From Chromatiales bacterium (lineage in GTDB: Bacteria; Pseudomonadota; Gammaproteobacteria; Chromatiales; Chromatiaceae), in NCBI GenBank assembly GCA_024762475.1, contig JANTHJ010000001.1:24510-88509 (forward strand): 64,000 bases of DNA, read 5' to 3'. The position numbers and the translations under genes were made by a program. Below, in pieces: positions 1-64,000 of the stretch (the stretch's first letter is position 1; each line of letters opens with the position of its first letter). The notes under the pieces were generated by a model. The model had not been told where the DNA came from and did not search any database. It saw only the letters and a list, made by a program, of their open reading frames with translations.

Positions 1-559
1 CCAGCTGCCCCGGAGCGGACATCGGCATCCAGGGCGGCGGCGGTGGAGGCGGGGGCGGGCCGTACTGAGGCGGCATCGGCATTGGCGGCGCGTAACCGGC
101 CGCCCACGGCGATGGAGGCACCCAAGGCGCCATAGGCATCGGTCTCCGTACCGCGTAACCCCAACCCCAGGGCGGCGCAGGCGCCGCCACCGGAGGCTGG
201 GGCGCTCTGGCGACCAGGGGTGGTGAGATCGGACGCCAGGCGTACTGACGCGCGAAGGCAGGCGCCCCATATTGGCCACTGGGCGCAGGCATGCTTCCGC
301 CGCGCGGCGGGTAGGAAGCATAAGGGCTGGACATGCCACGCGGTGGCATGCGTGCAGCAAGCCCCTGCGCCACAGGTCGGAACTGGGAAGGCAGTACAGC
401 AGGCGGCGGGGGCGGCGGTGGAATCCTGCGCTGTTCTTGTTCAGCGGATATGTCACTCGGCCTCCACTCGGCTCCGACTGCCGCATGGCTTGCCTGCAAG
501 GGTACGAGGGTCAGGATACAGGAGGCACAGAGATTCCGAATACGACGATTGAACTTCAT
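1..559 (-). CDS. Secreted proline-rich hypothetical protein (runs off the window start; 3' end missing)
   Basis: Not in the ORF track. Manual translation from ATG at 559 gives MKFNRRIRNLCASCILTLVPLQASHA (signal-peptide-like), then poly-Pro/Tyr/Trp/Gly-rich sequence with no stop to position 1. Confidence 0.75.
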   Translation of the reverse strand, partial: MKFNRRIRNLCASCILTLVPLQASHAAVGAEWRPSDISAEQEQRRIPPPPPPPAVLPSQFRPVAQGLAARMPPRGMSSPYASYPPRGGSMPAPSGQYGAPAFARQYAWRPISPPLVARAPQPPVAAPAPPWGWGYAVRRPMPMAPWVPPSPWAAGYAPPMPMPPQYGPPPPPPPPPWMPMSAPGQL

Positions 560-699
560 TCTTCACACTCGACTAGTTGCTGAACATGCCGCCGATTCTG
601 CCGGTCTCCGCATGATAACGGGCCGCACGGCAATCGCCCGGCAAGAACTGGACGCGCAGGACCGACTCCAGCCATGAATGGCATTCCCCTCGTCCTCGC

Positions 700-1395
700 T
701 CAATAAGGCCAAAGGGGCGGCGCAAGTAATGGTGAAGCAGGATACGGCAATTGGGGATAGGGCGCCACGGGTACCGGCATCTGCGGATAGGGTGGCACGG
801 CCACCGGCGGCGGCAAAGTACTGTACCCGTAAGGAAGACCCAGATAAGGGTTCGGCGCCGGCATAGCGCCGTATCCGTAGGGGCTGCCTAGGTAGGGCGT
901 CGGTGGCGCCAGCGGTACTGCGGGAGGCGCAACGGCATAGGGGAGCGACCCCCATCCCTGATAACCGGTAATCGGCCACTGGGCATAAGGCGCCACGGTG
1001 CTCGGTGCGGGGGCCGTCGTGGCAGCTTCCCGTTCTGTCAGATGACGTCGCCTTATTGGCCGAAACTGCGAATCGAGTGCGCCATCGTCCTCCGCCTGAA
1101 CCACCTGGATTGCCGCGGGCCGGGCCGAGATCAGCGGAGCGGCCACGTCGACACTGGCAAGCGGCAGCGCCACTGCCGGCATCCGAATCATGCGTCTGGA
1201 AAGCACCTGTGAGCGACGAGACAGCAACCCGCCATGCTCCAATGGGCGGAACTGGTGGCGCGCCGAAGGTAAACCACCAAGGACAGCTCCACCGGCGGCC
1301 TTGGGCGGCTCACCCGGCAGCATCGTCAACACCACCACCATGCCGCACAAGCCGGCAACACGGGACCACCACCTTTGGCTCCTGCTGACTTTCAT
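700..1395 (-). CDS. Secreted proline/tyrosine-rich hypothetical protein
   Basis: Track ORF 700..1488; likely start MKVSRSQRWW at 1395 with a hydrophobic leader; two QFRP motifs and PYLGxPYGY repeats. Confidence 0.7.
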   Translation of the reverse strand: MKVSRSQRWWSRVAGLCGMVVVLTMLPGEPPKAAGGAVLGGLPSARHQFRPLEHGGLLSRRSQVLSRRMIRMPAVALPLASVDVAAPLISARPAAIQVVQAEDDGALDSQFRPIRRRHLTEREAATTAPAPSTVAPYAQWPITGYQGWGSLPYAVAPPAVPLAPPTPYLGSPYGYGAMPAPNPYLGLPYGYSTLPPPVAVPPYPQMPVPVAPYPQLPYPASPLLAPPLWPY

Positions 1396-1623
1396 TACAC
1401 GGTTTTCCGACCAGTAGCAGACGGAACTGTCCCCTCGAAACGCCTCCCCAATCGGACCCGTCGCCGACGGGCCACCGATTGACCACATATTGCCTATCTA
1501 TCTAACTAAGGCTAACTATAGTCACTACGGCCGCCCGCTGCCGATACGGGCGACGTCCCAGCGGATGAGAGTCGTCACTTCGCCAGAGCGGTCGGGTTGA
1601 AAATAGGGGTTGGTCGGGCTGGA

Positions 1624-4600
1624 TCAACCCAGGCCGTCATCGCTCAGGTTGTCGGGTGCCTTCAAGCGGATGCCACGCCGCGTACGGCCGTTTTCATCCT
1701 TGCCTTCGTCCTTCTTTTCGGGAGTGGAAGGCTTCTTCACGGGTTTTGTAGCCACCTTAGCGGCCGCCTTTGCCTGCTTTTTCTTGGTGTTACCGCCCTT
1801 CCGGTTCGACGCCTTCTTCGCCACTTTCTTCTTGGCTGTCTTCTTTGCCGCCTTTTTCTTCGCGGTCTTCTTCGCCGCCTGTTTTTTTGGCGCCGAGGTC
1901 ACAACCGGCGCTTCCGCCTGCGGCTGCGACTGTTCCGGCACCTCGGTCTGAGGCTCAGGCTCAGAACCCGTATCTGCACTGGGCGCCGGCGCTGAAGGTA
2001 CAGGCTGCTGCTCCGCCCGGCTGCCCCCCTGTGCAGGCGCCTGATCGGCCGCCAACTGCACGCCATTCGCGGGAGCGCCGGCAACGGCGGCCCCGGAAAC
2101 GGAGGGATTACTGGCGGGTGCAGACGGCGTTGCATCGGCCTTTGCGGCGCGGCGCTCCTTGAGTCCCGCAAACCAGGACACCAGCGCCCCCACCAGGCCA
2201 ACCAGTGCAAAAACCCCGCTCATCAAACCACCCCAGGCACTAACCCAGAGCGGCGTACCCGCTTCCTCTCCGTGCTCCCGCGGGTGCGTCTGCTCGGGCA
2301 ACAATCCCTTGGCCGCACAATCCACATTGGCCACATCACAAAGCGACTCAGCGGCATTGGCGCATCCCAGCGGGATGACGATCAGAGTCAGAATGGTGGA
2401 GACCAGCACGCCGGAAGCCAACGAGATGGCCATGCCCTGGAAGATGGGATCGAAGAAGATGACCGACGAGCCGCCCACCAGCGCCAGTGCGGTGATCACG
2501 ATCGGCCGGGTCCGCACCTTACAGGCCCCGATCACCGCCTCCACGACACCCACACCCTCCCGGAGCTTGTGTACCGAGAAGTCCACCAGCAGGATAGAGT
2601 TGCGCACGATGATGCCCGCCAAGGCAATCCAGCCGATCATCGAGGTGGCGGTGAATTCGCCCCCCCAGCCCATCTGGAAGAACAGCATATGGGCGGGGAT
2701 GATGCCGAGTAAGGTCAGCGGGATCGGCGCCATGATCAGGGCGGGCACCCGGAAATTGCCGAATTCCCACACCACCAGGATATAGATGAAGGCCAATGCG
2801 GCGATGAAGGCCAGGCCCATGTCGCGGAAGGTCTCATAGGTCACCGTCCACTCGCCGGCCCATTCCACCCCGGAATGCTCATCCGTGGGCGGCGGCCCAG
2901 TCCAATAGAAATGGTCGCACAGACGCACCCCATCCGGCGTCTCACAGCCCACTTCCTCGAGCTTGTCCATCACCTCGAACATGCCATAGATAGGGGCCGC
3001 CAGCTTGCCGCCGACATCGGCAACGACGTACTCCACCGGCCGCAAATCCTTGTGGTAGGCGATAGGAGATTCCCGGCGCCGCTCGAAGGTTCCCAGCTCA
3101 CGCAGGGGTATCGCCTTCCCGTCCGGCGTTGGCACCAGAATGTCGCCCAGGCGGGACACGTTGGAACGTTCCGCCAGCGGAATCTGGATCACGATCGCGA
3201 TGGGCTCATGACCCGCGCGCTGTTTCACATCACCCAGTACCACGCCGCCGAGGGCCATGCCGAGCTCGCGATTGATCGCCTCTACCGTGATGCCTCGGCG
3301 CTGGGCCTTCTCGTAGTCGATTTCGAAGTGCCAGTAGTCGTAGGGATCGCGCATGTAGTCGTCGACATCCACCAGGCTCTTCGTCTGACGGAAGATATCG
3401 GTCAGCATGGTGGCGACCTTGCGCCGGGTATCGGGGTCCGGCCCATGCACCTCCGCGACTACCGATTCGAGCACAGGAGGACCGGGGGGCATCTCCACTA
3501 CCGCAAAGGTCGCCCCACTGCCTTCCACAATTTTTTTGACCTCCTCGCGCGCGGCGACGGCGATCTCGTGACTGGTTCGCTTACGCTCCGTCTTGTCGAG
3601 GAGATTGATCTGCACCTCGGCCTGCCAAGGCTCGTTACGCAGATAATAGTGACGCACCATGCCATTGAAATCGAAAGGTCGGGCCGTGCCTACATAGATC
3701 TGGGCGTTGACCACCTCGGGCATACGCCGCAACCGATCCGCGATCCGGTGGGCCGTATTGCTGGTAACGGCGAGCGCCGTGCCATCGGGCATGTTCAGTA
3801 CAACTGCAAATTCCGGCTTGTTGTCCAGCGGCAGCATCTTGACTGCCACCCACTTGAAATAGAAGAAACTGCAGGTAAACAGAAAAATCGCCCACATGGT
3901 GAGACGGAACAGCCTCGCCTTTCGCGGATTCTGGATCATCGGCGTCAGAATGCGCCGATACAGACCATCGAGCCTCTCAGCCATCGCCTGTTCGCGTTTC
4001 TCGGCCGACTCTAGGTATTTCATGCTGGGCCGGAAGATGCCGTGGTTGGCCAACCAGGGCGTGAACACAAAGGCGGCGAAGAGGGACACTGCCATCGCCA
4101 CCGAGCCCAGCACCGGTATGGGCAGCATGTAAGGTCCCATCATGCCACTCACGAACCCCATGGGCAGCAGGGCGCCGATGACCGTCCCAGTGGCCAGGAT
4201 CGTGGGATTGCCCACCTCGCGCACTGCATCCACCGCAATGGCCATATCCGTGCTTTCTGATTCGAGCCAACGGCGATAGATGTTCTCGACCACCACGATG
4301 GCATCATCCACCAGGATGCCGATGGAGAAGATCAGGGCAAACAGCGACACCCGGTTGATGGAGAAATCGAGCAGCCAGGCGACGAAGAGAGTGAACAACA
4401 GCACCACTGGGATGACCAGCAGGACCACGATCGCGGGCTTGAGCGCCCGGAAGGCGCCCCAGATGAGCAGGAATACGATGCCGGTTGCGACGAACAGCTT
4501 GAAGATCAGCTCATTGACCTTGTCCTCGGCGGTCTTGCCATAGTTACGGGTCACAGTGACATTGACATCATTGGGGATCAGCACGCTCCTGAGGTCGTTC

Positions 4601-5637
4601 ACCCGGGCGATGACCTCCTGTGCCACCTTTACGCCATTGGCGCCCTTCTTCTTGGCTACCGCAATCGTCACCGCAGGCACTGCCACCGCCTTGTTCAAGT
4701 CTCCGCTGGCGGCACCGGAATAGAAGGCAACCAGCTGCTTGGCGTCCTCAGGGCCTTGGCGCACGTCAGCCACGTCGTGGACATAGACGGGGACACCATT
4801 GTGAATGCCCAGCTGCAGGGACTTGATATCCTCGACGGTCTTGAGAAAGGCACCGGAGACGACGATGAGATGGGACCCACCTGACTCGACGTCCCCCATC
4901 TCCTGCTCGATGTTGGCGCCCTTGATGGCGGCGGCCACCTGACTGAGGCTCAGGCCATAACCGGCAAGTCGCTCGGGATAGACCTCGATGATGACCTGCT
5001 CGGCACGCCCGCCGACCACGAAGCTGTTCCCCGTCTCCGGAATTTCATTCAGTTTCTGCAATACGGACTGGGCCAGCCGCCGCAGCTGCGAATCGTCCAC
5101 GTCCGGTATGCCATCGTGGTTGTAGTCCTTGTCCGACCACAGGGTCACCGTCACCACTGGCACGTCGTCGATGCCCTTGGCCTTGACCAGCGGCTGCATC
5201 ACGCCGGGCGGAATCTTGTCCTGGTTGGAGGCGAGCTTGTCGTTGACCTTGACCAGCGAAGGCCCCATCTCCTCGCCCACCTTGAACTGGACGGTCACGA
5301 CACCCCGGCCCCGTTCAGCGGCCGAGTAGACGTGCTTCACTCCGCCGATCTCGTACATGAGACGTTCCAACGGCTGGATGGCGAGCGAGACCACCTGATC
5401 CACGTCGGCGCCCGGATATTGCACGAACAGGTCGATCATCGGCACCGAGATCTGGGGATCCTCTTCGCGTGGCGTTATGAGCAAGCCCAGGATGCCCAAT
5501 CCAAGCATCGCCAGATACAGCAGCGGCGCCAGCGGAGAATCGATGAAGAAGCGCGCGACCGAACCTGCGATCCCCAGGCTGTGTTCTTCCGCCTCTACGC
5601 CGGATTCCCAGTCGGGCTTGGTGTCCATCTCACTCAT
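1624..5637 (-). CDS. RND efflux transporter permease (AcrB/CusA-like) with long C-terminal extension
   Basis: PREEDPQI N-terminal motif, GILVDDAIVVVENI (TM4), GIIVRNSILLVDF and RTRPIVIT motifs; start moved to MSEMDTK at 5637. Confidence 0.95.
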   Translation of the reverse strand: MSEMDTKPDWESGVEAEEHSLGIAGSVARFFIDSPLAPLLYLAMLGLGILGLLITPREEDPQISVPMIDLFVQYPGADVDQVVSLAIQPLERLMYEIGGVKHVYSAAERGRGVVTVQFKVGEEMGPSLVKVNDKLASNQDKIPPGVMQPLVKAKGIDDVPVVTVTLWSDKDYNHDGIPDVDDSQLRRLAQSVLQKLNEIPETGNSFVVGGRAEQVIIEVYPERLAGYGLSLSQVAAAIKGANIEQEMGDVESGGSHLIVVSGAFLKTVEDIKSLQLGIHNGVPVYVHDVADVRQGPEDAKQLVAFYSGAASGDLNKAVAVPAVTIAVAKKKGANGVKVAQEVIARVNDLRSVLIPNDVNVTVTRNYGKTAEDKVNELIFKLFVATGIVFLLIWGAFRALKPAIVVLLVIPVVLLFTLFVAWLLDFSINRVSLFALIFSIGILVDDAIVVVENIYRRWLESESTDMAIAVDAVREVGNPTILATGTVIGALLPMGFVSGMMGPYMLPIPVLGSVAMAVSLFAAFVFTPWLANHGIFRPSMKYLESAEKREQAMAERLDGLYRRILTPMIQNPRKARLFRLTMWAIFLFTCSFFYFKWVAVKMLPLDNKPEFAVVLNMPDGTALAVTSNTAHRIADRLRRMPEVVNAQIYVGTARPFDFNGMVRHYYLRNEPWQAEVQINLLDKTERKRTSHEIAVAAREEVKKIVEGSGATFAVVEMPPGPPVLESVVAEVHGPDPDTRRKVATMLTDIFRQTKSLVDVDDYMRDPYDYWHFEIDYEKAQRRGITVEAINRELGMALGGVVLGDVKQRAGHEPIAIVIQIPLAERSNVSRLGDILVPTPDGKAIPLRELGTFERRRESPIAYHKDLRPVEYVVADVGGKLAAPIYGMFEVMDKLEEVGCETPDGVRLCDHFYWTGPPPTDEHSGVEWAGEWTVTYETFRDMGLAFIAALAFIYILVVWEFGNFRVPALIMAPIPLTLLGIIPAHMLFFQMGWGGEFTATSMIGWIALAGIIVRNSILLVDFSVHKLREGVGVVEAVIGACKVRTRPIVITALALVGGSSVIFFDPIFQGMAISLASGVLVSTILTLIVIPLGCANAAESLCDVANVDCAAKGLLPEQTHPREHGEEAGTPLWVSAWGGLMSGVFALVGLVGALVSWFAGLKERRAAKADATPSAPASNPSVSGAAVAGAPANGVQLAADQAPAQGGSRAEQQPVPSAPAPSADTGSEPEPQTEVPEQSQPQAEAPVVTSAPKKQAAKKTAKKKAAKKTAKKKVAKKASNRKGGNTKKKQAKAAAKVATKPVKKPSTPEKKDEGKDENGRTRRGIRLKAPDNLSDDGLG

Positions 5638-5680
5638 ATTTTCACTTTGCTCATGGCGACCATCCGTAATCTGCCGCCTC

Positions 5681-6892
5681 TCAGCCCTTTTCCTTCGCTT
5701 CGCCCGCGCCGGCCGGCGCGGGCTTGATCTCGTTGAGCAAGGTGGGACCCGGATGGACGAAGACCCGATCACCTTCGGCAATACCCGAGAGCACCTCGGT
5801 CATGCCATTGGGCAGACGGCGCCCCTCGCGGATCATCCGCAGCTCGGGGCCGCCTTCGGCATCCCGCACATATACCACCGGCAGGTTGCCACGATAGAGA
5901 ATGGCCGAAGTGGGAATGACCGGGAGCCGTTTGGCGCTGGCAGCCGCCTGCGAGGTATCGGGCACCAGCACCTTTGCATACATGCCTGGCTTGGAGACGC
6001 CCTTCGGGACATCGAACTTCACCTTTACTGTATGGCGCTGGGGATCGGCCATCGGGAAGATCTGCGCGACCCGCACGTCGACCGGATCCGGATGGTCGTC
6101 AAAGGTGGCCGCCTTGCGCAGAATCAGCATCGGCTTCAGACCCTGGGCAAGACGCGCCGGCAGATCGACCTCTACCTGCAACCAGGTCACATCACCGAAA
6201 TCCAGCAGCGGTTGCCCGGGCTGGACGGTATCCCCTTCCTCCACATACTTGCTCAGGATCACGCCATCGAAGGGGGCGACGCTCTTGGTATCACGCAACT
6301 TGGCATCGATCGCCTGGATTTCCGATGCCGCCCGCAGCATGGCGCTGCGCGCCTGCTCGACGCGGGTGGTCGAGGCGTAGAGATCCGCCGATCGCTCTGC
6401 GCCCCGGTCACGTTCCCCGAAGAAGTCCTCCGCAGGTCGGGTGAACATCTGGTCGAACAGATTGGGAATTCCCATGCCGCCCGGCGCGGCCTTGGTGCGC
6501 GGCGACCAGAGCTCTCGCGTGTATTGGACACCGGCGTTACTCAGTTGTGCCTGGGCCGACTGGTACTGGGCATAGGCAGCGGCGCGCTTGGCCAATAGTT
6601 CAGCTTCGTCCAGGGCGACCAGCAGCGACCCCTGCTTGAAATAGTCTCCCTCGACCCCGGCGACGTATTTCACCCGACCCGGCAATTGTGCCGCCAGGGT
6701 CACCTGGCGATAGGGGACCACGCTGCCTCCGATTGCGACCGAAGGAACCTGACTGGACGACCTGACCTCGAAGACCTCACCATTTGCCGCGTTCGCCGAA
6801 TCCGCCACCTTGGCAGATTCGTCCGCGAGAGCAGTGCCCGGGCTCAGAACACTCCATACACCCACAACAGCCGCAGTCAGGATTCTACGCAT
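5681..6892 (-). CDS. RND periplasmic adaptor (membrane fusion protein)
   Basis: Signal peptide MRRILTAAVVG; lipoyl-like halves (VEGDYFKQG; APFDGVILSKYVEEGDTVQPGQPL); FPMADPQRHTVKV; directly upstream of the RND permease. Confidence 0.93.
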   Translation of the reverse strand: MRRILTAAVVGVWSVLSPGTALADESAKVADSANAANGEVFEVRSSSQVPSVAIGGSVVPYRQVTLAAQLPGRVKYVAGVEGDYFKQGSLLVALDEAELLAKRAAAYAQYQSAQAQLSNAGVQYTRELWSPRTKAAPGGMGIPNLFDQMFTRPAEDFFGERDRGAERSADLYASTTRVEQARSAMLRAASEIQAIDAKLRDTKSVAPFDGVILSKYVEEGDTVQPGQPLLDFGDVTWLQVEVDLPARLAQGLKPMLILRKAATFDDHPDPVDVRVAQIFPMADPQRHTVKVKFDVPKGVSKPGMYAKVLVPDTSQAAASAKRLPVIPTSAILYRGNLPVVYVRDAEGGPELRMIREGRRLPNGMTEVLSGIAEGDRVFVHPGPTLLNEIKPAPAGAGEAKEKG

Positions 6893-7283
6893 GGTCTCTA
6901 CAAGGTCCTTGTGGCGGCGCGAACAGCGAGGTCTAGCGCCGGAAGTATCGTTATGGTTCTGCACTTGACGGAATCGCGGCAACCTGCACCCGGCGAGCCC
7001 GAGAGATGGCGGCCAGCGGGGACCGCACGGAATCCGGGTGATTATCCCTCACCGAAGCGCCGCTTTGCAATTGATCGCGGTTAGATCTCCGCGACCAGCC
7101 GATCGATACCCCTCACACCCAGATAGCGTATAGCTCGTCGGGAGGAGGGAGTCAGAGATATTGGTAAAAACCCTAAACGACGGGAAAGCCCGGCACCCCC
7201 GATCTTCCCGATAACCCTACCCACGGCCCCTGTCAGAGGATAACATCGGTCACCATGGAAACCGCGCGGCCAAAGGGAGCCAC

Positions 7284-8768
7284 ATGACCGGCAGCAATGT
7301 GATCGAGCACCGCCTGAAACAACTGGAAACCCATCTCGAGCAGGAAAACCCGGTGCTGCTCAATGCAGTACAGAGCTTTCGCAAGCTCGACCTGGTGACC
7401 CGCCACATGGGCCTGATCGACGAAGACCAGTCGCATGCCACCCACATACCCTGGTGGCCGCTGATTTCGGTCCTCGGCACGTTCTCGGCCGGCAAGTCGA
7501 CCTTCATCAACGACTACCTGGGCGAGAAGCTGCAACGCAGCGGCAACCAGGCGGTCGATGACAAATTCACGGTCATCTGCTACAGCAAGCAGAGCGAGCC
7601 GCACACCCTGCCCGGTGTGGCGCTGGACTCCGACCCTCGCTTCCCCTTCTACAAGATCAGTGCCGAGATCGAAAAGGTCGCGGCCGGAGAGGGCTCACGT
7701 ATCGACGCCTACCTGCAGCTCAAGACCTGCGGCAGCGAACGATTGCGGGGCAAGATCATCATCGATTCACCGGGGTTCGATGCAGACGCGCAACGCACCT
7801 CCACCCTGCGCATCACCGATCACATGATCGACCTGTCGGACCTGGTGCTGGTGTTCTTCGATGGCCGCCATCCCGAGCCGGGCGCGATGCGCGATACCCT
7901 CGATCATCTGGTCGACCAGACGATACGCCGCCCCGATTCAGGCAAGTTCCTCTATATCCTGAATCAACTCGACACCACCGCCCGGGAGGACAACCCGGAA
8001 GAGGTGGTCGCCGCCTGGCAACGGGCCCTGGGAGAGCGCGGACTCACTGCGGGCCGCTTTTTCACCGTGTATAGCAAATCGGCCGCCAACCCCATCGAGG
8101 ACCCGGCACTGCGCGAGCGCTTCGAAAAAAAGCGCGATGCCGACCTGGCAGAGATCTACGCCCGCATGCAGCAGGTGGAGGTGGAGCGCGCCTACCGTAT
8201 CGTCGGCAGTCTCGAGAAGACCGCCCGCGATATCGAGGAGAAGACCATTCCGGCATTGCTGGAACTGATCACCACCTGGCGCAGGCGCACCCTGGTCGGG
8301 GACGCCATGGTTCTGTTACTGGCAGTGGCCCTGTTCATATTCGGCTCTGTCGAGTTCGGACAATGGGAGGGATGGCAGTACAAGGCCGGCTGGTGGACCT
8401 GGCTCACCGAAACCCCGCTACGCATGTTCCTGGGTGCCCTCGGGGCCTATATCGTTTGGCTTGCGCTGCACTATGGCGTGCGCCATCTGGCGGCCCGCTC
8501 CGTGGCGCGCCTGGCCCGTAAAATAGGCGAATCACGCGGCATCCGTGGAGATCTGGCCGCCGCGTTTCTTGTCAACACGGTGCCATGGCGCAGCATCTTC
8601 AGCAAGAAACCGCGCGGGTGGAGACGGCGCGACCGGCAGCGCATCGCCGAGGTGCTCGAGGACACGGATCGGTACGTGCAGGACCTCAACGACAGCTTCA
8701 CCGATCCTTCCGGCTCGCCCAGGATGGCAGAGGAATCGTTGTCCGAGCCCGCCCCCAAGGAGGCATGA
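7284..8768 (+). CDS. Dynamin/EHD-like GTPase with C-terminal membrane segments
   Basis: G1 GTFSAGKST, G3 DSPG, G4-like NQLD; two hydrophobic segments near the C-terminus; GGAG RBS. Confidence 0.85.
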   Translation: MTGSNVIEHRLKQLETHLEQENPVLLNAVQSFRKLDLVTRHMGLIDEDQSHATHIPWWPLISVLGTFSAGKSTFINDYLGEKLQRSGNQAVDDKFTVICYSKQSEPHTLPGVALDSDPRFPFYKISAEIEKVAAGEGSRIDAYLQLKTCGSERLRGKIIIDSPGFDADAQRTSTLRITDHMIDLSDLVLVFFDGRHPEPGAMRDTLDHLVDQTIRRPDSGKFLYILNQLDTTAREDNPEEVVAAWQRALGERGLTAGRFFTVYSKSAANPIEDPALRERFEKKRDADLAEIYARMQQVEVERAYRIVGSLEKTARDIEEKTIPALLELITTWRRRTLVGDAMVLLLAVALFIFGSVEFGQWEGWQYKAGWWTWLTETPLRMFLGALGAYIVWLALHYGVRHLAARSVARLARKIGESRGIRGDLAAAFLVNTVPWRSIFSKKPRGWRRRDRQRIAEVLEDTDRYVQDLNDSFTDPSGSPRMAEESLSEPAPKEA

Positions 8769-9664
8769 AGCAGGCCCGCATCGGTATCGACCTGGGCGGC
8801 ACCAAGATCGAGGGGGCGCTACTGCTGCCCGACGGCTCACTGGCCAGGCGGATTCGCGTCGCCACGCCGCAGGGTGACTACCAGGCCACCCTGGATGCCA
8901 TCGCGGCACTGGCGGAGCGGCTCGACCCGGGAGGCGATCTTCCATTGGGCATCGGCACCCCCGGCTCACGGTCACCCGCCACCGGCTTGATGCGCAATGC
9001 CAACTCCACCTGCCTGAACGGCAGGCCCCTACTGGACGACCTGCGTGCATGCTCGGGCCGCCGCGTGAGAATGGCCAACGATGCGGACTGCTTTGCCCTG
9101 TCCGAGGCAATCGACGGTGCGGCGCGGCATGCACGCACCGTTTTCGGGGTGATCATCGGCACTGGCACCGGGGCAGGCATCGTGGTCGACGGACAGCTTC
9201 TTTCGGGCCCCAATGCCATTGCCGGCGAATGGGGACACAATCCCCTGCCCTGGCCGACCGACGCCGAGCTGCCCGGCCCACCCTGCTACTGTGGCAAGCG
9301 GGGCTGCATCGAGACCTATCTTTCCGGCCCCGGCATGTGCCGCGACCATGGCAGCGAACTGGACGCCCCGTCCGTCGTCGCCGCGGCCGAGTCCGGAGAT
9401 CCCGATGCGCGTGCGACCCTGGATCGCTATTGCGACCGCCTCGCGCGAGCCCTGGCGAGCGTAATCAACATCCTCGACCCGGACGCCATCGTGCTCGGTG
9501 GCGGCATGGGGCAAATCGAGGTCCTGTACGACGCATTGCCCCAACGCCTGCCCCAGTATCTCTTTGCCGACACCTGCAACACGCGGATCCTGCGGCCGCA
9601 ACATGGTGACTCCAGCGGCGTGCGCGGCGCCGCCTGGCTCTGGCCGCTGCACCAGCCCAGCTGA
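8765..9664 (+). CDS. ROK family sugar kinase (fructokinase/Mak-like)
   Basis: IGIDLGGTKIE, NDADCFALSEA, GEWGH, CYCGKRGCIE; ATGA overlap with the preceding gene. Confidence 0.93.
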   Translation: MKQARIGIDLGGTKIEGALLLPDGSLARRIRVATPQGDYQATLDAIAALAERLDPGGDLPLGIGTPGSRSPATGLMRNANSTCLNGRPLLDDLRACSGRRVRMANDADCFALSEAIDGAARHARTVFGVIIGTGTGAGIVVDGQLLSGPNAIAGEWGHNPLPWPTDAELPGPPCYCGKRGCIETYLSGPGMCRDHGSELDAPSVVAAAESGDPDARATLDRYCDRLARALASVINILDPDAIVLGGGMGQIEVLYDALPQRLPQYLFADTCNTRILRPQHGDSSGVRGAAWLWPLHQPS

Positions 9665-9764
9665 GGTTATAGAATTACCAATTATCATTTCGAGCGTAGG
9701 CGCGGGGAATCTCTCCGTCCTATCGCTGATCTAAAGGATTAACCGGACTCGGTGGATCGTATCG

Positions 9765-10811
9765 ATGAAGCGTGATTTGGCAAAAGAGCTGGTGCTGCCC
9801 CGCATCGAGGTGCCGAAGCATCCCGAATGGCCCCGCCTGGCGCCTGCCGAAAAGCAGGCACTGAAAGACCGTATCAAACAATTGTTAAAGGAACGCGACG
9901 GTGTCCTGGTGGCACACTACTACGTCGACGGCGACCTGCAGGCCCTGGCCGAGGAGACGGGCGGCTGCGTGGCAGACTCCCTGGAGATGGCCCGCTTCGG
10001 CGCGCGTAGCGACGCCCACACCCTGGCGGTATGCGGCGTGCGCTTCATGGGCGAGACGGCCAAGATCCTCAATCCCGAGAAGACAGTCCTGATGCCGGAC
10101 CTGAAGGCGACCTGCTCCCTCGACGAAGGCTGCCCGGCCGACCTGTTCAGTGAGTTCTGCGACCAGCACCCCGACCGCACCGTGGTGGTCTATGCCAATA
10201 CCAGCGCCGAGGTGAAGGCCCGGGCCGACTGGACCGTGACCTCGGGAATCGCCCTGGATATCGTCCGGCATCTGCACGAGAAGGGAGAAAAGATCCTGTG
10301 GGCGCCCGACAAGCACCTGGGACACTATGTGCAGCGACTGACCGGCGCCGATATGTTGCTGTGGGAGGGTGCCTGCGTGGTCCACGAGGAGTTCAAGGGC
10401 TTTGCCCTGGACCGCCTGCGCCGTCTGCATCCGAACGCCGCGGTGTTGGTGCACCCGGAATCGCCCGACGAGGTGGTCGATCAGGCCGACGTGGTCGGCT
10501 CCACCACGGCACTCATCAAGGCGGTACAGGAACTGCCCAACGAGGAATTCATCGTCGCTACCGACGATGGCATCTTCTGGAAGATGCACCAGCTGGCACC
10601 GAACAAGAAACTCATTCCTGCCCCCACCGCCGGGGAAGGCGCGACCTGCGAATCGTGCGCCCATTGCCCCTGGATGGCGATGAACGCGCTGCAGAATCTG
10701 GAGACCACCCTGCGCACCGGCGCCAACGAGATCCACATCGACGAGGCAATACGCGAACGGGCGGTGGGCTCCATCCAGCGGATGCTGGACTTCGCCGAAA
10801 GCCGGCGCTGA
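9765..10811 (+). CDS. nadA: Quinolinate synthase
   Basis: [42 protein letters not shown] motifs. Confidence 0.97.
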
Positions 10812-10855
10812 CCGCCATGGCATAAGGTCCGGCCTTTCCCGAAAATGGGAAATCC

Positions 10856-11098
10856 ACCGCGAAGGGCGCCAAGGTACGCAAAGGTTCTACGGTCGATGGG
10901 CGGGATGAATTGAGCTCCGCAAGACCCATCGGGCGCGGTGCTCATCGGTGGGTTTCGCTTCGCTCAACCACACCCTACGCAGGCTGCCACCTGCAGATGA
11001 CGAAAAATACGCCGCGATAGGTGCCAAGGGTCGCAAATAAAATGGAAATGACAATAGCGACAATGAAGGCCTTTGCGTGGCTTTGCGCCCTTTGCGGT
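10856..11098. repeat. Cluster of 9-bp-periodic CGCMAAG-type repeats (copies at 10856-10884, 11011-11037 and inverted 11070-11098)
   Basis: accgcgaagggcgccaaggtacgcaaagg differs by one base from the reverse complement of 46263-46291. Confidence 0.75.
10947..10978 (-). repeat. GTAG-type REP element
   Basis: Minus strand reads GTAG-GGTGTGGTTGAGCG-AAG-CGAAACCCACC: a GTAG tetranucleotide plus imperfect palindrome, between convergent genes. Confidence 0.7.
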
Positions 11099-11120
11099 CA
11101 AATGTAGGCCCTGGAATCAG

Positions 11121-12179
11121 TCAGCCGGCCAGCCGCCGCGCCTCGACCAGCGCCTTGATCGCCTCGGCGATCTCACCCTCCGGGTGTGCCGCATCCAGTG
11201 CCAGCGCCTCCTCGGCCACCGCCCGCCAATGGGCGCGACCCTGCACCGCCAGGGTCCGCAGCGCCGATGGCTCGCGATCGATCCGCCACGCCTCATAGGC
11301 GGATTGCAGCGCCGGGAACAGCGCCTTGCGCATATGCCCGAGGTTGCCGATATAGGCGTGCAGCACCGCGCCGTCACCGAGGTCATCGAGGATCGCAGGG
11401 AGGGTCCGCAGGCAGTCAGCGAGATGATCCCGCACCGCCCGCAACATCAGCTCGGCCGGTGTGCCGAGCACCCGCAGCAACAGCCCCTCCCAGGCCTCCC
11501 CGAGCATCTGACCCGCCTGGTATTCGCCGATCTCGTGATCCCGCACCACCTGCATCTCGCGTTCGGTCATCATCTCCAGCGCCTGCTCCACGTCCCGCTC
11601 GAAGGGGTAACAGGCCAGTGCACGCCCCATCGCATTGTCGGGCCGGCTCCACAGCCAGGACTCGTACTTCTCCCAGAGCAACTGCTTCAGCGAATCGCGG
11701 CGCAGGAAGATGTCTCTGCCGCGTAACAGAGCGGGCGGCACATGCAGACCGCGCGCCAGCTCACGATCTCCGATCCAGAGATGGAAACCGTCCTCGCCCT
11801 CGACATGGTGGCGCAGCCGTGTGAGGAAGAACTGCGCCCGTCCCGAGTGCACGAGCCCGGCGCTGTAGAGGTAGCCGAGATCGGCAATGCGCAGATTGAT
11901 CCCGGCCACGTCGAAGGGATCGAGGCGATGCTCGCCGATCCGCAGGGCCTGGTAGTCCGCCCCGGCAAGGGAATCCCACAGGGCCTCGCGCCGGCTCAGC
12001 CAATCGCCCACTTCGTCCTTGTCGATCGGCGTGGCATAGGGCAGCCCCTGCTCCCAGCGGTAGTATTCGCGCATCTTCATCAGATAGGTGCACAGGCCAT
12101 AGTCGGTGCCGTGGCGGGCATCGCTGATGTGACAGTTGTGCTGGACCTGGGCAACCAGGGCATCGATCTCCAGGTTCAT
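11121..12179 (-). CDS. Conserved hypothetical protein (Sfum_1244-like)
   Basis: N-terminal VQHNCHISDARH...LCTYLMKMREYYRWE motif recalled for this family; good codon usage. Confidence 0.7.
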   Translation of the reverse strand: MNLEIDALVAQVQHNCHISDARHGTDYGLCTYLMKMREYYRWEQGLPYATPIDKDEVGDWLSRREALWDSLAGADYQALRIGEHRLDPFDVAGINLRIADLGYLYSAGLVHSGRAQFFLTRLRHHVEGEDGFHLWIGDRELARGLHVPPALLRGRDIFLRRDSLKQLLWEKYESWLWSRPDNAMGRALACYPFERDVEQALEMMTEREMQVVRDHEIGEYQAGQMLGEAWEGLLLRVLGTPAELMLRAVRDHLADCLRTLPAILDDLGDGAVLHAYIGNLGHMRKALFPALQSAYEAWRIDREPSALRTLAVQGRAHWRAVAEEALALDAAHPEGEIAEAIKALVEARRLAG

Positions 12180-12204
12180 GGCAAGGGTGCTCCTGCGGTT
12201 GTTT

Positions 12205-12221
12205 CCGAGTAAAATACTCGG
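12205..12221. promoter_or_regulatory. Perfect palindrome CCGAGTA-AAA-TACTCGG in a divergent intergenic region; candidate operator
   Basis: 7-3-7 inverted repeat between divergent starts at 12179 and 12255. Confidence 0.4.
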
Positions 12222-12254
12222 CTATTTAGCGAATGCCAAGGCGGGGAAATACCA

Positions 12255-12815
12255 ATGGCACTGAGGATCAAGAGTCGCTGGCACAATGACGAAGGGGAAC
12301 GCTCTCTCGAAGAGATCGCAGGGGCCCTGGCCTTCATCGCCTGGCGGATCGCCAAGGACAAGGCCATCAACCTGCACGGGGAGGACTTCGTCTACGAGAC
12401 CGACGAGCAACGCATGGCGGTGATCGTCGAGTACCTGATCTTCCAGCTGCAGATCGTGGACCGCATCGCCCATCTGAGACTGGGCCTGAACGAGGAAGAG
12501 CGGCGCCAGCTGGTCGTGACCCTGGCCAAGCACCTGGCCGGCCACCTGCAGGACAACTCGATCGACCTGTTCGGCCCCGGAGACTATGTGGGTCCCTTCA
12601 TCGAAAAGCTGAACCAACGGGGAATGGAATACGCGGATTTCAGCTACAGCGGAGAGGGACCCTCCTACCCCTTCTTCCGCCACCTGGGGTACGAGATCCA
12701 GCAGATCATGGGCGAGACCCAGGCCAACCGTTGGGTGATAGACCAGGTGATGGACAAGGACGGGCCGGACGTTGACCGCGAGGTTCGCCGGGCTATAGAG
12801 AACCTTTTCGAGTAA
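12255..12815 (+). CDS. Conserved hypothetical protein
   Basis: 186-aa ORF with clean codon usage, followed by a terminator. Confidence 0.8.
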   Translation: MALRIKSRWHNDEGERSLEEIAGALAFIAWRIAKDKAINLHGEDFVYETDEQRMAVIVEYLIFQLQIVDRIAHLRLGLNEEERRQLVVTLAKHLAGHLQDNSIDLFGPGDYVGPFIEKLNQRGMEYADFSYSGEGPSYPFFRHLGYEIQQIMGETQANRWVIDQVMDKDGPDVDREVRRAIENLFE

Positions 12816-12851
12816 CAGCCCAACGTCCGGAAGACCAAAGGCAGCAGACAC

Positions 12852-12877
12852 AAAAAAGGCGGCCGTGGCCGCCTTTT
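12852..12877. terminator. Bidirectional rho-independent terminator
   Basis: aaaaaaggcggcc-gt-ggccgcctttt between convergent genes. Confidence 0.85.
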
Positions 12878-12896
12878 CTCGAGATCGAAGCGTCGA

Positions 12897-13094
12897 TCAG
12901 CCCTTCACCCAGTTCCCGAAGTTATCGGTATTCTTTTCTTCGCCATCGGCATAACCAGCTTCATAGGCCTCGGTGATGCGCTGCTCTTCCCGCTTCGGGT
13001 TCTGCAGGAAGCCCGCCTGCCAGCCCTGGATGTATTCCTCGTCCACACCCATCTCTTCCATCTTGGTCACAGCGTCGTAGTAGAACTGGTTCAT
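12897..13094 (-). CDS. Alvin_2107-like small protein (family linked to sulfur-globule oxidation)
   Basis: 65 aa MNQFYYDAVTKMEEMGVDEEYIQGWQAGFLQNPKREEQRITEAYEAGYADG; GGAG RBS upstream; family recognised from memory. Confidence 0.75.
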   Translation of the reverse strand: MNQFYYDAVTKMEEMGVDEEYIQGWQAGFLQNPKREEQRITEAYEAGYADGEEKNTDNFGNWVKG

Positions 13095-13397
13095 ATCCGA
13101 TCTCCGATTGACAATCCAAGCCGCCCATTCGGTACGGCGCACAAAAAAGGGGCCCACAGAGCGATCCGCCGGCCAACGCCCCGGATCGAAGAAAGAGATG
13201 TTCGACCTGGGCGGCTCAAAAAAACGGGCATTAGAATAATCTAAAGTACTCACCCCTGACAAGGGCGCCAAAACGCGCGGCGTTCCGGCGCCAAGCCCGT
13301 GTGCTGAAGGGGGTTGAAACTTGGCGGCTGCCTCACCATGCTTGCCGGTTGGTCAGGTAGCAATACCTTCAATCCCCAGCGACGAAGTGGAGTCAAT

Positions 13398-14441
13398 ATG
13401 CGTCCGGCCCAACTGCTCACCATCCTGGACCGTGAATTTACCAGCACCCTCGAAGGCCACCATACACCTGTCATGCTCTGGGGCCCGCCGGGAGTCGGAA
13501 AGTCGGACATGATCCGCCAGACTGCCGAGCGGCATGGGGTGCCGGTAATCGACGTTCGGCTGTCGCAGATGGAGCCCAGCGACCTGCGTGGCATTCCCTT
13601 CCGCAGCGGAGAGCATGTTGAATGGGCCACCCCCGCCATTCTGCCGGACGCCCAGCGCCACGGCGAGCGCGGCATCCTGTTTCTCGACGAGATCACCTCG
13701 GCCCCGCCCAGCGTCTCCGCGGCCGCCTATCAATTGATCCTCGACCGGCGCCTCGGTGAATACCAGGTGCCCGAGGGCTGGGCCATCTTCGCCGCCGGCA
13801 ACCGCCAGGGCGACCGGGGCGTGACCTATACCATGCCGGCGCCGTTGGCCAATCGCTTCTCTCATTTCGACGTGGAGGCCCACCTCGACGACTGGGTGGC
13901 CTGGGCCTATCAAAATGGCATCGACGAAAAGGTGATTGCCTTTCTACGATTCCGGCCCGAACTGTTGTTCGACTTCGATCCGGCACACAACCCGATGGCC
14001 TTCCCTTCGCCTCGCTCCTGGGAGTTCGCCCATCGCAGCCTGCAGAAGTTTGGCAATAACCCGGAACTGCTACAGGGGACCCTGCAGGCCTGCGTGGGTC
14101 CGGCCGCCGGGATCGAGCTGACCGCCTTCGTCAACAGCCTGGACAAGATGCCCGACCTGGACGATATCGTGGCCGGCAGGGAGGTCCCCGTTCCCGAAGA
14201 GATCGACCTGCAATACGCCGTGGCCGCCGCGCTGGTGGGGCGCGCCATCCGCGCTGCCGACCAGCCCGAAGGGCAGACCGTGATCGGCCACATCCTCGAC
14301 TATGCCGGCACCTTTCCGCAGCGCGAGATGGGCGTGATGCTGGTCTCTGACCTGCACCGGGCCATCGGCGAGCAGCTGTTCCAGGTTCCCCAGTTCGGCA
14401 CCTGGGCGAACGCCATCGCCGACGTGATGTTGTATGAATAA
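13398..14441 (+). CDS. AAA+ ATPase (MoxR/dynein-related)
   Basis: Walker A GPPGVGKS, Walker B ILFLDE, AAGNR, LANRF, PSPRSWE. Confidence 0.92.
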   Translation: MRPAQLLTILDREFTSTLEGHHTPVMLWGPPGVGKSDMIRQTAERHGVPVIDVRLSQMEPSDLRGIPFRSGEHVEWATPAILPDAQRHGERGILFLDEITSAPPSVSAAAYQLILDRRLGEYQVPEGWAIFAAGNRQGDRGVTYTMPAPLANRFSHFDVEAHLDDWVAWAYQNGIDEKVIAFLRFRPELLFDFDPAHNPMAFPSPRSWEFAHRSLQKFGNNPELLQGTLQACVGPAAGIELTAFVNSLDKMPDLDDIVAGREVPVPEEIDLQYAVAAALVGRAIRAADQPEGQTVIGHILDYAGTFPQREMGVMLVSDLHRAIGEQLFQVPQFGTWANAIADVMLYE

Positions 14442-14449
14442 CCTTTTTC

Positions 14450-14476
14450 ACCACCAAGAGCGCAAAGAACACAAGG
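14450..14476. repeat. Degenerate copy of the 9-bp-periodic repeat family
   Basis: accaccaagagcgcaaagaacacaag immediately after the AAA ATPase stop. Confidence 0.5.
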
Positions 14477-14561
14477 CCTTCCCGGGCTGCTCCCCGAGGC
14501 CCTCTTGCCGGCGTGCGGCCACCGGCACCCCTCTCCTTCAACGCCCTCTTCGGTGAATGGA

Positions 14562-15917
14562 ATGGACCCGCAGAAGATCGAAACCAAGCTGGCCGCCGCG
14601 CGCACCAAGCTGATCCTTGACAAGCCGTTCCTGGGGGCATTGGTGCTGCGTCTGCCCATGGCCGCGGCCGACCCTGAATGGTGTCCCACCACCGCCACCG
14701 ATGCGCGCAAGTTCTATTACAACCCGGAGTACATTGCGTCACTGTCGCTGGATCAGACCCAGTTCATGCTCGCGCATGAGGCGTTGCACTGCGCCCTGTC
14801 GCATTTTGCGCGCCGCCAGCATCGCATCAAGCACCGCTGGGATCTGGCCTGCGACTACGCGGTCAATCCGCTGCTCATGGAAGACGGCCTGACACCGCCG
14901 CCCAACGCGCTGTTCATCCCCCAGTACCTCGGCATGACCGCCGAGGAGATCTATCCCTTGCTCGACGAAAACGACCAGACCGAGACCCTGGACCAGCACC
15001 TCTACGACCAGGACAACCAGTCGGGTGGTGGTCAGCAGGGCAGCAACGCCCGCCAGGACAAGGAGTCCGACCAGCAACAGGGGCACCGGCCCAGCGACGG
15101 CTCGGGGGAACCGGACCAGAACGAATCCGATGGCGACCGGCCGCTCGACGAGCAGAGCGACGAGCGCGAGGGAGAAGGCGGCCAGCCGCTGGAGAACCAG
15201 GCCGACCAGGGGGACGCGGAAAGCGACGAATCGGACGAACAACAGGAGGGCCAGGGCGCCCCGGCGCCCGATCCCCTCAGTGTGGAGGAGCGGGAGACGC
15301 TGGAGGTCCAGTGGCAGCAGCGACTCGCCGGGGCCGCGCAACAGGCGAAACAGGCCGGCAAGCTCGGCGGCAGCATGGCGCGCCTGGTCGATCACCTGCT
15401 CCAGCCCCAGCTCCCCTGGCGCATGCTGCTGGCCCGCTACATGACCGCCATGGCGCGGGACGATTTCAGCTACATGCGCCCCTCGCGCCGGGAAGGCGAT
15501 GCCATCCTGCCCTCGCTCAAGAGCTCGCAGATCGACATCGCCGTGGCGGTCGACACCAGCGGCTCCATCAAGGCCGCCGAGATCGAGGAATTTCTCTCCG
15601 AGATCGCCGCATTGAAGGGCCAGATGCGCGCCCGCGTCACCCTGTTGCCCTGCGACTCGCAATTGGCGCCAGGGGCGCCCTGGATCGTCGAGCCCTGGGA
15701 GGATTTCGACCTGCCGGAGCGACTCACTGGCGGCGGCGGGACCGACTTTCGGCCGGTATTCGACTGGATGGACGGGAACGGCATACAACCGGAGCTATTG
15801 ATCTACTTCACCGATGCCGAAGGCCGCTTCCCCGAACGGGAACCGAACTATCCGGTCATCTGGCTGGTCAAGGGAAAAGAGAAGGTCCCCTGGGGACAAC
15901 GGGTACAACTCAACTGA
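14562..15917 (+). CDS. DUF2201-type putative metallopeptidase + vWA domain protein
   Basis: HEALH (HExxH), acidic Q/D/E linker, MIDAS DTSGS, GGGGTDFRPVF, YFTDAEG; paired with the AAA ATPase. Confidence 0.88.
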   Translation: MDPQKIETKLAAARTKLILDKPFLGALVLRLPMAAADPEWCPTTATDARKFYYNPEYIASLSLDQTQFMLAHEALHCALSHFARRQHRIKHRWDLACDYAVNPLLMEDGLTPPPNALFIPQYLGMTAEEIYPLLDENDQTETLDQHLYDQDNQSGGGQQGSNARQDKESDQQQGHRPSDGSGEPDQNESDGDRPLDEQSDEREGEGGQPLENQADQGDAESDESDEQQEGQGAPAPDPLSVEERETLEVQWQQRLAGAAQQAKQAGKLGGSMARLVDHLLQPQLPWRMLLARYMTAMARDDFSYMRPSRREGDAILPSLKSSQIDIAVAVDTSGSIKAAEIEEFLSEIAALKGQMRARVTLLPCDSQLAPGAPWIVEPWEDFDLPERLTGGGGTDFRPVFDWMDGNGIQPELLIYFTDAEGRFPEREPNYPVIWLVKGKEKVPWGQRVQLN

Positions 15918-15954
15918 CAGCGGCCCCTGTGGCCGGACTCCACAACGGCATACC

Positions 15955-17412
15955 ATGCGCCCAACCAGTTTTCGCTCATTCTTCGCGGCCTTCTGCCTGA
16001 CCCTGCTGTTCAGTCTGCCGGCCGACGCCCTGGACACCCGCCTGCCCGACCTGGGCAGCAGTGCCGGCACCATCATGACACCGGAGGCCGAGCGCAAGCT
16101 GGGCAAGGCCTTCATGCGCAGCGTGCGCCACAACCAGGCGGTCCTCGACGACCCAGTCATCAACGACTACATCCAGGACCTGGGCAACCGCCTGGTGGAG
16201 ACCAGCGAAGCCAAAGGCTCACAGTTCCACTTCTTCGTCATCGACAACCATGAGATCAATGCCTTTGCCGGACCGGGCGGCTATATCGGCGTGTTCACCG
16301 GCCTGATCACCACCACCCAGACCGAGAGCGACCTGGCCGCGGTAGTGGCCCATGAAATTGCCCATGTCACCCAGAAGCACCTGCTGCGCGCCTGGGAGTC
16401 GGCCAGCAACATGACCATTCCCAATGCGGCGGTGATCCTCGCGGCGATCGCCATCGGCGCTGTGGCTGGCGGTGATGCGGGACTGGCCGCCGCCAGCGCC
16501 GGACAAGCGGCCTTTCTGCAGGAGCAGATCAACTTCACCCGCGCCAACGAACAGGAGGCCGACCGTGTCGGGATCGACATTCTGGCCAAGGCCGGTTTCG
16601 ACGCGAATGCCATGGCGGCCTTCTTCTCGCGGATGGGCAAGGCGAACCGGGTCTATGCAACCAAGCTGCCGGAATTTCTGATGACCCACCCGGTGACCAC
16701 CAATCGTATTGGAGACGCCATGGGAAGAGCAGGTCGGTATCCCTATCACCAGCCAAGCGACGACCTGCGCTATCACCTCGTCAAGGCGCGCCTGGGGCTG
16801 CGTGACGAGCCAGACCCGCTCGGCCGTGCCAACACCCTGAAGCGCCAGTTGGCCGAGGGTCGCTACCAGAACCGCGCGGCTGCCGAATACCAGCGCGCCC
16901 TGGCCCTCGAAGCGGGGAAGAAGCCGCAGCAGGCCGAAGTCATCCTGCAAAGGCTGCTGCATGACTTCCCCGAAACCGTGGAGTTCATTTACGAGAAGGC
17001 CCGCGTCGAACGGGCACAGGGCAAATCCGCACAGGCGCTCGATCTGTTGCGAAAATCGCTTGACCGCCATCCCGCCAGCCGTACCCTCGCACTGGCCTAT
17101 GCCGAGCTGGCAATGGCGCAGGGGAAGACCAAGCTGGCGATCGAACAACTGCGCCGATACCTGGACTATTCCCCGGACGATCCCCGGGTATATGAATTGC
17201 TGGCCCGCGCCAGCGGCGCCTCGGGGCACCCGACCGAGGCGCATCGCTATCAGGCAGAATATCATTACCTCAACGGCGATCTGGAAGAGGCCATACTGCA
17301 GCTGGAGATCGCCCTGCGCTCGCGCGCTCTTGGGTTCTACGAGAGCAGCCGCCTGGAATCGCGACTGGCAGAGCTGCGCCACGAGCTGAAGCGTCAGAAG
17401 CAACGGGAATAA
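15955..17412 (+). CDS. bepA: M48 metalloprotease with TPR repeats (BepA/YfgC-like)
   Basis: INAFAGPGG, AHEIAHV, FTRANEQEADR, LMTHP; signal peptide. Confidence 0.9.
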   Translation: MRPTSFRSFFAAFCLTLLFSLPADALDTRLPDLGSSAGTIMTPEAERKLGKAFMRSVRHNQAVLDDPVINDYIQDLGNRLVETSEAKGSQFHFFVIDNHEINAFAGPGGYIGVFTGLITTTQTESDLAAVVAHEIAHVTQKHLLRAWESASNMTIPNAAVILAAIAIGAVAGGDAGLAAASAGQAAFLQEQINFTRANEQEADRVGIDILAKAGFDANAMAAFFSRMGKANRVYATKLPEFLMTHPVTTNRIGDAMGRAGRYPYHQPSDDLRYHLVKARLGLRDEPDPLGRANTLKRQLAEGRYQNRAAAEYQRALALEAGKKPQQAEVILQRLLHDFPETVEFIYEKARVERAQGKSAQALDLLRKSLDRHPASRTLALAYAELAMAQGKTKLAIEQLRRYLDYSPDDPRVYELLARASGASGHPTEAHRYQAEYHYLNGDLEEAILQLEIALRSRALGFYESSRLESRLAELRHELKRQKQRE

Positions 17413-17730
17413 TCCCGGGTCTGCGGCGTCTTGATCAGAAGTCTCTCGACCAGGAAAGTATTGACGCAACTGATAAACGAACCCGATTCCGGAGAAAGGC
17501 GCTGCATCAGAATTTTATGATATGCAGTTGCTTGCAGAAATAGCGACACGCAGGGTTGCACCGTGAATTCAAACGGTTATGCTTGGCGCTACCCGAACGG
17601 GCCAGCCTATTCAGATAACAATATAACGGCCGCCGACATGGTCGACGCACGAGAATCGATCAGTCGGCAATATCGTTCGAGTTGACTTGAAACCTTAACT
17701 TCACCCCAAGCGAGCATAGGAGGACATGCG

Positions 17731-18105
17731 ATGCGGAACCCCGCAAGACACGCAACCATCGCTCTGACGCTGGCGGCGCTTTTCGGCGGTGCCAGTCTGA
17801 TGCCACAGGTTGCCTCGGCAGCAAAACACGAAGACAGGGTAGCCATGGGCAAGGAGGTTGCCTGGGACCGCAAGACGGGCAACTGCCTGGCCTGTCACAT
17901 GATGCCGGGCGGTAATCTGCCGGGCGACATCGGCCCACCCCTGATTGCCATGAAGGCCCGTTTCCCCGATCGCCAGAAGCTGTTCGACCAGATCTATGAT
18001 GCGACGAAGAAGAATCCGGAATCCCGGATGCCCCCCTTCGGCAAGCACAAGATCATCTCGAACGCCGACATCGACGCGATCATCGACTACCTGTATACCC
18101 TCTGA
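17731..18105 (+). CDS. soxX: Sulfur oxidation c-type cytochrome SoxX
   Basis: GNCLACH heme motif, GDIGPPL, MPPFG; signal peptide; first gene of the sox cluster. Confidence 0.93.
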   Translation: MRNPARHATIALTLAALFGGASLMPQVASAAKHEDRVAMGKEVAWDRKTGNCLACHMMPGGNLPGDIGPPLIAMKARFPDRQKLFDQIYDATKKNPESRMPPFGKHKIISNADIDAIIDYLYTL

Positions 18106-18151
18106 GCAGGGTGAGAACCGACGATTTCCTTAGTTTCCAGGAGAACGAGAC

Positions 18152-18628
18152 ATGAATACCGATACCAAACGCCGAGTCTTCTTGAAAGGCTCCCTTGCCG
18201 CCGGCACCGTGGGTGTGGCGGTTACCGCCGGCCTGCTGACGCCGCAGACCGTGCTGGCCGCCTGGCCCGAAAAGGCCTTCCACGCCAAGAAGACGGACGA
18301 GGCCCTGAGCAACTCCCTTGGCTCGGGCACGACCGAGGCCTCCGACAAGATCAAGATCAAGGCTCCCGATATCGCCGAGAACGGCGCAGTGGTCCCGGTC
18401 ACTGTGAGCAGCGACCTGCCCGGGGTGGAGAACATCGCCATCCTGTCCTCTGCGAACAACACGCCCCTGCTTGCCGTCTACAACCTTGGCAAGAACACCA
18501 TGGCAAACGTCTCCTGCCGCATCAAGATGGCCAAGACCGGCGACGTGATCGCTGTGGTCAAGAGCGGCGGCAAGCTCTATGCAAACCGCAAGAGCGTCAA
18601 GGTCACCATCGGCGGTTGCGGCGGCTGA
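18152..18628 (+). CDS. soxY: Thiosulfate carrier SoxY
   Basis: Tat signal RRVFLK; PDIAENGAVVP; C-terminal VKVTIGGCGG swinging arm. Confidence 0.98.
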   Translation: MNTDTKRRVFLKGSLAAGTVGVAVTAGLLTPQTVLAAWPEKAFHAKKTDEALSNSLGSGTTEASDKIKIKAPDIAENGAVVPVTVSSDLPGVENIAILSSANNTPLLAVYNLGKNTMANVSCRIKMAKTGDVIAVVKSGGKLYANRKSVKVTIGGCGG

Positions 18629-18676
18629 TAGCGCCCTTCAACCACGACGGCTCAATCGAATTCGAGGTAATTACCA

Positions 18677-18994
18677 ATGGCTAAAAGCTCAATCAAGATT
18701 CGCGCTAAGGCAAAGGGCGGCGTCACCACCGTCAAGTGCCTGATCAACCACCCCATGGAAACCGGTCTTCGAAAGAACAAGAAGACCGGCAAGATGATTC
18801 CGGCCCACTTCATCACCGACGTTGTGGCCAAGCACAACGATGCCGAGGTGCTGAGCGCTCAATGGAGTGGTGGCATCTCCAAGAACCCCTATCTTGCCTT
18901 CAAGTTCAGCGGCGGGGCCAAGGGCGACCCCGTGTCCATTGCCTGGACCGACAATCAGGGCAAGAGCGACTCTGCCACCGCGAAGATCAAGTAA
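18677..18994 (+). CDS. soxZ: SoxZ
   Basis: HPMETGLRK, IPAHFI, ISKNPY, WTDNQG. Confidence 0.97.
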   Translation: MAKSSIKIRAKAKGGVTTVKCLINHPMETGLRKNKKTGKMIPAHFITDVVAKHNDAEVLSAQWSGGISKNPYLAFKFSGGAKGDPVSIAWTDNQGKSDSATAKIK

Positions 18995-19057
18995 AGACCC
19001 ATTGATTCTGGAGATGCATAGGCATCTCCGGTCCACTCTGGGAGGAGATTTAAATCC

Positions 19058-19903
19058 ATGAAAATGAAAAAGCTCGCGATCGCCGCCCTTTGCGCCCTTG
19101 TGGCCAATGGCGCGTTCGCTGCGAAGAAGGCCACGGACACCACGCCCGAAGAAGACCTCAAGACCTATCGCGACTACTTCTTCAAGCGCTTCCCCGGTGT
19201 CCCATTGCAGGAGTATGCCAACGGCGTCTATGCCATCGACAAGGTATCTCGAGACAGCTGGGAGGCCATCGAGGAATTCCCGCCCTACGAGCCCATGATC
19301 GAAGAAGGCGAAACCATGTGGAATACGCCTTTTGCCAACGGCAAGACCTATGGCTCGTGCTTCAATGACGATCCTGCCCAGCGCAAGCACTTCCCCCGCT
19401 GGGACGATGAACGCAAGACGGTGGTGACACTACCGATGGCCATCAACGAGTGCCGCAGCAAGAACGGTGAGAAGCCCCTCAAGTACAAGAAGGGAGCAAT
19501 CGCCAACCTCCTGGCCTACATGGCCTACGAGTCACGGGGTCAGAAGACCAACGTCAAGATCCCCAACAAGGATGCGCTCGCGGCCTATGACAAGGGCAAG
19601 ACCGTTTACTTTGCCCGCCGGGGCCAGTTGAATTTCAGCTGCGCCTCGTGTCACATGCAGTCTGCAGGGCAGAAGGTGCGTGCAGACATCCTTAGTCCGG
19701 TTCTTGGCCATACCACCGGCTGGCCGGTGTACCGCTCCAAGTGGGGTGAGCTGGGGACCCTGCATCGTCGCTTCGGCGGCTGCATGAAGCAGATGCGCGC
19801 CAAGCCCTACAAGGCGCAGGGAGAGGAGTTCCGTGACCTGGAATACTTCCTCACCCACGTGAGCAACGGGATCGAGTTCAACGGCCCCTCGGCTCGCAAA
19901 TAG
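19058..19903 (+). CDS. soxA: SoxA cytochrome c
   Basis: RRGQLNFSCASCH; GHTTGWPVYR; RRFGGC active-site Cys. Confidence 0.97.
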   Translation: MKMKKLAIAALCALVANGAFAAKKATDTTPEEDLKTYRDYFFKRFPGVPLQEYANGVYAIDKVSRDSWEAIEEFPPYEPMIEEGETMWNTPFANGKTYGSCFNDDPAQRKHFPRWDDERKTVVTLPMAINECRSKNGEKPLKYKKGAIANLLAYMAYESRGQKTNVKIPNKDALAAYDKGKTVYFARRGQLNFSCASCHMQSAGQKVRADILSPVLGHTTGWPVYRSKWGELGTLHRRFGGCMKQMRAKPYKAQGEEFRDLEYFLTHVSNGIEFNGPSARK

Positions 19904-19921
19904 GCCCTGAGGCCACCGACC

Positions 19922-19952
19922 AAAAGGCCCGGCAATTGCCGGGCCTTTTTTT
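19922..19952. terminator. Bidirectional rho-independent terminator
   Basis: aaaaggcccggcaattgccgggcctttttt, a perfect palindrome after soxA. Confidence 0.92.
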
Positions 19953-19974
19953 GTTTCATTGAGCGTGAAAACTG

Positions 19975-20958
19975 TCAGATAGCGATAGTGCTCTCTTCCG
20001 TCTTTTCCTCTTCGCCCTCCAGTGCCGCGAGTTCGTCCTGATCGAACAGCCCCCCGAGATCTTCCTCGAGCGGGTCCTCGGCCAGCAGCTCATCGATGGC
20101 CTCGGGCGCTATTGCTGCCAGCTCGTCCGTGGTTGGTTCATCAACTGCTGGCACCAAGAGGGCATCCTCTGTCCCGGGTTCATCCTCAGTCGTGGGCTCA
20201 TCTTCGGGCTTGGTCATATCTTCCGCCCGAGCCGAATCCTGCGCAGGCGGTGGTTCGACAGCCTGCTCACTGATGTCCAATGCCTGCTCGTCCAGCTCCA
20301 CCGGCGGCCTTTCCGGCAGGGTGCTGTTTGCCTCGAGAGCCTGCTCCTCCGCCTGAGTTGGCCCGGCGCCGACAGGCTCGGCCGCTGCGACCGCCGCTTC
20401 ATCACCAGCTCCGGTATCCGGTGACACGGCGCTGGGAGCACCCCCGGCGAACATGCTGGAGTACTCACTCAGCATCCGGCTCATGGTCTCCATGGTGACG
20501 GTCAGCTCCTCGGACAGTCGCTGGTTCTCCTGGCGAAGCGCCTCCAGCTCTCCCGGATCTACCTCGCCCCCGCCAGTGGCCATTGCACCACCGCTGAGCC
20601 CCAGATAAGGCGCCGTCGCCGCCTCCACTGTCAGATGAAACTGCGCCGCATCTCCGGACTCCCTGTCGCGATAGACCTTGGCGAACCGCTGCAACAGTGC
20701 CAACTCTTCGCGCAGAATCGCCACCCGCGTCCTGTCGCGTTCGCCACCCTCGAGCCCCATGCGCGCTGCGAGGAACTGGTCGATGGCCGCCTCCCGCTCA
20801 GGCCGCCCCTTGCGGACCGTCTCCACCAGGCGCTTGACCGCCTGCCGATCCCTGCGTCCGGCCGCACTGTGGCGAAGCCAATAGATCAACAGCAAGACGA
20901 AGACGACCAGCAGCGCCTCACCACCGGTCACCGCCAACCAGAACAGCGCATCGCTCAT
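19975..20958 (-). CDS. Membrane-anchored hypothetical protein with coiled coil and acidic tail
   Basis: N-terminal TM; LEALRQENQRLSEEL coiled coil; D/E-rich C-terminus; ATGA overlap with the vWA gene. Confidence 0.8.
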   Translation of the reverse strand: MSDALFWLAVTGGEALLVVFVLLLIYWLRHSAAGRRDRQAVKRLVETVRKGRPEREAAIDQFLAARMGLEGGERDRTRVAILREELALLQRFAKVYRDRESGDAAQFHLTVEAATAPYLGLSGGAMATGGGEVDPGELEALRQENQRLSEELTVTMETMSRMLSEYSSMFAGGAPSAVSPDTGAGDEAAVAAAEPVGAGPTQAEEQALEANSTLPERPPVELDEQALDISEQAVEPPPAQDSARAEDMTKPEDEPTTEDEPGTEDALLVPAVDEPTTDELAAIAPEAIDELLAEDPLEEDLGGLFDQDELAALEGEEEKTEESTIAI

Positions 20959-22826
20959 GCGGCCTCCCCCTTGCTCAGGTCGAGGGTTTCGTCGCCGGCC
21001 GGGCTGTCCGCCTCGCTGGTTTCGACATCGCTGTCCACCTCCCCGTCCAGCTCGGCCTCCACCGCCTCGATCTCATCGGCGAGATCCGGCTCATCACCAC
21101 CCTTACGGCGACGCAGGAACCACCAGACCCCCAAACCACCGCCGATCAACAGCAGATTGCCGAGACCCACGATCAGCGCGGGCATCAGCCAGCCTTCTTC
21201 CTCGGCCGGCGCTTCGGATACCGGCTCTTCCTTTTCAGGCTCGGCAGGCTCAGCTGGCGCGGCGGTCTGGCTCGTTTTTTCCGCGACCCTGGGCCCGGGG
21301 TCCTTCGCCGGCTGGGGAGCCTCGACGCCCGGGGGATAGACGGGGCCGTAATCCCGCGCAACCAGGTTGCCGAGTCGGCTCTTGCCTTCGACCTTGAAAT
21401 AGACAGGCCGTCCCGGCTCGATCAAGCGATATTTTCCTTCGTTGGATGCAAGCACCTTTCGCTGCTGCTTGTCATCCTGTTGCCATACCGTGAGGCCGGC
21501 CCCATCGGCCAACACAGCGGTATCGGCTTCCACCTGCACCGCCTTGCCGTCGTCCACGAATTGAAGGGCCGCCGGTTCATGCACCCTTACCCGATAGCGC
21601 TTTTCGCGCATGAAGGTCGGGCTGTCGACGCTGAACAGCAATTCCACCTCATCGAAAGGCCGATCCTCGCGATAGCGCACGGAGTAGCGGCCATCGCCCG
21701 CCTTGGCGTCTCCTTCCTTGCCCTCGTCGTTCAGCCCCAGTGGGTCACTCCCCGCCTCGGTGATCGCATCGGCGCGCACATCCAGCAGCCGCAGGAAGGC
21801 CTTGCGATCGACCACCTTGCCCTTGTTGCTCAGGTGCGCACTCAGCGGGAGACCCTCCCCCACCGACAGATGAGCCGGCACCTCGGAGGTGCGCAGCTTG
21901 AGGTCGGTGACGATCATCACCCGGTTGTCGGGATCGACGTCCGCCTGCAGGGTCCACTGACCCCGCATCGGGGAACCAATGGTGATCAGGTCGTAGCCCT
22001 GATCGCGATACCAGGCCACCCCGGCAACCAGGTCACTATCGGTGTACTTCTCGCCCTTGGGCGAGATCAGGACCGGCGGCTGGGAATCCTTCTTGCGGAA
22101 CAACAGCAGCGTGGCCTCCTTCACGCTCGCGTCCACGGCAAACTGATTGCCCTTCAGGGGCACTCCCTCCGGCTTGCCCACCTGCTCGAACACCTTGAGG
22201 AATACCCGACTGAGCTGGTCGGCGTTGTCCACCTGCTGGTACCAGCCGCCGGTCTCCGCCGAGAGTTTCTTCATCAGCTCATGGTCGGCACGCGCCGACA
22301 GCGCAATGGTATGTACCTGGATACCGCGCGCCTTCAGTGCGGGCAGCAACTCGTCGATGATGCGTTGTCGCGAGGCCGCACTCTCCCCTGCCTTCTTGGA
22401 GACGTCCACCATGCCGTCGGTGAGCAGCACCAAATGGCGGTTGTAGTCGCTCGGCGGGCCCGAGATACCCCTGGTGGCATCGCGGATCACCCGCTCGATG
22501 TCGGTGAACATGCCCGGTGAGCGAATCTGTTTGGAGGCCGCCAGGGCCTTCTTCTTCCAGGCCTTGTTCACCTCGCCCAGCGGCACCAGGGGATTGGTCC
22601 ACTTGGCGAAGGTCCAGACTCCGGCCCGGGTGCCCGGCTGCAGCAGCCCGACCAGCATGCGCAGTGCCGGGCGTCTCAGGTTCTGCGGGTCGTTGCCACG
22701 CATGCTGCCGGAGATATCGATCAGCACCCGCACGTCGTTCTTCTCGGGCCTGTCGGCCGCAAGCGCCCCGGTCAGCCAGAGCAGGCCCAGTCCCAGCAAG
22801 ATCCAACGGTTCCAGCGCAGCACCAT
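20955..22826 (-). CDS. Secreted/membrane vWA domain protein (TIGR03503-like)
   Basis: Signal peptide; MIDAS DISGS; LLTDG; LNDEGKEGDAKAGDGRYS (choice-of-anchor-X-like); C-terminal TM and acidic tail. Confidence 0.85.
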   Translation of the reverse strand: MVLRWNRWILLGLGLLWLTGALAADRPEKNDVRVLIDISGSMRGNDPQNLRRPALRMLVGLLQPGTRAGVWTFAKWTNPLVPLGEVNKAWKKKALAASKQIRSPGMFTDIERVIRDATRGISGPPSDYNRHLVLLTDGMVDVSKKAGESAASRQRIIDELLPALKARGIQVHTIALSARADHELMKKLSAETGGWYQQVDNADQLSRVFLKVFEQVGKPEGVPLKGNQFAVDASVKEATLLLFRKKDSQPPVLISPKGEKYTDSDLVAGVAWYRDQGYDLITIGSPMRGQWTLQADVDPDNRVMIVTDLKLRTSEVPAHLSVGEGLPLSAHLSNKGKVVDRKAFLRLLDVRADAITEAGSDPLGLNDEGKEGDAKAGDGRYSVRYREDRPFDEVELLFSVDSPTFMREKRYRVRVHEPAALQFVDDGKAVQVEADTAVLADGAGLTVWQQDDKQQRKVLASNEGKYRLIEPGRPVYFKVEGKSRLGNLVARDYGPVYPPGVEAPQPAKDPGPRVAEKTSQTAAPAEPAEPEKEEPVSEAPAEEEGWLMPALIVGLGNLLLIGGGLGVWWFLRRRKGGDEPDLADEIEAVEAELDGEVDSDVETSEADSPAGDETLDLSKGEAA

Positions 22827-22908
22827 GATTAATTAGTCTCCCGCAGGCACGGATTGCCCACAAAACGCGATATCAGCGTTCTTAGCGGCCTGGCGGGATC
22901 AAACTTGA

Positions 22909-23078
22909 GGAACGGTGGGAGTAGTAGCGAAGCCCTGATAAAAGCCGTCCTTGGCTTTATCAGGGTACGCTGCGCCGCAAACGCGGTTTGCGGCTAGCTT
23001 CGAAATCAATCGCTTGCAGCGATCGATTTTGGCGGCCCTTCCCTGGACCGCGAAAGGTCTGAATTCTTCAGACCTTCC
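22909..23078. mobile_element. MITE-like element with an IS5-type end
   Basis: Right end TTCAGACCTTCC followed by TTAG; four internal hairpins (22933-22965, 22974-22994, ~23003-23029, 23052-23078); left end GGAACGGTG is degenerate. Confidence 0.55.
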
Positions 23079-23996
23079 TTAGTAAGGATTGTCCTGCCCG
23101 GGCAGGACCGGGGCGAAACGCCGATAGGCCCATTGGTATTGGGCAGGGTCGGCGGCGATGCAACGCTCTATATGCCGGTTCAGCGCCGTTGCTGCCTCGA
23201 CCGGATCGGTACTGGCGATATCCTTGTCCGCGAGAAAATGCTCCATGCGGTATTGACCGTCGGCCAGTCTCCTCGCCCAGACGAAAAGTACCGGGGCGCC
23301 ATAGCGCGCCGCCAGCCGCCCCAACAACACCATGGTGGCGCACTCCCGGCCGAAGAATGGGGCTACCGCCGCGGCTGCGCCGGCCGACTTGGGCACCTGG
23401 TCGGGCAATATGGCGACCACCTCGCCGGTCTTTAGCGCCCGGTTGAGCGCTATGATCCCGGCGCGCGAGGTGGGGACCATACGGATACGCGCGATGCTGC
23501 GCCCCTGGTTCATCAGGGACTCGATAAAGCGTTGTCGCGGTGGCCGGTAGAGCCCGGTGATCGGCAGTGCCTGATCGATGCCGCTGGAGACCATTTCCCA
23601 ATTGCCATGATGCGGCATGGCCAGGATCAGGCCCTTGCCTTCGGCCACCAGCGCCCGCATGGCCTCGGGCAGGCCGTTCGGATCCACCCGTGCCGACAAA
23701 TCCTCCTGCGACAGCCAGATACGTGGCATCTCGCAGAAGGTGATGGCACTCTCGATCAGGGCCTGCCTGGCCAGTGCCGCGCGCTGCATCTCATCCACCC
23801 CCGGATAGGCGATGGCCAGATTGGCGCACACGTTCCTCGCCTCGCGCCCGTTGAGCCGGAACATGGCGACCCCGATGGTCCGGCCCAACCGATGCAGGAC
23901 TCCCCAGGGAAACCGGGCGAGCAGGCGCAGGCCACCTCGGGCAAGCCGGCTCTGAATCGAGTCTTTTCTCGCCCTTGCGGGCTCCATTTCTGCCAT
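23079..23996 (-). CDS. Lipid A/lysophospholipid acyltransferase (LpxL/HtrB family)
   Basis: PHHGNWE (HxxxxE), ILPDQ, PFFG, PAQYQWAYRRF. Confidence 0.9.
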   Translation of the reverse strand: MAEMEPARARKDSIQSRLARGGLRLLARFPWGVLHRLGRTIGVAMFRLNGREARNVCANLAIAYPGVDEMQRAALARQALIESAITFCEMPRIWLSQEDLSARVDPNGLPEAMRALVAEGKGLILAMPHHGNWEMVSSGIDQALPITGLYRPPRQRFIESLMNQGRSIARIRMVPTSRAGIIALNRALKTGEVVAILPDQVPKSAGAAAAVAPFFGRECATMVLLGRLAARYGAPVLFVWARRLADGQYRMEHFLADKDIASTDPVEAATALNRHIERCIAADPAQYQWAYRRFAPVLPGQDNPY

Positions 23997-24049
23997 TCTT
24001 GATCTATAACAAAGCCTGGAACGAATCAGCCAACCGAGAGAATGCACCG

Positions 24050-24481
24050 ATGAACGATCAGAACGAGCCGACCGCCCTCTCCCCCAAACAGACCTGGGAA
24101 CTGATGCACCACGACAGCCGGGCTGTGCTCGTGGACATCCGCTCGACCATGGAGTACCTGTTCGTTGGGCACCCCAAGGGAGCGGTGCATGTCCCCTGGA
24201 TCGATGAACCCGACTGGGAGGTCAATCCACACTTCGTCACCGAGATCCGCAAGCTGCTGCTCGGCGGCGTCGTCTGCGACCATGATAGCGGCTGCGCGCC
24301 GGTGATTCTCATCTGCCGCAGCGGCAAACGGTCACTGGAGGCGGGCAAGGCGCTGATCGAGGCCGGCGTCAAGAACGTCATGCACGTGGATGAAGGCTTC
24401 GAGGGTGACCTGGACGAGGAGCATCACCGGGGCAGCCTCGGCGGCTGGCGCTTCCATGACCTGCCGTGGGAGCAATGCTGA
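24050..24481 (+). CDS. Single-domain rhodanese (sulfurtransferase)
   Basis: LVDIR, GHPKGA, active loop CRSGKRS, GFEG, LPWEQ. Confidence 0.93.
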   Translation: MNDQNEPTALSPKQTWELMHHDSRAVLVDIRSTMEYLFVGHPKGAVHVPWIDEPDWEVNPHFVTEIRKLLLGGVVCDHDSGCAPVILICRSGKRSLEAGKALIEAGVKNVMHVDEGFEGDLDEEHHRGSLGGWRFHDLPWEQC

Positions 24482-24532
24482 CCGGCGGACTGTTAGAATC
24501 GGGCGCTCGCTCCAGACAGCCAGTTACGCCGT

Positions 24533-25057
24533 ATGCCCACGCCCGTCATCCATTGCGACGATCCACTCGCCGCGCCCCTCCAATCCCTGCTTGCCCGCTA
24601 TGGCCTGGAGCTCGAACGGGTACCGCCCGACAGCCCTATACCCGGCAGCTTCTGGGGAGACACCGAGGCCGGGCTGATCGCCAACCGGCTCTATGTACGA
24701 CCCGATACCCCGCTGCATTCCGCGCTGCACGAGGCCTGCCATTACGTCTGCATGGATCCACACCGGCGCGAAGGCCTGGATACCGACGCGGGCGGTGACT
24801 ACGACGAAGAGAATGCCGTGTGCTACCTGCAGATCCTGCTCGCCGATCATCTTCCCGGGGTCGGTCGCGAGCGCCTGCAGGCCGACATGGATGCCTGGGG
24901 CTACAGCTTTCGCCTCGGCTCGGCCCGCGCCTGGTTCGAGCAGGATGCCCAGGATGCACTGGCCTGGCTCAGGCGCCATCAAATCGTGGATAATGCCAGC
25001 AACCCGACCTGGGCCCTACGTCAGGATGTAACCGCAGTTCAGCAGGAAGTCCCATGA
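24533..25057 (+). CDS. Hypothetical protein with HExxH motif
   Basis: IPGSFWG...LHEACHY...EENAVCYLQ; overlaps the galU start. Confidence 0.8.
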   Translation: MPTPVIHCDDPLAAPLQSLLARYGLELERVPPDSPIPGSFWGDTEAGLIANRLYVRPDTPLHSALHEACHYVCMDPHRREGLDTDAGGDYDEENAVCYLQILLADHLPGVGRERLQADMDAWGYSFRLGSARAWFEQDAQDALAWLRRHQIVDNASNPTWALRQDVTAVQQEVP

Positions 25058-25881
25058 TCAAGAAATGTCTCTTTCCCGCCGCCGGCTACGGCACCCGTTT
25101 CCTCCCGGCCACCAAGGCCATGCCCAAGGAGGTGATGCCGATCGTCAACAAGCCCCTGATCCAGTACGGCGTCGAGGAGGCCCTGGATGCCGGCATGGAC
25201 AACATCGGCATCGTCACCGGTCGCGGCAAGCGCGCATTGGAAGACCACTTCGATGTGAGCTATGAACTCGAACACCAGATCAACGGCACGCCCAAGGAGG
25301 CGTATCTGGCGGACATCCGTCGTCTGATGGAGGAGTGCACCTTCTCCTACACCCGGCAGAAGGAGATGAAGGGTCTCGGACATGCAATTCTCACCGGGGA
25401 GACCCTGATCGGACGCGAACCCTTCGGGGTCATCCTCGCCGACGACCTCTGTGATGGAGAGGACGACGGCGTCATGACCCAGATGGCGCGCATCTATGCC
25501 AAATATCGTTGCAGCGTGGTGGCCATCGAAGAGGTGCCCATGGAGCAGATCCACAAGTACGGCGTGATCGCCGGGTCGGAGATCGAGGACGGCCTGTACA
25601 TGATCTCCGACATGGTGGAAAAACCCGAACCGGAAGAGGCCCCCTCCAACCATGCGATCATCGGCCGCTATATCCTGACCCCTGACATCTTCGACATCCT
25701 GCGTGAGACGCCGCCCGGTCTCAACGGCGAGATCCAGATCACCGACGCCCTGCTGACCCAGGCCAAGCGCAACATGGTGCTCGCCTACCGGTTCAAGGGG
25801 CGGCGTTTCGACTGTGGCAGCATGGAGGGCTTCGTCGAGGCCACCAACCACTACTACCAGCAACTCAAGGAAAAGGGCTGA
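25054..25881 (+). CDS. galU: UTP-glucose-1-phosphate uridylyltransferase
   Basis: PAAGYGTRFLPATKAMPKE, GLGHA, VEKP, GEIQITDA. Confidence 0.97.
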   Translation: MIKKCLFPAAGYGTRFLPATKAMPKEVMPIVNKPLIQYGVEEALDAGMDNIGIVTGRGKRALEDHFDVSYELEHQINGTPKEAYLADIRRLMEECTFSYTRQKEMKGLGHAILTGETLIGREPFGVILADDLCDGEDDGVMTQMARIYAKYRCSVVAIEEVPMEQIHKYGVIAGSEIEDGLYMISDMVEKPEPEEAPSNHAIIGRYILTPDIFDILRETPPGLNGEIQITDALLTQAKRNMVLAYRFKGRRFDCGSMEGFVEATNHYYQQLKEKG

Positions 25882-25886
25882 CCGGC

Positions 25887-27224
25887 TCAGGCGGTCGTCG
25901 CGCCCAGTAGCCGGAAGAAGGCCGCGGCCTTGTCCAGTCCCTCGCGAAACTCCTCTTCGGCGGCCGAGTCGGCCACGATCCCGCCACCCGCCCAGTAGTA
26001 GAGCTGCCTGTCGCGGTGCAGCAGCGTGCGGATGGCGATATTGCTGTCCAGCGTCCCGTCGTAGCCGAGGCGAAACAGGCTGCCGCAATAGACCTCGCGG
26101 CTGACCGGCTCCAGCTCATCGATTACCTCCATGGCGCGACGCTTGGGCGCGCCGGTGATGGAACCACCGGGAAAACAGGCCTGCAGCAGGTCCACCGCGT
26201 CCTGCCCCGGGGCCAGCTCGCCGCGGATGGTGCTCACCAGATGATGCACGGTGGCAAAGGATTCCACTTCGAACAGCGCCGGCACCTCGATGCTGCCCGG
26301 TTTGCAGACCCGCCCCAGATCGTTGCGCAACAGATCGACGATCATCAGGTTCTCGGCCCGGTCCTTGTCGCTGGCCAGCAGGGCCTGCGCCAGCTCCCTG
26401 TCCGTGACAGGATCGCTGCTGCGTGGCCGGGTCCCCTTGATGGGCCGGGTGAGCACCTGACGTTCCTGCAAATGCAGGAACTGCTCGGGCGAATTGCTGA
26501 GAATCTGGAAATCGCCGAGATCCAGGTAGGCACCATAGGGCGCCGGACTCAGACGGCGCAGTCGACGATAGAGCGGCCAGGGTGATTCGGCGGACGACGC
26601 GCTGAAGCGCCGGGTCAGATTCACCTGGTAGACATCCCCTTCGCGCAGAAAGTGCTGAATCCGCGAGAAGGCCTCTCTATAGGCCGTCCATTCCAGCGTG
26701 GCCTCGATCACCGTGCCCTCTGAGCCTGGGGCCGAGTCGTCTGTACCCTGGCGTTGCGCCGCTGTCCGCAGGCGGGTGCACAGATCATCCCAACGACCGG
26801 CTGAGAGTGCCCCTGCAGATCCAACCAGCTGGGTCCGACGCAATCGATGATCGACGATCAGGGCCCAGTCATAGCGTCCGAAGGCGGCCACCGGCAACTC
26901 CGACTCATGTCCCGGACCGAGTCCCTGCCAGGCGCGCCCCAGTTCGTAACCGAGATAGCCGATCACCCCCCCGGGAAACGGGATCCCCGGCAGGGAGCCA
27001 CTGCCCTCGGCCAACCATTCCCGCAGCACCGGCCCAACCTGGTCGGCCTCGCGAAACGAGAACTGCCGATGAGCCGCCGGGTCCGCCGAGATGATGTCGT
27101 ATCTCGCGTCTCCCCCTAGGTCGCCGCTATCCAGCCACACCGGAAATGGCAGGTCCCTGACCGCTTCGAACCACGCCTCGGTATCTGCCCGATACGGCAG
27201 GGACAGCACCTGCGCTCGGCTCAT
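25887..27224 (-). CDS. pabB: Aminodeoxychorismate synthase component I
   Basis: GDVYQVNL, SPEQF, PIKGT, KDRAENLMIVDLLRND, FPGGSITGAPK, GGGIVADS. Confidence 0.93.
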   Translation of the reverse strand: MSRAQVLSLPYRADTEAWFEAVRDLPFPVWLDSGDLGGDARYDIISADPAAHRQFSFREADQVGPVLREWLAEGSGSLPGIPFPGGVIGYLGYELGRAWQGLGPGHESELPVAAFGRYDWALIVDHRLRRTQLVGSAGALSAGRWDDLCTRLRTAAQRQGTDDSAPGSEGTVIEATLEWTAYREAFSRIQHFLREGDVYQVNLTRRFSASSAESPWPLYRRLRRLSPAPYGAYLDLGDFQILSNSPEQFLHLQERQVLTRPIKGTRPRSSDPVTDRELAQALLASDKDRAENLMIVDLLRNDLGRVCKPGSIEVPALFEVESFATVHHLVSTIRGELAPGQDAVDLLQACFPGGSITGAPKRRAMEVIDELEPVSREVYCGSLFRLGYDGTLDSNIAIRTLLHRDRQLYYWAGGGIVADSAAEEEFREGLDKAAAFFRLLGATTA

Positions 27225-27580
27225 TCGCCCTCCCGGTAACGCCAGCAACCCTCCTCGGGCGCCCCTTCCAGGGCCGATCCCTCTTCGGGGCGCCAACCGG
27301 CGAATCGCTCGATCTCGCGCGCCAGTTCCAGATCCTTGCGCGTGATCCCACCGGCCGAATGGGTGGTCAGTGATACCACCACCTTCCCCCAGCCGATCTC
27401 AACGTCTGGATGATGCCAGGCGGCCTCGGCCAGGTGGGCAATCCCATTGAACAGCAATACCGCCGCCCGCCAGCCGTTGCAACGAAACTCGCGCCTGATT
27501 GCCCCCTGCGCAACTGCCCAGGCAGCCAGGTCGCCCGTCAACGCTGCCTCTACCTCCGATTCCGTAAGACACTCGGACAT
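27221..27580 (-). CDS. Pterin-4a-carbinolamine dehydratase family protein
   Basis: LAEAAWHHPD, THSAGGITRKD; ATGA-coupled to pabB. Confidence 0.88.
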   Translation of the reverse strand: MSECLTESEVEAALTGDLAAWAVAQGAIRREFRCNGWRAAVLLFNGIAHLAEAAWHHPDVEIGWGKVVVSLTTHSAGGITRKDLELAREIERFAGWRPEEGSALEGAPEEGCWRYREGE

Positions 27581-27671
27581 GGTTTCCCCTCCTTTCCCCT
27601 TCGATATGCTGGATGTCGGACGACTCGATTATGCTAGAAACAACCTCATTACAGCGGATTCAGGAGCAGGC

Positions 27672-27968
27672 ATGCATCCCCGACAGAAAAAATTGCAGGA
27701 TCGGATCAAGGCATCGAGCATCCGAGACCCGGAAACCGGCTGTTGGCTATGGAACCGGCAGGTCTCCCACAGCGGTTATGGCAAGATCACCCTGGCCGAT
27801 GAGACCGGCACCTTTACCGAGAGTGCCCACCGGATCAGCTATGTGGCCTTCGTCGGTCGCCTGCGGCGCGACGGTGTCGTGCGGCAGACCTGCGGCAACC
27901 GGCTCTGCGTCAATCCCGACCACCTGGTCAGCATGGATCCGCCACCCGGAGAGCCGGAGAAAACCTGA
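27672..27968 (+). CDS. Stand-alone HNH endonuclease-like protein (catalytic His apparently replaced by Gln)
   Basis: GCWLW, GYG, AHRISY, VRQTCGNRLCVNPDHL; GGAG RBS. Confidence 0.8.
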   Translation: MHPRQKKLQDRIKASSIRDPETGCWLWNRQVSHSGYGKITLADETGTFTESAHRISYVAFVGRLRRDGVVRQTCGNRLCVNPDHLVSMDPPPGEPEKT

Positions 27969-28231
27969 CAGATAAAAGAAAGGCCGCGACGATCCGGGCC
28001 AGACCCCCTTGTGCGATGACCAGGGAGCAACACCTCGGGCAGGCCTTCGGCATCGATAGCGCGACCAGCCGGACCTGCGGTGGCGCCACGCACATCATTG
28101 CGTCTATTGAGAATCCCGTGGTGACTGAGGAATCCCCGCCTGTTGGCAGACCAGGACGGCGGAGATCATAGCCCCGCGGTAGCCGCCGTGCACGGCGCCT
28201 TCCTTATCGATTTGCGTGGTGGCCATTCGAA

Positions 28232-28531
28232 CTATGGCAGACGCATCGGATCGCGCCCACCGGAAGCGGGAATCCCCGGGAGTCTCTTGGGAGCAGTCCC
28301 CAGGGAATCGCGGATACAGTGGCACCATCCCCTGCCGCCAAAGCGCTCCTGGTTGAGGTTGTCGCAGGCGGGAGGATCTCCGACCGAGGGGATGACCAGT
28401 GGCCTGTCGCCAAAGGGGCGGTAGTCGCCCGGCGCATGCAGATGGCAGCTCAAGGACGCGGCCACGCTGGCTGCACTCAGTCCCGCGGCAAGAAGGGCGG
28501 CAGCGCTAACGCGCAGAATGGCGCTGTTCAT
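28232..28531 (-). CDS. Small secreted Cys/His-containing protein
   Basis: Signal peptide MNSAILRVSAAALLAAGLSAASVAA; SCHLH, ACD, WCHC; ATGA overlap with the DUF3299 gene. Confidence 0.65.
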   Translation of the reverse strand: MNSAILRVSAAALLAAGLSAASVAASLSCHLHAPGDYRPFGDRPLVIPSVGDPPACDNLNQERFGGRGWCHCIRDSLGTAPKRLPGIPASGGRDPMRLP

Positions 28532-29055
28532 TCGTACGGGATCACGCTTTCGGCCTGGATCTGATAGCCGGCGGTGGCCAGGTCGCTGGTGAAGGGCTTG
28601 GCGCTCATGGTGCCGGTAACCCACACGGTATCAAAGGCGTGACGTATCCTGGCGTCACCCTTGGGCACCTTGACGTAGACGGTCTGATTGGCCGGAGGCG
28701 GCGGGACATGGATGCAGGCGCCGTAATAGGGAACCAGCAGGAACTCACTGAGTTTTTGCCCGTCGCCCTCCAGCGGCACCACGAAGCCCGGCAGCTTGAC
28801 CCGTTTTCCGTCCAGTTCCTTTACCACCGGCGCCTTCTTCCAGATGGCCTCCAGCTCGTCGAGTAGCTTCTTGGCACGGGGGTCAGTGTCGTCGAGATCC
28901 GCGACATCGGCCCCGTATTTCTCCATGAGCTTTTCGGGATTGGAGCCCTCGGGCAACAGGGCATCCCAATCCAGTTCGACCGGTGGCTTGGCGCTCAACG
29001 CGGTAAGGGGCAGGACACACAGCAGTACAAGGAAGACGTTGAATCTGTGCTTCAT
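28528..29055 (-). CDS. DUF3299 family protein (ZrgD-like)
   Basis: LDWDALLP, VKLPGFVVPL, FLLVPYYGACIHVPPPPANQ. Confidence 0.93.
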   Translation of the reverse strand: MKHRFNVFLVLLCVLPLTALSAKPPVELDWDALLPEGSNPEKLMEKYGADVADLDDTDPRAKKLLDELEAIWKKAPVVKELDGKRVKLPGFVVPLEGDGQKLSEFLLVPYYGACIHVPPPPANQTVYVKVPKGDARIRHAFDTVWVTGTMSAKPFTSDLATAGYQIQAESVIPYE

Positions 29056-29065
29056 GAAAGGTTCT

Positions 29066-30325
29066 CTAAATCCGAATACTCATTCCATCGGCCAGCGAAT
29101 AGCGATAGGCGCGGTAGCCCGGTATGAGGCCGATGAGCAGACCGGCGACCGCCACCAGGCCCAGCATAATACCTTCGCGGGTCGAGGGCATACCCAGCGG
29201 CAGGTACAGGCCATAATGACTCTCGACATAGGGTTGGGCGAGTGCCAGCGTCGTGTAGAGCAGCAACAGGCCCATGACCACGCCGACCAGGCTCAACAGC
29301 AGGCTCTCACCAGTGATCAACAGCATGATGTGGGCCGGACGGGCACCGACCGAACGCAGGATCGCCATCTCTCGTCGTCGTTCATTGAGGCCAGCCAGCA
29401 TCACGGTCAGCATGCCGACCAGCCCGACGGCCACCACCAGCGCGGTCACCACCAGCAGCGCATGCTCTGCGATGGACATCAGGTCCCACAGCTGCTGCAG
29501 GGCCACCCCGGGCAGGATCGCAGACAGGGGCTCCTTGCGGTAATCGTTGATCTCCGTTTGTACCCGGAATGTCGCAATACGGCTTTTCAGGCCCACCAGA
29601 AAGGCGGTGATCAGCTTGGGTGTCAGGTCCATCTTGCGCGCCTGCTGTGCGCTGATATGCAGGCCGGGCACGTGGCGACCCTTGATCCAGTCCTTGTGGA
29701 TGGCCTCGATGCCTTCCAGGGGCACATGCACGCTGCGGTCGACCGGGGTCCCGGTGGGATCGAGAATGCCCACCACAGTGAAGGGCTTGTCGGCATGCAG
29801 GGCGAAGCTGGTCATCCCGGCGCCGTGGGCGATGACGATCTTCTGACCGACGCGGTAATGCAGCTTCTTTGCGACCTGGTAGCCCAGCACCGCCTCATAG
29901 ACATCCTGGAAGGGGCGTCCCTCGCGCAGGTGCAGGGGATGCTTGTGTGCATAGCGGTAGTGCCGGAAGTAGTCCTGGTTGGTGCCCAGCACCCGAAAAC
30001 CCTTGTGTGAATCCCCGAGGGAGATCGGGATGGTCCAGGCCACCAGGGGGTTCCTGGCGAAGTGCTGGTAACTCTTCCAGGAGATATTGTTGGTGGCGTC
30101 ACCGATGCGGAAGACCGAATACAACAACAGGTTGATGGCGCCACTGCGGGCGCCGACCACCAGGTCGGTACCGGATATGGTGTTGGCGAAGCTGTTGCGT
30201 GATTCGACCCTGACACGTTCTACCCCCAGGAGCAAAGCGACACTCAAGGCAATGCTGAGCACAATCAGGCCGGCGGTGAAGCGGCGGTTCACCAGGCTCT
30301 TCAGTGCAAGCGAGAGAATGGCCAT
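29066..30325 (-). CDS. ABC transporter permease, MacB/FtsX type (ZrgC-like)
   Basis: SFANTISGTDLVVGARSG, LNERRREMAILRSVGARP. Confidence 0.93.
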   Translation of the reverse strand: MAILSLALKSLVNRRFTAGLIVLSIALSVALLLGVERVRVESRNSFANTISGTDLVVGARSGAINLLLYSVFRIGDATNNISWKSYQHFARNPLVAWTIPISLGDSHKGFRVLGTNQDYFRHYRYAHKHPLHLREGRPFQDVYEAVLGYQVAKKLHYRVGQKIVIAHGAGMTSFALHADKPFTVVGILDPTGTPVDRSVHVPLEGIEAIHKDWIKGRHVPGLHISAQQARKMDLTPKLITAFLVGLKSRIATFRVQTEINDYRKEPLSAILPGVALQQLWDLMSIAEHALLVVTALVVAVGLVGMLTVMLAGLNERRREMAILRSVGARPAHIMLLITGESLLLSLVGVVMGLLLLYTTLALAQPYVESHYGLYLPLGMPSTREGIMLGLVAVAGLLIGLIPGYRAYRYSLADGMSIRI

Positions 30326-31038
30326 TATGGTCCCTCACGCCCGGCAGAATTGATCTCGTCCAGCGCAATATGCTGCTCGAACAGCGGTTCCAGCTGACGG
30401 TCGTGACTGACGAACAGCAGGGTCGAATGGGCGGCCTCGCATTCCTGGAACAGCAGCCGCAGGAAGGCCTGGCGCATGTCGCTGTCCAGGGCCGAGGTGG
30501 GCTCGTCCGCGATGATGATCTCCGGGGCGCCGATCAGGGCACGGGCGGTGGCCACCCGCTGTTGCTGGCCCACGCTCAGTTCGGTCACGGGGCGGTGAAT
30601 CAGGGCCTCGTCGCCCATGTCCAGGTGTTCCAGCAGGCGCAGCGCCTCGTCTTCCAGGGTCGCGCCAGTTTTCAGCACCTTGTCCCTGCGCGCGCGTGAG
30701 AAGCGGCACGGCAAGGTCACGTTCTCCAGTACCGACAGATAGGGGATGAGATTGAACAGCTGGAACACGAAACCGATATGGTCGGATCTGAAGTGATCGC
30801 GCTGCGGCCCGGAGAATGTGCTCAACGGTTTGCCCAGGACCCGCACCTCCCCGGCGCTCGGCAGGCTGACGCCCGCCAGTAACGACAGCAGTGTGCTCTT
30901 GCCGCTGCCGCTCGGGCCGCGGATGAAGATGCGCTCGCCGCGCGCCACCGCCAGTTCAGGAATGTAGAGCACCTCGGGGAGGTTGCTGCGCCAACGGAAG
31001 CGCAGTTCGCTGATCTGTATCGCCGGGGATTGGGGCAT
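30325..31038 (-). CDS. ABC transporter ATP-binding protein (ZrgB-like)
   Basis: GPSGSGKST, LSVGQQQRV, IADEPTSALD, VSHD. Confidence 0.95.
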   Translation of the reverse strand: MPQSPAIQISELRFRWRSNLPEVLYIPELAVARGERIFIRGPSGSGKSTLLSLLAGVSLPSAGEVRVLGKPLSTFSGPQRDHFRSDHIGFVFQLFNLIPYLSVLENVTLPCRFSRARRDKVLKTGATLEDEALRLLEHLDMGDEALIHRPVTELSVGQQQRVATARALIGAPEIIIADEPTSALDSDMRQAFLRLLFQECEAAHSTLLFVSHDRQLEPLFEQHIALDEINSAGREGP

Positions 31039-31054
31039 CGACCAACGGCTGGCT

Positions 31055-31597
31055 TCAAAAGTTGAAACTGGCACTGTCCGGTGTCAGGTCTGCCTGCTTC
31101 TGACCCCGGTCGGTAATACTCTGCGCATCTATGACCCGGGTGCCGGGGAACAGTTTGAAGATATTGATCCCGATGTGATCCAGTTGCGAGGTGTCCGCGC
31201 ATTCGAGGCGATAGCTTGCGGAAAACTCGCTGTGCGTCTCCCCGGAATCGTGGTCTGCCCCCTCGTGTTCGTGATGTTCGCTGGAGGTATGCACATTGAT
31301 CGCGCTCGGTTCGCAGCCGGCCGCGGCAGGGAACCCGAACACACGCTGGGGCTGGTTCAGGATTGCGAGCGCCGCGTTGACAGCTTGGGTCTGGGCCTGG
31401 TCTGCCGGCGGGTGCTCGAAGCCAACGATATTCATGCCAGGGCTGACAAATTCCATTTCGAGGTGATTGCCGTCCTGGGCAATTGTCAGCTTTGCCTCGC
31501 CGTGCACGTGCGCGCCGTGTTGCTCAAACGCGGACTTGTCGGCGACTGCAGAGGTGGTGATAAACAGAGCGATCAGGAGAGTGGAAAACTTCATCAT
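31055..31597 (-). CDS. DUF2796 His-rich periplasmic protein (ZrgA-like, zinc-binding)
   Basis: Signal peptide MMKFSTLLIALF; HGAHVHG, PGMNIVGFEH, HEHEGADHDSGETHSEF. Confidence 0.9.
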   Translation of the reverse strand: MMKFSTLLIALFITTSAVADKSAFEQHGAHVHGEAKLTIAQDGNHLEMEFVSPGMNIVGFEHPPADQAQTQAVNAALAILNQPQRVFGFPAAAGCEPSAINVHTSSEHHEHEGADHDSGETHSEFSASYRLECADTSQLDHIGINIFKLFPGTRVIDAQSITDRGQKQADLTPDSASFNF

Positions 31598-31993
31598 CGG
31601 CGGCAGGGGGTTTCTGTTCTCCTCCTCCGACTCGCGGCTAGGGCGATAGTTCCGTTCTGCGAGGCACTCGGGACAGCTGTCGACCAAGCGACCACAGCGA
31701 CTGCGGGTCGTGTCGCTGTTTGCGGGCATCAGTCGCCCGCTCAACTCCACTGCCGGCGATCAGAGGAGGTCAACCGGGACCCGGCCTTCATGTTGTACCG
31801 CGTGCCGGCAAAGTCACTCTTCATCGAGGGCCCGCTTGGCGGTACTTTGCCTGGACGTCGCCGCCGCCTCTTCGTTGCCTCATCTGCCGGGTCAACAACG
31901 ATCCTGCCCCGGCAATGGCGGTGACCCCCGGCTCAACGAGCCGCCGACCGACACAGACATCCGTCGGGAGACCGGCGCCGACCATGGCAGGGT

Positions 31994-32923
31994 TCACCTT
32001 CGGTCCAGGCTACGGATCAACAGTTCGACCCGGCGGTTCTTCAATCGCCCCTGCTGAGTCGAATTGTCCGCGATCGGCTGGCTCTCCCCCCGACCCTCGG
32101 CGGCAACCCGTTGCGCCTCGACGCCCTGCCCGACCAGGTATTCACGCACCGCCTTTGCGCGCCGCAATGACAGTTTCATATTGGCCTCCGCTCCACCCAC
32201 ACTATCGGTATGCCCTAGTACAGTGACCTCTGCATGCGGCTGGCGGCGCAGTATCGCGGCCACCCTGTCCAGTTCCTTCCTGGCGCCCACTCTCAGCCGG
32301 GACGAAGACGAATAGAAATGGACCTTCTCCAACTCCACCGGTTGACCTGCAGGGCAGCCCAGGGGACCGACCGTCCGCTCGGCATCGGTATCCGGGCACA
32401 GATCGACCTCATCAGTCACGCCGTCGGCATCCTTGTCCGGCAATGTCCTGGTCTGCGGGCGCCTCGATGCCACTGAGCCGTCGCTGTGTGGCGGCGTTAG
32501 CAGGAGACCACCGGCACCATCCTCTGCTACCCGCCAGCCCTGGCTGCGCAGGCGCCCGATCAGGCGCAGCAGTTCGATCTGCCGTATGCCCCCCGCAGGC
32601 TTGGCTGGCACTTGAACAGATTTCGACCCGGGGGACTCCGGCCTGGGGGATTCGGGGCGCGGCGCCGGCTGGCGAGTCCGGTAGAGGATTATGTTCCCCT
32701 CGGCATCGGTATCCTGATGCCAGCCGCGCAGTTCGAGTAGCTCACTGAAATCAGTCAGCACCCTATCCTGTGATTGCGTGTCCTGTGCATGAGCCTGGTG
32801 CCCGACAAGCAGGCCCATTGCGCCAATCGACGCCAGAGCCAACGCCAACGCCCCCTGACTGGCGAGGCCCGCAACCATGACAAAGCGATGTCTCCCTTCC
32901 GCGCCAATGAACTTCGGTTTCAT
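31994..32923 (-). CDS. OmpA-like peptidoglycan-binding protein with a non-barrel N-terminus
   Basis: DADGVTDEVDLCPDT Ca-type repeat; GHTD, LSLRRA, GESQP, NRRVE; GGAG RBS. Confidence 0.88.
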   Translation of the reverse strand: MKPKFIGAEGRHRFVMVAGLASQGALALALASIGAMGLLVGHQAHAQDTQSQDRVLTDFSELLELRGWHQDTDAEGNIILYRTRQPAPRPESPRPESPGSKSVQVPAKPAGGIRQIELLRLIGRLRSQGWRVAEDGAGGLLLTPPHSDGSVASRRPQTRTLPDKDADGVTDEVDLCPDTDAERTVGPLGCPAGQPVELEKVHFYSSSSRLRVGARKELDRVAAILRRQPHAEVTVLGHTDSVGGAEANMKLSLRRAKAVREYLVGQGVEAQRVAAEGRGESQPIADNSTQQGRLKNRRVELLIRSLDRR

Positions 32924-33220
32924 GTCGCCCCCTCCCTTGTGCCTTTACGGAGCCGTTGTGAGAATCCGCCTAAGCCTACACCTGATATCAATGGATTCAG
33001 TAGGGGCATGTGACTAATCTGAATCAAGGCCCCGGCAGTCAGGGAAGAACGACTGAAGTGATGGAGGCTTACGGCGAGGGCCAACGAACAGCTACGATGG
33101 ACTGGCCGTTCTGCGCCCTATGGACGACGCGGCGTCAACGATAGATCTGCTCGGCGAGCTGCTCGAGCCGGCACCGTCGCCCGAACTGACCGCGCCCGGC
33201 ACGCTGTTCGTGCATGGTCG

Positions 33221-33445
33221 TTATGGCCTGTTCACAGACACGAACAATCGCCGCATCTCGCGCCACGACATGGCAACGCACAGTACCCCCGAGTGGTGCG
33301 CACACCACTCCCATTTGACCCGGTCCCGGGAGTCTGACGGCGCCCGGCCGAGCCGCCTCTCTGCCAAAATGGCAGAGAGGTTTGCAGTCCAACTGATGCG
33401 GATATCCCATTGATACTTCTTGTCTTTGGTGAGGCGGTCTAGCAT
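33221..33445 (-). CDS. Possible small hypothetical protein or pseudogene
   Basis: GGAGG RBS 9 nt before ATG; 74 aa; no recognisable motif. Confidence 0.35.
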   Translation of the reverse strand: MLDRLTKDKKYQWDIRISWTANLSAILAERRLGRAPSDSRDRVKWEWCAHHSGVLCVAMSWREMRRLFVSVNRP

Positions 33446-33766
33446 CGTTTACCCCCTCCGGTCACAAACAAAGTGACAGATTGACAGGCAAGACGGGCAA
33501 TTTTGCGGTCTGCAGGACGGTTTGTGCCCGTTGATATGCGCCCGGCGTGTACACAACATGCCGCCATGACGTCGAGCCTGGCCAGGTACGTGACCGCGTT
33601 CACAAATACGGTCTGGATTGCGTCCGTCGGCGGAAACCGCCGTCACTGTGGTTTGCTTCTTGCACTCACGGAGATGTTGCGGCGATGTGTTTCCACGGCC
33701 CGTACCGACGGGACCAATACGCCACTGCGACACAAGACACAAAAGACAAAACTCGGAGGTCGAACG

Positions 33767-34339
33767 ATGATCAAATTGCACGTTTTCAAACATCTCCCTT
33801 GGGCCGTACTGTCTGCCGGGCTGTTGTCGTCAGCCGTGGCCTTCGGTGCCGGTCAAAGCGGCATGTCCGGAATGTCGGGCATGGGCGGCATGTCCGGAAT
33901 GTCGGGCATGGGTGGCATGTCCGGGATGTCCGGCATGGGCGGCATGTCCGGGATGTCGGGCATGGGTGGCATGTCCGGAATGTCGGGCATGGGTGGCATG
34001 TCCGGGATGTCCGGCATGGGCGGCATGTCCGGAATGTCGGGCATGGGTGGCATGTCCGGAATGTCCGGCATGGGTGGCATGTCCGGGATGTCCGGCATGG
34101 GTGGCATGTCCGGGATGTCGGGTATGTACGGCACCTACCAAAAAACGCCTAGCGGCATCATTCTTCATCCGATGGGCATGTCAGGGATGAGCGGGATGTC
34201 CGGCATGGGTGGCATGTCCGGAATGTCCGGCATGGGTGGCATGTCGGGGATGTCCGGCATGGGTGGCATGTCCGGGATGTCCGGCATGGGTGGCATGTCC
34301 GGCATGGGTGGCATGTCCGGAATGTCCGGCAGGCGATAA
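33767..34339 (+). CDS. Secreted (Gly-Met-Ser/Gly)n repeat protein, 190 aa
   Basis: GGAGG RBS at 33755; signal peptide MIKLHVFKHLPWAVLSAGLLSSAVAFG; two repeat blocks; GC-rich hairpin downstream. Confidence 0.85.
   Translation: MIKLHVFKHLPWAVLSAGLLSSAVAFGAGQSGMSGMSGMGGMSGMSGMGGMSGMSGMGGMSGMSGMGGMSGMSGMGGMSGMSGMGGMSGMSGMGGMSGMSGMGGMSGMSGMGGMSGMSGMYGTYQKTPSGIILHPMGMSGMSGMSGMGGMSGMSGMGGMSGMSGMGGMSGMSGMGGMSGMGGMSGMSGRR
33860..34129 (+). repeat. Ten tandem 27-bp units encoding GMSGMSGMG
   Basis: Counted directly: GGC ATG TCC GG(A/G) ATG TC(C/G) GGC ATG GG(C/T) x10; the last unit ends GGT ATG TAC. Confidence 0.97.
34175..34330 (+). repeat. Second GMS/GMG repeat block (17 triplets; units of 12, 9, 9, 9, 6 and 7 codons)
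   Basis: Counted directly from the sequence. Confidence 0.95.
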
Positions 34340-34369
34340 GCCGAACGCGGCGATAGAGCCATAGACGAC

Positions 34370-34399
34370 CGGGGGGCCGGCGCGCTCAGCGGCCCCCCG
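34370..34399 (+). terminator. GC-rich hairpin after the GMS gene (no clear U-tract)
   Basis: cggggggccg-N10-cggccccccg. Confidence 0.45.
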
Positions 34400-35021
34400 A
34401 ATCTTGCGCGCCTCTTCGTGGCCTTGTGTGTACCGATCATTGCGTGCCACCCCGGTTGGGCCGGGTAGGCCATCGGCGTGCGGCTACCGAATGTTGATCA
34501 ATCGCGCAGATGACGCTGCACAAGAGCGCTACGCCGGCACCTTCGGCCAATGGGCTGTTTCAACAAGGCACCCAAGATCGCCCCGACTTGGTCTCGTGCG
34601 GATACACCGGAAGTTTTTCGAGCTGTGCGGGGCTTCGGGGCATCCGGAAGCCATCCGTTTCCGCGGCCTCGCCGACATCCAAGACCCGTTCCGGTTGAAT
34701 CGGGTTCGCGCGGCCTCGATGCCGTACGGGCTCGTTCCGGCCGAAGACAACCAGGGGGCGGTCTGGCCGATGGCTATCGACTGACATGAGAGCTCACGTC
34801 AGTGGAAAGCGTGACCGCACAAGGCTCAGCCAGAACATATTCGGAGGTGGTGGCGGGTGGTGTGACGAGCGGATTCCAACCCGTATGGGCCGCCGACCAT
34901 CCCGGTCGACGCACACGCGGCCGTTGCGCGATCGTTCGCGACAACCTGACCGCCCGCCGGGTGTCTACCCGACGACCTTTCGGCTTCGATGAAACACAGG
35001 TACCGCAATGGGAGTACAAAG

Positions 35022-36026
35022 ATGAAGAAACCAGACACGCAGCAGCCCGACCGTGCAGCGACGGGGCGCAGCGGAATGCTGCGCGCTTTGAGCATAGAAC
35101 ATCGCGACGGGCTGGCCTTTGCCGAACGGCTCGCACAGATCGCTTACGCAGGCAATGATGACGATCTGGCAGACGGCGTGGAGATGGTGCGGGAGTACAA
35201 CCGTCGGGAAATGGAGGCCCACCTGCAGCACGAGGAACAGACCATCTTCGGCCCACTGATCCGCAATCATCGGCAGTATGTCGATATGTGTATCCAGCTT
35301 GGCAAAGAGCACGGTTTCCTGCGCAGCCTTGTCGAGCGAATGAGTGTGGACGACGCACGTTCCAGTCTCGCCGAATTCGCCCAGATGCTGAAGAACCACA
35401 CCCTGCTCGAAGAGGAATGGCTGTTTCCCGTGATCGAGTCCACATTGACCGACGAGGAATTGCAGGCGGTACTCGACTTCACGCCACTATCGGTGGTCGA
35501 GCCGCCTCCCGCCGCGGCAAGACAGCAAACCAAGCAGGGTCCCGGCGAGGACTGGCTCGCAGTGATCGCAAAACATCACGCAGCAACCGGAGCGACCGGT
35601 GCCGGCATCGTGCTGTTTCCACGTTACCAGCCCGAGTTGGCGGTGAGTCTGGCCGAGCATCTGGGGCTCGGATTTTTCGACCTGCGGCAAGAATACCTGG
35701 AGCAGTTTGGGGTTGCCGCAGACCGCACCTCCCTGCAGGAGCTCGACGAGGCCCTGCGCCAACGTGCCACTCAATCGGGCTTCGTTTGCCAAAATATCGA
35801 GGCACTGTTGTGCGTCAAGTCAGAGGATGACAGACGGGCGTGGCTGAAAGCATTTCTTGACTACCCGTGGCCGAACCCGGTCGTTGTGCCGATCACTGTC
35901 TTCCAGGGTGATGTACCGGCAGAGCATCCTCGTGTCTGCGACCTCGAACTGTTCAAGCTTCCCCGCCTGCCGGCCCGACATAGTGGTTCACCGGACGTCA
36001 AGTACGACGTCGAGAAGCCGGCGTAG
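35022..36026 (+). CDS. Hemerythrin/HHE domain protein fused to an unassigned C-terminal alpha/beta domain
   Basis: LSIEH, HLQHEEQTIF, EHGFL, NHTLLEEEWLFP metal-ligand pattern; GGAG RBS before MKKPD. Confidence 0.85.
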   Translation: MKKPDTQQPDRAATGRSGMLRALSIEHRDGLAFAERLAQIAYAGNDDDLADGVEMVREYNRREMEAHLQHEEQTIFGPLIRNHRQYVDMCIQLGKEHGFLRSLVERMSVDDARSSLAEFAQMLKNHTLLEEEWLFPVIESTLTDEELQAVLDFTPLSVVEPPPAAARQQTKQGPGEDWLAVIAKHHAATGATGAGIVLFPRYQPELAVSLAEHLGLGFFDLRQEYLEQFGVAADRTSLQELDEALRQRATQSGFVCQNIEALLCVKSEDDRRAWLKAFLDYPWPNPVVVPITVFQGDVPAEHPRVCDLELFKLPRLPARHSGSPDVKYDVEKPA

Positions 36027-36060
36027 CAAGACAAGTGGGGCATTGCGCCCCGTGACAACC

Positions 36061-36312
36061 CTAGCCCGCATATTTCACCCGGTCGCTGAAAGATACTGAT
36101 AACTCACTGGTTGCCAAAGAGATTCTTCGTATATTAGCGGGTAACGAAATGTTATCGGGCCAACGCTGGACGCGCCCTCGCACCGATCTGGCCACCCTCG
36201 AGTGGTATTTCCTTCCTCATCAATAGGCTGGCTATTGACTCGGGCGGAAATCCGCTCGAGAACACCCATCTCGACACGATCATCGCGTCCCCGGGTGAAA
36301 TATCCGGGCTAG
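36061..36312. mobile_element. 252-bp MITE-like element bounded by 22-bp inverted repeats
   Basis: CTAGCCCGCATATTTCACCCGG (36061-36082) vs CCGGGTGAAATATCCGGGCTAG (36291-36312): 21/22 complementary; no transposase inside. Confidence 0.75.
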
Positions 36313-36462
36313 CCACTTGCCGGCCACGGCGGCGGACCCCAAGACCTCCGAGGTGTCCATCATGCCCGGCGCTACTCCGCGCCGAAGTTGGAGGAACGGA
36401 TCCAAGCGGACAATCGGGTCTGCGGTGAAAAGTCCAGCACCGGTGGTGCTCAAACCACAAAG

Positions 36463-36502
36463 AAAAAACCCGCCAGATCAGAAGAATCGCTGATCTGGCG
36501 GG
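36463..36502 (-). terminator. Terminator downstream of tRNA-Lys
   Basis: 12-bp stem cccgccagatca/tgatctggcggg followed by U6 on the minus strand. Confidence 0.85.
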
Positions 36503-36509
36503 CTGTAGA

Positions 36510-36585
36510 TGGTGGGTCGTGCAGGATTCGAACCTGCGACCAACTGATTAAAAGTCAGCTGCTCTACCAACTGAGCTAACGACCC
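36510..36585 (-). tRNA. tRNA-Lys (anticodon UUU)
   Basis: GGGTCGTTAGCTCAGTTGGTAGAGCAGCTGACTTTTAATCAGTTGGTCGCAGGTTCGAATCCTGCACGACCCACCA; 76 nt, CCA encoded. Confidence 0.98.
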
Positions 36586-36652
36586 GCTGCCACGGGTGCG
36601 CCGCGGCGAGAAGCGCGCATTATACCGAACACGCCTCTGCGCTCAAGCCCGT

Positions 36653-37918
36653 TCAGACCGCTTCGAGCTGGCGCAGCGACCCGGGCAACAGCTTCAGGTC
36701 GACCAGACCGGTGACCAGTGCCTTGAAGAAGCCCGCCTCGTCTTCATAGACCATCTTGTAGTACTGCACTTTCATGGTCAGGGCAGAGCCCAGGAAGATG
36801 GCGCCGAAGGTGAGCATCGATCCAATCGCCAGGGTCGAGATGCCCGTGATCGCCTGGCCGATGGTGCAACCCATAGCCAGGACCCCGCCAAAGCCCATCA
36901 GAATGCCTCCGATGACGTGGTTGACGACGTCTCGACCTGAGCTGAACCACTCGAAGCGGAAGCCCCGGCTCAACAGCGCATACAGGAAGGATCCCAGGAT
37001 GACCCCGGCCACAGCGACGACACCAAAGGTGAGCAGCGCGCTGTTCAGGCCAGAGGCGAGGTAACCCATCGACTGGCCAAGCGGATTGATGAAGGTGAAG
37101 GACTGGGGAGAGAGCGGGCGCTGGGCTGCAGGCTTGCCCTCATCCGAATCGGCCAGCATATCCCACTGCTCGTAATATTCGGTCAGATTCATCGTCTCGC
37201 CGTCGACATTTACCTGGATGCTGCTGGTGACATACCAGGCGGCCAGCACCGCCAGGCCCACCACCAGGCCACCCAGGATGTGGTCGCGGTTACCACGGAA
37301 ATCGGTTGACTTGAAGGCAAACCAGAACAGCGCCACCCCGATCAGCAGGCCGATCACCAGGCGCGCCATCAGGGCATTCTCTTCGCCCGCCACCACGGTG
37401 CCCAGGTCCTGGCTGGTGCCCGTATCCACCGAGAGCGGACGGATCCAGTCGTAGAACAGCACGCTCATCAGGGTCTGGTCGGTCCCCGGAAACGGATTGA
37501 TCATGAAGTACGCGATCACACCAATGATCGCGAACACCACCAGCGACTTCAAATTGCCGCCGCCGATACGGATCAGGGTCTTGTTGCCGCAGCCACTCGC
37601 CAGAGTCATGCCGATGCCGAACATCAGTCCGCCGAGCACGTTCTCCGCGACGATGACCACGCTACCACGATAGGGGGGGAAGGCGCTGTTGGCATCCACC
37701 AACCCGAAATATTCCAGGACGCTGACTCCCACCACGGCTACGGCGATGGCCAACAGCCAGGCACGCAGGCGACCGGTGTCGCCCATGTTTACAAAATCCG
37801 ATACCGCGCCCATGGTGCAAAAGTTGGTCTTGTTGACCACGGCACCCATCACGAGGGCGATCAAGAACGCCCCCCAGAGCATGGCAGATTGGGCATCGAT
37901 GAAGTTCTCGAATCGCAT
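36653..37918 (-). CDS. YeeE/YedE family sulfur-compound (thiosulfate-type) transporter
   Basis: NFCTMGA, LASGCG, LAMGCTIGQ conserved Cys motifs; multiple TMs; GGAG RBS. Confidence 0.93.
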   Translation of the reverse strand: MRFENFIDAQSAMLWGAFLIALVMGAVVNKTNFCTMGAVSDFVNMGDTGRLRAWLLAIAVAVVGVSVLEYFGLVDANSAFPPYRGSVVIVAENVLGGLMFGIGMTLASGCGNKTLIRIGGGNLKSLVVFAIIGVIAYFMINPFPGTDQTLMSVLFYDWIRPLSVDTGTSQDLGTVVAGEENALMARLVIGLLIGVALFWFAFKSTDFRGNRDHILGGLVVGLAVLAAWYVTSSIQVNVDGETMNLTEYYEQWDMLADSDEGKPAAQRPLSPQSFTFINPLGQSMGYLASGLNSALLTFGVVAVAGVILGSFLYALLSRGFRFEWFSSGRDVVNHVIGGILMGFGGVLAMGCTIGQAITGISTLAIGSMLTFGAIFLGSALTMKVQYYKMVYEDEAGFFKALVTGLVDLKLLPGSLRQLEAV

Positions 37919-38051
37919 CACTCCCTCCGGGTATGGCGGGCGTGCCGATGGCCGCCCGGCCTGTTGTAAGTCGGGTTTGGTTTGGAAGCGGAAAGACGCG
38001 CGTGGACAGGTATTTATTCCACCGCCCCGTTCCAAGCCCCGGTGTCATACC

Positions 38052-38065
38052 TTAACTTGAATCAA
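38052..38065. promoter_or_regulatory. FNR/CRP-like site upstream of the yeeE-like gene
   Basis: Minus strand TTGAT-TCAA-GTTAA (8/10 vs TTGAT-N4-ATCAA); a similar TTGAT-TCAG-ATTAG at 33014-33027 upstream of the OmpA gene. Confidence 0.3.
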
Positions 38066-38182
38066 GGGCGCGAGGAAGTCTCGCTCTCCAATTGGATATC
38101 CGTCCAGCGGCGTTGAGGCCGAGGGAACTGCTTCAGTCGCGACACCCGCATCCATCAGGCCTGAGGGCCCCCGACAGGGCGG

Positions 38183-38869
38183 CTAGTCGTCGCGATAGCG
38201 CGTGGGATCGGGAACTCCCACCGCTGCGAACCCCTGGGCCCGGAAACGACAGGAGTCGCAACGCCCGCAGGCCCGCCCCTCCGAATCCGCCTGGTAACAC
38301 GAGACCGTCAGGCCATAGTCGACCCCGAGGTTCTGCCCGGCCTGGATGATCTCGGCCTTGGTCATCTCGATCAGTGGCGCATGGATGCGGAAACGCTCGC
38401 CCTGCACACCGGCGCGGGTAGCCAGATTGGCCAAGGCCTCGAAGGCGGCGATAAACTCCGGACGACAGTCCGGATAGCCGGAATAATCCACTGCGTTCAC
38501 CCCGACGAACAGATCCCGGGCGCCCAGCACCTCGGCCCAGCCCAAGGCCAGCGAGAGAAAGACCGTGTTGCGTGCCGGCACATAGGTCACGGGTATACCT
38601 TCGCCGCCCTCCTCCGGGACCGCGATGGCCTCGTCGGTGAGCGCCGACCCGCCGATGGCATCCAGCGACAGGGGCAAGATCTTGTGCTCGGCCACACCCA
38701 GGGATTCGGCCACCCGGCGCGCCGCGTTAAGCTCCGCGGCATGACGCTGGCCATAATCGAAACTGAGTGCGTGACAGGCATAGCCCTGCTCCCGGGCGAT
38801 GGCCAGCGCGGTTGCCGAATCCAGGCCACCGGAGAGCAGAACCACCGCTTTCTTGCCCGTCTCGCTCAT
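38183..38869 (-). CDS. queC: 7-cyano-7-deazaguanine synthase
   Basis: SGGLDS, YGQRH, TYVPARN, SGYPDCR, CGRCDSC. Confidence 0.97.
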
Positions 38870-39510
38870 CGCCCTGCCTCGTCGCCCCAGAGGATCTTGT
38901 GCAATTGCAGCTGGAAGCGGACCGGCAGGCGGTCGCGCAGGATCCACTCCGCCAGCTGCGATGCCGGCATGACGTCGGCCACCGGCGAGAACAGCACCTC
39001 GCAGCGATCTGGCAGAGCGTACTCACGCACCTTGTCCAGGCTCCAGCTGTAGTCGGCCTCGCCGCCGATCACGAACTTGACCTGGTCTTTCGTAGCAAGG
39101 TGATCGATGTTCTCATAGCGATTGCGTCCGGACTCACCCGAAGAGGGCGTCTTGAGATCCATCACCTTGCTCACCCGCGGATCCACATCACCCACATCCA
39201 GGGCACCGCTGGTCTCGAGCGAGACCTCATAGCCCTGGTCGCACAGCTGTTGCAAAAGGTCGAAACAGCCCCGCTGCGCCAATGGCTCACCGCCGGTCAC
39301 CGTGACATGCCGCGCGCCGAAGCCGGCCACCCGCGCCAGGATCTCGTCCAGTGATAGCGATTCGCCCCCTTTGAAGGCATAGGCGGTATCGCAATAGACG
39401 CAGCGCAACGGGCAACCGGTCAGGCGCACGAACACCGTCGGCCAACCCACCGTGCGCGCCTCGCCCTGCAGCGAATGGAAGATCTCGGTGATCCGCAACG
39501 ATTCGGACAT
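38866..39510 (-). CDS. queE: 7-carboxy-7-deazaguanine synthase (radical SAM)
   Basis: [31 protein letters not shown]. Confidence 0.97.
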
Positions 39511-39527
39511 ATGCGGGTGGCCGGGGC

Positions 39528-40316
39528 TCAACCCTGCGGGGCGAGTCGCTTCAGCTGTTCTCGCGCCAGGCCGGCCGCGGGAGAGGAAGGATACTCCTTG
39601 AGAACACGCTCATAGATCCGACGCGCGCCGGCACGATCGCCCTCCGCGGCCTTTATCCGCCCGATCTTGTACAGGGCGCCTGCGATCTTGGCGCTGCCGG
39701 GATATTTCTGCACCAGCTGTTCGAAGGCCGCCTTGGCCTCCGCGTTCTTTTGCGAGACATAATAGGCCTCACCCAGCCAGTACTGGGCGTTGGCCGCGAG
39801 CGGCGAGTCGGGATATTTTTCGAGAAACTGGCGGAACGCCTTCGCCGCCTCGTCGTAGCGCCGCTGCTGCGGACTGAGTAGCGCATAGGCCGCCTTGTAG
39901 TCGGCCTGCATCTGAGCAGCATCCACCGGTTCGGCGGGCTGCTCGGTCTTGGGGCTGGTCGGGCCCGCAGGACTGCCCGGCGCAGCGGCACTACCCGCCG
40001 GCTGACCGGAGGCCGCTGCCCCAGTCCCTGACTGCAGTGCCGACAGGCGTTGATCCACATCCAGGTAGATGTCGCGCTGCTTGCGCCTGAGCTGCGCCAG
40101 TTCGTGCCGCAGGCGATCGATCTCGCCCTGCAGGCGGCTGTTGTCGCGGCGCAGCGAATCCACCGCCAGGGTCAGATCGGTGATCCTGGCGGCACGGCGC
40201 TCCAGCCGCTCCAACCGCTGCTCGGCACTGAGCCGGGTCTGGGAATCGGCCGACATCGCGGGCGGCGAAGCCAGTGGCAGAAGCAGTCCGGCCAACAGGA
40301 ATATCCGGCGCACCAT
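39528..40316 (-). CDS. cpoB: Tol-Pal-associated TPR protein CpoB/YbgF
   Basis: Coiled coil plus TPRs (YPDSPLAANAQYWLGE); follows pal. Confidence 0.93.
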   Translation of the reverse strand: MVRRIFLLAGLLLPLASPPAMSADSQTRLSAEQRLERLERRAARITDLTLAVDSLRRDNSRLQGEIDRLRHELAQLRRKQRDIYLDVDQRLSALQSGTGAAASGQPAGSAAAPGSPAGPTSPKTEQPAEPVDAAQMQADYKAAYALLSPQQRRYDEAAKAFRQFLEKYPDSPLAANAQYWLGEAYYVSQKNAEAKAAFEQLVQKYPGSAKIAGALYKIGRIKAAEGDRAGARRIYERVLKEYPSSPAAGLAREQLKRLAPQG

Positions 40317-40327
40317 CGATGCCCTGC

Positions 40328-40858
40328 TCAGTAGACCAGCACGGCGCGACGGTTCTTGGCCCAGGCCGTCTCGTCATGACCGAGCACCTCAGGGCGTTCC
40401 TCGCCATAACTGATGGTGTTGATCTGCGCGGGATTGACCCCTTCCGCCTCGAGGAAGCGCTTGACCGAATTGGCGCGGCGTTCACCCAGGGCGATGTTGT
40501 ACTCTCGAGTGCCGCGCTCGTCACAATGTCCCTCGACGGTGACATTGGTGTCCGGCTGGGCGATCAGATATTCCGCATGAGCCCGCAGCAGATCCGCGTA
40601 TTCGGGCTTGATATCGCTCTTGTCGAAGTCGAAATAGACCTTGCGCTGCGAAAGCAGGCTCTGAGGGTTGTCCAGTGGATTGCCGGTCCAGGCACCGCCC
40701 TCCGCCGCACCGGCAGTCTGGGCGCCACCGGCTCCCTCGACGACCTCGGCGCCTGCACCGCTCCCCGCACCGCCCTGCTGCGTCCCGACGCTGGAACAAC
40801 CGGCAAACAGCAGTGCTGCGGCCGCCAGGGCCAGCCAGGTCAGATTCTTCATGATCAT
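40328..40858 (-). CDS. pal: Peptidoglycan-associated lipoprotein
   Basis: Lipobox FAGC; [25 protein letters not shown]. Confidence 0.97.
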
Positions 40859-40871
40859 GGTTCGATTCCTC

Positions 40872-42173
40872 TCATTGTTGGTGATAGGGCGACCAGGCCG
40901 GCTCGCGTACGTCGCCGGCCTGGGTGGCCAGCCGTTGCCTGACCCGGCCATCGGTGGATACGGCCCACAGGACACCCCGTCCCGCGTCGCGGCCGGCATA
41001 AATTATCATGCTGCCATTGGGGGCGAAACTGGGCGACTCGTCCAGGTCGCCGCGACTGAGAACCCGCAACTCGCCGTTCTGCGTATCCAGCAGGCCAATG
41101 CGGAAGTCTCCATTTGCCCTTGTGACCATGGTCAGATAGCGGCCATCCGGCGCATAGGAGGCGCGGGCATTGTAGTTGCCTTCATAGGTGATGCGCTCGG
41201 GCGTGCCCCCCGAAACCGGGATCCTATAGATCTGGGGCGCACCGGCGCGGTCCGAGGTGAATACGATATAGCGTCCGTCCGGCGACCAGGATGCCTCGGT
41301 GTCGATGGCCCAGTGGCGGGTGAGCTGGCGCAGGCTGCGCCGGCGCAGATCGAGGATGTAGATATCGGGATTGCCCCCCTTGGACAGGGTCACCGCCAGA
41401 TAGCGTCCGTCCGGCGACCAGGCAGGGGCCCCGTTGATGCCCTTGTAGGCACTGACCCGCTGGCGCTTGCCGGTAAACACATCCTGCACCCACACCGAGG
41501 GCTTGCGCTGTTCGAAGGAGACATAGGCGATCCGCCGGCCGTCCGGCGCCCAGGCGGGCGACATCAGCGGCTCGTCGGAGGATACGATGGTCTGCGGATG
41601 ATACCCATCGGCATCCGCCACCTTGAGATGCACCTTTTCCTTGCCCTTGCGGTCACGGATCGAGGTGATGTAGGCGATCCGCGTGTCGAAGGCACCGCGC
41701 TCTCCGATCAGTTCTTCGTAGATGAGGTCGGCGATGCGGTGTGCCGTGGAGCGCAGGTCGTTCTGGGTGGTGGGGAAGCTGAAGCCGGTGATCTGCTCAC
41801 CGCGGAACACGTCGAACAGACGGAATTTCACGATGAAACCCGCCGGCCCGTTGGGCAGCACCTCGCCGATCACCAGGTTCTCCTGATTCAGCGCCCGCCA
41901 GTCGCGGAAGTCGACTTGCTCCGGACGGCTGGGCCGGGTCAACATCTCCTTCAGCGGCAGGGTGCGAAAACGGCCGCTGCGCGCCAGGTCGGCCGCAACG
42001 ATGGCTGCCACGTCCTGGCTCGGCGGCTTCCCCTTGCCGGTATAGGCGAAGGGCACTACCGCGATCGGCAGCGCCCCTTCGACCCCCTGGGTGATCTCGA
42101 TATCCAGCGCCAGTGCCGGTAGCGCCGGCAACATCCATATCAGCAGAGCAATCCAATACTTACGTCGTTTCAT
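40872..42173 (-). CDS. tolB: TolB
   Basis: [26 protein letters not shown] propeller repeats. Confidence 0.97.
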
Positions 42174-43189
42174 CGATTCCGGTTCCTGGATGGATCGAAG
42201 GTAAAGGTATGGTTACGGAACTCGCTGCGTCCGCGCAGTCCCGGATCGTCCGGCATCGGCAGGGGGTCGGCCTTCCGCACGGCCGCCTCGACCGAGCGGT
42301 CGAAGGCAGCAATGCCGCTCGACTTGACCACACTCACTGCCAGCACCGAGCCGGACGAACCCAGGCGCACGTTGACACGGCAGCTCAGGCCCTTGTCCAG
42401 GGTACCAGGCGGCGGATTCCAGTTGCGCGCCACCTTCTCCTGGATCAGACGCACGATGCGCGCCGCCTCGCTCGCCCTCTGTTCGGCCTCGAACTGCGCC
42501 TGAAGTTCCCGCTCCCGCGCCTCGGCCTCCGCCTTGGTCCGGGCCGCTGCCTCGCGTTTCTTGCGCGCGGCCTCCTCGGCCTTGCGACGCTTTTCCGCCG
42601 CGGCCTTCTTGCGCTTCTCTTCCGCGGCCTTGCGCCGTTTCTCCGCCTCCGCCTTTTTTCTCGCCTCCTCGGCCTTGCGACGCCTCTCTGCTTCGGCCTT
42701 CTTGCGCCGCTGCACCTCGGCCTTGCGCTGCTTCTCCAGCTCGGCCTGGCGCTTGCGCTCGGCCTCCTGGCGCTTCTTCAGGTCCTGCTCCTTGCGCTTG
42801 AGCGTCGCCAGGCGCTTCTTCTCGGCCTCTGCCTTGCGCTCCGCCTCGGCCGCGGCCTTCTCGCGGGCCTTGCGTTCGCGCTCCAGCTGGGCGAGTCGAC
42901 GCTTCTCCTCCTCGCGCCGTTTCTGCAAGGCCTCGAGACGCTGCCGCTCCTTTTTCCGGGCCGCCTGCTCGGCCTGCTGCTTGCGCTGATCCTCCTCGCG
43001 CAGCTTGGCGACCTCACGCTTGAGCTGGCTGGCATCGACCACCTTGGCCTGCACCACCTGGGCCTGCGAGGCCAGCGGCTTGGGCTTCTCGCGCCAGTCC
43101 ACGCCCACCACCAGGAACACCACCAGCAGCAGGTGCATCAGCAGTGCGATGACGAAGGCGCGCGGATTACGACGAATGACGTCCAGCAT
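42170..43189 (-). CDS. tolA: TolA
   Basis: N-terminal TM with SxxxH-like LLMH; K/A/E/R-rich helix; TonB-like C-domain. Confidence 0.93.
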   Translation of the reverse strand: MLDVIRRNPRAFVIALLMHLLLVVFLVVGVDWREKPKPLASQAQVVQAKVVDASQLKREVAKLREEDQRKQQAEQAARKKERQRLEALQKRREEEKRRLAQLERERKAREKAAAEAERKAEAEKKRLATLKRKEQDLKKRQEAERKRQAELEKQRKAEVQRRKKAEAERRRKAEEARKKAEAEKRRKAAEEKRKKAAAEKRRKAEEAARKKREAAARTKAEAEARERELQAQFEAEQRASEAARIVRLIQEKVARNWNPPPGTLDKGLSCRVNVRLGSSGSVLAVSVVKSSGIAAFDRSVEAAVRKADPLPMPDDPGLRGRSEFRNHTFTFDPSRNRNR

Positions 43190-43194
43190 GGAGA

Positions 43195-43614
<420 letters not shown>

Positions 43615-43620
43615 GGCGAG

Positions 43621-44319
43621 TCAGCGGCGCTTCAGACGCAGGTGGGCCTGGCGTTGCAGGATATTGGAGAATTCCTCGACGAAATCGTCATAGCGATTCT
43701 CCAGCCGCTGCACCGCGTTGGCATACTTGTTGTAGGCCACCACTGCCGGAATCGCGGCGAACAGACCCATGGCGGTGGCGATCAGGGCCTCGGCGATGCC
43801 CGGCGCCACCAGGTTGAGGGTCGCCTGCTTGACGTTACCCAGGGCGTGGAAGGCATTCATGATGCCCCACACGGTGCCGAACAGGCCTACGTAGGGGCTG
43901 GTCGAACCCACTGTCGCGAGGAAGGAGAGATGGTGTTCCAGCTCATCCAACTCGCGGCTCATTGCCACCTTCATGGCCCGCCGGGCGCCTTCCACCAGTG
44001 CCATGGGCTCGACCGCTGGATTCTCGCGCAGACGCGCAAACTCGCGAAAGCCGGCATGGAAGATGGCCGCCTCGCCCGTCAGATCGTCGCGCTCCCGGTC
44101 CAGCTGGCGGTAGAGATCGGCCAGATCGCCGCCCGACCAGAAACGCTCTTCGAACTCTTCGGCCTCGCGCCGCGCGGCCTTCAGCACCCGCGAGCGGTCG
44201 AAGATGATGGTCCAGGACAGCAGCGAGGCCAGGATGAGCGAGGCCATCACCAGCTGCACCAGTGGGCTGGCGTTGAGGATCAGGGTGATGAAGGAAAGGT
44301 CCGCACTGGGTTCAGGCAT
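43621..44319 (-). CDS. tolQ: TolQ
   Basis: [24 protein letters not shown]. Confidence 0.97.
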
Positions 44320-44338
44320 GTGGGCTTTGCTTTCTGTC

Positions 44339-44743
44339 TTATGATTGAAATTTGCTGATCATGGCATCGGGAATGCGGGTCGGCCGCAGCCCGCCTGCGC
44401 GCAGGCACACCACCTGCACCCGTCCCCGGCAGAGCGGTGCAGTCTCGTCCTCGCGCCGTACCATCTGGGCAAAATCGATGCTCGCCCCCGCGGCCCGTTC
44501 GATCTCGCTGACCACGATCAGGCGGTCGTTGAAATGCGCAGGCCGAAGATAATCGACCTCGGCGCGGCGCACCGCGAACAGGATCCCGGGGTCACGCATC
44601 AGGTCGTCCTGCTCGAAGCCCAGGCTACGCAGCCATTCGGTTCGGGCACGCTCCATGAAGCGCAGGTAGTTGGCGTAATACACCACGCCGCCGGCATCGG
44701 TATCCTCGTAATAGACACGCACCGGCCAGCTGAATACCGTCAT
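44339..44743 (-). CDS. ybgC: Acyl-CoA thioesterase YbgC
   Basis: [18 protein letters not shown]. Confidence 0.96.
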
Positions 44744-44777
44744 CGTTATCCCTCAGATAGCCGGCAGGCGCACAAGT

Positions 44778-45818
44778 TCACTCTTCGAACAGATCCGGCA
44801 GATCCGCGTCCTTGCGCCGCGGCGGCTCCAGGCCGAAATGCAGCCAGGCGGCCCGGGTCGCCATCCGCCCCCGCGGGGTGCGGATCAGGAAGCCCTGCTG
44901 GATCAGGTAGGGCTCGACCACGTCGTCGAGTGTGCCGCGCTCCTCGCCGATGGCCGCCGCCAGGTTGTCCAGCCCCACGGGCCCGCCCTCGAACTTGTGC
45001 AGCACCGCCTCGAGCAGTCGGCGGTCCATATGATCGAAGCCGTTCTGATCCACCTTGAGCATCTGCAGGGCCGCGTCTGCCACCTCGGCGGTCACCCGGC
45101 CGTCGGTCTTGACCTGGGCATAGTCGCGCACCCGCCGCAGCAGCCGGTTTGCGATGCGGGGGGTACCCCGCGAGCGGCGGGCGATCTCGTGGGCGCCGGC
45201 CTGGTCCATCTGCATGTCCAGGATGCCGGCGGATCGCCGCACAATGTGCGCCAGTTCCTCCACCGAGTAGAACTCGAGGCGCTGTACGATGCCGAAGCGG
45301 TCGCGCAGGGGCGAGGTGAGCAGGCCGGCGCGGGTCGTGGCGCCGACCAGGGTGAAGGGCGGCAGATCGACCTTGATGGAGCGCGCCGCCGGCCCCTCGC
45401 CGATCATGATGTCGAGCTGGTAGTCCTCCATCGCCGGGTAGAGCACCTCTTCCACCACCGGGCTGAGACGGTGGATCTCGTCGATGAACAGCACATCCCG
45501 TGGCTCCAGGTTGGTGAGCAGCGCCGCCAGATCACCGGGGCGCTCCAGCACCGGCCCGGAGGTCTGGCGCAGGTTGACCCCCATCTCGTTGGCGATGATG
45601 TGCGACAGGGTGGTCTTGCCCAGGCCGGGCGGGCCGAAGATCAGCACATGATCGAGGGCCTCGCCCCGATCCCGGGCAGCGGGGATGAAGATGTCCATCT
45701 GCTCGCGCACTGCCGGCTGACCGACGTAGTCCGCCAGGCGCTTGGGACGGATGGCACGGTCCATGACGGCATCTTCGGAGGCCGCATCGGGCGCGACCAG
45801 GCGATCGGCTTCACTCAT
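44778..45818 (-). CDS. ruvB: Holliday junction helicase RuvB
   Basis: [34 protein letters not shown]. Confidence 0.98.
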
Positions 45819-45867
45819 GTCGTAGATGGGCTGCTGGAAAGCCCTCATTATCCCAGATATTCCATTA

Positions 45868-45995
45868 GGGGGCGTGATGATCGCGCAGAGATTTGGATTC
45901 ACAAGGAATTTTCTGCGGGAGCGGCATAGTCGGGTTCCATGTCCGACTGAAGAAAATTTCTTGTGGATTCAAAGGTCAAGCGAGGGCGCGTCACC
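45868..45995. mobile_element. Hairpin-forming miniature element A
   Basis: Internal inverted arms attcacaaggaattttct / agaaaatttcttgtggat; flanked by TA on both sides. Confidence 0.5.
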
Positions 45996-45998
45996 TAA

Positions 45999-46147
45999 GG
46001 AAGCTCTGATTAATCCCTCCCCCCGCGTGCGGGGGGAGGTTAGGAGGGGGGCAACCCGTTGTTTGAACTCCCCCTCCCTGGACCCCCGTCGCTCCGCTCT
46101 TCCCCCACAAGTGGGGGAGGTGAAAAATCGGGTCTTTCAGACCTTCC
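45999..46147. mobile_element. 149-bp MITE B with IS5-like terminal inverted repeats and CTAA target duplication
   Basis: CTAA-GGAAGCTCTGAT ... TTCAGACCTTCC-CTAA; TIRs match 10/12; carries two CCTCCCCC/GGGGGAGG hairpins. Confidence 0.75.
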
Positions 46148-46240
46148 CTAATGGGATATCTGGGATTGTGGCCCATTCCGCCAGGGGTTTCAGGGTAAGG
46201 CATCACTGGGGCCGGAACCGTTGAAGAGGGAGAACGTTCA

Positions 46241-46292
46241 ACCGCAAAGGACGCAAAGAAGCCCTTTGCGCACCTTGGCGCCCTTCGCGGTT
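46241..46292. repeat. Inverted pair of the 9-bp-periodic repeat
   Basis: accgcaaaggacgcaaag-aagcc-ctttgcgcaccttggcgcccttcgcggt. Confidence 0.75.
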
Positions 46293-46360
46293 TGAAACCG
46301 ATAACCCGCGCGTCCTGGAAGGGCCTCTGTTCCGGTTACCGCTTAGACGACGCCACCGCG

Positions 46361-46960
46361 TCAATTGCCCTGCAAGGCGAGGCGGATGATCTCCTCGGTG
46401 GCCAGGCCCTCGCTGGTGACCGATTTCACCATCCGCTGCGCCTCCGCCGGCCGGTAGCCGAGCGCCAGCAACGCGCTGACCGCGTCGTCCGCCGGCGAAC
46501 CCGCAGCACTTCCGCCCACCGGCGCGGCCGCCGCGTTCCCTGCCGCTGTCGCGCCCAGTTTCTCCATCCGGTCACGCATCTCGACGATCAGGCGCTCTGC
46601 GGTCTTCTTGCCGACCCCCGGCAATCGCGTCAGCGCGGCGACGTCTCCGGCCTGCACCGTGAGCGCAAACTCGTCGACGCTCATCCCCGACAGGATTGCC
46701 AGTGCCATCTTGCCGCCTACCCCGCTCACCTTGAGGAGCGCCCGGAACAGCGCCCGGTCACCCTCGCTGGCGAAGCCGTAGAGAATATGCGCATCGTCAC
46801 GAATGGCCAGGTGGGTGTAGAGGGTCACCGGCTGGTCGTCCAGCGGGAGCCCGTAGAAGGTCGACATCGGCGCCTCGACCTCATAGCCGACACCGTTCAC
46901 GTCCAGGAGTAGGAAAGGGGGCTGCTTGTGCAGTACCCGCCCGCGCAACAAGCCGATCAC
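46361..46960 (-). CDS. ruvA: RuvA
   Basis: DVNGVGYEV, LYGF, LLKVSGVGGK, LPGVGKKTAERL; GTG start overlapping the ruvC stop. Confidence 0.97.
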   Translation of the reverse strand: MIGLLRGRVLHKQPPFLLLDVNGVGYEVEAPMSTFYGLPLDDQPVTLYTHLAIRDDAHILYGFASEGDRALFRALLKVSGVGGKMALAILSGMSVDEFALTVQAGDVAALTRLPGVGKKTAERLIVEMRDRMEKLGATAAGNAAAAPVGGSAAGSPADDAVSALLALGYRPAEAQRMVKSVTSEGLATEEIIRLALQGN

Positions 46961-47448
46961 CAGCGGCCCTCCATGCGATCCAAGGTGCTGTGGCTGTGCG
47001 CATGACACAGGGCGATCGCCAGGGCATCCGACTCGTCCAGCCCCATGGCCTGCTGCAGGCCGAGCAGCACCCTTACCATGTGCTGCACCTGTTCCTTCTC
47101 GGCGCCACCCCTGCCGACCAGGGCCTGTTTCACCGCCCGGGGCGTGTACTCGTAGACCGGCAGTCCCTGAGTTACCGCGGCGACGATGGCGGCCCCCCGC
47201 GCCTGGCCGAGCTTGAGGGCTGCACCCGCATTACGCGCCATGAACACCTGCTCGACCGCCACCTGGTCGGGCGCATGCCGACCGATGACCTCCTGCAACA
47301 CATCGAAGATCTCGCCCAGGCGGGCGCAGAAGTCCTCACCCTGGGTGCGGACACAGCCGCTGGCCACGCGGCGACTGGCCCGGCCATCGCTGTCGATGAT
47401 CCCGTACCCGGTCACCCGGGAGCCCGGGTCGATGCCGAGGATGCGCAC
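46957..47448 (-). CDS. ruvC: RuvC
   Basis: ILGIDPG, VEQVF, LGQARG, DESDALAIALCH. Confidence 0.97.
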   Translation of the reverse strand: MRILGIDPGSRVTGYGIIDSDGRASRRVASGCVRTQGEDFCARLGEIFDVLQEVIGRHAPDQVAVEQVFMARNAGAALKLGQARGAAIVAAVTQGLPVYEYTPRAVKQALVGRGGAEKEQVQHMVRVLLGLQQAMGLDESDALAIALCHAHSHSTLDRMEGRW

Positions 47449-47449
47449 C

Positions 47450-48196
47450 TCAGCCCGCGGCCTCGAGCGCCTCTTCAGGGATGTCGGCGTTGGTGTAGAC
47501 CTCCTGCACGTCGTCCAGGTCCTCGAGAAAATCGATCAGGTGCAGGATCTTGTCCGCACCCTCGGCGTCCACCGCCACCAGGGTGTCGGCCTCGAAGGTG
47601 ATCTCCGCGTTTGCCGGCTCCAGGCCCGCCGCCTCCAGGCCCTTGCGCACCTGCTCGAACTCGGCCGGATCGGTGTAGACATCGATCGAACCGTCGTCAT
47701 TGGTGACCACGTCCTCGGCGCCTGCCTCCAGTGCAGCCTCCATGATGGCATCTTCGTCCGCACCCGGAGCAAAACTGATGACACCCCGTTTCTGGAACAT
47801 GTAGGCCACCGAACCGTCCGTACCCAGGTTGCCCCCATGCTTGGTAAAGGCATGGCGCACCTCGGAGGCGGTGCGGTTACGATTGTCGGTCAGGCAGTCG
47901 ACAATCACCGCGATACCCCCGGGGGCGTAGCCCTCGTAGCGGATCTCGTCGAAGTTGCCCTCCTCCTCGCCCCCGGCGCCGCGCTTGATCGCTCGCTCGA
48001 TGGTATCAGTGGGCATGTTCGCGCCCTTGGCCTTGTCGACGGCAAGGCGCAGGCGGGGATTGGAATCGAGGTCACCGCCCCCCTCCTTGGCCGCCACCGT
48101 CACCTCGCGGATCAACTTCGACCATAGCTTGCCGCGTTTTTTGTCGTTGGCGGCCTTCTTATGCTTGATGTTCGCCCACTTGCTGTGACCTGCCAT
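47450..48196 (-). CDS. yebC: YebC/PmpR family protein
   Basis: [34 protein letters not shown]. Confidence 0.97.
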
Positions 48197-48339
48197 GGAG
48201 TTACCTCGTGTGTAATCAATTCGTTCGCGATCGACGAATTTTAGCCGATTCGGCCCGGACCGGCTCACACATCGGTTCGGCTCAAGAACGCTGCCTTCCC
48301 GCCGACACCCCCCAACACAAGGACTGGCCGGAAGTCACA

Positions 48340-49713
48340 ATGCCTCACACCCTCTCGATACTGCGCGAGGTGCGTCTGCCCGTGATGCCCTACACGGCGC
48401 AGCGCGTGCGCGCCCTGGTCGACGACCTGCGCAGCACCAACGGCCAGATAGAGGAGGTCCTGCTGTGCGACCCGGCGGCGACCCTGGCGCTTTACCGGGC
48501 CGCCGAGCGCCTGCGCCGGGGGACGGTGGACGAGCTGACCGGGCCGGCGCACGCCCTTTCGCTAATCGGCCGCACGGCGTTCCGCCAGGCCTTCGAGCAG
48601 CTGCCGCTGATCACCGCCGAGCCCGTGCATTATCTGCTATCGCCGGCCTTTGCCTATAGTCAGGCTGCGCATGCCGGCTGGTACGCCGAGCAGATCGGGC
48701 GCTGCATGGGATTCCGACATCCTGTCGAGATGCGGGTCGCCGCCCTGCTGCAGCACCCGGCCGTGCTGGCCCTATGGGCTAGCGACTTCGAGGCTGCCGC
48801 CAGGGCGAGCAATGCCATGCGAGACGGTGTCGGCTTCAGCACGGCGTTCACCGCCGAGCTGCGCCACCCGCTCAGGGAGATCGACCGCCAGCTGGCGGTG
48901 GAGTGGGATCTCCCGCGTCTGGCGCGGGAGGTGGCCGGCGACTGGGACGCGGCCAACCGCCTGCCACAATCGGTCTCTCTGGCGACGCGACTGGCCCTGG
49001 TGGGGGCCGCCGGATGGCCGTCCGAGGAGACGCACCTGAATGTCACCATCCTGGCCGGCCTGTTGCCTCACCATCAGCTCGACGCCCAGACCTGGTGGCA
49101 CCGGCAGACCGCCGCCGCGGCCCGGATCCTGGCACCGTTCGGCTACCCGCTGCCGGCCCGCGAACTGCTATTGCTGCCTGGCGGCGAGGCCGAGGTCGAG
49201 GTGCCGAGCCTGCCACGGCGGCCTGCACGGGCAACGGCCAAAGCCGCGACCGCAGCGAGGCCAAACGCAAATCTGTCCCAGCGTCTGCGCCTGGCCCTGC
49301 AGGATCTGCAGAAGGCGACCGGCACCCGGCGCGTGTTGCTGGCGCTTCCCGATCGCGAGCGACACCAACTGCGCGCCCGGCTGACGGTTGGCTGCGCGCG
49401 GGAGAACCCGCTTTGCCAACTGGCCGTCCCGATACGGCAGAAGCATCTTTTTTCGTTGCTGTTGGCGGCCCGCCGCGCGCTGTGGGTGCGCCGCGATAAC
49501 CGGGACAAGTACGAACCCTATCTGGCCCCGCTGCCCCTGGACAGTGCGGCAGAACGCGGCTTCTTTGCGATGTCCCTGTTTTCCCGGGACCGCCCCCTGG
49601 GGATTCTCTACGCAGATGGAGGAAGACTCTCCGCAGACGGCTTCGGGCAGTTCCAGGAGCGCGGCCGATCGCTCGAGGAGCTGATCGCGGGCAGAGGACG
49701 CCACGCCGCCTGA
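48340..49713 (+). CDS. HDOD domain protein with GAF-like C-terminus
   Basis: LPVMP, CDPAATL, AALLQHPA, QLAVEWDLP pattern; C-terminal LGILYAD. Confidence 0.75.
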   Translation: MPHTLSILREVRLPVMPYTAQRVRALVDDLRSTNGQIEEVLLCDPAATLALYRAAERLRRGTVDELTGPAHALSLIGRTAFRQAFEQLPLITAEPVHYLLSPAFAYSQAAHAGWYAEQIGRCMGFRHPVEMRVAALLQHPAVLALWASDFEAAARASNAMRDGVGFSTAFTAELRHPLREIDRQLAVEWDLPRLAREVAGDWDAANRLPQSVSLATRLALVGAAGWPSEETHLNVTILAGLLPHHQLDAQTWWHRQTAAAARILAPFGYPLPARELLLLPGGEAEVEVPSLPRRPARATAKAATAARPNANLSQRLRLALQDLQKATGTRRVLLALPDRERHQLRARLTVGCARENPLCQLAVPIRQKHLFSLLLAARRALWVRRDNRDKYEPYLAPLPLDSAAERGFFAMSLFSRDRPLGILYADGGRLSADGFGQFQERGRSLEELIAGRGRHAA

Positions 49714-49808
49714 GCACATGTGGTAATTCTCTTGTCCGCGACCGGTTGAACCCCGGCAGCGGGCGTGCCAGCATTCGGCCCCGTTCCCCTACCCGGCTGC
49801 AACAGACC

Positions 49809-50468
49809 ATGAGCGAGAATACGGGACATCCGGTCCCCACTGAGATCAACCTGCACCGCAAGTCACGCCTGCTCAAGATCCAGTTTTCCGACGGGAAGAC
49901 GTTCGCCTACCCCTGCGAATATCTGCGCGTCCATTCACGTGCGGCCGAAGAGTTGGCCGCCGACACGCCGGTGACAGGTAAGGAGCAGGTGAATATCGAG
50001 CGAATCGAGCCCCAGGGCACCTATGCCATCCGCATCGTGTTCGACGACGGCCACGACACCAGCATTTACTCCTGGGAGACCCTCTACGATCTGGGTGTGA
50101 ACCAGGAGCGGTATTGGAACGACTATTTGGAACGCCTGACCGCCGCGGGCTACAGCCGGGAAGGCGATCGCCTGGGCGACCGGCCGGAGGATCAACGCGG
50201 GATCCGGGTACTCTACTTCAACTACCTGGCGAACAAGATGCGCCGCGAGAGCGAAGAACTGACGCCGCCGCCCACGGTCCAGGACGTCGAGTCATTGCTG
50301 GAGTGGCTGCAGAAGGTCAAGGGCGAGCGCGGCTACCTGCTGGCCCCAGAGCATGTGCGGGTCACCGTGAACAAACAGTTTGCCGAGCCGTTCACCCGCC
50401 TCGACCCTGGCGACGAGGTGGCCATCGTCCCCAATTCACCCACGCCACCCGCCCCTCCCAAGGGTTAA
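49809..50468 (+). CDS. DUF971 (GBBH-like N-terminal) domain fused to a MoaD/ThiS-like ubiquitin fold
   Basis: EYLRVHS, YAIRIVFDDGHDTSIYSW; C-domain IRVLYF...VNKQF...LDPGDEVAIVP. Confidence 0.85.
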   Translation: MSENTGHPVPTEINLHRKSRLLKIQFSDGKTFAYPCEYLRVHSRAAEELAADTPVTGKEQVNIERIEPQGTYAIRIVFDDGHDTSIYSWETLYDLGVNQERYWNDYLERLTAAGYSREGDRLGDRPEDQRGIRVLYFNYLANKMRRESEELTPPPTVQDVESLLEWLQKVKGERGYLLAPEHVRVTVNKQFAEPFTRLDPGDEVAIVPNSPTPPAPPKG

Positions 50469-50923
50469 CCCCTCGGACTCGAGCAGGCGCCGCAATAGGC
50501 CTCGATGGCCTCGCGATTGGTCCAGGAGAAGACCTGTCGGGCGGCCCGGGCAGCGGGCAGCCATAACCAATGCCGGTGTTCCTCACGGCTCAGCCGCGGC
50601 ATGCGCCGGCCGGGCACACAGGCCAGGAACCAGTGCTCCAGGTTGAAGCGGACGCCCGGGGCATAGCGGGCCGTCCAGGGCGGGATGATCGGGAAACGAC
50701 GCTTCTGCCGCAGATCGAACATCGGGACCGAATGGTCGAATCCTGTCTCCTCCCAGAGTTCACGTCGCGCCGCCATTTGCGCCGTCTCGCCCGCGCGCAG
50801 CGAACCGGTCACCGATTGCCAGAATCCAGCCGGCTGGCGGCGCTCGAGCAACAAGGCTTCGCCATGATCGTTGCAGATCAGCACCAGCACCGATTGCGGA
50901 CGTTTCCAGCGCGTTCGACTCAT
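50465..50923 (-). CDS. nudB: Dihydroneopterin triphosphate diphosphatase
   Basis: KRPQSVLV, WQSVTGS, ARRELWEETG Nudix box, FSWTN; lies between aspS and yebC. Confidence 0.9.
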   Translation of the reverse strand: MSRTRWKRPQSVLVLICNDHGEALLLERRQPAGFWQSVTGSLRAGETAQMAARRELWEETGFDHSVPMFDLRQKRRFPIIPPWTARYAPGVRFNLEHWFLACVPGRRMPRLSREEHRHWLWLPAARAARQVFSWTNREAIEAYCGACSSPRG

Positions 50924-51157
50924 CCCCTCCGCCTCGTCTTGCGACCGAGACTTAGCTTCCCGGAAAGCCGACGCCATCTAAAGAAGCTCTGTTCACAGCC
51001 GCCAACCTATTGAACTTCAACGGCTCGACAGCGGCATGCCAGCAATATCGCCCAATGCGGACAATCCCACAACCCCGGTTCCCATCGCAGGGACATCCGG
51101 GCACCACCTCACGCCGGGGTTTTCGGTGAAGGGGTCGCTGCTGGAGCCTGGAAGCTG

Positions 51158-53299
51158 ATGGCGCCGGATGGTGGAGACAGGGGAGCAAAGACCGGCAAGC
51201 GCAAGGGCGACAAGCTGGTCTTCTCGCAATTGCATCGAGAGGCGCAGGCCACGGCGGTGCTCGAGAACATCGGCGATGCCATCATCACCCTGGACGAGAA
51301 GTGCCGGGCGATCGACCTCAATCGTGCCGCCCACTCCCTGTTCGGCCACCAGGACGGGGAAATTCTGGGCCAGGATGTTCGCCGGCTGCTACCCGATCTG
51401 CCCCCGCCTGAACAGATACCCGAGTCGCCAGGCAGGGATCTGCCCACCCCCCTGGAACTCACCGCCTGCCATCGTTCGGGCAGACACTTTCCAGTAGCGG
51501 TCTCGCTCTCCCGGGTCCACAGCGATATCGGCAGCTTTGGCGTCTTGATCGCACGCGACCTCAGTGCACAGAAGGAGGCCGCGGAGTCGCTGCATCGCGA
51601 GAAGGAGTTCGCCCAGATCACCCTCCAATCGATTCGGGAGGCCGTCATCACCACCGACGCCCGCGGTCGGGTCAACTCGGTCAACCGCGCGGCCTGCCGC
51701 CTGTTGCGTCGCGATTCGGACGAGTTGGTGGAGCGGCCCCTGACCGACCTCCTGCGCTTCACGGAACTGCAACACCGGCGCGCGGCGCGCGAGGGCCTGA
51801 AGGCCGTTCTGGCACAAGGGGAGTCAGCCCAGCTGGAGGGACAGCCGGAGATCCGCTTCGGCAATGGTGATCTGATCTACGTGAAGGGCCGGCTGGCACC
51901 CCTGAGGGCCGCCGACCGACGCATCATCGGCTGCGTCACCGTGATGCAGGATGTCACCAGCGAGACCCGCATGCGCGAGATCCTCTCCTGGCAAGCCACT
52001 CATGACGACCTGACATCGCTCATCAACCGGCGTGAATTCGAACGGCGCCTGCAGGCCCTGATCGAACAGCGGCCCGGAGACACCCGCCATGTGCTGCTGT
52101 ATCTCGACCTCGACCAGTTCAAGCTGATCAACGACAACTGCGGACACGACGCCGGTGACCAGATGTTGCGCCAGCTTACCAGCAGGCTCGGCACCCGATT
52201 GCGCAACAGCGACACCCTGGCGCGACTCGGCGGTGACGAGTTCGCGGCCCTGCTCCCTCATTGCAGCGTGGAGGATGGCCGGCGTATCGCCGATGATCTG
52301 CGCGAAATCGTGCGCGGTTTCCGCTTCGACTGGAAAGGCCGAACCTTCGGCGTTGGGGTCTCCATTGGTCTGGTCTCTCTCGACGAGCATGTCCTCAGTG
52401 TGGCCGATGCCCTCACCGCCGCCGATTCGGCCTGCTACATCGCCAAGGAGAATGGTCGTGACCAGGTGGTCGTTTACCACCCATCGGGCGACGAAGAGCA
52501 GCGGCGACGCGAGGAGATGTCACAGACGACACTGATCCGGGAATGTCTCGAAGCCGATCGCTTCTGCCTGTGGGCCCAGCCCATCATGCCCATCCAGGGT
52601 CAGGACGGCGACTGGGGCATAGAGATCCTGGTGCGGATGCTGGACGAGGGTGGTGGCGTGATCCCGCCCGGCTGCTTCATTCCCGGGGCTGAGCGTTATA
52701 ACCTGATGGGGCAGATCGATCGCTGGGTGCTGCACACCCTGTGCACCCAATGGCGCGACGATCCCGTTCTCTTCGAACATCTCGACAAGGTGGCGATCAA
52801 TCTATCGGGCCAGTCCATTGCCAATGACGAATTCCTGGAATTCGTGGTCAGCACCGTCGACCGCTTCCGCCTGCCCTGGGAACGGCTGTGTTTCGAGATC
52901 ACCGAAACCGCGGCGGTCTCCAGCATCGAGAAGGCGCGCCATTTCATCCAGACCCTCCGACAGCGCGAGGCGCGTTTCGCCCTGGACGACTTCGGCAGCG
53001 GCCTCTCCTCCTTCGCCTATCTGAAGCAGCTGCCGGTGGACTTCCTGAAGATCGACGGCGCCTTCGTGAAGGACATGGAACAGGACCCCATCGATGCAGC
53101 CATGGTCCGTTCCATCAGCGATATCGGGCGCGCCATGCAACTGCAGACCATCGCCGAATTCGTGGAGAGCGAACGCGTCATCGACATGCTGCAGGAGGCC
53201 GGCGTGGACTACGCCCAAGGATATGGAATCTGCCGCCCCATGCCGATCGGGGAGCTGGCGGATTTCCAGCCGATCCAGGCGCAGGCCAGCGCCGGCTGA
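51158..53299 (+). CDS. PAS-PAS-GGDEF-EAL c-di-GMP enzyme
   Basis: Two PAS domains; ATHDDLT; RNSD I-site; RLGGDEF; EIL; DDFGSG; LKIDG. Confidence 0.95.
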   Translation: MAPDGGDRGAKTGKRKGDKLVFSQLHREAQATAVLENIGDAIITLDEKCRAIDLNRAAHSLFGHQDGEILGQDVRRLLPDLPPPEQIPESPGRDLPTPLELTACHRSGRHFPVAVSLSRVHSDIGSFGVLIARDLSAQKEAAESLHREKEFAQITLQSIREAVITTDARGRVNSVNRAACRLLRRDSDELVERPLTDLLRFTELQHRRAAREGLKAVLAQGESAQLEGQPEIRFGNGDLIYVKGRLAPLRAADRRIIGCVTVMQDVTSETRMREILSWQATHDDLTSLINRREFERRLQALIEQRPGDTRHVLLYLDLDQFKLINDNCGHDAGDQMLRQLTSRLGTRLRNSDTLARLGGDEFAALLPHCSVEDGRRIADDLREIVRGFRFDWKGRTFGVGVSIGLVSLDEHVLSVADALTAADSACYIAKENGRDQVVVYHPSGDEEQRRREEMSQTTLIRECLEADRFCLWAQPIMPIQGQDGDWGIEILVRMLDEGGGVIPPGCFIPGAERYNLMGQIDRWVLHTLCTQWRDDPVLFEHLDKVAINLSGQSIANDEFLEFVVSTVDRFRLPWERLCFEITETAAVSSIEKARHFIQTLRQREARFALDDFGSGLSSFAYLKQLPVDFLKIDGAFVKDMEQDPIDAAMVRSISDIGRAMQLQTIAEFVESERVIDMLQEAGVDYAQGYGICRPMPIGELADFQPIQAQASAG

Positions 53300-53304
53300 A
53301 TGTC

Positions 53305-55086
53305 CTATTCCGTCGGCTTTTCGGGCCGCCGCACGCGGATGTGCAGCTCGCGCAACTGCTCGGGCGAGACCTCCGAAGGGGCATGCGTGAGCAGGCAGTT
53401 GGCGTTCTGGGTCTTGGGGAACGCCATCACCTCGCGGATCGAGTGGGCGCCCGCCATCAGCATCACCAGGCGATCCAGGCCGAAGGCCAAGCCGCCGTGG
53501 GGCGGGCAGCCGTATTTGAGGGCGTCGAGCAGGAAGCCGAACTTGTCCCGCGCCTCCTGCTCGCCGATACCGAGCAGGGCGAAGACCTTTTCCTGCACCG
53601 CCTCCTCGTGGATACGGATCGACCCGCCACCGACCTCGGTGCCGTTGATTACCATGTCGTAGGCGCGCGACAGGCAGGCACCCGGGTCGCTCTCGAGCCG
53701 GTCCACGTGCTCGGCCTTGGGCGCGGTAAAGGGATGATGCAGGGCGTGCCAGCGGCCGCTCTCCTCGTCCCACTCGAACATCGGGAAATCGACCACCCAC
53801 AGCGGCCGCCAGGCCTCTTCCATCAGCCCCAGATCCTCGGCCAGCTTGACACGCAGCGCCCCCAGGGCCTCGTTCACCACATGCGCCCTGTCGGCGCCGA
53901 AGAAGATGATATCGCCGTCCTCGGCACCGGTACGGGCCATGATCTCCATCACCGCCTCGTCCGGAATGAACTTGAGGATCGGTGACTGCAGGCCGTTCGC
54001 CCCATTCGCCAGCTCGTTGACCTTGATGTAGGCCAACCCCCTGGCCCCATAGATCCCGACGAACTTGGTGTACTCGTCGATCTCCTTGCGACTGAGCCTG
54101 CCGCCACCGGGGAGACGCAATGCCGCGACCCGGCCCTTGGGGTCCTTTGCCGGCCCGGCGAACACCTTGAACTCGATGTCCTGGAGCAGGTCGGCCACGT
54201 CCACCAGCTCCAGGCTGCAGCGCAGATCGGGGCGATCCGAGCCGAAGCGCTGCATCGCCTCGGCATAGCTCATGCGCGGGAAGGGATCGACCAGCTCGAT
54301 GCCGAGCGTCTCGCGGAAGGTGACCCGGATCATCTCCTCCATCAGCCCCGTGATCTGGTCCTCGTCGATGAACGACATCTCCAGGTCCAGCTGGGTGAAT
54401 TCCGGCTGACGGTCGGCGCGCAGGTCCTCGTCGCGGAAGCAGCGCACGATCTGGTAGTAGCGGTCCATGCCCGACATCATCAGCAACTGCTTGAACAGCT
54501 GCGGCGACTGTGGCAGCGCAAAGAACTTGCCCGCATGGACGCGGCTGGGCACGAGGTAATCGCGCGCGCCCTCCGGCGTTGCCTTGGTCAGCATGGGGGT
54601 CTCGATGTCGAGGAATCCCTGGGCATCCAGGTAATTGCGCAGCGCGCGGGTGACACTGGCCCGCAGCATGATGCGCTCCTGCATCACCGGGCGGCGCAGG
54701 TCGATATAGCGGTAGCGCAGGCGCAGCTCCTCGGAGGTGTCGTGGTCGTCCAGCTGGAAGGGCGGGGTCTCGGCCCGGTTGAGGATCTCCAGCTGCTTGC
54801 CCAATACCTCGATCTCACCGGTAGGCAGTTCCGGATTGACTGTTCCCTCGGGGCGCGCCCGCACCCGCCCCTTTACCCGCAACACGAACTCGTTGCGCAC
54901 ATGCTCGGCGGTGGCGAACACATCCTCTACGTCCGGGTCGTAGACAACCTGCACCAGTCCGCTGCGGTCGCGCAGGTCGATGAAGATGACGCCGCCGTGA
55001 TCACGGCGACGGTTGACCCAGCCGCACAGCTCCACGGTCTGATCGATGAAATCGGCATTGACTTCGCCACAGTAACGGGTGCGCAT
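53305..55086 (-). CDS. aspS: Aspartate-tRNA ligase
   Basis: [38 protein letters not shown]. Confidence 0.99.
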
Positions 55087-55160
55087 GAAATTTTCCTTGT
55101 GAAAACAAGACGCTCCGCCAGGCGGAGCGTCCTACCTATCAATCTTGTTGGTCGTCGGGA

Positions 55161-55418
55161 CTATTCGCAGGCCGGACAGCTGCCACCACCGCAGGCCTGC
55201 CCGCCGTCAGCAGACGGCTCCGCAGGCTTCTTGCCCTTGTTCTTGAAGTCGGTGGCATACCAGCCCCCGCCCTTGAGCTGGAAGGCGGCTGCCGAGACCA
55301 GCTTCACCAGGGTCGGCTGGCCGCATTCGGGGCAATCCCTCAGCGGGGCATCGCTGACCTTCTGCATGGACTCCAGTTCGTGGCCACAGCTCTCACAACG
55401 ATATTCATAGAACGGCAT
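55161..55418 (-). CDS. FmdB family zinc-ribbon protein
   Basis: MPFYEYRCESC...CPEC...FQLKGGGWYATDF. Confidence 0.93.
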   Translation of the reverse strand: MPFYEYRCESCGHELESMQKVSDAPLRDCPECGQPTLVKLVSAAAFQLKGGGWYATDFKNKGKKPAEPSADGGQACGGGSCPACE

Positions 55419-55515
55419 CGTCGAATCTCCGTGTATTCGTTCATTCGTTCGCCAGAAAACCGGAGAATTTTACCACATGCTGATGGAAGGGATGAATCCG
55501 CCGGCCGTCGGCGAA

Positions 55516-55791
55516 TCAGAGAAACATCGAGGTATCGCCCTCGAGTGGCCTGTCGCTTTCTTCTTCGTCTCGGAGGCGCTGAACCAACTTGCGCAGCTGT
55601 GTGAGCTCGGGCTCGGCCATGCCGAAGCGCAGATAACGGTCGGTACGGCGCAAGACCTCCTCCAGGCGCTGGTTGCGCTGGTGGAGATACAACAGGGCAT
55701 GCGCCAAGTGATGCGGGTCCACATCCCGCTCGCGCATGCGCTCCGCGGCGGACAGGGCCTGCTCGAGTTCAGATTCGTCAGGTGGCTTCAT
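55516..55791 (+). CDS. Small helical hypothetical protein
   Basis: 91 aa; GGAAGGG upstream; good codon usage. Confidence 0.75.
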
Positions 55792-56429
55792 TCGTCCGCC
55801 TCGCCGGGACCTGCGCTCGGAGATCGGCGCCGCAGTTCATTACTCTGGCAGCGCAATACATGACGGATAATCAGATCCCGATCCTGCTCCCGCATATGGG
55901 TAAAGGAGATTCGCATCCGATAACTATAGCCCGAATCGCGGTCGGGCTCGGTGACCGGCTCACAGTCGATGACATCACCAAACATGAGCACCCCGGTGAA
56001 GGAAGGAAACAGGAGCATCCGTATCTCCAGCACCTGCCCGGGTTCATAACGCTCATCCACCAACACGCCCATGCCGCCGGCGCTCAGGTTCACCGGATGC
56101 GCAGGCTGCTCCACCAGGTCATTGTCGCCTGCAGTCAGGGCCCGCCCCAGGACCTCGATCTTGCGGTCCAGCGCCTTGAGATAGGCCGCCACGTCCGGGT
56201 CACTGTTCTCAATACGCCGCATATTGACCACCATCTCACCGCTGATCGCCGCAAGGCTGGACATCACGGTGAAGCTGTTGGCCAGATTCTGTTCGAGGCG
56301 CTCGTCGAGCCGGCCGAGCTCCTCCGGAGGGACCGGCCTCAGGCCGAGGCGGATGGCATCGTCGACGCGAAAATAGGCGCGTCGCTCGGACGCCTGGGCC
56401 GATTTGTCCTGCTCGCTCATGTCACTCAC
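55788..56429 (-). CDS. PilZ domain protein (c-di-GMP receptor)
   Basis: ERRAYFR (RxxxR) and NLSAGG (D/NxSxxG); GTGA overlap with motB. Confidence 0.9.
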   Translation of the reverse strand: MSDMSEQDKSAQASERRAYFRVDDAIRLGLRPVPPEELGRLDERLEQNLANSFTVMSSLAAISGEMVVNMRRIENSDPDVAAYLKALDRKIEVLGRALTAGDNDLVEQPAHPVNLSAGGMGVLVDERYEPGQVLEIRMLLFPSFTGVLMFGDVIDCEPVTEPDRDSGYSYRMRISFTHMREQDRDLIIRHVLRCQSNELRRRSPSAGPGEADE

Positions 56430-57310
56430 TCCCCTGCCTCTCCGGTGGGCACTGTAATCCGTTCACCGCCATCCTTGTCGGTGCCGCGCATGATGATCAG
56501 CTCCACCCGTCGATTCTTGGCCCGCCCCTGGGGCGTGGCATTGCTCTCGATCGGCCGGGTGTCGGCAAAACCCTGCACTACCACACGTCTCTGGTCCAGC
56601 TTCGGGTTGCGCAGCAGGGCGTGCAGCACGGTCACCGCGCGCGCCGACGAAAGCTCCCAGTTGGAACGGAAACGACCGGTGCGTATCGGGATATTGTCGG
56701 TGTGGCCCGCCACCAGGATGCGGCCGGGACGGGTGGCCAGGACCTCGGAGATGCGGTCCAGCACCTTGTAGAAGCCGGGATCGAGACGCGCACTGCCGGA
56801 GCCGAAGGAGCCCTTTTCCTGGATGCGGATGATGATCTTCTTGTCTTCCTTCTCCAGACTGATCAATCCCTTGTCGATCTGCTCCTTGAGCGCCTCCTGG
56901 AGTTGCGCATACTGCTCCTGCAGTTCCTTTTCGATGACCTGTTCGGCCAGTTGCAACGCCTGCTGCCTGCTGATCTCTGCGTCACTCTCGCCATCCTTGA
57001 GCTTCAGATTCTCCTTCTCGACATCGCTGGTCTCCTGGCGGATCTCGGTGACCACCGACGGATCGGAAATGGACGGACTCCATTCCTGCTTGATTACACT
57101 CACTCCCTTGACGATCTCGGCGGCCGGTATCTCGCGCTGCACGCCGAAGGCGTCCTTCATCGACTCGGCCATCTTCTTGAAACGCACCGCATCGATCTGG
57201 GCGAACGAGAGCAGCAGCACGAAGAAGCACATCAACAGCGACATCAGGTCGGCGAAGGTGCCGAGATAGGCGGGAAGCCCCTCTTCACAGGGCGGACACT
57301 TGTCGGCCAT
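56426..57310 (-). CDS. motB: Flagellar stator B subunit (PomB/MotB type)
   Basis: GTFADLMSLLMCFFVLL; GHTDN; SNWELSSARA; NRRVE. Confidence 0.93.
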   Translation of the reverse strand: MADKCPPCEEGLPAYLGTFADLMSLLMCFFVLLLSFAQIDAVRFKKMAESMKDAFGVQREIPAAEIVKGVSVIKQEWSPSISDPSVVTEIRQETSDVEKENLKLKDGESDAEISRQQALQLAEQVIEKELQEQYAQLQEALKEQIDKGLISLEKEDKKIIIRIQEKGSFGSGSARLDPGFYKVLDRISEVLATRPGRILVAGHTDNIPIRTGRFRSNWELSSARAVTVLHALLRNPKLDQRRVVVQGFADTRPIESNATPQGRAKNRRVELIIMRGTDKDGGERITVPTGEAGE

Positions 57311-57311
57311 C

Positions 57312-58067
57312 TCAGGCCTCCTCGGGCCGCTTCTTCTGCGGCAGGTAGGTCGAGAGCAGCTGCTCCAGCACCTTCGGATTCATGCCTTCCTGGATCCCTG
57401 CAATGGTCTCCATTATCAGAGACTTGTTGGTACGCTCAATCGTGGTGGAGCGTGCCAGCTTGTCGGCGATCGGCTGGGCAAAGGCATTGGCGATGATGGC
57501 GCCGTACAGCGTGGTCAACAGGGCCACTGCCATGGCTGGGCCAATGGCCGCGGGATCGGACATATTGGCCAGCATCTGGACCAGACCGACCAGGGTGCCG
57601 ATCATCCCCATGGCCGGCGCCATGGTCGCCATGTTCTTGAACATGTTGATGCCCACATCATGCCGTTCCAGCATCAGGTCGATTTCCTTGCCCAGCATGC
57701 GCTGCACCAGGGCCGGGTCGTGACCGTCGACGCACAGTCCGATGCCCCGCTTCATGAAATCGTTGCTGATCTCCTGTCCCTCGAGCGCCAGCAGGCCGTT
57801 CTTGCGCGCGATGTCGGCGAGGGCGACACCCTCTTCGATCAGCTTCTTGGGGTCATCTACCTTGTAGAAGAAGGCCTTCAGTCCGATCGCGAACGACCCC
57901 AGAAAATCACCCAGGGAGACCTGCATCAGGGTCACCATGAAGGTGCCGCCGACGACGATCAGCACCGATGCCACGTCGACGAACATCATCACGTCACCGC
58001 CGCTGGCGATGGCGCCGATGATGATGCCGAACCCGCCCAGCAGCCCGACCAGTGTTGCGATATCCAC
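57312..58067 (-). CDS. motA: Flagellar stator A subunit (PomA/MotA type)
   Basis: MDIATLVG; APAMGMIGTLVGLV; IGPAMAVALLTTLYG. Confidence 0.93.
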   Translation of the reverse strand: MDIATLVGLLGGFGIIIGAIASGGDVMMFVDVASVLIVVGGTFMVTLMQVSLGDFLGSFAIGLKAFFYKVDDPKKLIEEGVALADIARKNGLLALEGQEISNDFMKRGIGLCVDGHDPALVQRMLGKEIDLMLERHDVGINMFKNMATMAPAMGMIGTLVGLVQMLANMSDPAAIGPAMAVALLTTLYGAIIANAFAQPIADKLARSTTIERTNKSLIMETIAGIQEGMNPKVLEQLLSTYLPQKKRPEEA

Positions 58068-58185
58068 GCGCTACCTCCTTCCTGTCCTCACACGTATCAT
58101 GCCCGGGGGCACGCTCGCTCTGTGGGAGATAGCGGGCAGACTCGAAAAAACTTTAGTTCCAGGCGAACACCCGGGGGAAACCAAC

Positions 58186-59037
58186 TTGAATCGTCATGAT
58201 CATCCCGTTCTGATCACCGGCTGCTCCAGCGGCATTGGGCTGGCCGCGGCCGAATTGCTGGCCGAGCGCGGTTTCCCGGTGGTCGCCAGCGCGCGCCAGG
58301 CGCAGGACGTGGAGCGGCTCGCTGCCAGCGGCCTGAGCGCCATCCAGCTCGATCTGGACGATCCTGCAAGTGTGCGAGATGGCTTTGCACAGGCCATGGA
58401 GCTGACCCATGGACGGCTGTACGGCCTTTTCAACAACGGTGCCTGGGGCCTGCCCGGCGCCGTCGAAGACCTGTCGCGCGAGGCCCTGCTGGCCCAGTTA
58501 CAGACCAATCTGTTGGGCTGGCACCAGCTCACATGCCTCGCCATTCCGGTAATGCGGGCGCAGGGCAAGGGGCGCATCGTACAGAACAGCTCCGTCCTGG
58601 GCCTGGTCGCGATGCCCTTTCGCGGCGCCTACAACTGCTCGAAGTTCGCCCTGGAGGGCCTTAGCGATACCCTGCGGCTGGAGCTGCACGGCTCGGGCAT
58701 CCATGTCAGCCTGATCGAACCGGGCCCCATCCGCAGCCGCTTCCGGGAAAACGCGCATGCGCGTTATCTGCAATACATCGATCGGGAAAACAGCGTCCAC
58801 CGAGAGGCCTATCACGCGATGGAGCGCCGCCTGAAAAGGGAGGGAGACGCCGCCCCGTTCACCCTTCCCCCGGAGGCGGTGGTGAAAAAGCTGATCCACG
58901 CACTGGAAAGCCCCCGCCCGAGGCCACGCTATGCAGTGACGGTGCCCACGCACCTGTTTGCCGTGCTCAGGCGACTACTGCCCACCGCGGCACTGGATGC
59001 GATCCTGCGCCGTGCGTCGGGCGGTGGCGCCCGATAG
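58186..59037 (+). CDS. Short-chain dehydrogenase (YbbO-like)
   Basis: TGCSSGIG, NNGAWG, YNCSK (YxxxK), IEPGPI; TTG start assumed. Confidence 0.9.
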   Translation: MNRHDHPVLITGCSSGIGLAAAELLAERGFPVVASARQAQDVERLAASGLSAIQLDLDDPASVRDGFAQAMELTHGRLYGLFNNGAWGLPGAVEDLSREALLAQLQTNLLGWHQLTCLAIPVMRAQGKGRIVQNSSVLGLVAMPFRGAYNCSKFALEGLSDTLRLELHGSGIHVSLIEPGPIRSRFRENAHARYLQYIDRENSVHREAYHAMERRLKREGDAAPFTLPPEAVVKKLIHALESPRPRPRYAVTVPTHLFAVLRRLLPTAALDAILRRASGGGAR

Positions 59038-59045
59038 GAGGCAGC

Positions 59046-60635
59046 TCAGCGGTCGAGGACGCGGTAGGTCTGGGCGAAGTAGTCCGCCAGAAAACTATCG
59101 AAATCCTTGTGGTCCGCAGCTTCGATCATCGCCTGCTCCGCATGCGATTGCGCTGCCAGGTGATCGAACTCCCCAATGCAGGTGGAGGGTAGTTCCCTTT
59201 CGCTGAAATAGCGATGGTGCCGGGTCGACAGGCGCCGGGCAAACTCATAGAACCCCTCGCCTCTATCCCGCATCTCGTCGAGCATACGTGCCGATGGCGT
59301 GCGCTCCAGGTCGAGCACCTTGCGCAACTGATCGTCTGTGGCGTCTTCGTAGGCGTGGCCGCCATGAACCCGGTCTAGCAGCTCCGCCACCGGCAGTACC
59401 GCGTCCAGGATCCGCTGGGCCCAATCGCGCAACGGCGCCGGTTGCCCACAACAGCTCAGCTTCAGGCCAGGCTCGCGTCCACGATGGGCCACCCGCAGGA
59501 TGTTCTCGTTGATCTCCTCCAGCTCTTCGCCCGACAGGCCCGGGCTATCGGCCAGAAGGCAAGCGAACATCAATGCCTCGAGAAAGCGCAGCTGAGTCTC
59601 GTCCACGCCCAGGGGATGGAAGGCGTTCACGTCCAGGGAACGCAGTTCGACATACTGTATACCCCGCTGCAACAATGCCACACCCGGACTCTCCAGGCGG
59701 CCGGCCGGCTGCTTGGGGCGCACGGTGTTGTAGTACTCGTTCTCGATCTGCAGCAGGTTGGCATTGAGCTGGCGGTATTCTCCGCCAACCTTGACCCCGA
59801 TCCGTTCCCAGGCCTCGGCGGGGGTAGTCACTGCGTAGAGCAGGGATCGCGCATAGGTATCGACGTCCCGATAGCAGACCTGGATACCCAGGCCGTCTTC
59901 CTTCTTGTTCTGATACCCGATGTCCCCCATGCGCAAGGATGTCGCATAGGGCTCGAAGAAGGTCGACTCGTCGAACACCGCCAGACGACTCTCGCCGTTG
60001 GCGAAAAAGGACTTGCATACCGCCGGTGACGCCCCGAACAGATAAGGAATCAGCCACCCGATCCGTTGCAGATTGCGCACCATGCCCATGTAGGCCCCAT
60101 CCCGCATGGCAAGCACGTCGTCTTTCTGCTCGAGCGCCGTATAGGCGGGCCAGAACGTCTCGGGCAGGGACCAGTTGAAATGGACACCGGCGATCACCTG
60201 CATCACCCGGCCGTAACGCCAGCCCAAGCCTACGCGATAGACATGTTTCATCCGCCCCAGATTGGAGTCGCCATATTCGGCAATCGGTATACCCTGCTCG
60301 CCCGCGAGCACGCACGGCATACTGGTCGCCCACAGAAACTCATCGTCGAGCAGTCGGTAGGCGTAGCTCTGGATATCGGCCAGAAAATCGAGGGCCTCGC
60401 CGGAACTGGCCAGCGGCGGCGTGATGAACTCGGCCAGGGCCTCGGAATAGTCGGTGGTAATCCAGGGGTGGGTCAGCGGCGCACCCCAGGCCGCCGGGTG
60501 AGGCGTCTCGGCAATACCACCGCTGCGGGCCACCCGCAGACTCTCCTTCTCCAATCCCATCCGCGACTGGCGGATGCAGTCGGGATCCATCCCTTCGGGC
60601 AGTCGCGCAAGGCGTTCGCCTTTCAGGTCGAACAT
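59046..60635 (-). CDS. gshA: Glutamate-cysteine ligase
   Basis: GLEKESLR, HPWITTDYSE, SMPC, GVHFN, ATSLRM, ENEYY, GIQYVELR. Confidence 0.97.
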   Translation of the reverse strand: MFDLKGERLARLPEGMDPDCIRQSRMGLEKESLRVARSGGIAETPHPAAWGAPLTHPWITTDYSEALAEFITPPLASSGEALDFLADIQSYAYRLLDDEFLWATSMPCVLAGEQGIPIAEYGDSNLGRMKHVYRVGLGWRYGRVMQVIAGVHFNWSLPETFWPAYTALEQKDDVLAMRDGAYMGMVRNLQRIGWLIPYLFGASPAVCKSFFANGESRLAVFDESTFFEPYATSLRMGDIGYQNKKEDGLGIQVCYRDVDTYARSLLYAVTTPAEAWERIGVKVGGEYRQLNANLLQIENEYYNTVRPKQPAGRLESPGVALLQRGIQYVELRSLDVNAFHPLGVDETQLRFLEALMFACLLADSPGLSGEELEEINENILRVAHRGREPGLKLSCCGQPAPLRDWAQRILDAVLPVAELLDRVHGGHAYEDATDDQLRKVLDLERTPSARMLDEMRDRGEGFYEFARRLSTRHHRYFSERELPSTCIGEFDHLAAQSHAEQAMIEAADHKDFDSFLADYFAQTYRVLDR

Positions 60636-60931
60636 ACCCACCTCACGGAAGACGGAGGGCATCGCCCGGCATTTGGAGGATGGCTGAGGGGAAGGAAAAA
60701 CATCGCGAAAGCGGCACTAAAGAGATAGGGGAAAGCCCCGCATTTTAGCCCGAATACTTCACGCGGTCGCTGGAAACTGCCAATAATTGTCGGCCGATCG
60801 GGGGGTTCCTGGTAATCAAGCAGGCAACGGAATGCCAGCGGACCTGCGCCGCGCGCGCCCTTGTAGCGATCCGGGCGTCCCCGGGCGAAACATCCAGGCC
60901 GCCATGGGCGACCTCCGGCTCCTGCTACGTG

Positions 60932-63049
60932 TCAGTTTCTTTGCGCGGTCAACGGTCGGCGGGCGGCCTTGATCCAATCCGCCATGATCCGCGCAGTTTC
61001 GTCGAGCATGATGCGCTTCACCCCTTCCGGATCCTCGTCCGCATGGGCCAGCTTCTCGTCCTCGTCCTCTTCGTCCAGGGACTTGAGCGGCGGCAGCCCG
61101 CGCCACACCCGCAACCGATTGCGCAGTGCAAGCAGCCGCTGTTCGCGTTGCTGCCGCTCCGTACGGCGCTTGGCTTCGTCGAGCGAGGCGCGCTTGATAT
61201 CCTTGATGCGCATGAACTCCTTTTCCTGGTCGATGAGGTACTGGAATCCCGGATCCTTGGCAATGCGCCGATTGCTCCGGTCCTTGAGGTAGGACACTGG
61301 AAAATCCACCCTCGGCTTGTCGATCACCGGCGTGATTGCCGCCCAGGGGATAGCGTGATCGAGGGCGCGCTCCCCATAGTCACGTGCACCCTGGGACGTT
61401 GGATACTCGATATCGGGCTCGACTCCTTTCAGCTGGGTGCTTGCCCCGAGGACGCGGAAGAACTGCGCCATGGTCAGCCGCAGGCGCCCGAGATCCTGCT
61501 CGCTACGCAGATAACGGGCCAGGTTGACCAGGGTCTGAACCGTGCCCTTGCCAAAGGTCGGCTCTCCAATGATGAGTCCTCTCCCGTAATCCTTGATGGC
61601 ACCGGCGAAAATCTCTGATGCTGAAGCGCTGTTCCGATCCACCAGGACCATCAAGGGCCCACGGTAGACCTCCCCGGGGTCGGTGTCCTTCTCCAGCTCG
61701 ACGTTGCTCGCTGCATCCTTGATCTGCACCACCGGCCCGGTGTCGATGAACAGGCCGGTCAACTCGGTGGCCTCGGCCAGGGAGCCCCCGCCATTTTGAC
61801 GCAGATCGATGATCACACCGTCCACACCCTTGGATTCGAGCTCGTCGAGCAGCTTGCGCACATCCCGGGTGGTGCTGCGGAAATTACGCTTGCCCGCTGC
61901 CTGGCCGGCGAAATCGCGGTAGAAGGCCGGCAGATCGATCACGCCGATCTTCAAATCGCCGTACTCCGACCCCTCGAGCAGCTTACTCTTGGCCGCCTTG
62001 TCTTCCAGCTTGATGGTGTCGCGCACCAAAACCACCTCGCGGGCACGACCACCCATCCCCTCGCTCTTGGGAATGATATTGAGGCGCACAATGCTGCCCT
62101 TGGAGCCGCGAATCAATTCCACCACGTCCTGCAGGCGCCAACCGATCACATCCTCCATGGCGCCGTCCTTGCCCTGCGCGACCCCGACGATGTGGTCGCC
62201 GGGACGCAGCTTGCCACTGCGAGCCGCCGGCCCGCCCACCACGGTACGCAGGATCTTCGTGTAACCATCTTCACTGCGCAGCACCGCGCCGATCCCTTGC
62301 AGGGACAGGCGCATGCCGATATCGAAGTTCTCGGAGACCTCGGGCGACATGTAGCTGGTATGCGGCTCTATACTGAGAGTGATGGCATTGACGAAGGTCT
62401 GGAACACGTCCCCCGCCTTCATCTGGCGTACTCGATCCCGCAATCCCTGGTAACGCTTCAGGAGACGCTTTTTGTCGAAAGGTTCGGTCTCGTCCAGGCG
62501 AGCCACCAGGATGTCGTTCTTGACCCGCTTGCGCCACAGATCGTCCAACGCCTTTTCATCCCTTGCCCACTGCTCTTCCTCTCGGTCGAAGACATAGCTC
62601 TCGTCGCGACCGAAGTCGAAGGGATAGTTGTTCAGCAGGTCAATGGCATAGGCGGCACGTTGCTCCACCTTGCGCCGAAACAGCCGGAAGATCTCGAAGG
62701 GTGCGGCCAGCTTGCCCTTGTTGAGCGCATCGTCGAAATAGTCCCGGTAGATATCCAGCCGGTCCACGTCCTCGCGGGTGAAGAAACTCTTGTTCGGGTC
62801 GAGCGATTCGAGGTAGCGGTCGAAGGCGTCGCGCGAAAGGCCATCGTCGATATGCGGCCGCGTGTAGTGGAACCCTTCCAGCACCTGGGCAATGACCAGT
62901 GCGGTACGCCTTTCTTCCTCGGTGGGCTGAAGGTCGTCTAATGCGACCGGTTGCGGGCGGGCCAGCGAGGCCAGTGGCCAGGCGATACAGGCCAACAACG
63001 CCAGGACACCAATGACCCGGCGGACTTTCGGATTCAGTTGCTTGCTCAT
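60932..63049 (-). CDS. prc: Carboxy-terminal processing protease (Prc/Tsp)
   Basis: EPHTSY, PDZ GIGA, DLRQNGGG, SASASEI, TFGKGTVQ. Confidence 0.95.
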   Translation of the reverse strand: MSKQLNPKVRRVIGVLALLACIAWPLASLARPQPVALDDLQPTEEERRTALVIAQVLEGFHYTRPHIDDGLSRDAFDRYLESLDPNKSFFTREDVDRLDIYRDYFDDALNKGKLAAPFEIFRLFRRKVEQRAAYAIDLLNNYPFDFGRDESYVFDREEEQWARDEKALDDLWRKRVKNDILVARLDETEPFDKKRLLKRYQGLRDRVRQMKAGDVFQTFVNAITLSIEPHTSYMSPEVSENFDIGMRLSLQGIGAVLRSEDGYTKILRTVVGGPAARSGKLRPGDHIVGVAQGKDGAMEDVIGWRLQDVVELIRGSKGSIVRLNIIPKSEGMGGRAREVVLVRDTIKLEDKAAKSKLLEGSEYGDLKIGVIDLPAFYRDFAGQAAGKRNFRSTTRDVRKLLDELESKGVDGVIIDLRQNGGGSLAEATELTGLFIDTGPVVQIKDAASNVELEKDTDPGEVYRGPLMVLVDRNSASASEIFAGAIKDYGRGLIIGEPTFGKGTVQTLVNLARYLRSEQDLGRLRLTMAQFFRVLGASTQLKGVEPDIEYPTSQGARDYGERALDHAIPWAAITPVIDKPRVDFPVSYLKDRSNRRIAKDPGFQYLIDQEKEFMRIKDIKRASLDEAKRRTERQQREQRLLALRNRLRVWRGLPPLKSLDEEDEDEKLAHADEDPEGVKRIMLDETARIMADWIKAARRPLTAQRN

Positions 63050-63918
63050 AGGGCTTTGCTTGTCTCGGGCATCCCAACCGGCGGGTGCAGGTCGGTGACG
63101 ATACTCAGGTAGTCTGGATGTTCGGGGCCAATCAGTCCATGGCGAACAAGGAAATCGATGATGACCAGGTTGCAGTTGAGCTTGAAATCATCGGTCTCAC
63201 GCACGATCTGCATCACCTGTTCTATCGGCATCAGGAGGAATTCCTCCACTTCTCCATCTGTATTACGAGGCTTGAAGTCGGCCGGAAGTTCAATGTCATA
63301 ACAATACAATACGTCGGGTCTAAAGCCCCGCTCCGCGACCCGATTGTACGACAGCATGCCCACAGGCTGGGCCCGGGCGGCGAGTTCGGAGGGCATTCCG
63401 GCCTCTTCATGGCACTCCTTGAGCAGATTCTCGTGCATATCCACCCCGTAGGGCAGGCCCCCGGCCACCATATTGTCCAATGCACCGGGAAATATCAGTC
63501 GGTCCCTGGCACGCCGCCCGATCCACATCCACAGCTGCCCGTCCAAGCGCACGTAGCCATTCAGATGCTGGCCGAATGAACGCAGGCCCAACCAGGCCGC
63601 CATTGCACGGTCGACACTGGCGATGGCCTGATCCCGCCCGCTCGCCGTGATCGGATAGGGTTCGCCCAGCAGACCGGGAATTTCCCCGCGATCTGCAAGG
63701 GCTTGCGCAACGATGCCGAGACCCGTCTCCAGCCCGGCCAGATCGTCTCCCGGCGAGATAACCAGCTCGTCGGTAACATCGAACAGCTCGGGCCATTCCG
63801 CGAGCTTTTGGGCGAAGGCGGGACGAATCCAGCCAAAGGTCTGCCGACCGATGCGCCACGGCAGGAAGGGCTCTTGCACCGGCTCGTTGCAGGCGTGGAT
63901 GTGGCGAAGATAGGCCAT
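63046..63918 (-). CDS. DUF4743-Nudix hydrolase
   Basis: GQHLNGY, LDNMVAGG, KECHEEAG, NTDGEVEEF, FKLNC. Confidence 0.88.
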   Translation of the reverse strand: MAYLRHIHACNEPVQEPFLPWRIGRQTFGWIRPAFAQKLAEWPELFDVTDELVISPGDDLAGLETGLGIVAQALADRGEIPGLLGEPYPITASGRDQAIASVDRAMAAWLGLRSFGQHLNGYVRLDGQLWMWIGRRARDRLIFPGALDNMVAGGLPYGVDMHENLLKECHEEAGMPSELAARAQPVGMLSYNRVAERGFRPDVLYCYDIELPADFKPRNTDGEVEEFLLMPIEQVMQIVRETDDFKLNCNLVIIDFLVRHGLIGPEHPDYLSIVTDLHPPVGMPETSKAL

Positions 63919-63921
63919 CCA

Positions 63922-64000
63922 TCAACGCCCCAGCGGGTGGCCGCCCACCACGCGGGCCTGCAGACCGGCCGCCGCCTTCGCATCGGCGGCGCGCAAACCG
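63922..64000 (-). CDS. C-terminal fragment of an upstream gene (unidentified)
   Basis: Open frame GLRAADAKAAAGLQARVVGGHPLGR ending in TGA 4 nt before the Nudix start. Confidence 0.45.
   Translation of the reverse strand, partial: GLRAADAKAAAGLQARVVGGHPLGR

Follow-up and report, generated by a model that had tools for sequence, protein, structure and literature searches.

Redox cycling of methionine in the periplasm has so far been described for one type of peptide, MrpX, and for repair enzymes (MsrP, DorA and DmsABC). MrpX, which works with YedYZ/MsrPQ in Azospira suillum, is a small Sec-exported peptide with a Met content of at least 20%, and it serves as a hypochlorite sink that is regenerated by YedY (PMC4436054). 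Protein-bound Met-sulfoxide is reduced by periplasmic DMSO reductases (PMC7402097), and DmsABC of Haemophilus influenzae is part of a hypochlorite-inducible defence (PMC11024254). Met-rich segments are also found in copper proteins. The MxM and MxxM motifs of Ctr1 bind Cu(I), according to the part of PMC9117721 that cites Jiang 2005 and Rubino 2010, and CueO recruits Cu(I) through its Met-rich domain (PMC11494321). In the literature searched, the only published Gly-Met repeats were the C-terminal (GGM)4M tails of GroEL, which are flexible, populate PPII (PMC12571646) and contact client proteins (PMC12571646, PMC11978752). Sulfur-globule proteins (SgpA-D and the Sgp of Beggiatoa) are small, Sec-exported, repetitive and Gly-rich; they are rich in W, Y and P, with regularly spaced Pro, a conserved DFNMSMGGGGRG block and almost no Met (PMC10386293).

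The gene analysed here lies in a 64-kb stretch of DNA (hereafter the window) and encodes an exported protein built of Gly-Met repeats (hereafter the GM protein; Table 1). The repeat strings of this protein were not found in the literature searched. An initial annotation had described a GGAGG ribosome-binding site, a Sec-type leader, 49 Met in 190 residues and repeats free of Pro. The ribosome-binding site was found, the Met count was the same on recount (with 67 Gly and 37 Ser in the precursor), and no Pro was counted within the repeats, which also lack charged residues. The predicted leader, MIKLHVFKHLPWAVLSAGLLSSAVA followed by FGAGQ, has a basic n-region, a hydrophobic core and AVA at -3/-1. 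Its predicted length is 25 residues, and cleavage between AFG and AG at 27 would be an alternative. Inspection of the leader revealed neither RR nor a lipobox Cys. The mature chain of 165 residues (15.2 kDa, pI 10.3) consists of 29% Met, 40% Gly and 21% Ser, so that these three make up about 90% of it and Gly and Ser together 61%. Its only charged or basic residues are one Lys, one His, located in the spacer between the arrays, and two Arg; Asp and Glu are absent. The gap between successive Met residues is exactly three residues in 45 of the 48 pairs. An identical protein is called on another NCBI assembly (GCA_024762345.1, contig JANTHN010000001.1).

Table 1. Features of the GM locus, with positions in the window
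Feature	Position	Strand	Remarks
Perfect 25-bp palindrome, CCTCTCTGCCA-AAA-TGGCAGAGAGG	33356..33380	.	Core TGCCAAAATGGCA at 33362-33374
Sigma54-type -24/-12 promoter-like site, TGGTTTGCTTCTTGCA (GG-N10-GC)	33649..33664	+	118 nt 5' of ATG
Ribosome-binding site, GGAGG	33755..33759	+	7 nt 5' of ATG; direct sequence reading
GM protein coding sequence	33767..34339	+	190 aa plus stop; ATG at 33767, TAA ending 34339
Sec-type signal peptide, predicted	33767..33841	+	aa 1-25, cut after AVA; sequence features only
Array 1	33860..34126	+	aa 32-120; 9 exact GMSGMSGMG units, then GMSGMSGM; 27-nt DNA units
Non-repeat motif, family beta-hairpin element, YGTYQKTPSGIILHP	34127..34171	+	aa 121-135; first described as a spacer
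Array 2	34172..34330	+	aa 136-188; M plus 17 G-M-x triplets, then terminal RR
GC-rich hairpin, CGGGGGGCCG-(10 nt)-CGGCCCCCCG	34370..34399	+	31 nt past stop; no T-run

Tandem Repeats Finder (TRF) gave a period of 27, 16.6 copies and a score of 517 for the arrays. Ten exact GMSGMSGMG units had been claimed for the first array; the number has to be corrected to nine (aa 32-112) plus one variant unit that ends in Y. The 17 further G-M-x triplets claimed for the second array were borne out, and four exact 9-aa units are found among them. When 13 of the 27-nt units were aligned, only four columns were variable, all of them four-fold third positions, and all 13 units encode SGMGGMSGM. The differences between units are thus synonymous only, as had been noticed, and by our own count the chance of such a pattern is about 15/17550. 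Because of the ribosome-binding site, the leader and the synonymous-only differences, the open reading frame looks like a real, selected gene.

All six frames are open throughout the repeat, and one antisense frame, (IPDMPPMP)n, accommodates the same nucleotide changes as the GM frame. The antisense reading, (PDMPPM)n, was rejected: stop codons interrupt it at the spacer, neither a leader nor a ribosome-binding site precedes it, and it is also ruled out by homologues in which the GM frame is fused to known domains. The openness of all frames would also suit a non-functional open reading frame, generated as a microsatellite by slippage or as an artefact of assembly. In k-mer contigs from three vent metagenomes, both junctions and the spacer were reproduced, and the contigs broke inside the arrays; arrays of related metagenome-assembled genomes (MAGs) carry a gap (L035) and a frameshift (L011). 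We nevertheless consider such an origin extremely unlikely, since the gene has a ribosome-binding site, a leader, an in-frame hairpin motif, synonymous-only variation and conserved upstream elements, has many homologues, some of them in-frame fusions to known domains, and was recovered at both junctions and the spacer in three independent runs. Since the Logan k-mer contigs break within the arrays, the copy number is taken from the MAG assembly alone. An assembly error in whole 9-nt units would leave the reading frame intact. In two strains of Sedimenticola, where the gene for a neighbouring protein (hereafter X) is 98.9% identical, the GM arrays are reshuffled while the frame and the G-M-x period are kept.

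The 15-residue spacer noted between the arrays is present, and is now recognised as a conserved motif. It aligns with the pattern [GS]x[YF]xxxPxGx(0-1)hhh[YFHR]P and represents the short variant, of which near-identical examples are found in the homologues P0098 (GMYGTYRVTPEGILLRP), P0099 (GMHGTYRVTPQGIILLP) and P0079 (GTYNITNEGILLRP) and in L031 (GTYRVTPSGILLQP). GM arrays that contain this hairpin motif recur among small exported proteins, and the window protein has the family combination of a signal peptide and a long (G-M-x)n array. Judged from these sequence features, it falls into a previously undescribed protein family, marked by export, (G-M-x)n arrays and a conserved beta-hairpin motif. 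Sulfur-storing bacteria (Albibeggiatoa, Parabeggiatoa, Thiothrix, Sphaerotilus, Sedimenticola and symbionts) contribute many of its members; others were found in Accumulibacter, Dechloromonas, Rhodobacteraceae and archaea. GM-type tracts are further present on a fungal BIM1-like copper-acquisition protein, a DUF305 protein, a Nitrosopumilus protein and many c-type cytochromes. The gene neighbourhoods of the stand-alone homologues P0010, P0021, P0098 and P0099 were uninformative. A search of metagenomes with a degenerate DNA pattern of the spacer gave only four loci and no close orthologue.

That the protein belongs to no named family agrees with the profile searches, in which the Pfam and NCBIfam matches were only compositional ones to collagen families. 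The Pfam collagen profile PF01391 scored 36.8 bits against a gathering threshold of 27.2, and the NCBIfam Scl/Lcl profiles scored 17-37 bits against cut-offs of 325-500. Like the collagen-like proteins Scl1/Scl2 and Lcl, the GM protein has Gly at every third residue in uninterrupted G-M-(S/G) triplets. Unlike them, it has no Pro or charged pairs at X/Y, no trimerisation domain and no LPXTG anchor. Identification as a collagen or Scl-type adhesin was rejected, as the match is compositional only. In the absence of Pro or charged pairs, a collagen-type helix would be expected to be unstable.

AlphaFold2 (AF2) predicted no fold for the window protein (pLDDT 48.9, pTM 0.15), and the spacer motif was modelled with low confidence. 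For the homologue P0098, the hairpin motif formed strands at residues 87-92 and 95-100. The best model of P0098 had a mean pLDDT of 56, with 45 residues at 70-90 and block means of up to 80 around the hairpins; a Foldseek search with it against the PDB found no meaningful match (best E 0.1, TM at most 0.25). The predictions fit a mature chain that would be exposed, accessible and intrinsically disordered. The idea of a collagen or PPII bundle, put forward in the initial annotation, gained no support from the models and was not contradicted by them; they contained neither a PPII bundle nor any confident structure.

This result bears on the possibility that the protein is a structural or coating polymer, in which an extended (PPII-like) chain faced with Met would cover hydrophobic particles of chalcogen (S0 globules, or Se0 from a YnfE-like reductase) or would itself make up an envelope layer. 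Genes for soxXYZA and for a YeeE-type transporter are present in the window organism, numerous family members are from sulfur-storing bacteria, and NapC-type cytochromes with GM tails adjoin fccAB-soxYZ. Every third residue is Gly, the Gly/Met tails of GroEL populate PPII (PMC12571646), globule proteins typically have a size like the 15 kDa of the mature chain, and the enzyme of the cassette described below is as near to the YnfE selenate reductase as to DmsA. Against this stand the missing PPII bundle, the occurrence of the family in the non-sulfur bacteria and archaea named above, and the lack of likeness to proven Sgp. The GM protein shares with Sgp the small size, the Sec export and the repetitive, Gly-rich sequence from a sulfur oxidiser. 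In a by-eye comparison with published sequences, however, the spaced Pro, the Tyr/Trp-rich repeats and the DFNMSMGGGGRG-type block were all absent, and a classical Sgp was rejected. The sulfur-globule reading is thus weakened, and we regard a coating function as quite unlikely.

The window protein was used to find 14 related GTDB genome loci. In eight of the 14, and in Sedimenticola, the GM gene belongs to a cassette that encodes a haem-c sensor kinase, a sigma54 regulator, the small exported protein X, the GM protein, a multihaem cytochrome, a Tat-exported DmsA-like S-oxide reductase and DmsB; this cassette is found across Alpha-, Beta- and Gammaproteobacteria. In the eight loci, a NapC/NrfH-like multihaem cytochrome, a Tat enzyme of the DmsA/YnfE subfamily and a DmsB-like subunit follow 3' of the GM gene on the same strand, and intergenic stretches of 200-600 bp lie between the GM gene and those of the reductase, so that co-transcription is uncertain. 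The DmsA/YnfE-type enzymes match TIGR02166 with 604-613 bits and are 71-89% identical to the L010 copy. The Mo-ligating serine of DorA (Ser147) is kept; the enzyme falls below every NCBIfam cut-off and is equally close to the YnfE selenate reductase and to DmsA. The Sedimenticola cassette is complete, with a hairpin-type GM protein composed of the same GMSGMSGMG units, and additionally encodes a TorD/NarJ-type chaperone, a cytochrome c and an AhpC/thioredoxin-NHL protein. Searches of Pfam, NCBIfam and the PDB with protein X found nothing; its family, with the motif ...DQGNWYTPF...YD[LI]RGWH, comprises at least 202 clusters, all without annotation.

Since the GM genes of relatives adjoin a periplasmic sulfoxide-reducing enzyme, the GM protein may well be a rechargeable methionine 'sponge' for oxidants. 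By analogy with MrpX/MsrPQ, we tentatively read it as a periplasmic thioether buffer, the Met residues of which would become oxidised, to be reduced again by molybdenum sulfoxide reductases, with a rough probability of 0.4. The Sec-exported, intrinsically disordered chain of 15 kDa would occupy the periplasm, and its roughly 48 fully exposed thioethers would form a buffer of high capacity. Oxidants would turn Met into Met-sulfoxide, sparing envelope proteins, and a periplasmic molybdenum S-oxide reductase would restore Met using quinol-derived electrons. In relatives this would be the dedicated DmsAB-like reductase, fed by the multihaem cytochrome. Expression would be driven from a sigma54 promoter by a two-component system, the sensor of which bears a periplasmic c-type haem. 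We infer both the inducing signal and the reductase that would serve the window copy. The functions first suggested comprised an HOCl/ROS sink recycled by Msr enzymes, a sponge for soft metals, a thioether store, and a structural or sulfur-globule polymer. The sink gains most from the cassette, in which a periplasmic DmsAB-type S-oxide reductase is under haem-sensor/sigma54 control, while the suggested recycler becomes a molybdoenzyme in place of Msr.

It is worth noting that adjacency alone is no proof of an enzyme-substrate relation, and this counts against the thioether-buffer reading. The oxidation of Met by H2O2 is slow, and it is therefore questionable which oxidant would be relevant in a sulfur oxidiser of vents. 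No gene for a DmsA-like or DmsB-like protein, the multihaem cytochrome of the cassette, X, a two-component system or msrP/Q was found in the 64-kb window. The link of the window gene to the reductase is therefore based on homology and on the cis-elements.

The comparison with MrpX shows where the likeness ends. Both are small, Met-rich and Sec-exported, the GM genes of relatives and mrpX both have as neighbours genes for a periplasmic molybdenum sulfoxide reductase and for a regulator that senses stress, and a sacrificial, enzymatically recharged Met sink is proposed for the GM protein as well. MrpX, however, has 44% charged residues, whereas the GM protein is devoid of acidic residues, and Gly and Ser make up 61% of it. 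The partner in GM relatives is of the bis-PGD DmsAB type with a multihaem cytochrome, whereas that of MrpX is YedY, of the sulfite-oxidase fold, with YedZ; the regulators are a haem-c histidine kinase with a sigma54 activator and SigF/NrsF, respectively. Profile searches with Pfam and NCBIfam detected no homology to MrpX, and neither yedYZ nor sigF was found in the window. Identity with MrpX was rejected on the charge composition and on the lack of yedYZ and SigF/NrsF. These findings point to a second class of Met-rich exported proteins, much larger and extreme in composition, which in relatives is wired to a distinct, highly conserved set of DmsAB-like reductase, multihaem cytochrome, protein X and haem-c sensor/sigma54 regulator. 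Its carriers are environmentally relevant (Accumulibacter, Dechloromonas, Beggiatoaceae, Sedimenticola and chemosynthetic symbionts). If the thioether-buffer reading is true, an orphan subfamily of molybdoenzymes gains a physiological substrate and envelope protection a testable model.

The upstream region of the window gene carries the family-type palindrome and a predicted sigma54 promoter (family range about 100-120 nt before ATG). The pattern TGCCAN3TGGCA occurs once in the window, against 0.10 expected. The core cTGCCAwwwTGGCAg was found upstream of GM-repeat genes in L019 (twice), L010 (twice), L017, L002, L006 and L007, and was absent from the Sedimenticola loci. The palindrome may be an enhancer at which a sigma54-dependent response regulator binds. 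TGGN8TTGCW matches the window at just three places, both strands counted; the promoter-like site fits 9 of 12 consensus positions only. Comparable sites lie 102-108 nt 5' of the ATG of GM genes in L019, L014, L017, L006 and L013. On the + strand, no sigma70-like promoter was found upstream of the GM gene and no short inverted repeats near it. The hairpin downstream of the stop, which was not reported by a terminator scan that requires a T-run, may possibly be a transcript end or stabiliser.

A periplasmic CxxCH motif is conserved in the histidine kinase of the cassette, which is paired with a sigma54 activator. Neither has an equivalog; the best matches were AtoS/AtoC, below cut-off, and NCBIfam assigned neither to ZraS/ZraR. 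ZraPSR is a periplasmic stress system under sigma54 control. Like the proposed GM system, it combines a periplasmic low-complexity stress protein with a sigma54 promoter, a sensor kinase and an NtrC-type activator. ZraP, in contrast to the GM protein, belongs to the CpxP family; it is His/Gly-rich and binds zinc. The sensor of the GM cassette, unlike ZraSR, bears the CxxCH haem motif. Induction of a ZraP/Spy-like kind by an envelope-stress two-component system would also suit an ATP-independent periplasmic holdase, in which a flexible chain would hold unfolded or hydrophobic proteins of the envelope by its 'methionine bristles'. The client-contacting GroEL tails provide a precedent, as flexible Gly/Met-only repeats with PPII propensity, and the GM protein is predicted to be exported, disordered and apparently controlled by sigma54 and a two-component system. 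The GroEL tail, however, is a cytoplasmic part of a chaperonin with 13 residues, whereas the GM protein is exported and stand-alone with about 150 repeat residues. It has no chaperone domain, and a holdase function would not account for the conserved association with genes for an S-oxide reductase and for cytochromes. We consider this function very unlikely.

Cu(I) binding through MxxM is the main rival of the thioether-buffer reading. The GM protein would then be a periplasmic buffer or chaperone for Cu(I)/Ag(I), a continuous 'Mets' run that binds each Cu(I) by three thioethers, holds about 15 ions per chain, and passes them to cuproenzymes or keeps them harmless. The 45 Met-Met spacings of three residues would allow this, and GM-type tracts are found on BIM1-like, DUF305 and Nitrosopumilus proteins and on many c-type cytochromes; the tracts of BIM1 and DUF305, however, may be convergent low-complexity sequence. 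The protein shares the MxxM thioether spacing on a flexible segment, predicted from its leader to be extracytoplasmic, with the 'Mets' motifs of Ctr1 and the Met-rich domains of CueO and CopA. In those cases the Met-rich part is a short stretch within a transporter or an oxidase and mostly includes His or Asp, whereas the GM protein is free-standing. No cop, cus, pco, sil, cueO, PCuAC or Sco gene adjoins the window gene or occurs in the conserved cassette. The Met residues are not accompanied by His, in contrast to the repeats of SilE, PcoE and CopA, and the regulator of the cassette, a haem-c sensor with a sigma54 activator, is not of the CopRS/CusRS or CueR type. Identification as SilE/PcoE was rejected: the repeats have no His, HxxM/MxxH motifs and sil/pco neighbours were not found, and there was no family match. 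Copper binding is unlikely in our view; if true, the protein would be the densest natural polymer of Mets motifs known.

A further reading keeps the redox cycle of the thioether buffer and gives it a respiratory role. GM proteins would be a rechargeable periplasmic redox store at oxic-anoxic interfaces, the Met-sulfoxide of which is later respired through quinol, the multihaem cytochrome and the DmsAB-like chain, so that they serve as a reusable electron acceptor and an antioxidant under a haem-c redox sensor. We regard this as rather doubtful.

In RNA runs, the leader and the spacer of the window gene were not found, and the k-mers detected were those of the repeats of relatives. GM-repeat 31-mers were present at high k-mer depth in many metatranscriptomes, which indicates that relatives are transcribed. 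Related repeat sequences were very deep, in terms of k-mers, in metatranscriptomes of wetland, sediment and sludge.

The GM gene of the window, which encodes an exported protein built of (G-M-x)n repeats, is real and strikingly unusual. Its description in the initial annotation was essentially right: the open reading frame, the GGAGG (7 nt 5' of the ATG), the leader (MIKLHVFKHLPWAVLSAGLLSSAVA, ahead of FGAGQ) and 49 Met in 190 aa were all confirmed. The protein also contains 67 Gly and 37 Ser, and the mature chain of 165 aa (15.2 kDa, pI 10.3) is 29% Met, 40% Gly and 21% Ser, where the mean Met content of the genes of the window is 2.3%. The gap from Met to Met is exactly three residues in 45 of 48 cases, and Tandem Repeats Finder gave a 27-nt unit in 16.6 copies (score 517). 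Ten exact GMSGMSGMG units had been claimed for the first array; nine are exact, and the tenth ends in Tyr. The count of 17 G-M-x triplets holds for the second array, behind the spacer. The units had been said to differ only at synonymous positions, and this was borne out by 13 aligned units, in which only four columns vary, all of them four-fold degenerate third positions, so that SGMGGMSGM is encoded by every one of the 13. Because of the codon phase, these changes are silent also in the antisense open reading frames, (PDIPDMPPM)n, across the arrays; one antisense frame, (IPDMPPMP)n, is equally tolerant of them. The antisense frame was rejected as the gene, since the spacer interrupts it, since it lacks a start context, and since homologues fuse the GM frame to known domains.

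NCBI assembly GCA_024762345.1 (contig JANTHN010000001.1) has a gene call for an identical GM protein, and the locus is present in three hydrothermal-vent metagenome runs. In k-mer contigs of these runs both junctions (5' and 3') and the spacer are exact. The contigs break inside the arrays, and the repeat copy number is therefore as assembled only; whole-unit errors would leave the frame unaffected. GM arrays are evidently difficult to assemble: a 100-N scaffold gap in the array of one MAG (L035) and a frameshift in that of another (L011, reading on as RYGRHVRHEW...) are probably assembly problems. That the window gene itself is an artefact is very unlikely indeed.

Homologues were sought, as had been proposed, and many of the bacterial ones share a putative hairpin motif. 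The window GM sequence retrieved 92 proteins. The tracts occur in free-standing small exported proteins and as tails on cytochrome c5, NapC/NirT cytochromes, cytochrome c', DsrE-like proteins, EF-hand proteins, DUF305 proteins, a fungal BIM1-like copper-acquisition protein and a domain loosely termed "PepSY-like", for which there was no Pfam match; another lies within a Nitrosopumilus protein without a recognised domain. Many bacterial GM proteins share the non-repeat motif [GS]x[YF]xxxPxGxhhh[YF]P, of which the window spacer, YGTYQKTPSGIILHP, is a short variant; near-matches are GMYGTYRVTPEGILLRP and GMHGTYRVTPQGIILLP in the homologous proteins P0098 and P0099, GTYNITNEGILLRP in P0079 and GTYRVTPSGILLQP at locus L031. 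Among 1.84 billion proteins the motif profile matched no more than 42 representatives. In the AlphaFold2 model of P0098 each motif is a beta-hairpin, at modest confidence (mean pLDDT 56 in the best model, with 45 residues at 70-90; averages of 42-45 in the other four), and no structural neighbour was found in the PDB.

The Pfam Collagen match (36.8 bits) and weak Scl/Lcl matches reflect Gly periodicity only; the window repeats contain neither Pro nor charged residues. MrpX, the Met-rich periplasmic peptide of Azospira suillum, has 20% Met and 44% charged residues (PMC4436054), and identity with it was rejected, the window chain being without any acidic residue. SilE/PcoE was rejected since its motifs require His. 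The likeness to sulfur-globule proteins that had been considered is absent: proven members are W/Y/P-rich and carry a DFNMSMGGGGRG block. A coat of chalcogen particles or a structural polymer is an improbable role. The repeat strings were not found in the literature searched, where Gly-Met repeats are those of GroEL C-terminal tails only, which populate PPII conformations (PMC12571646). The protein belongs, in agreement with the view that it has no named family, to an undescribed one. AlphaFold2 gave it no fold and no secondary structure (mean pLDDT 48.9, pTM 0.15). This result fits a disordered or extended chain and neither favours nor disfavours a PPII assembly; the collagen- or polyglycine-II-like bundle to which the chain was likened initially gains nothing from the structure prediction. 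Action as a holdase is scarcely probable.

With one genome scanned for each GTDB species, 14 GM loci were obtained (Albibeggiatoa, Parabeggiatoa, Thiothrix, Sphaerotilus, Accumulibacter, Dechloromonas, Rhodobacteraceae, gammaproteobacterial MAGs and others). At 8 of these loci, three same-strand genes follow the GM gene, encoding a multihaem NapC/NrfH-like cytochrome (about 285 aa), a Tat-exported enzyme of the DmsA/YnfE subfamily (about 856 aa) and a DmsB-like 4Fe-4S subunit. The enzymes span three proteobacterial classes, are 71-89% identical to the Dechloromonas copy (L010) and retain the serine aligned with the DorA Mo ligand Ser147; they score under all NCBIfam cut-offs (TIGR02166, 604-613 bits against 777.7). 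A small exported protein, X (about 95-120 aa), adjoins the GM gene in 10 of the 14 loci and ends in DQGNWYTPFxxxGMxGxYD[LI]RGWH. X had no match in Pfam, NCBIfam or the PDB; its family comprises at least 202 clusters, each labelled hypothetical, many from Sedimenticola and sulfur-oxidising symbionts. Among the upstream genes scanned, a HAMP-PAS histidine kinase and a sigma54-dependent response regulator were found in L008, L011 and L014, and the kinase in L019. A conserved CxxCH, a c-type haem site, lies in the periplasmic sensor domain before HAMP-PAS, which suggests that the kinase is a sensor with covalently bound c-type haem. This cassette is conserved and apparently undescribed. Two Sedimenticola MAGs have it in full, in the order regulator and kinase, polyferredoxin, "PepSY-like" protein, X, a 330-aa GM protein (GMSGMSGMG units, two GYFKITPQGQIFFYP hairpins), multihaem cytochrome, DmsA-like enzyme, DmsB-like subunit, TorD/NarJ-type chaperone, cytochrome c and AhpC/thioredoxin-NHL protein. 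The X genes of the two strains are 98.9% identical and their GM arrays are reshuffled, with frame and G-M-x period kept; the decay feared for homologous arrays was therefore not seen. The neighbours of some stand-alone GM copies were uninformative.

Positions of the window features and of the loci in relatives
Locus	Feature	Position	Strand	Remark
Window	GM gene, ATG to TAA	33767-34339	+	190 codons
Window	antisense ORFs	33853-34134; 34165-34473	-	
Window	DUF3299, FtsX/MacB permease, ABC ATPase, ZrgA cluster	28528-31750	-	upstream of GM gene; resembles ZrgABCDE zinc-uptake system
Window	OmpA-family gene	31994-32923	-	upstream of GM gene
Window	small overlapping ORFs	33120-33413; 33221-33445	+; -	over palindrome
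Window	25-bp palindrome	33356-33380		
Window	hemerythrin HHE-domain gene	34989-36026	+	about 650 nt downstream of GM gene
Window	soxX-like cytochrome c, soxY, soxZ, soxA	17731-19903		about 14 kb from GM gene
Window	further neighbours of GM gene: YeeE-type transporter; queCE; tol-pal genes			
L010	cassette	5968-10872		also L011, L013, L014, L019, L007, L009, L015
L035/L036	cassette	1681-17801		
L008; L013; L014; L035	X	4945-5247; 1549-1827; 6553-6903; 9001-9285		
L014; L019	kinase	2490-4388; 2638-4467		
L011; L008	kinase	1883-3844; 1552-3423	-; -	
L035	gap in GM array	10253-10352		
L011	frameshift in GM array	about 6600-6873		
L020; L025/L026	tetrahaem cytochrome with GM tail, fccAB/soxYZ	4673-7873; 4775-7825		
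L008	metA	6496-7581		
L003	metH, MTHFR, moeA	1-2306		
L027	moaE, moaD, moeA	1192-3187		
L028	P0099 homologue followed by HiPIP-like protein	655-1011		
L006	second Gly-periodic ORF	6402-6950		

No cassette gene lies within the 64-kb window. Upstream of the GM gene is a perfect 25-bp palindrome (core TGCCAAAATGGCA), the sole occurrence of TGCCAN3TGGCA in 64 kb against 0.10 expected; its core is also found 5' of the GM genes in L019, L010, L017, L002, L006 and L007. Of the two small open reading frames over it, one has been called as a gene of 74 aa in the public record; no family match was found for either, and they are probably part of the regulatory region, not genes. A site of sigma54 type, TGGTTTGCTTCTTGCA, is found 118 nt ahead of the ATG, and five other loci have comparable sites at 102-108 nt; the background in the window is 54 such sites in 128 kb of strand. 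The strand of the GM gene gave no sigma70-like promoter. The Sedimenticola loci have sigma54 sites and no palindrome. Since the window copy shares cis-elements of the cassette loci, we infer that it may be a detached member of the same type of regulon, a predicted link resting on homology and predicted cis-elements. The downstream hemerythrin-domain protein, whose C-terminal half of about 190 aa has no assignment, shows weak similarity (E 3e-5) to the RIC/YtfE family of iron-centre repair proteins, a hint of oxidative or nitrosative stress. The sox genes, which have neither soxB nor soxCD beside them, confirm the organism as a sulfur oxidiser.

Across the cassettes the constant feature is the Met-rich repeat, and the flanking non-repeat sequence differs among the Beta-, Gamma- and Alphaproteobacterial versions, which suits a role with the thioethers as the working part. 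MrpX serves as a sink for hypochlorite and is regenerated by YedY (PMC4436054). Protein-bound Met-sulfoxide is reduced by DorA, a periplasmic DMSO reductase, with kcat/KM near 10^5 M^-1 s^-1 (PMC7402097), and the hypochlorite-inducible defence of Haemophilus influenzae includes DmsABC (PMC11024254). The most economical reading, with a probability of about 0.4, would be that the GM chain is a sacrificial, rechargeable methionine buffer controlled by a haem-based redox or oxidant sensor. Among the functions listed in the initial annotation, the oxidant buffer is the one to gain comparative support from the cassettes, as a predicted function that would extend to the window copy through the same homology and predicted cis-elements. 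The main rival is buffering of Cu(I)/Ag(I) by the uninterrupted MxxM array, for which Met-rich precedents exist (PMC9117721, PMC11494321) and which is supported by the GM tracts on BIM1-like and DUF305 fusions; however, a copper gene is absent from every cassette and the type of regulator also speaks against it, and we regard it as rather unlikely.

No RNA run covered unique segments of the window GM gene. Near-identical 31-mers of the repeat were present in wetland, sediment and sludge metatranscriptomes, where their summed k-mer depth is very high. Relatives of the gene are therefore transcribed, and probably strongly so, with the caveat that contig depth gauges expression poorly.

In another context, NapC/NirT-type tetrahaem cytochromes with a C-terminal GM tail lie directly 3' of fccAB (flavocytochrome c sulfide dehydrogenase), opposite soxYZ. 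Some GM genes also stand beside genes of Met synthesis (metA; metH and MTHFR) and of the molybdenum cofactor (moaE, moaD and moeA in L027, moeA in L003), a closeness that may be coincidence. Behind the P0099 homologue at L028 comes an iron-sulfur protein with a Tat signal, recognised by eye as HiPIP-like from its CxxC...C...C pattern. In Candidatus Albibeggiatoa (L006) a second Gly-periodic open reading frame, with a collagen match, follows a 390-aa GM gene, and the two may be tandem GM-type genes.
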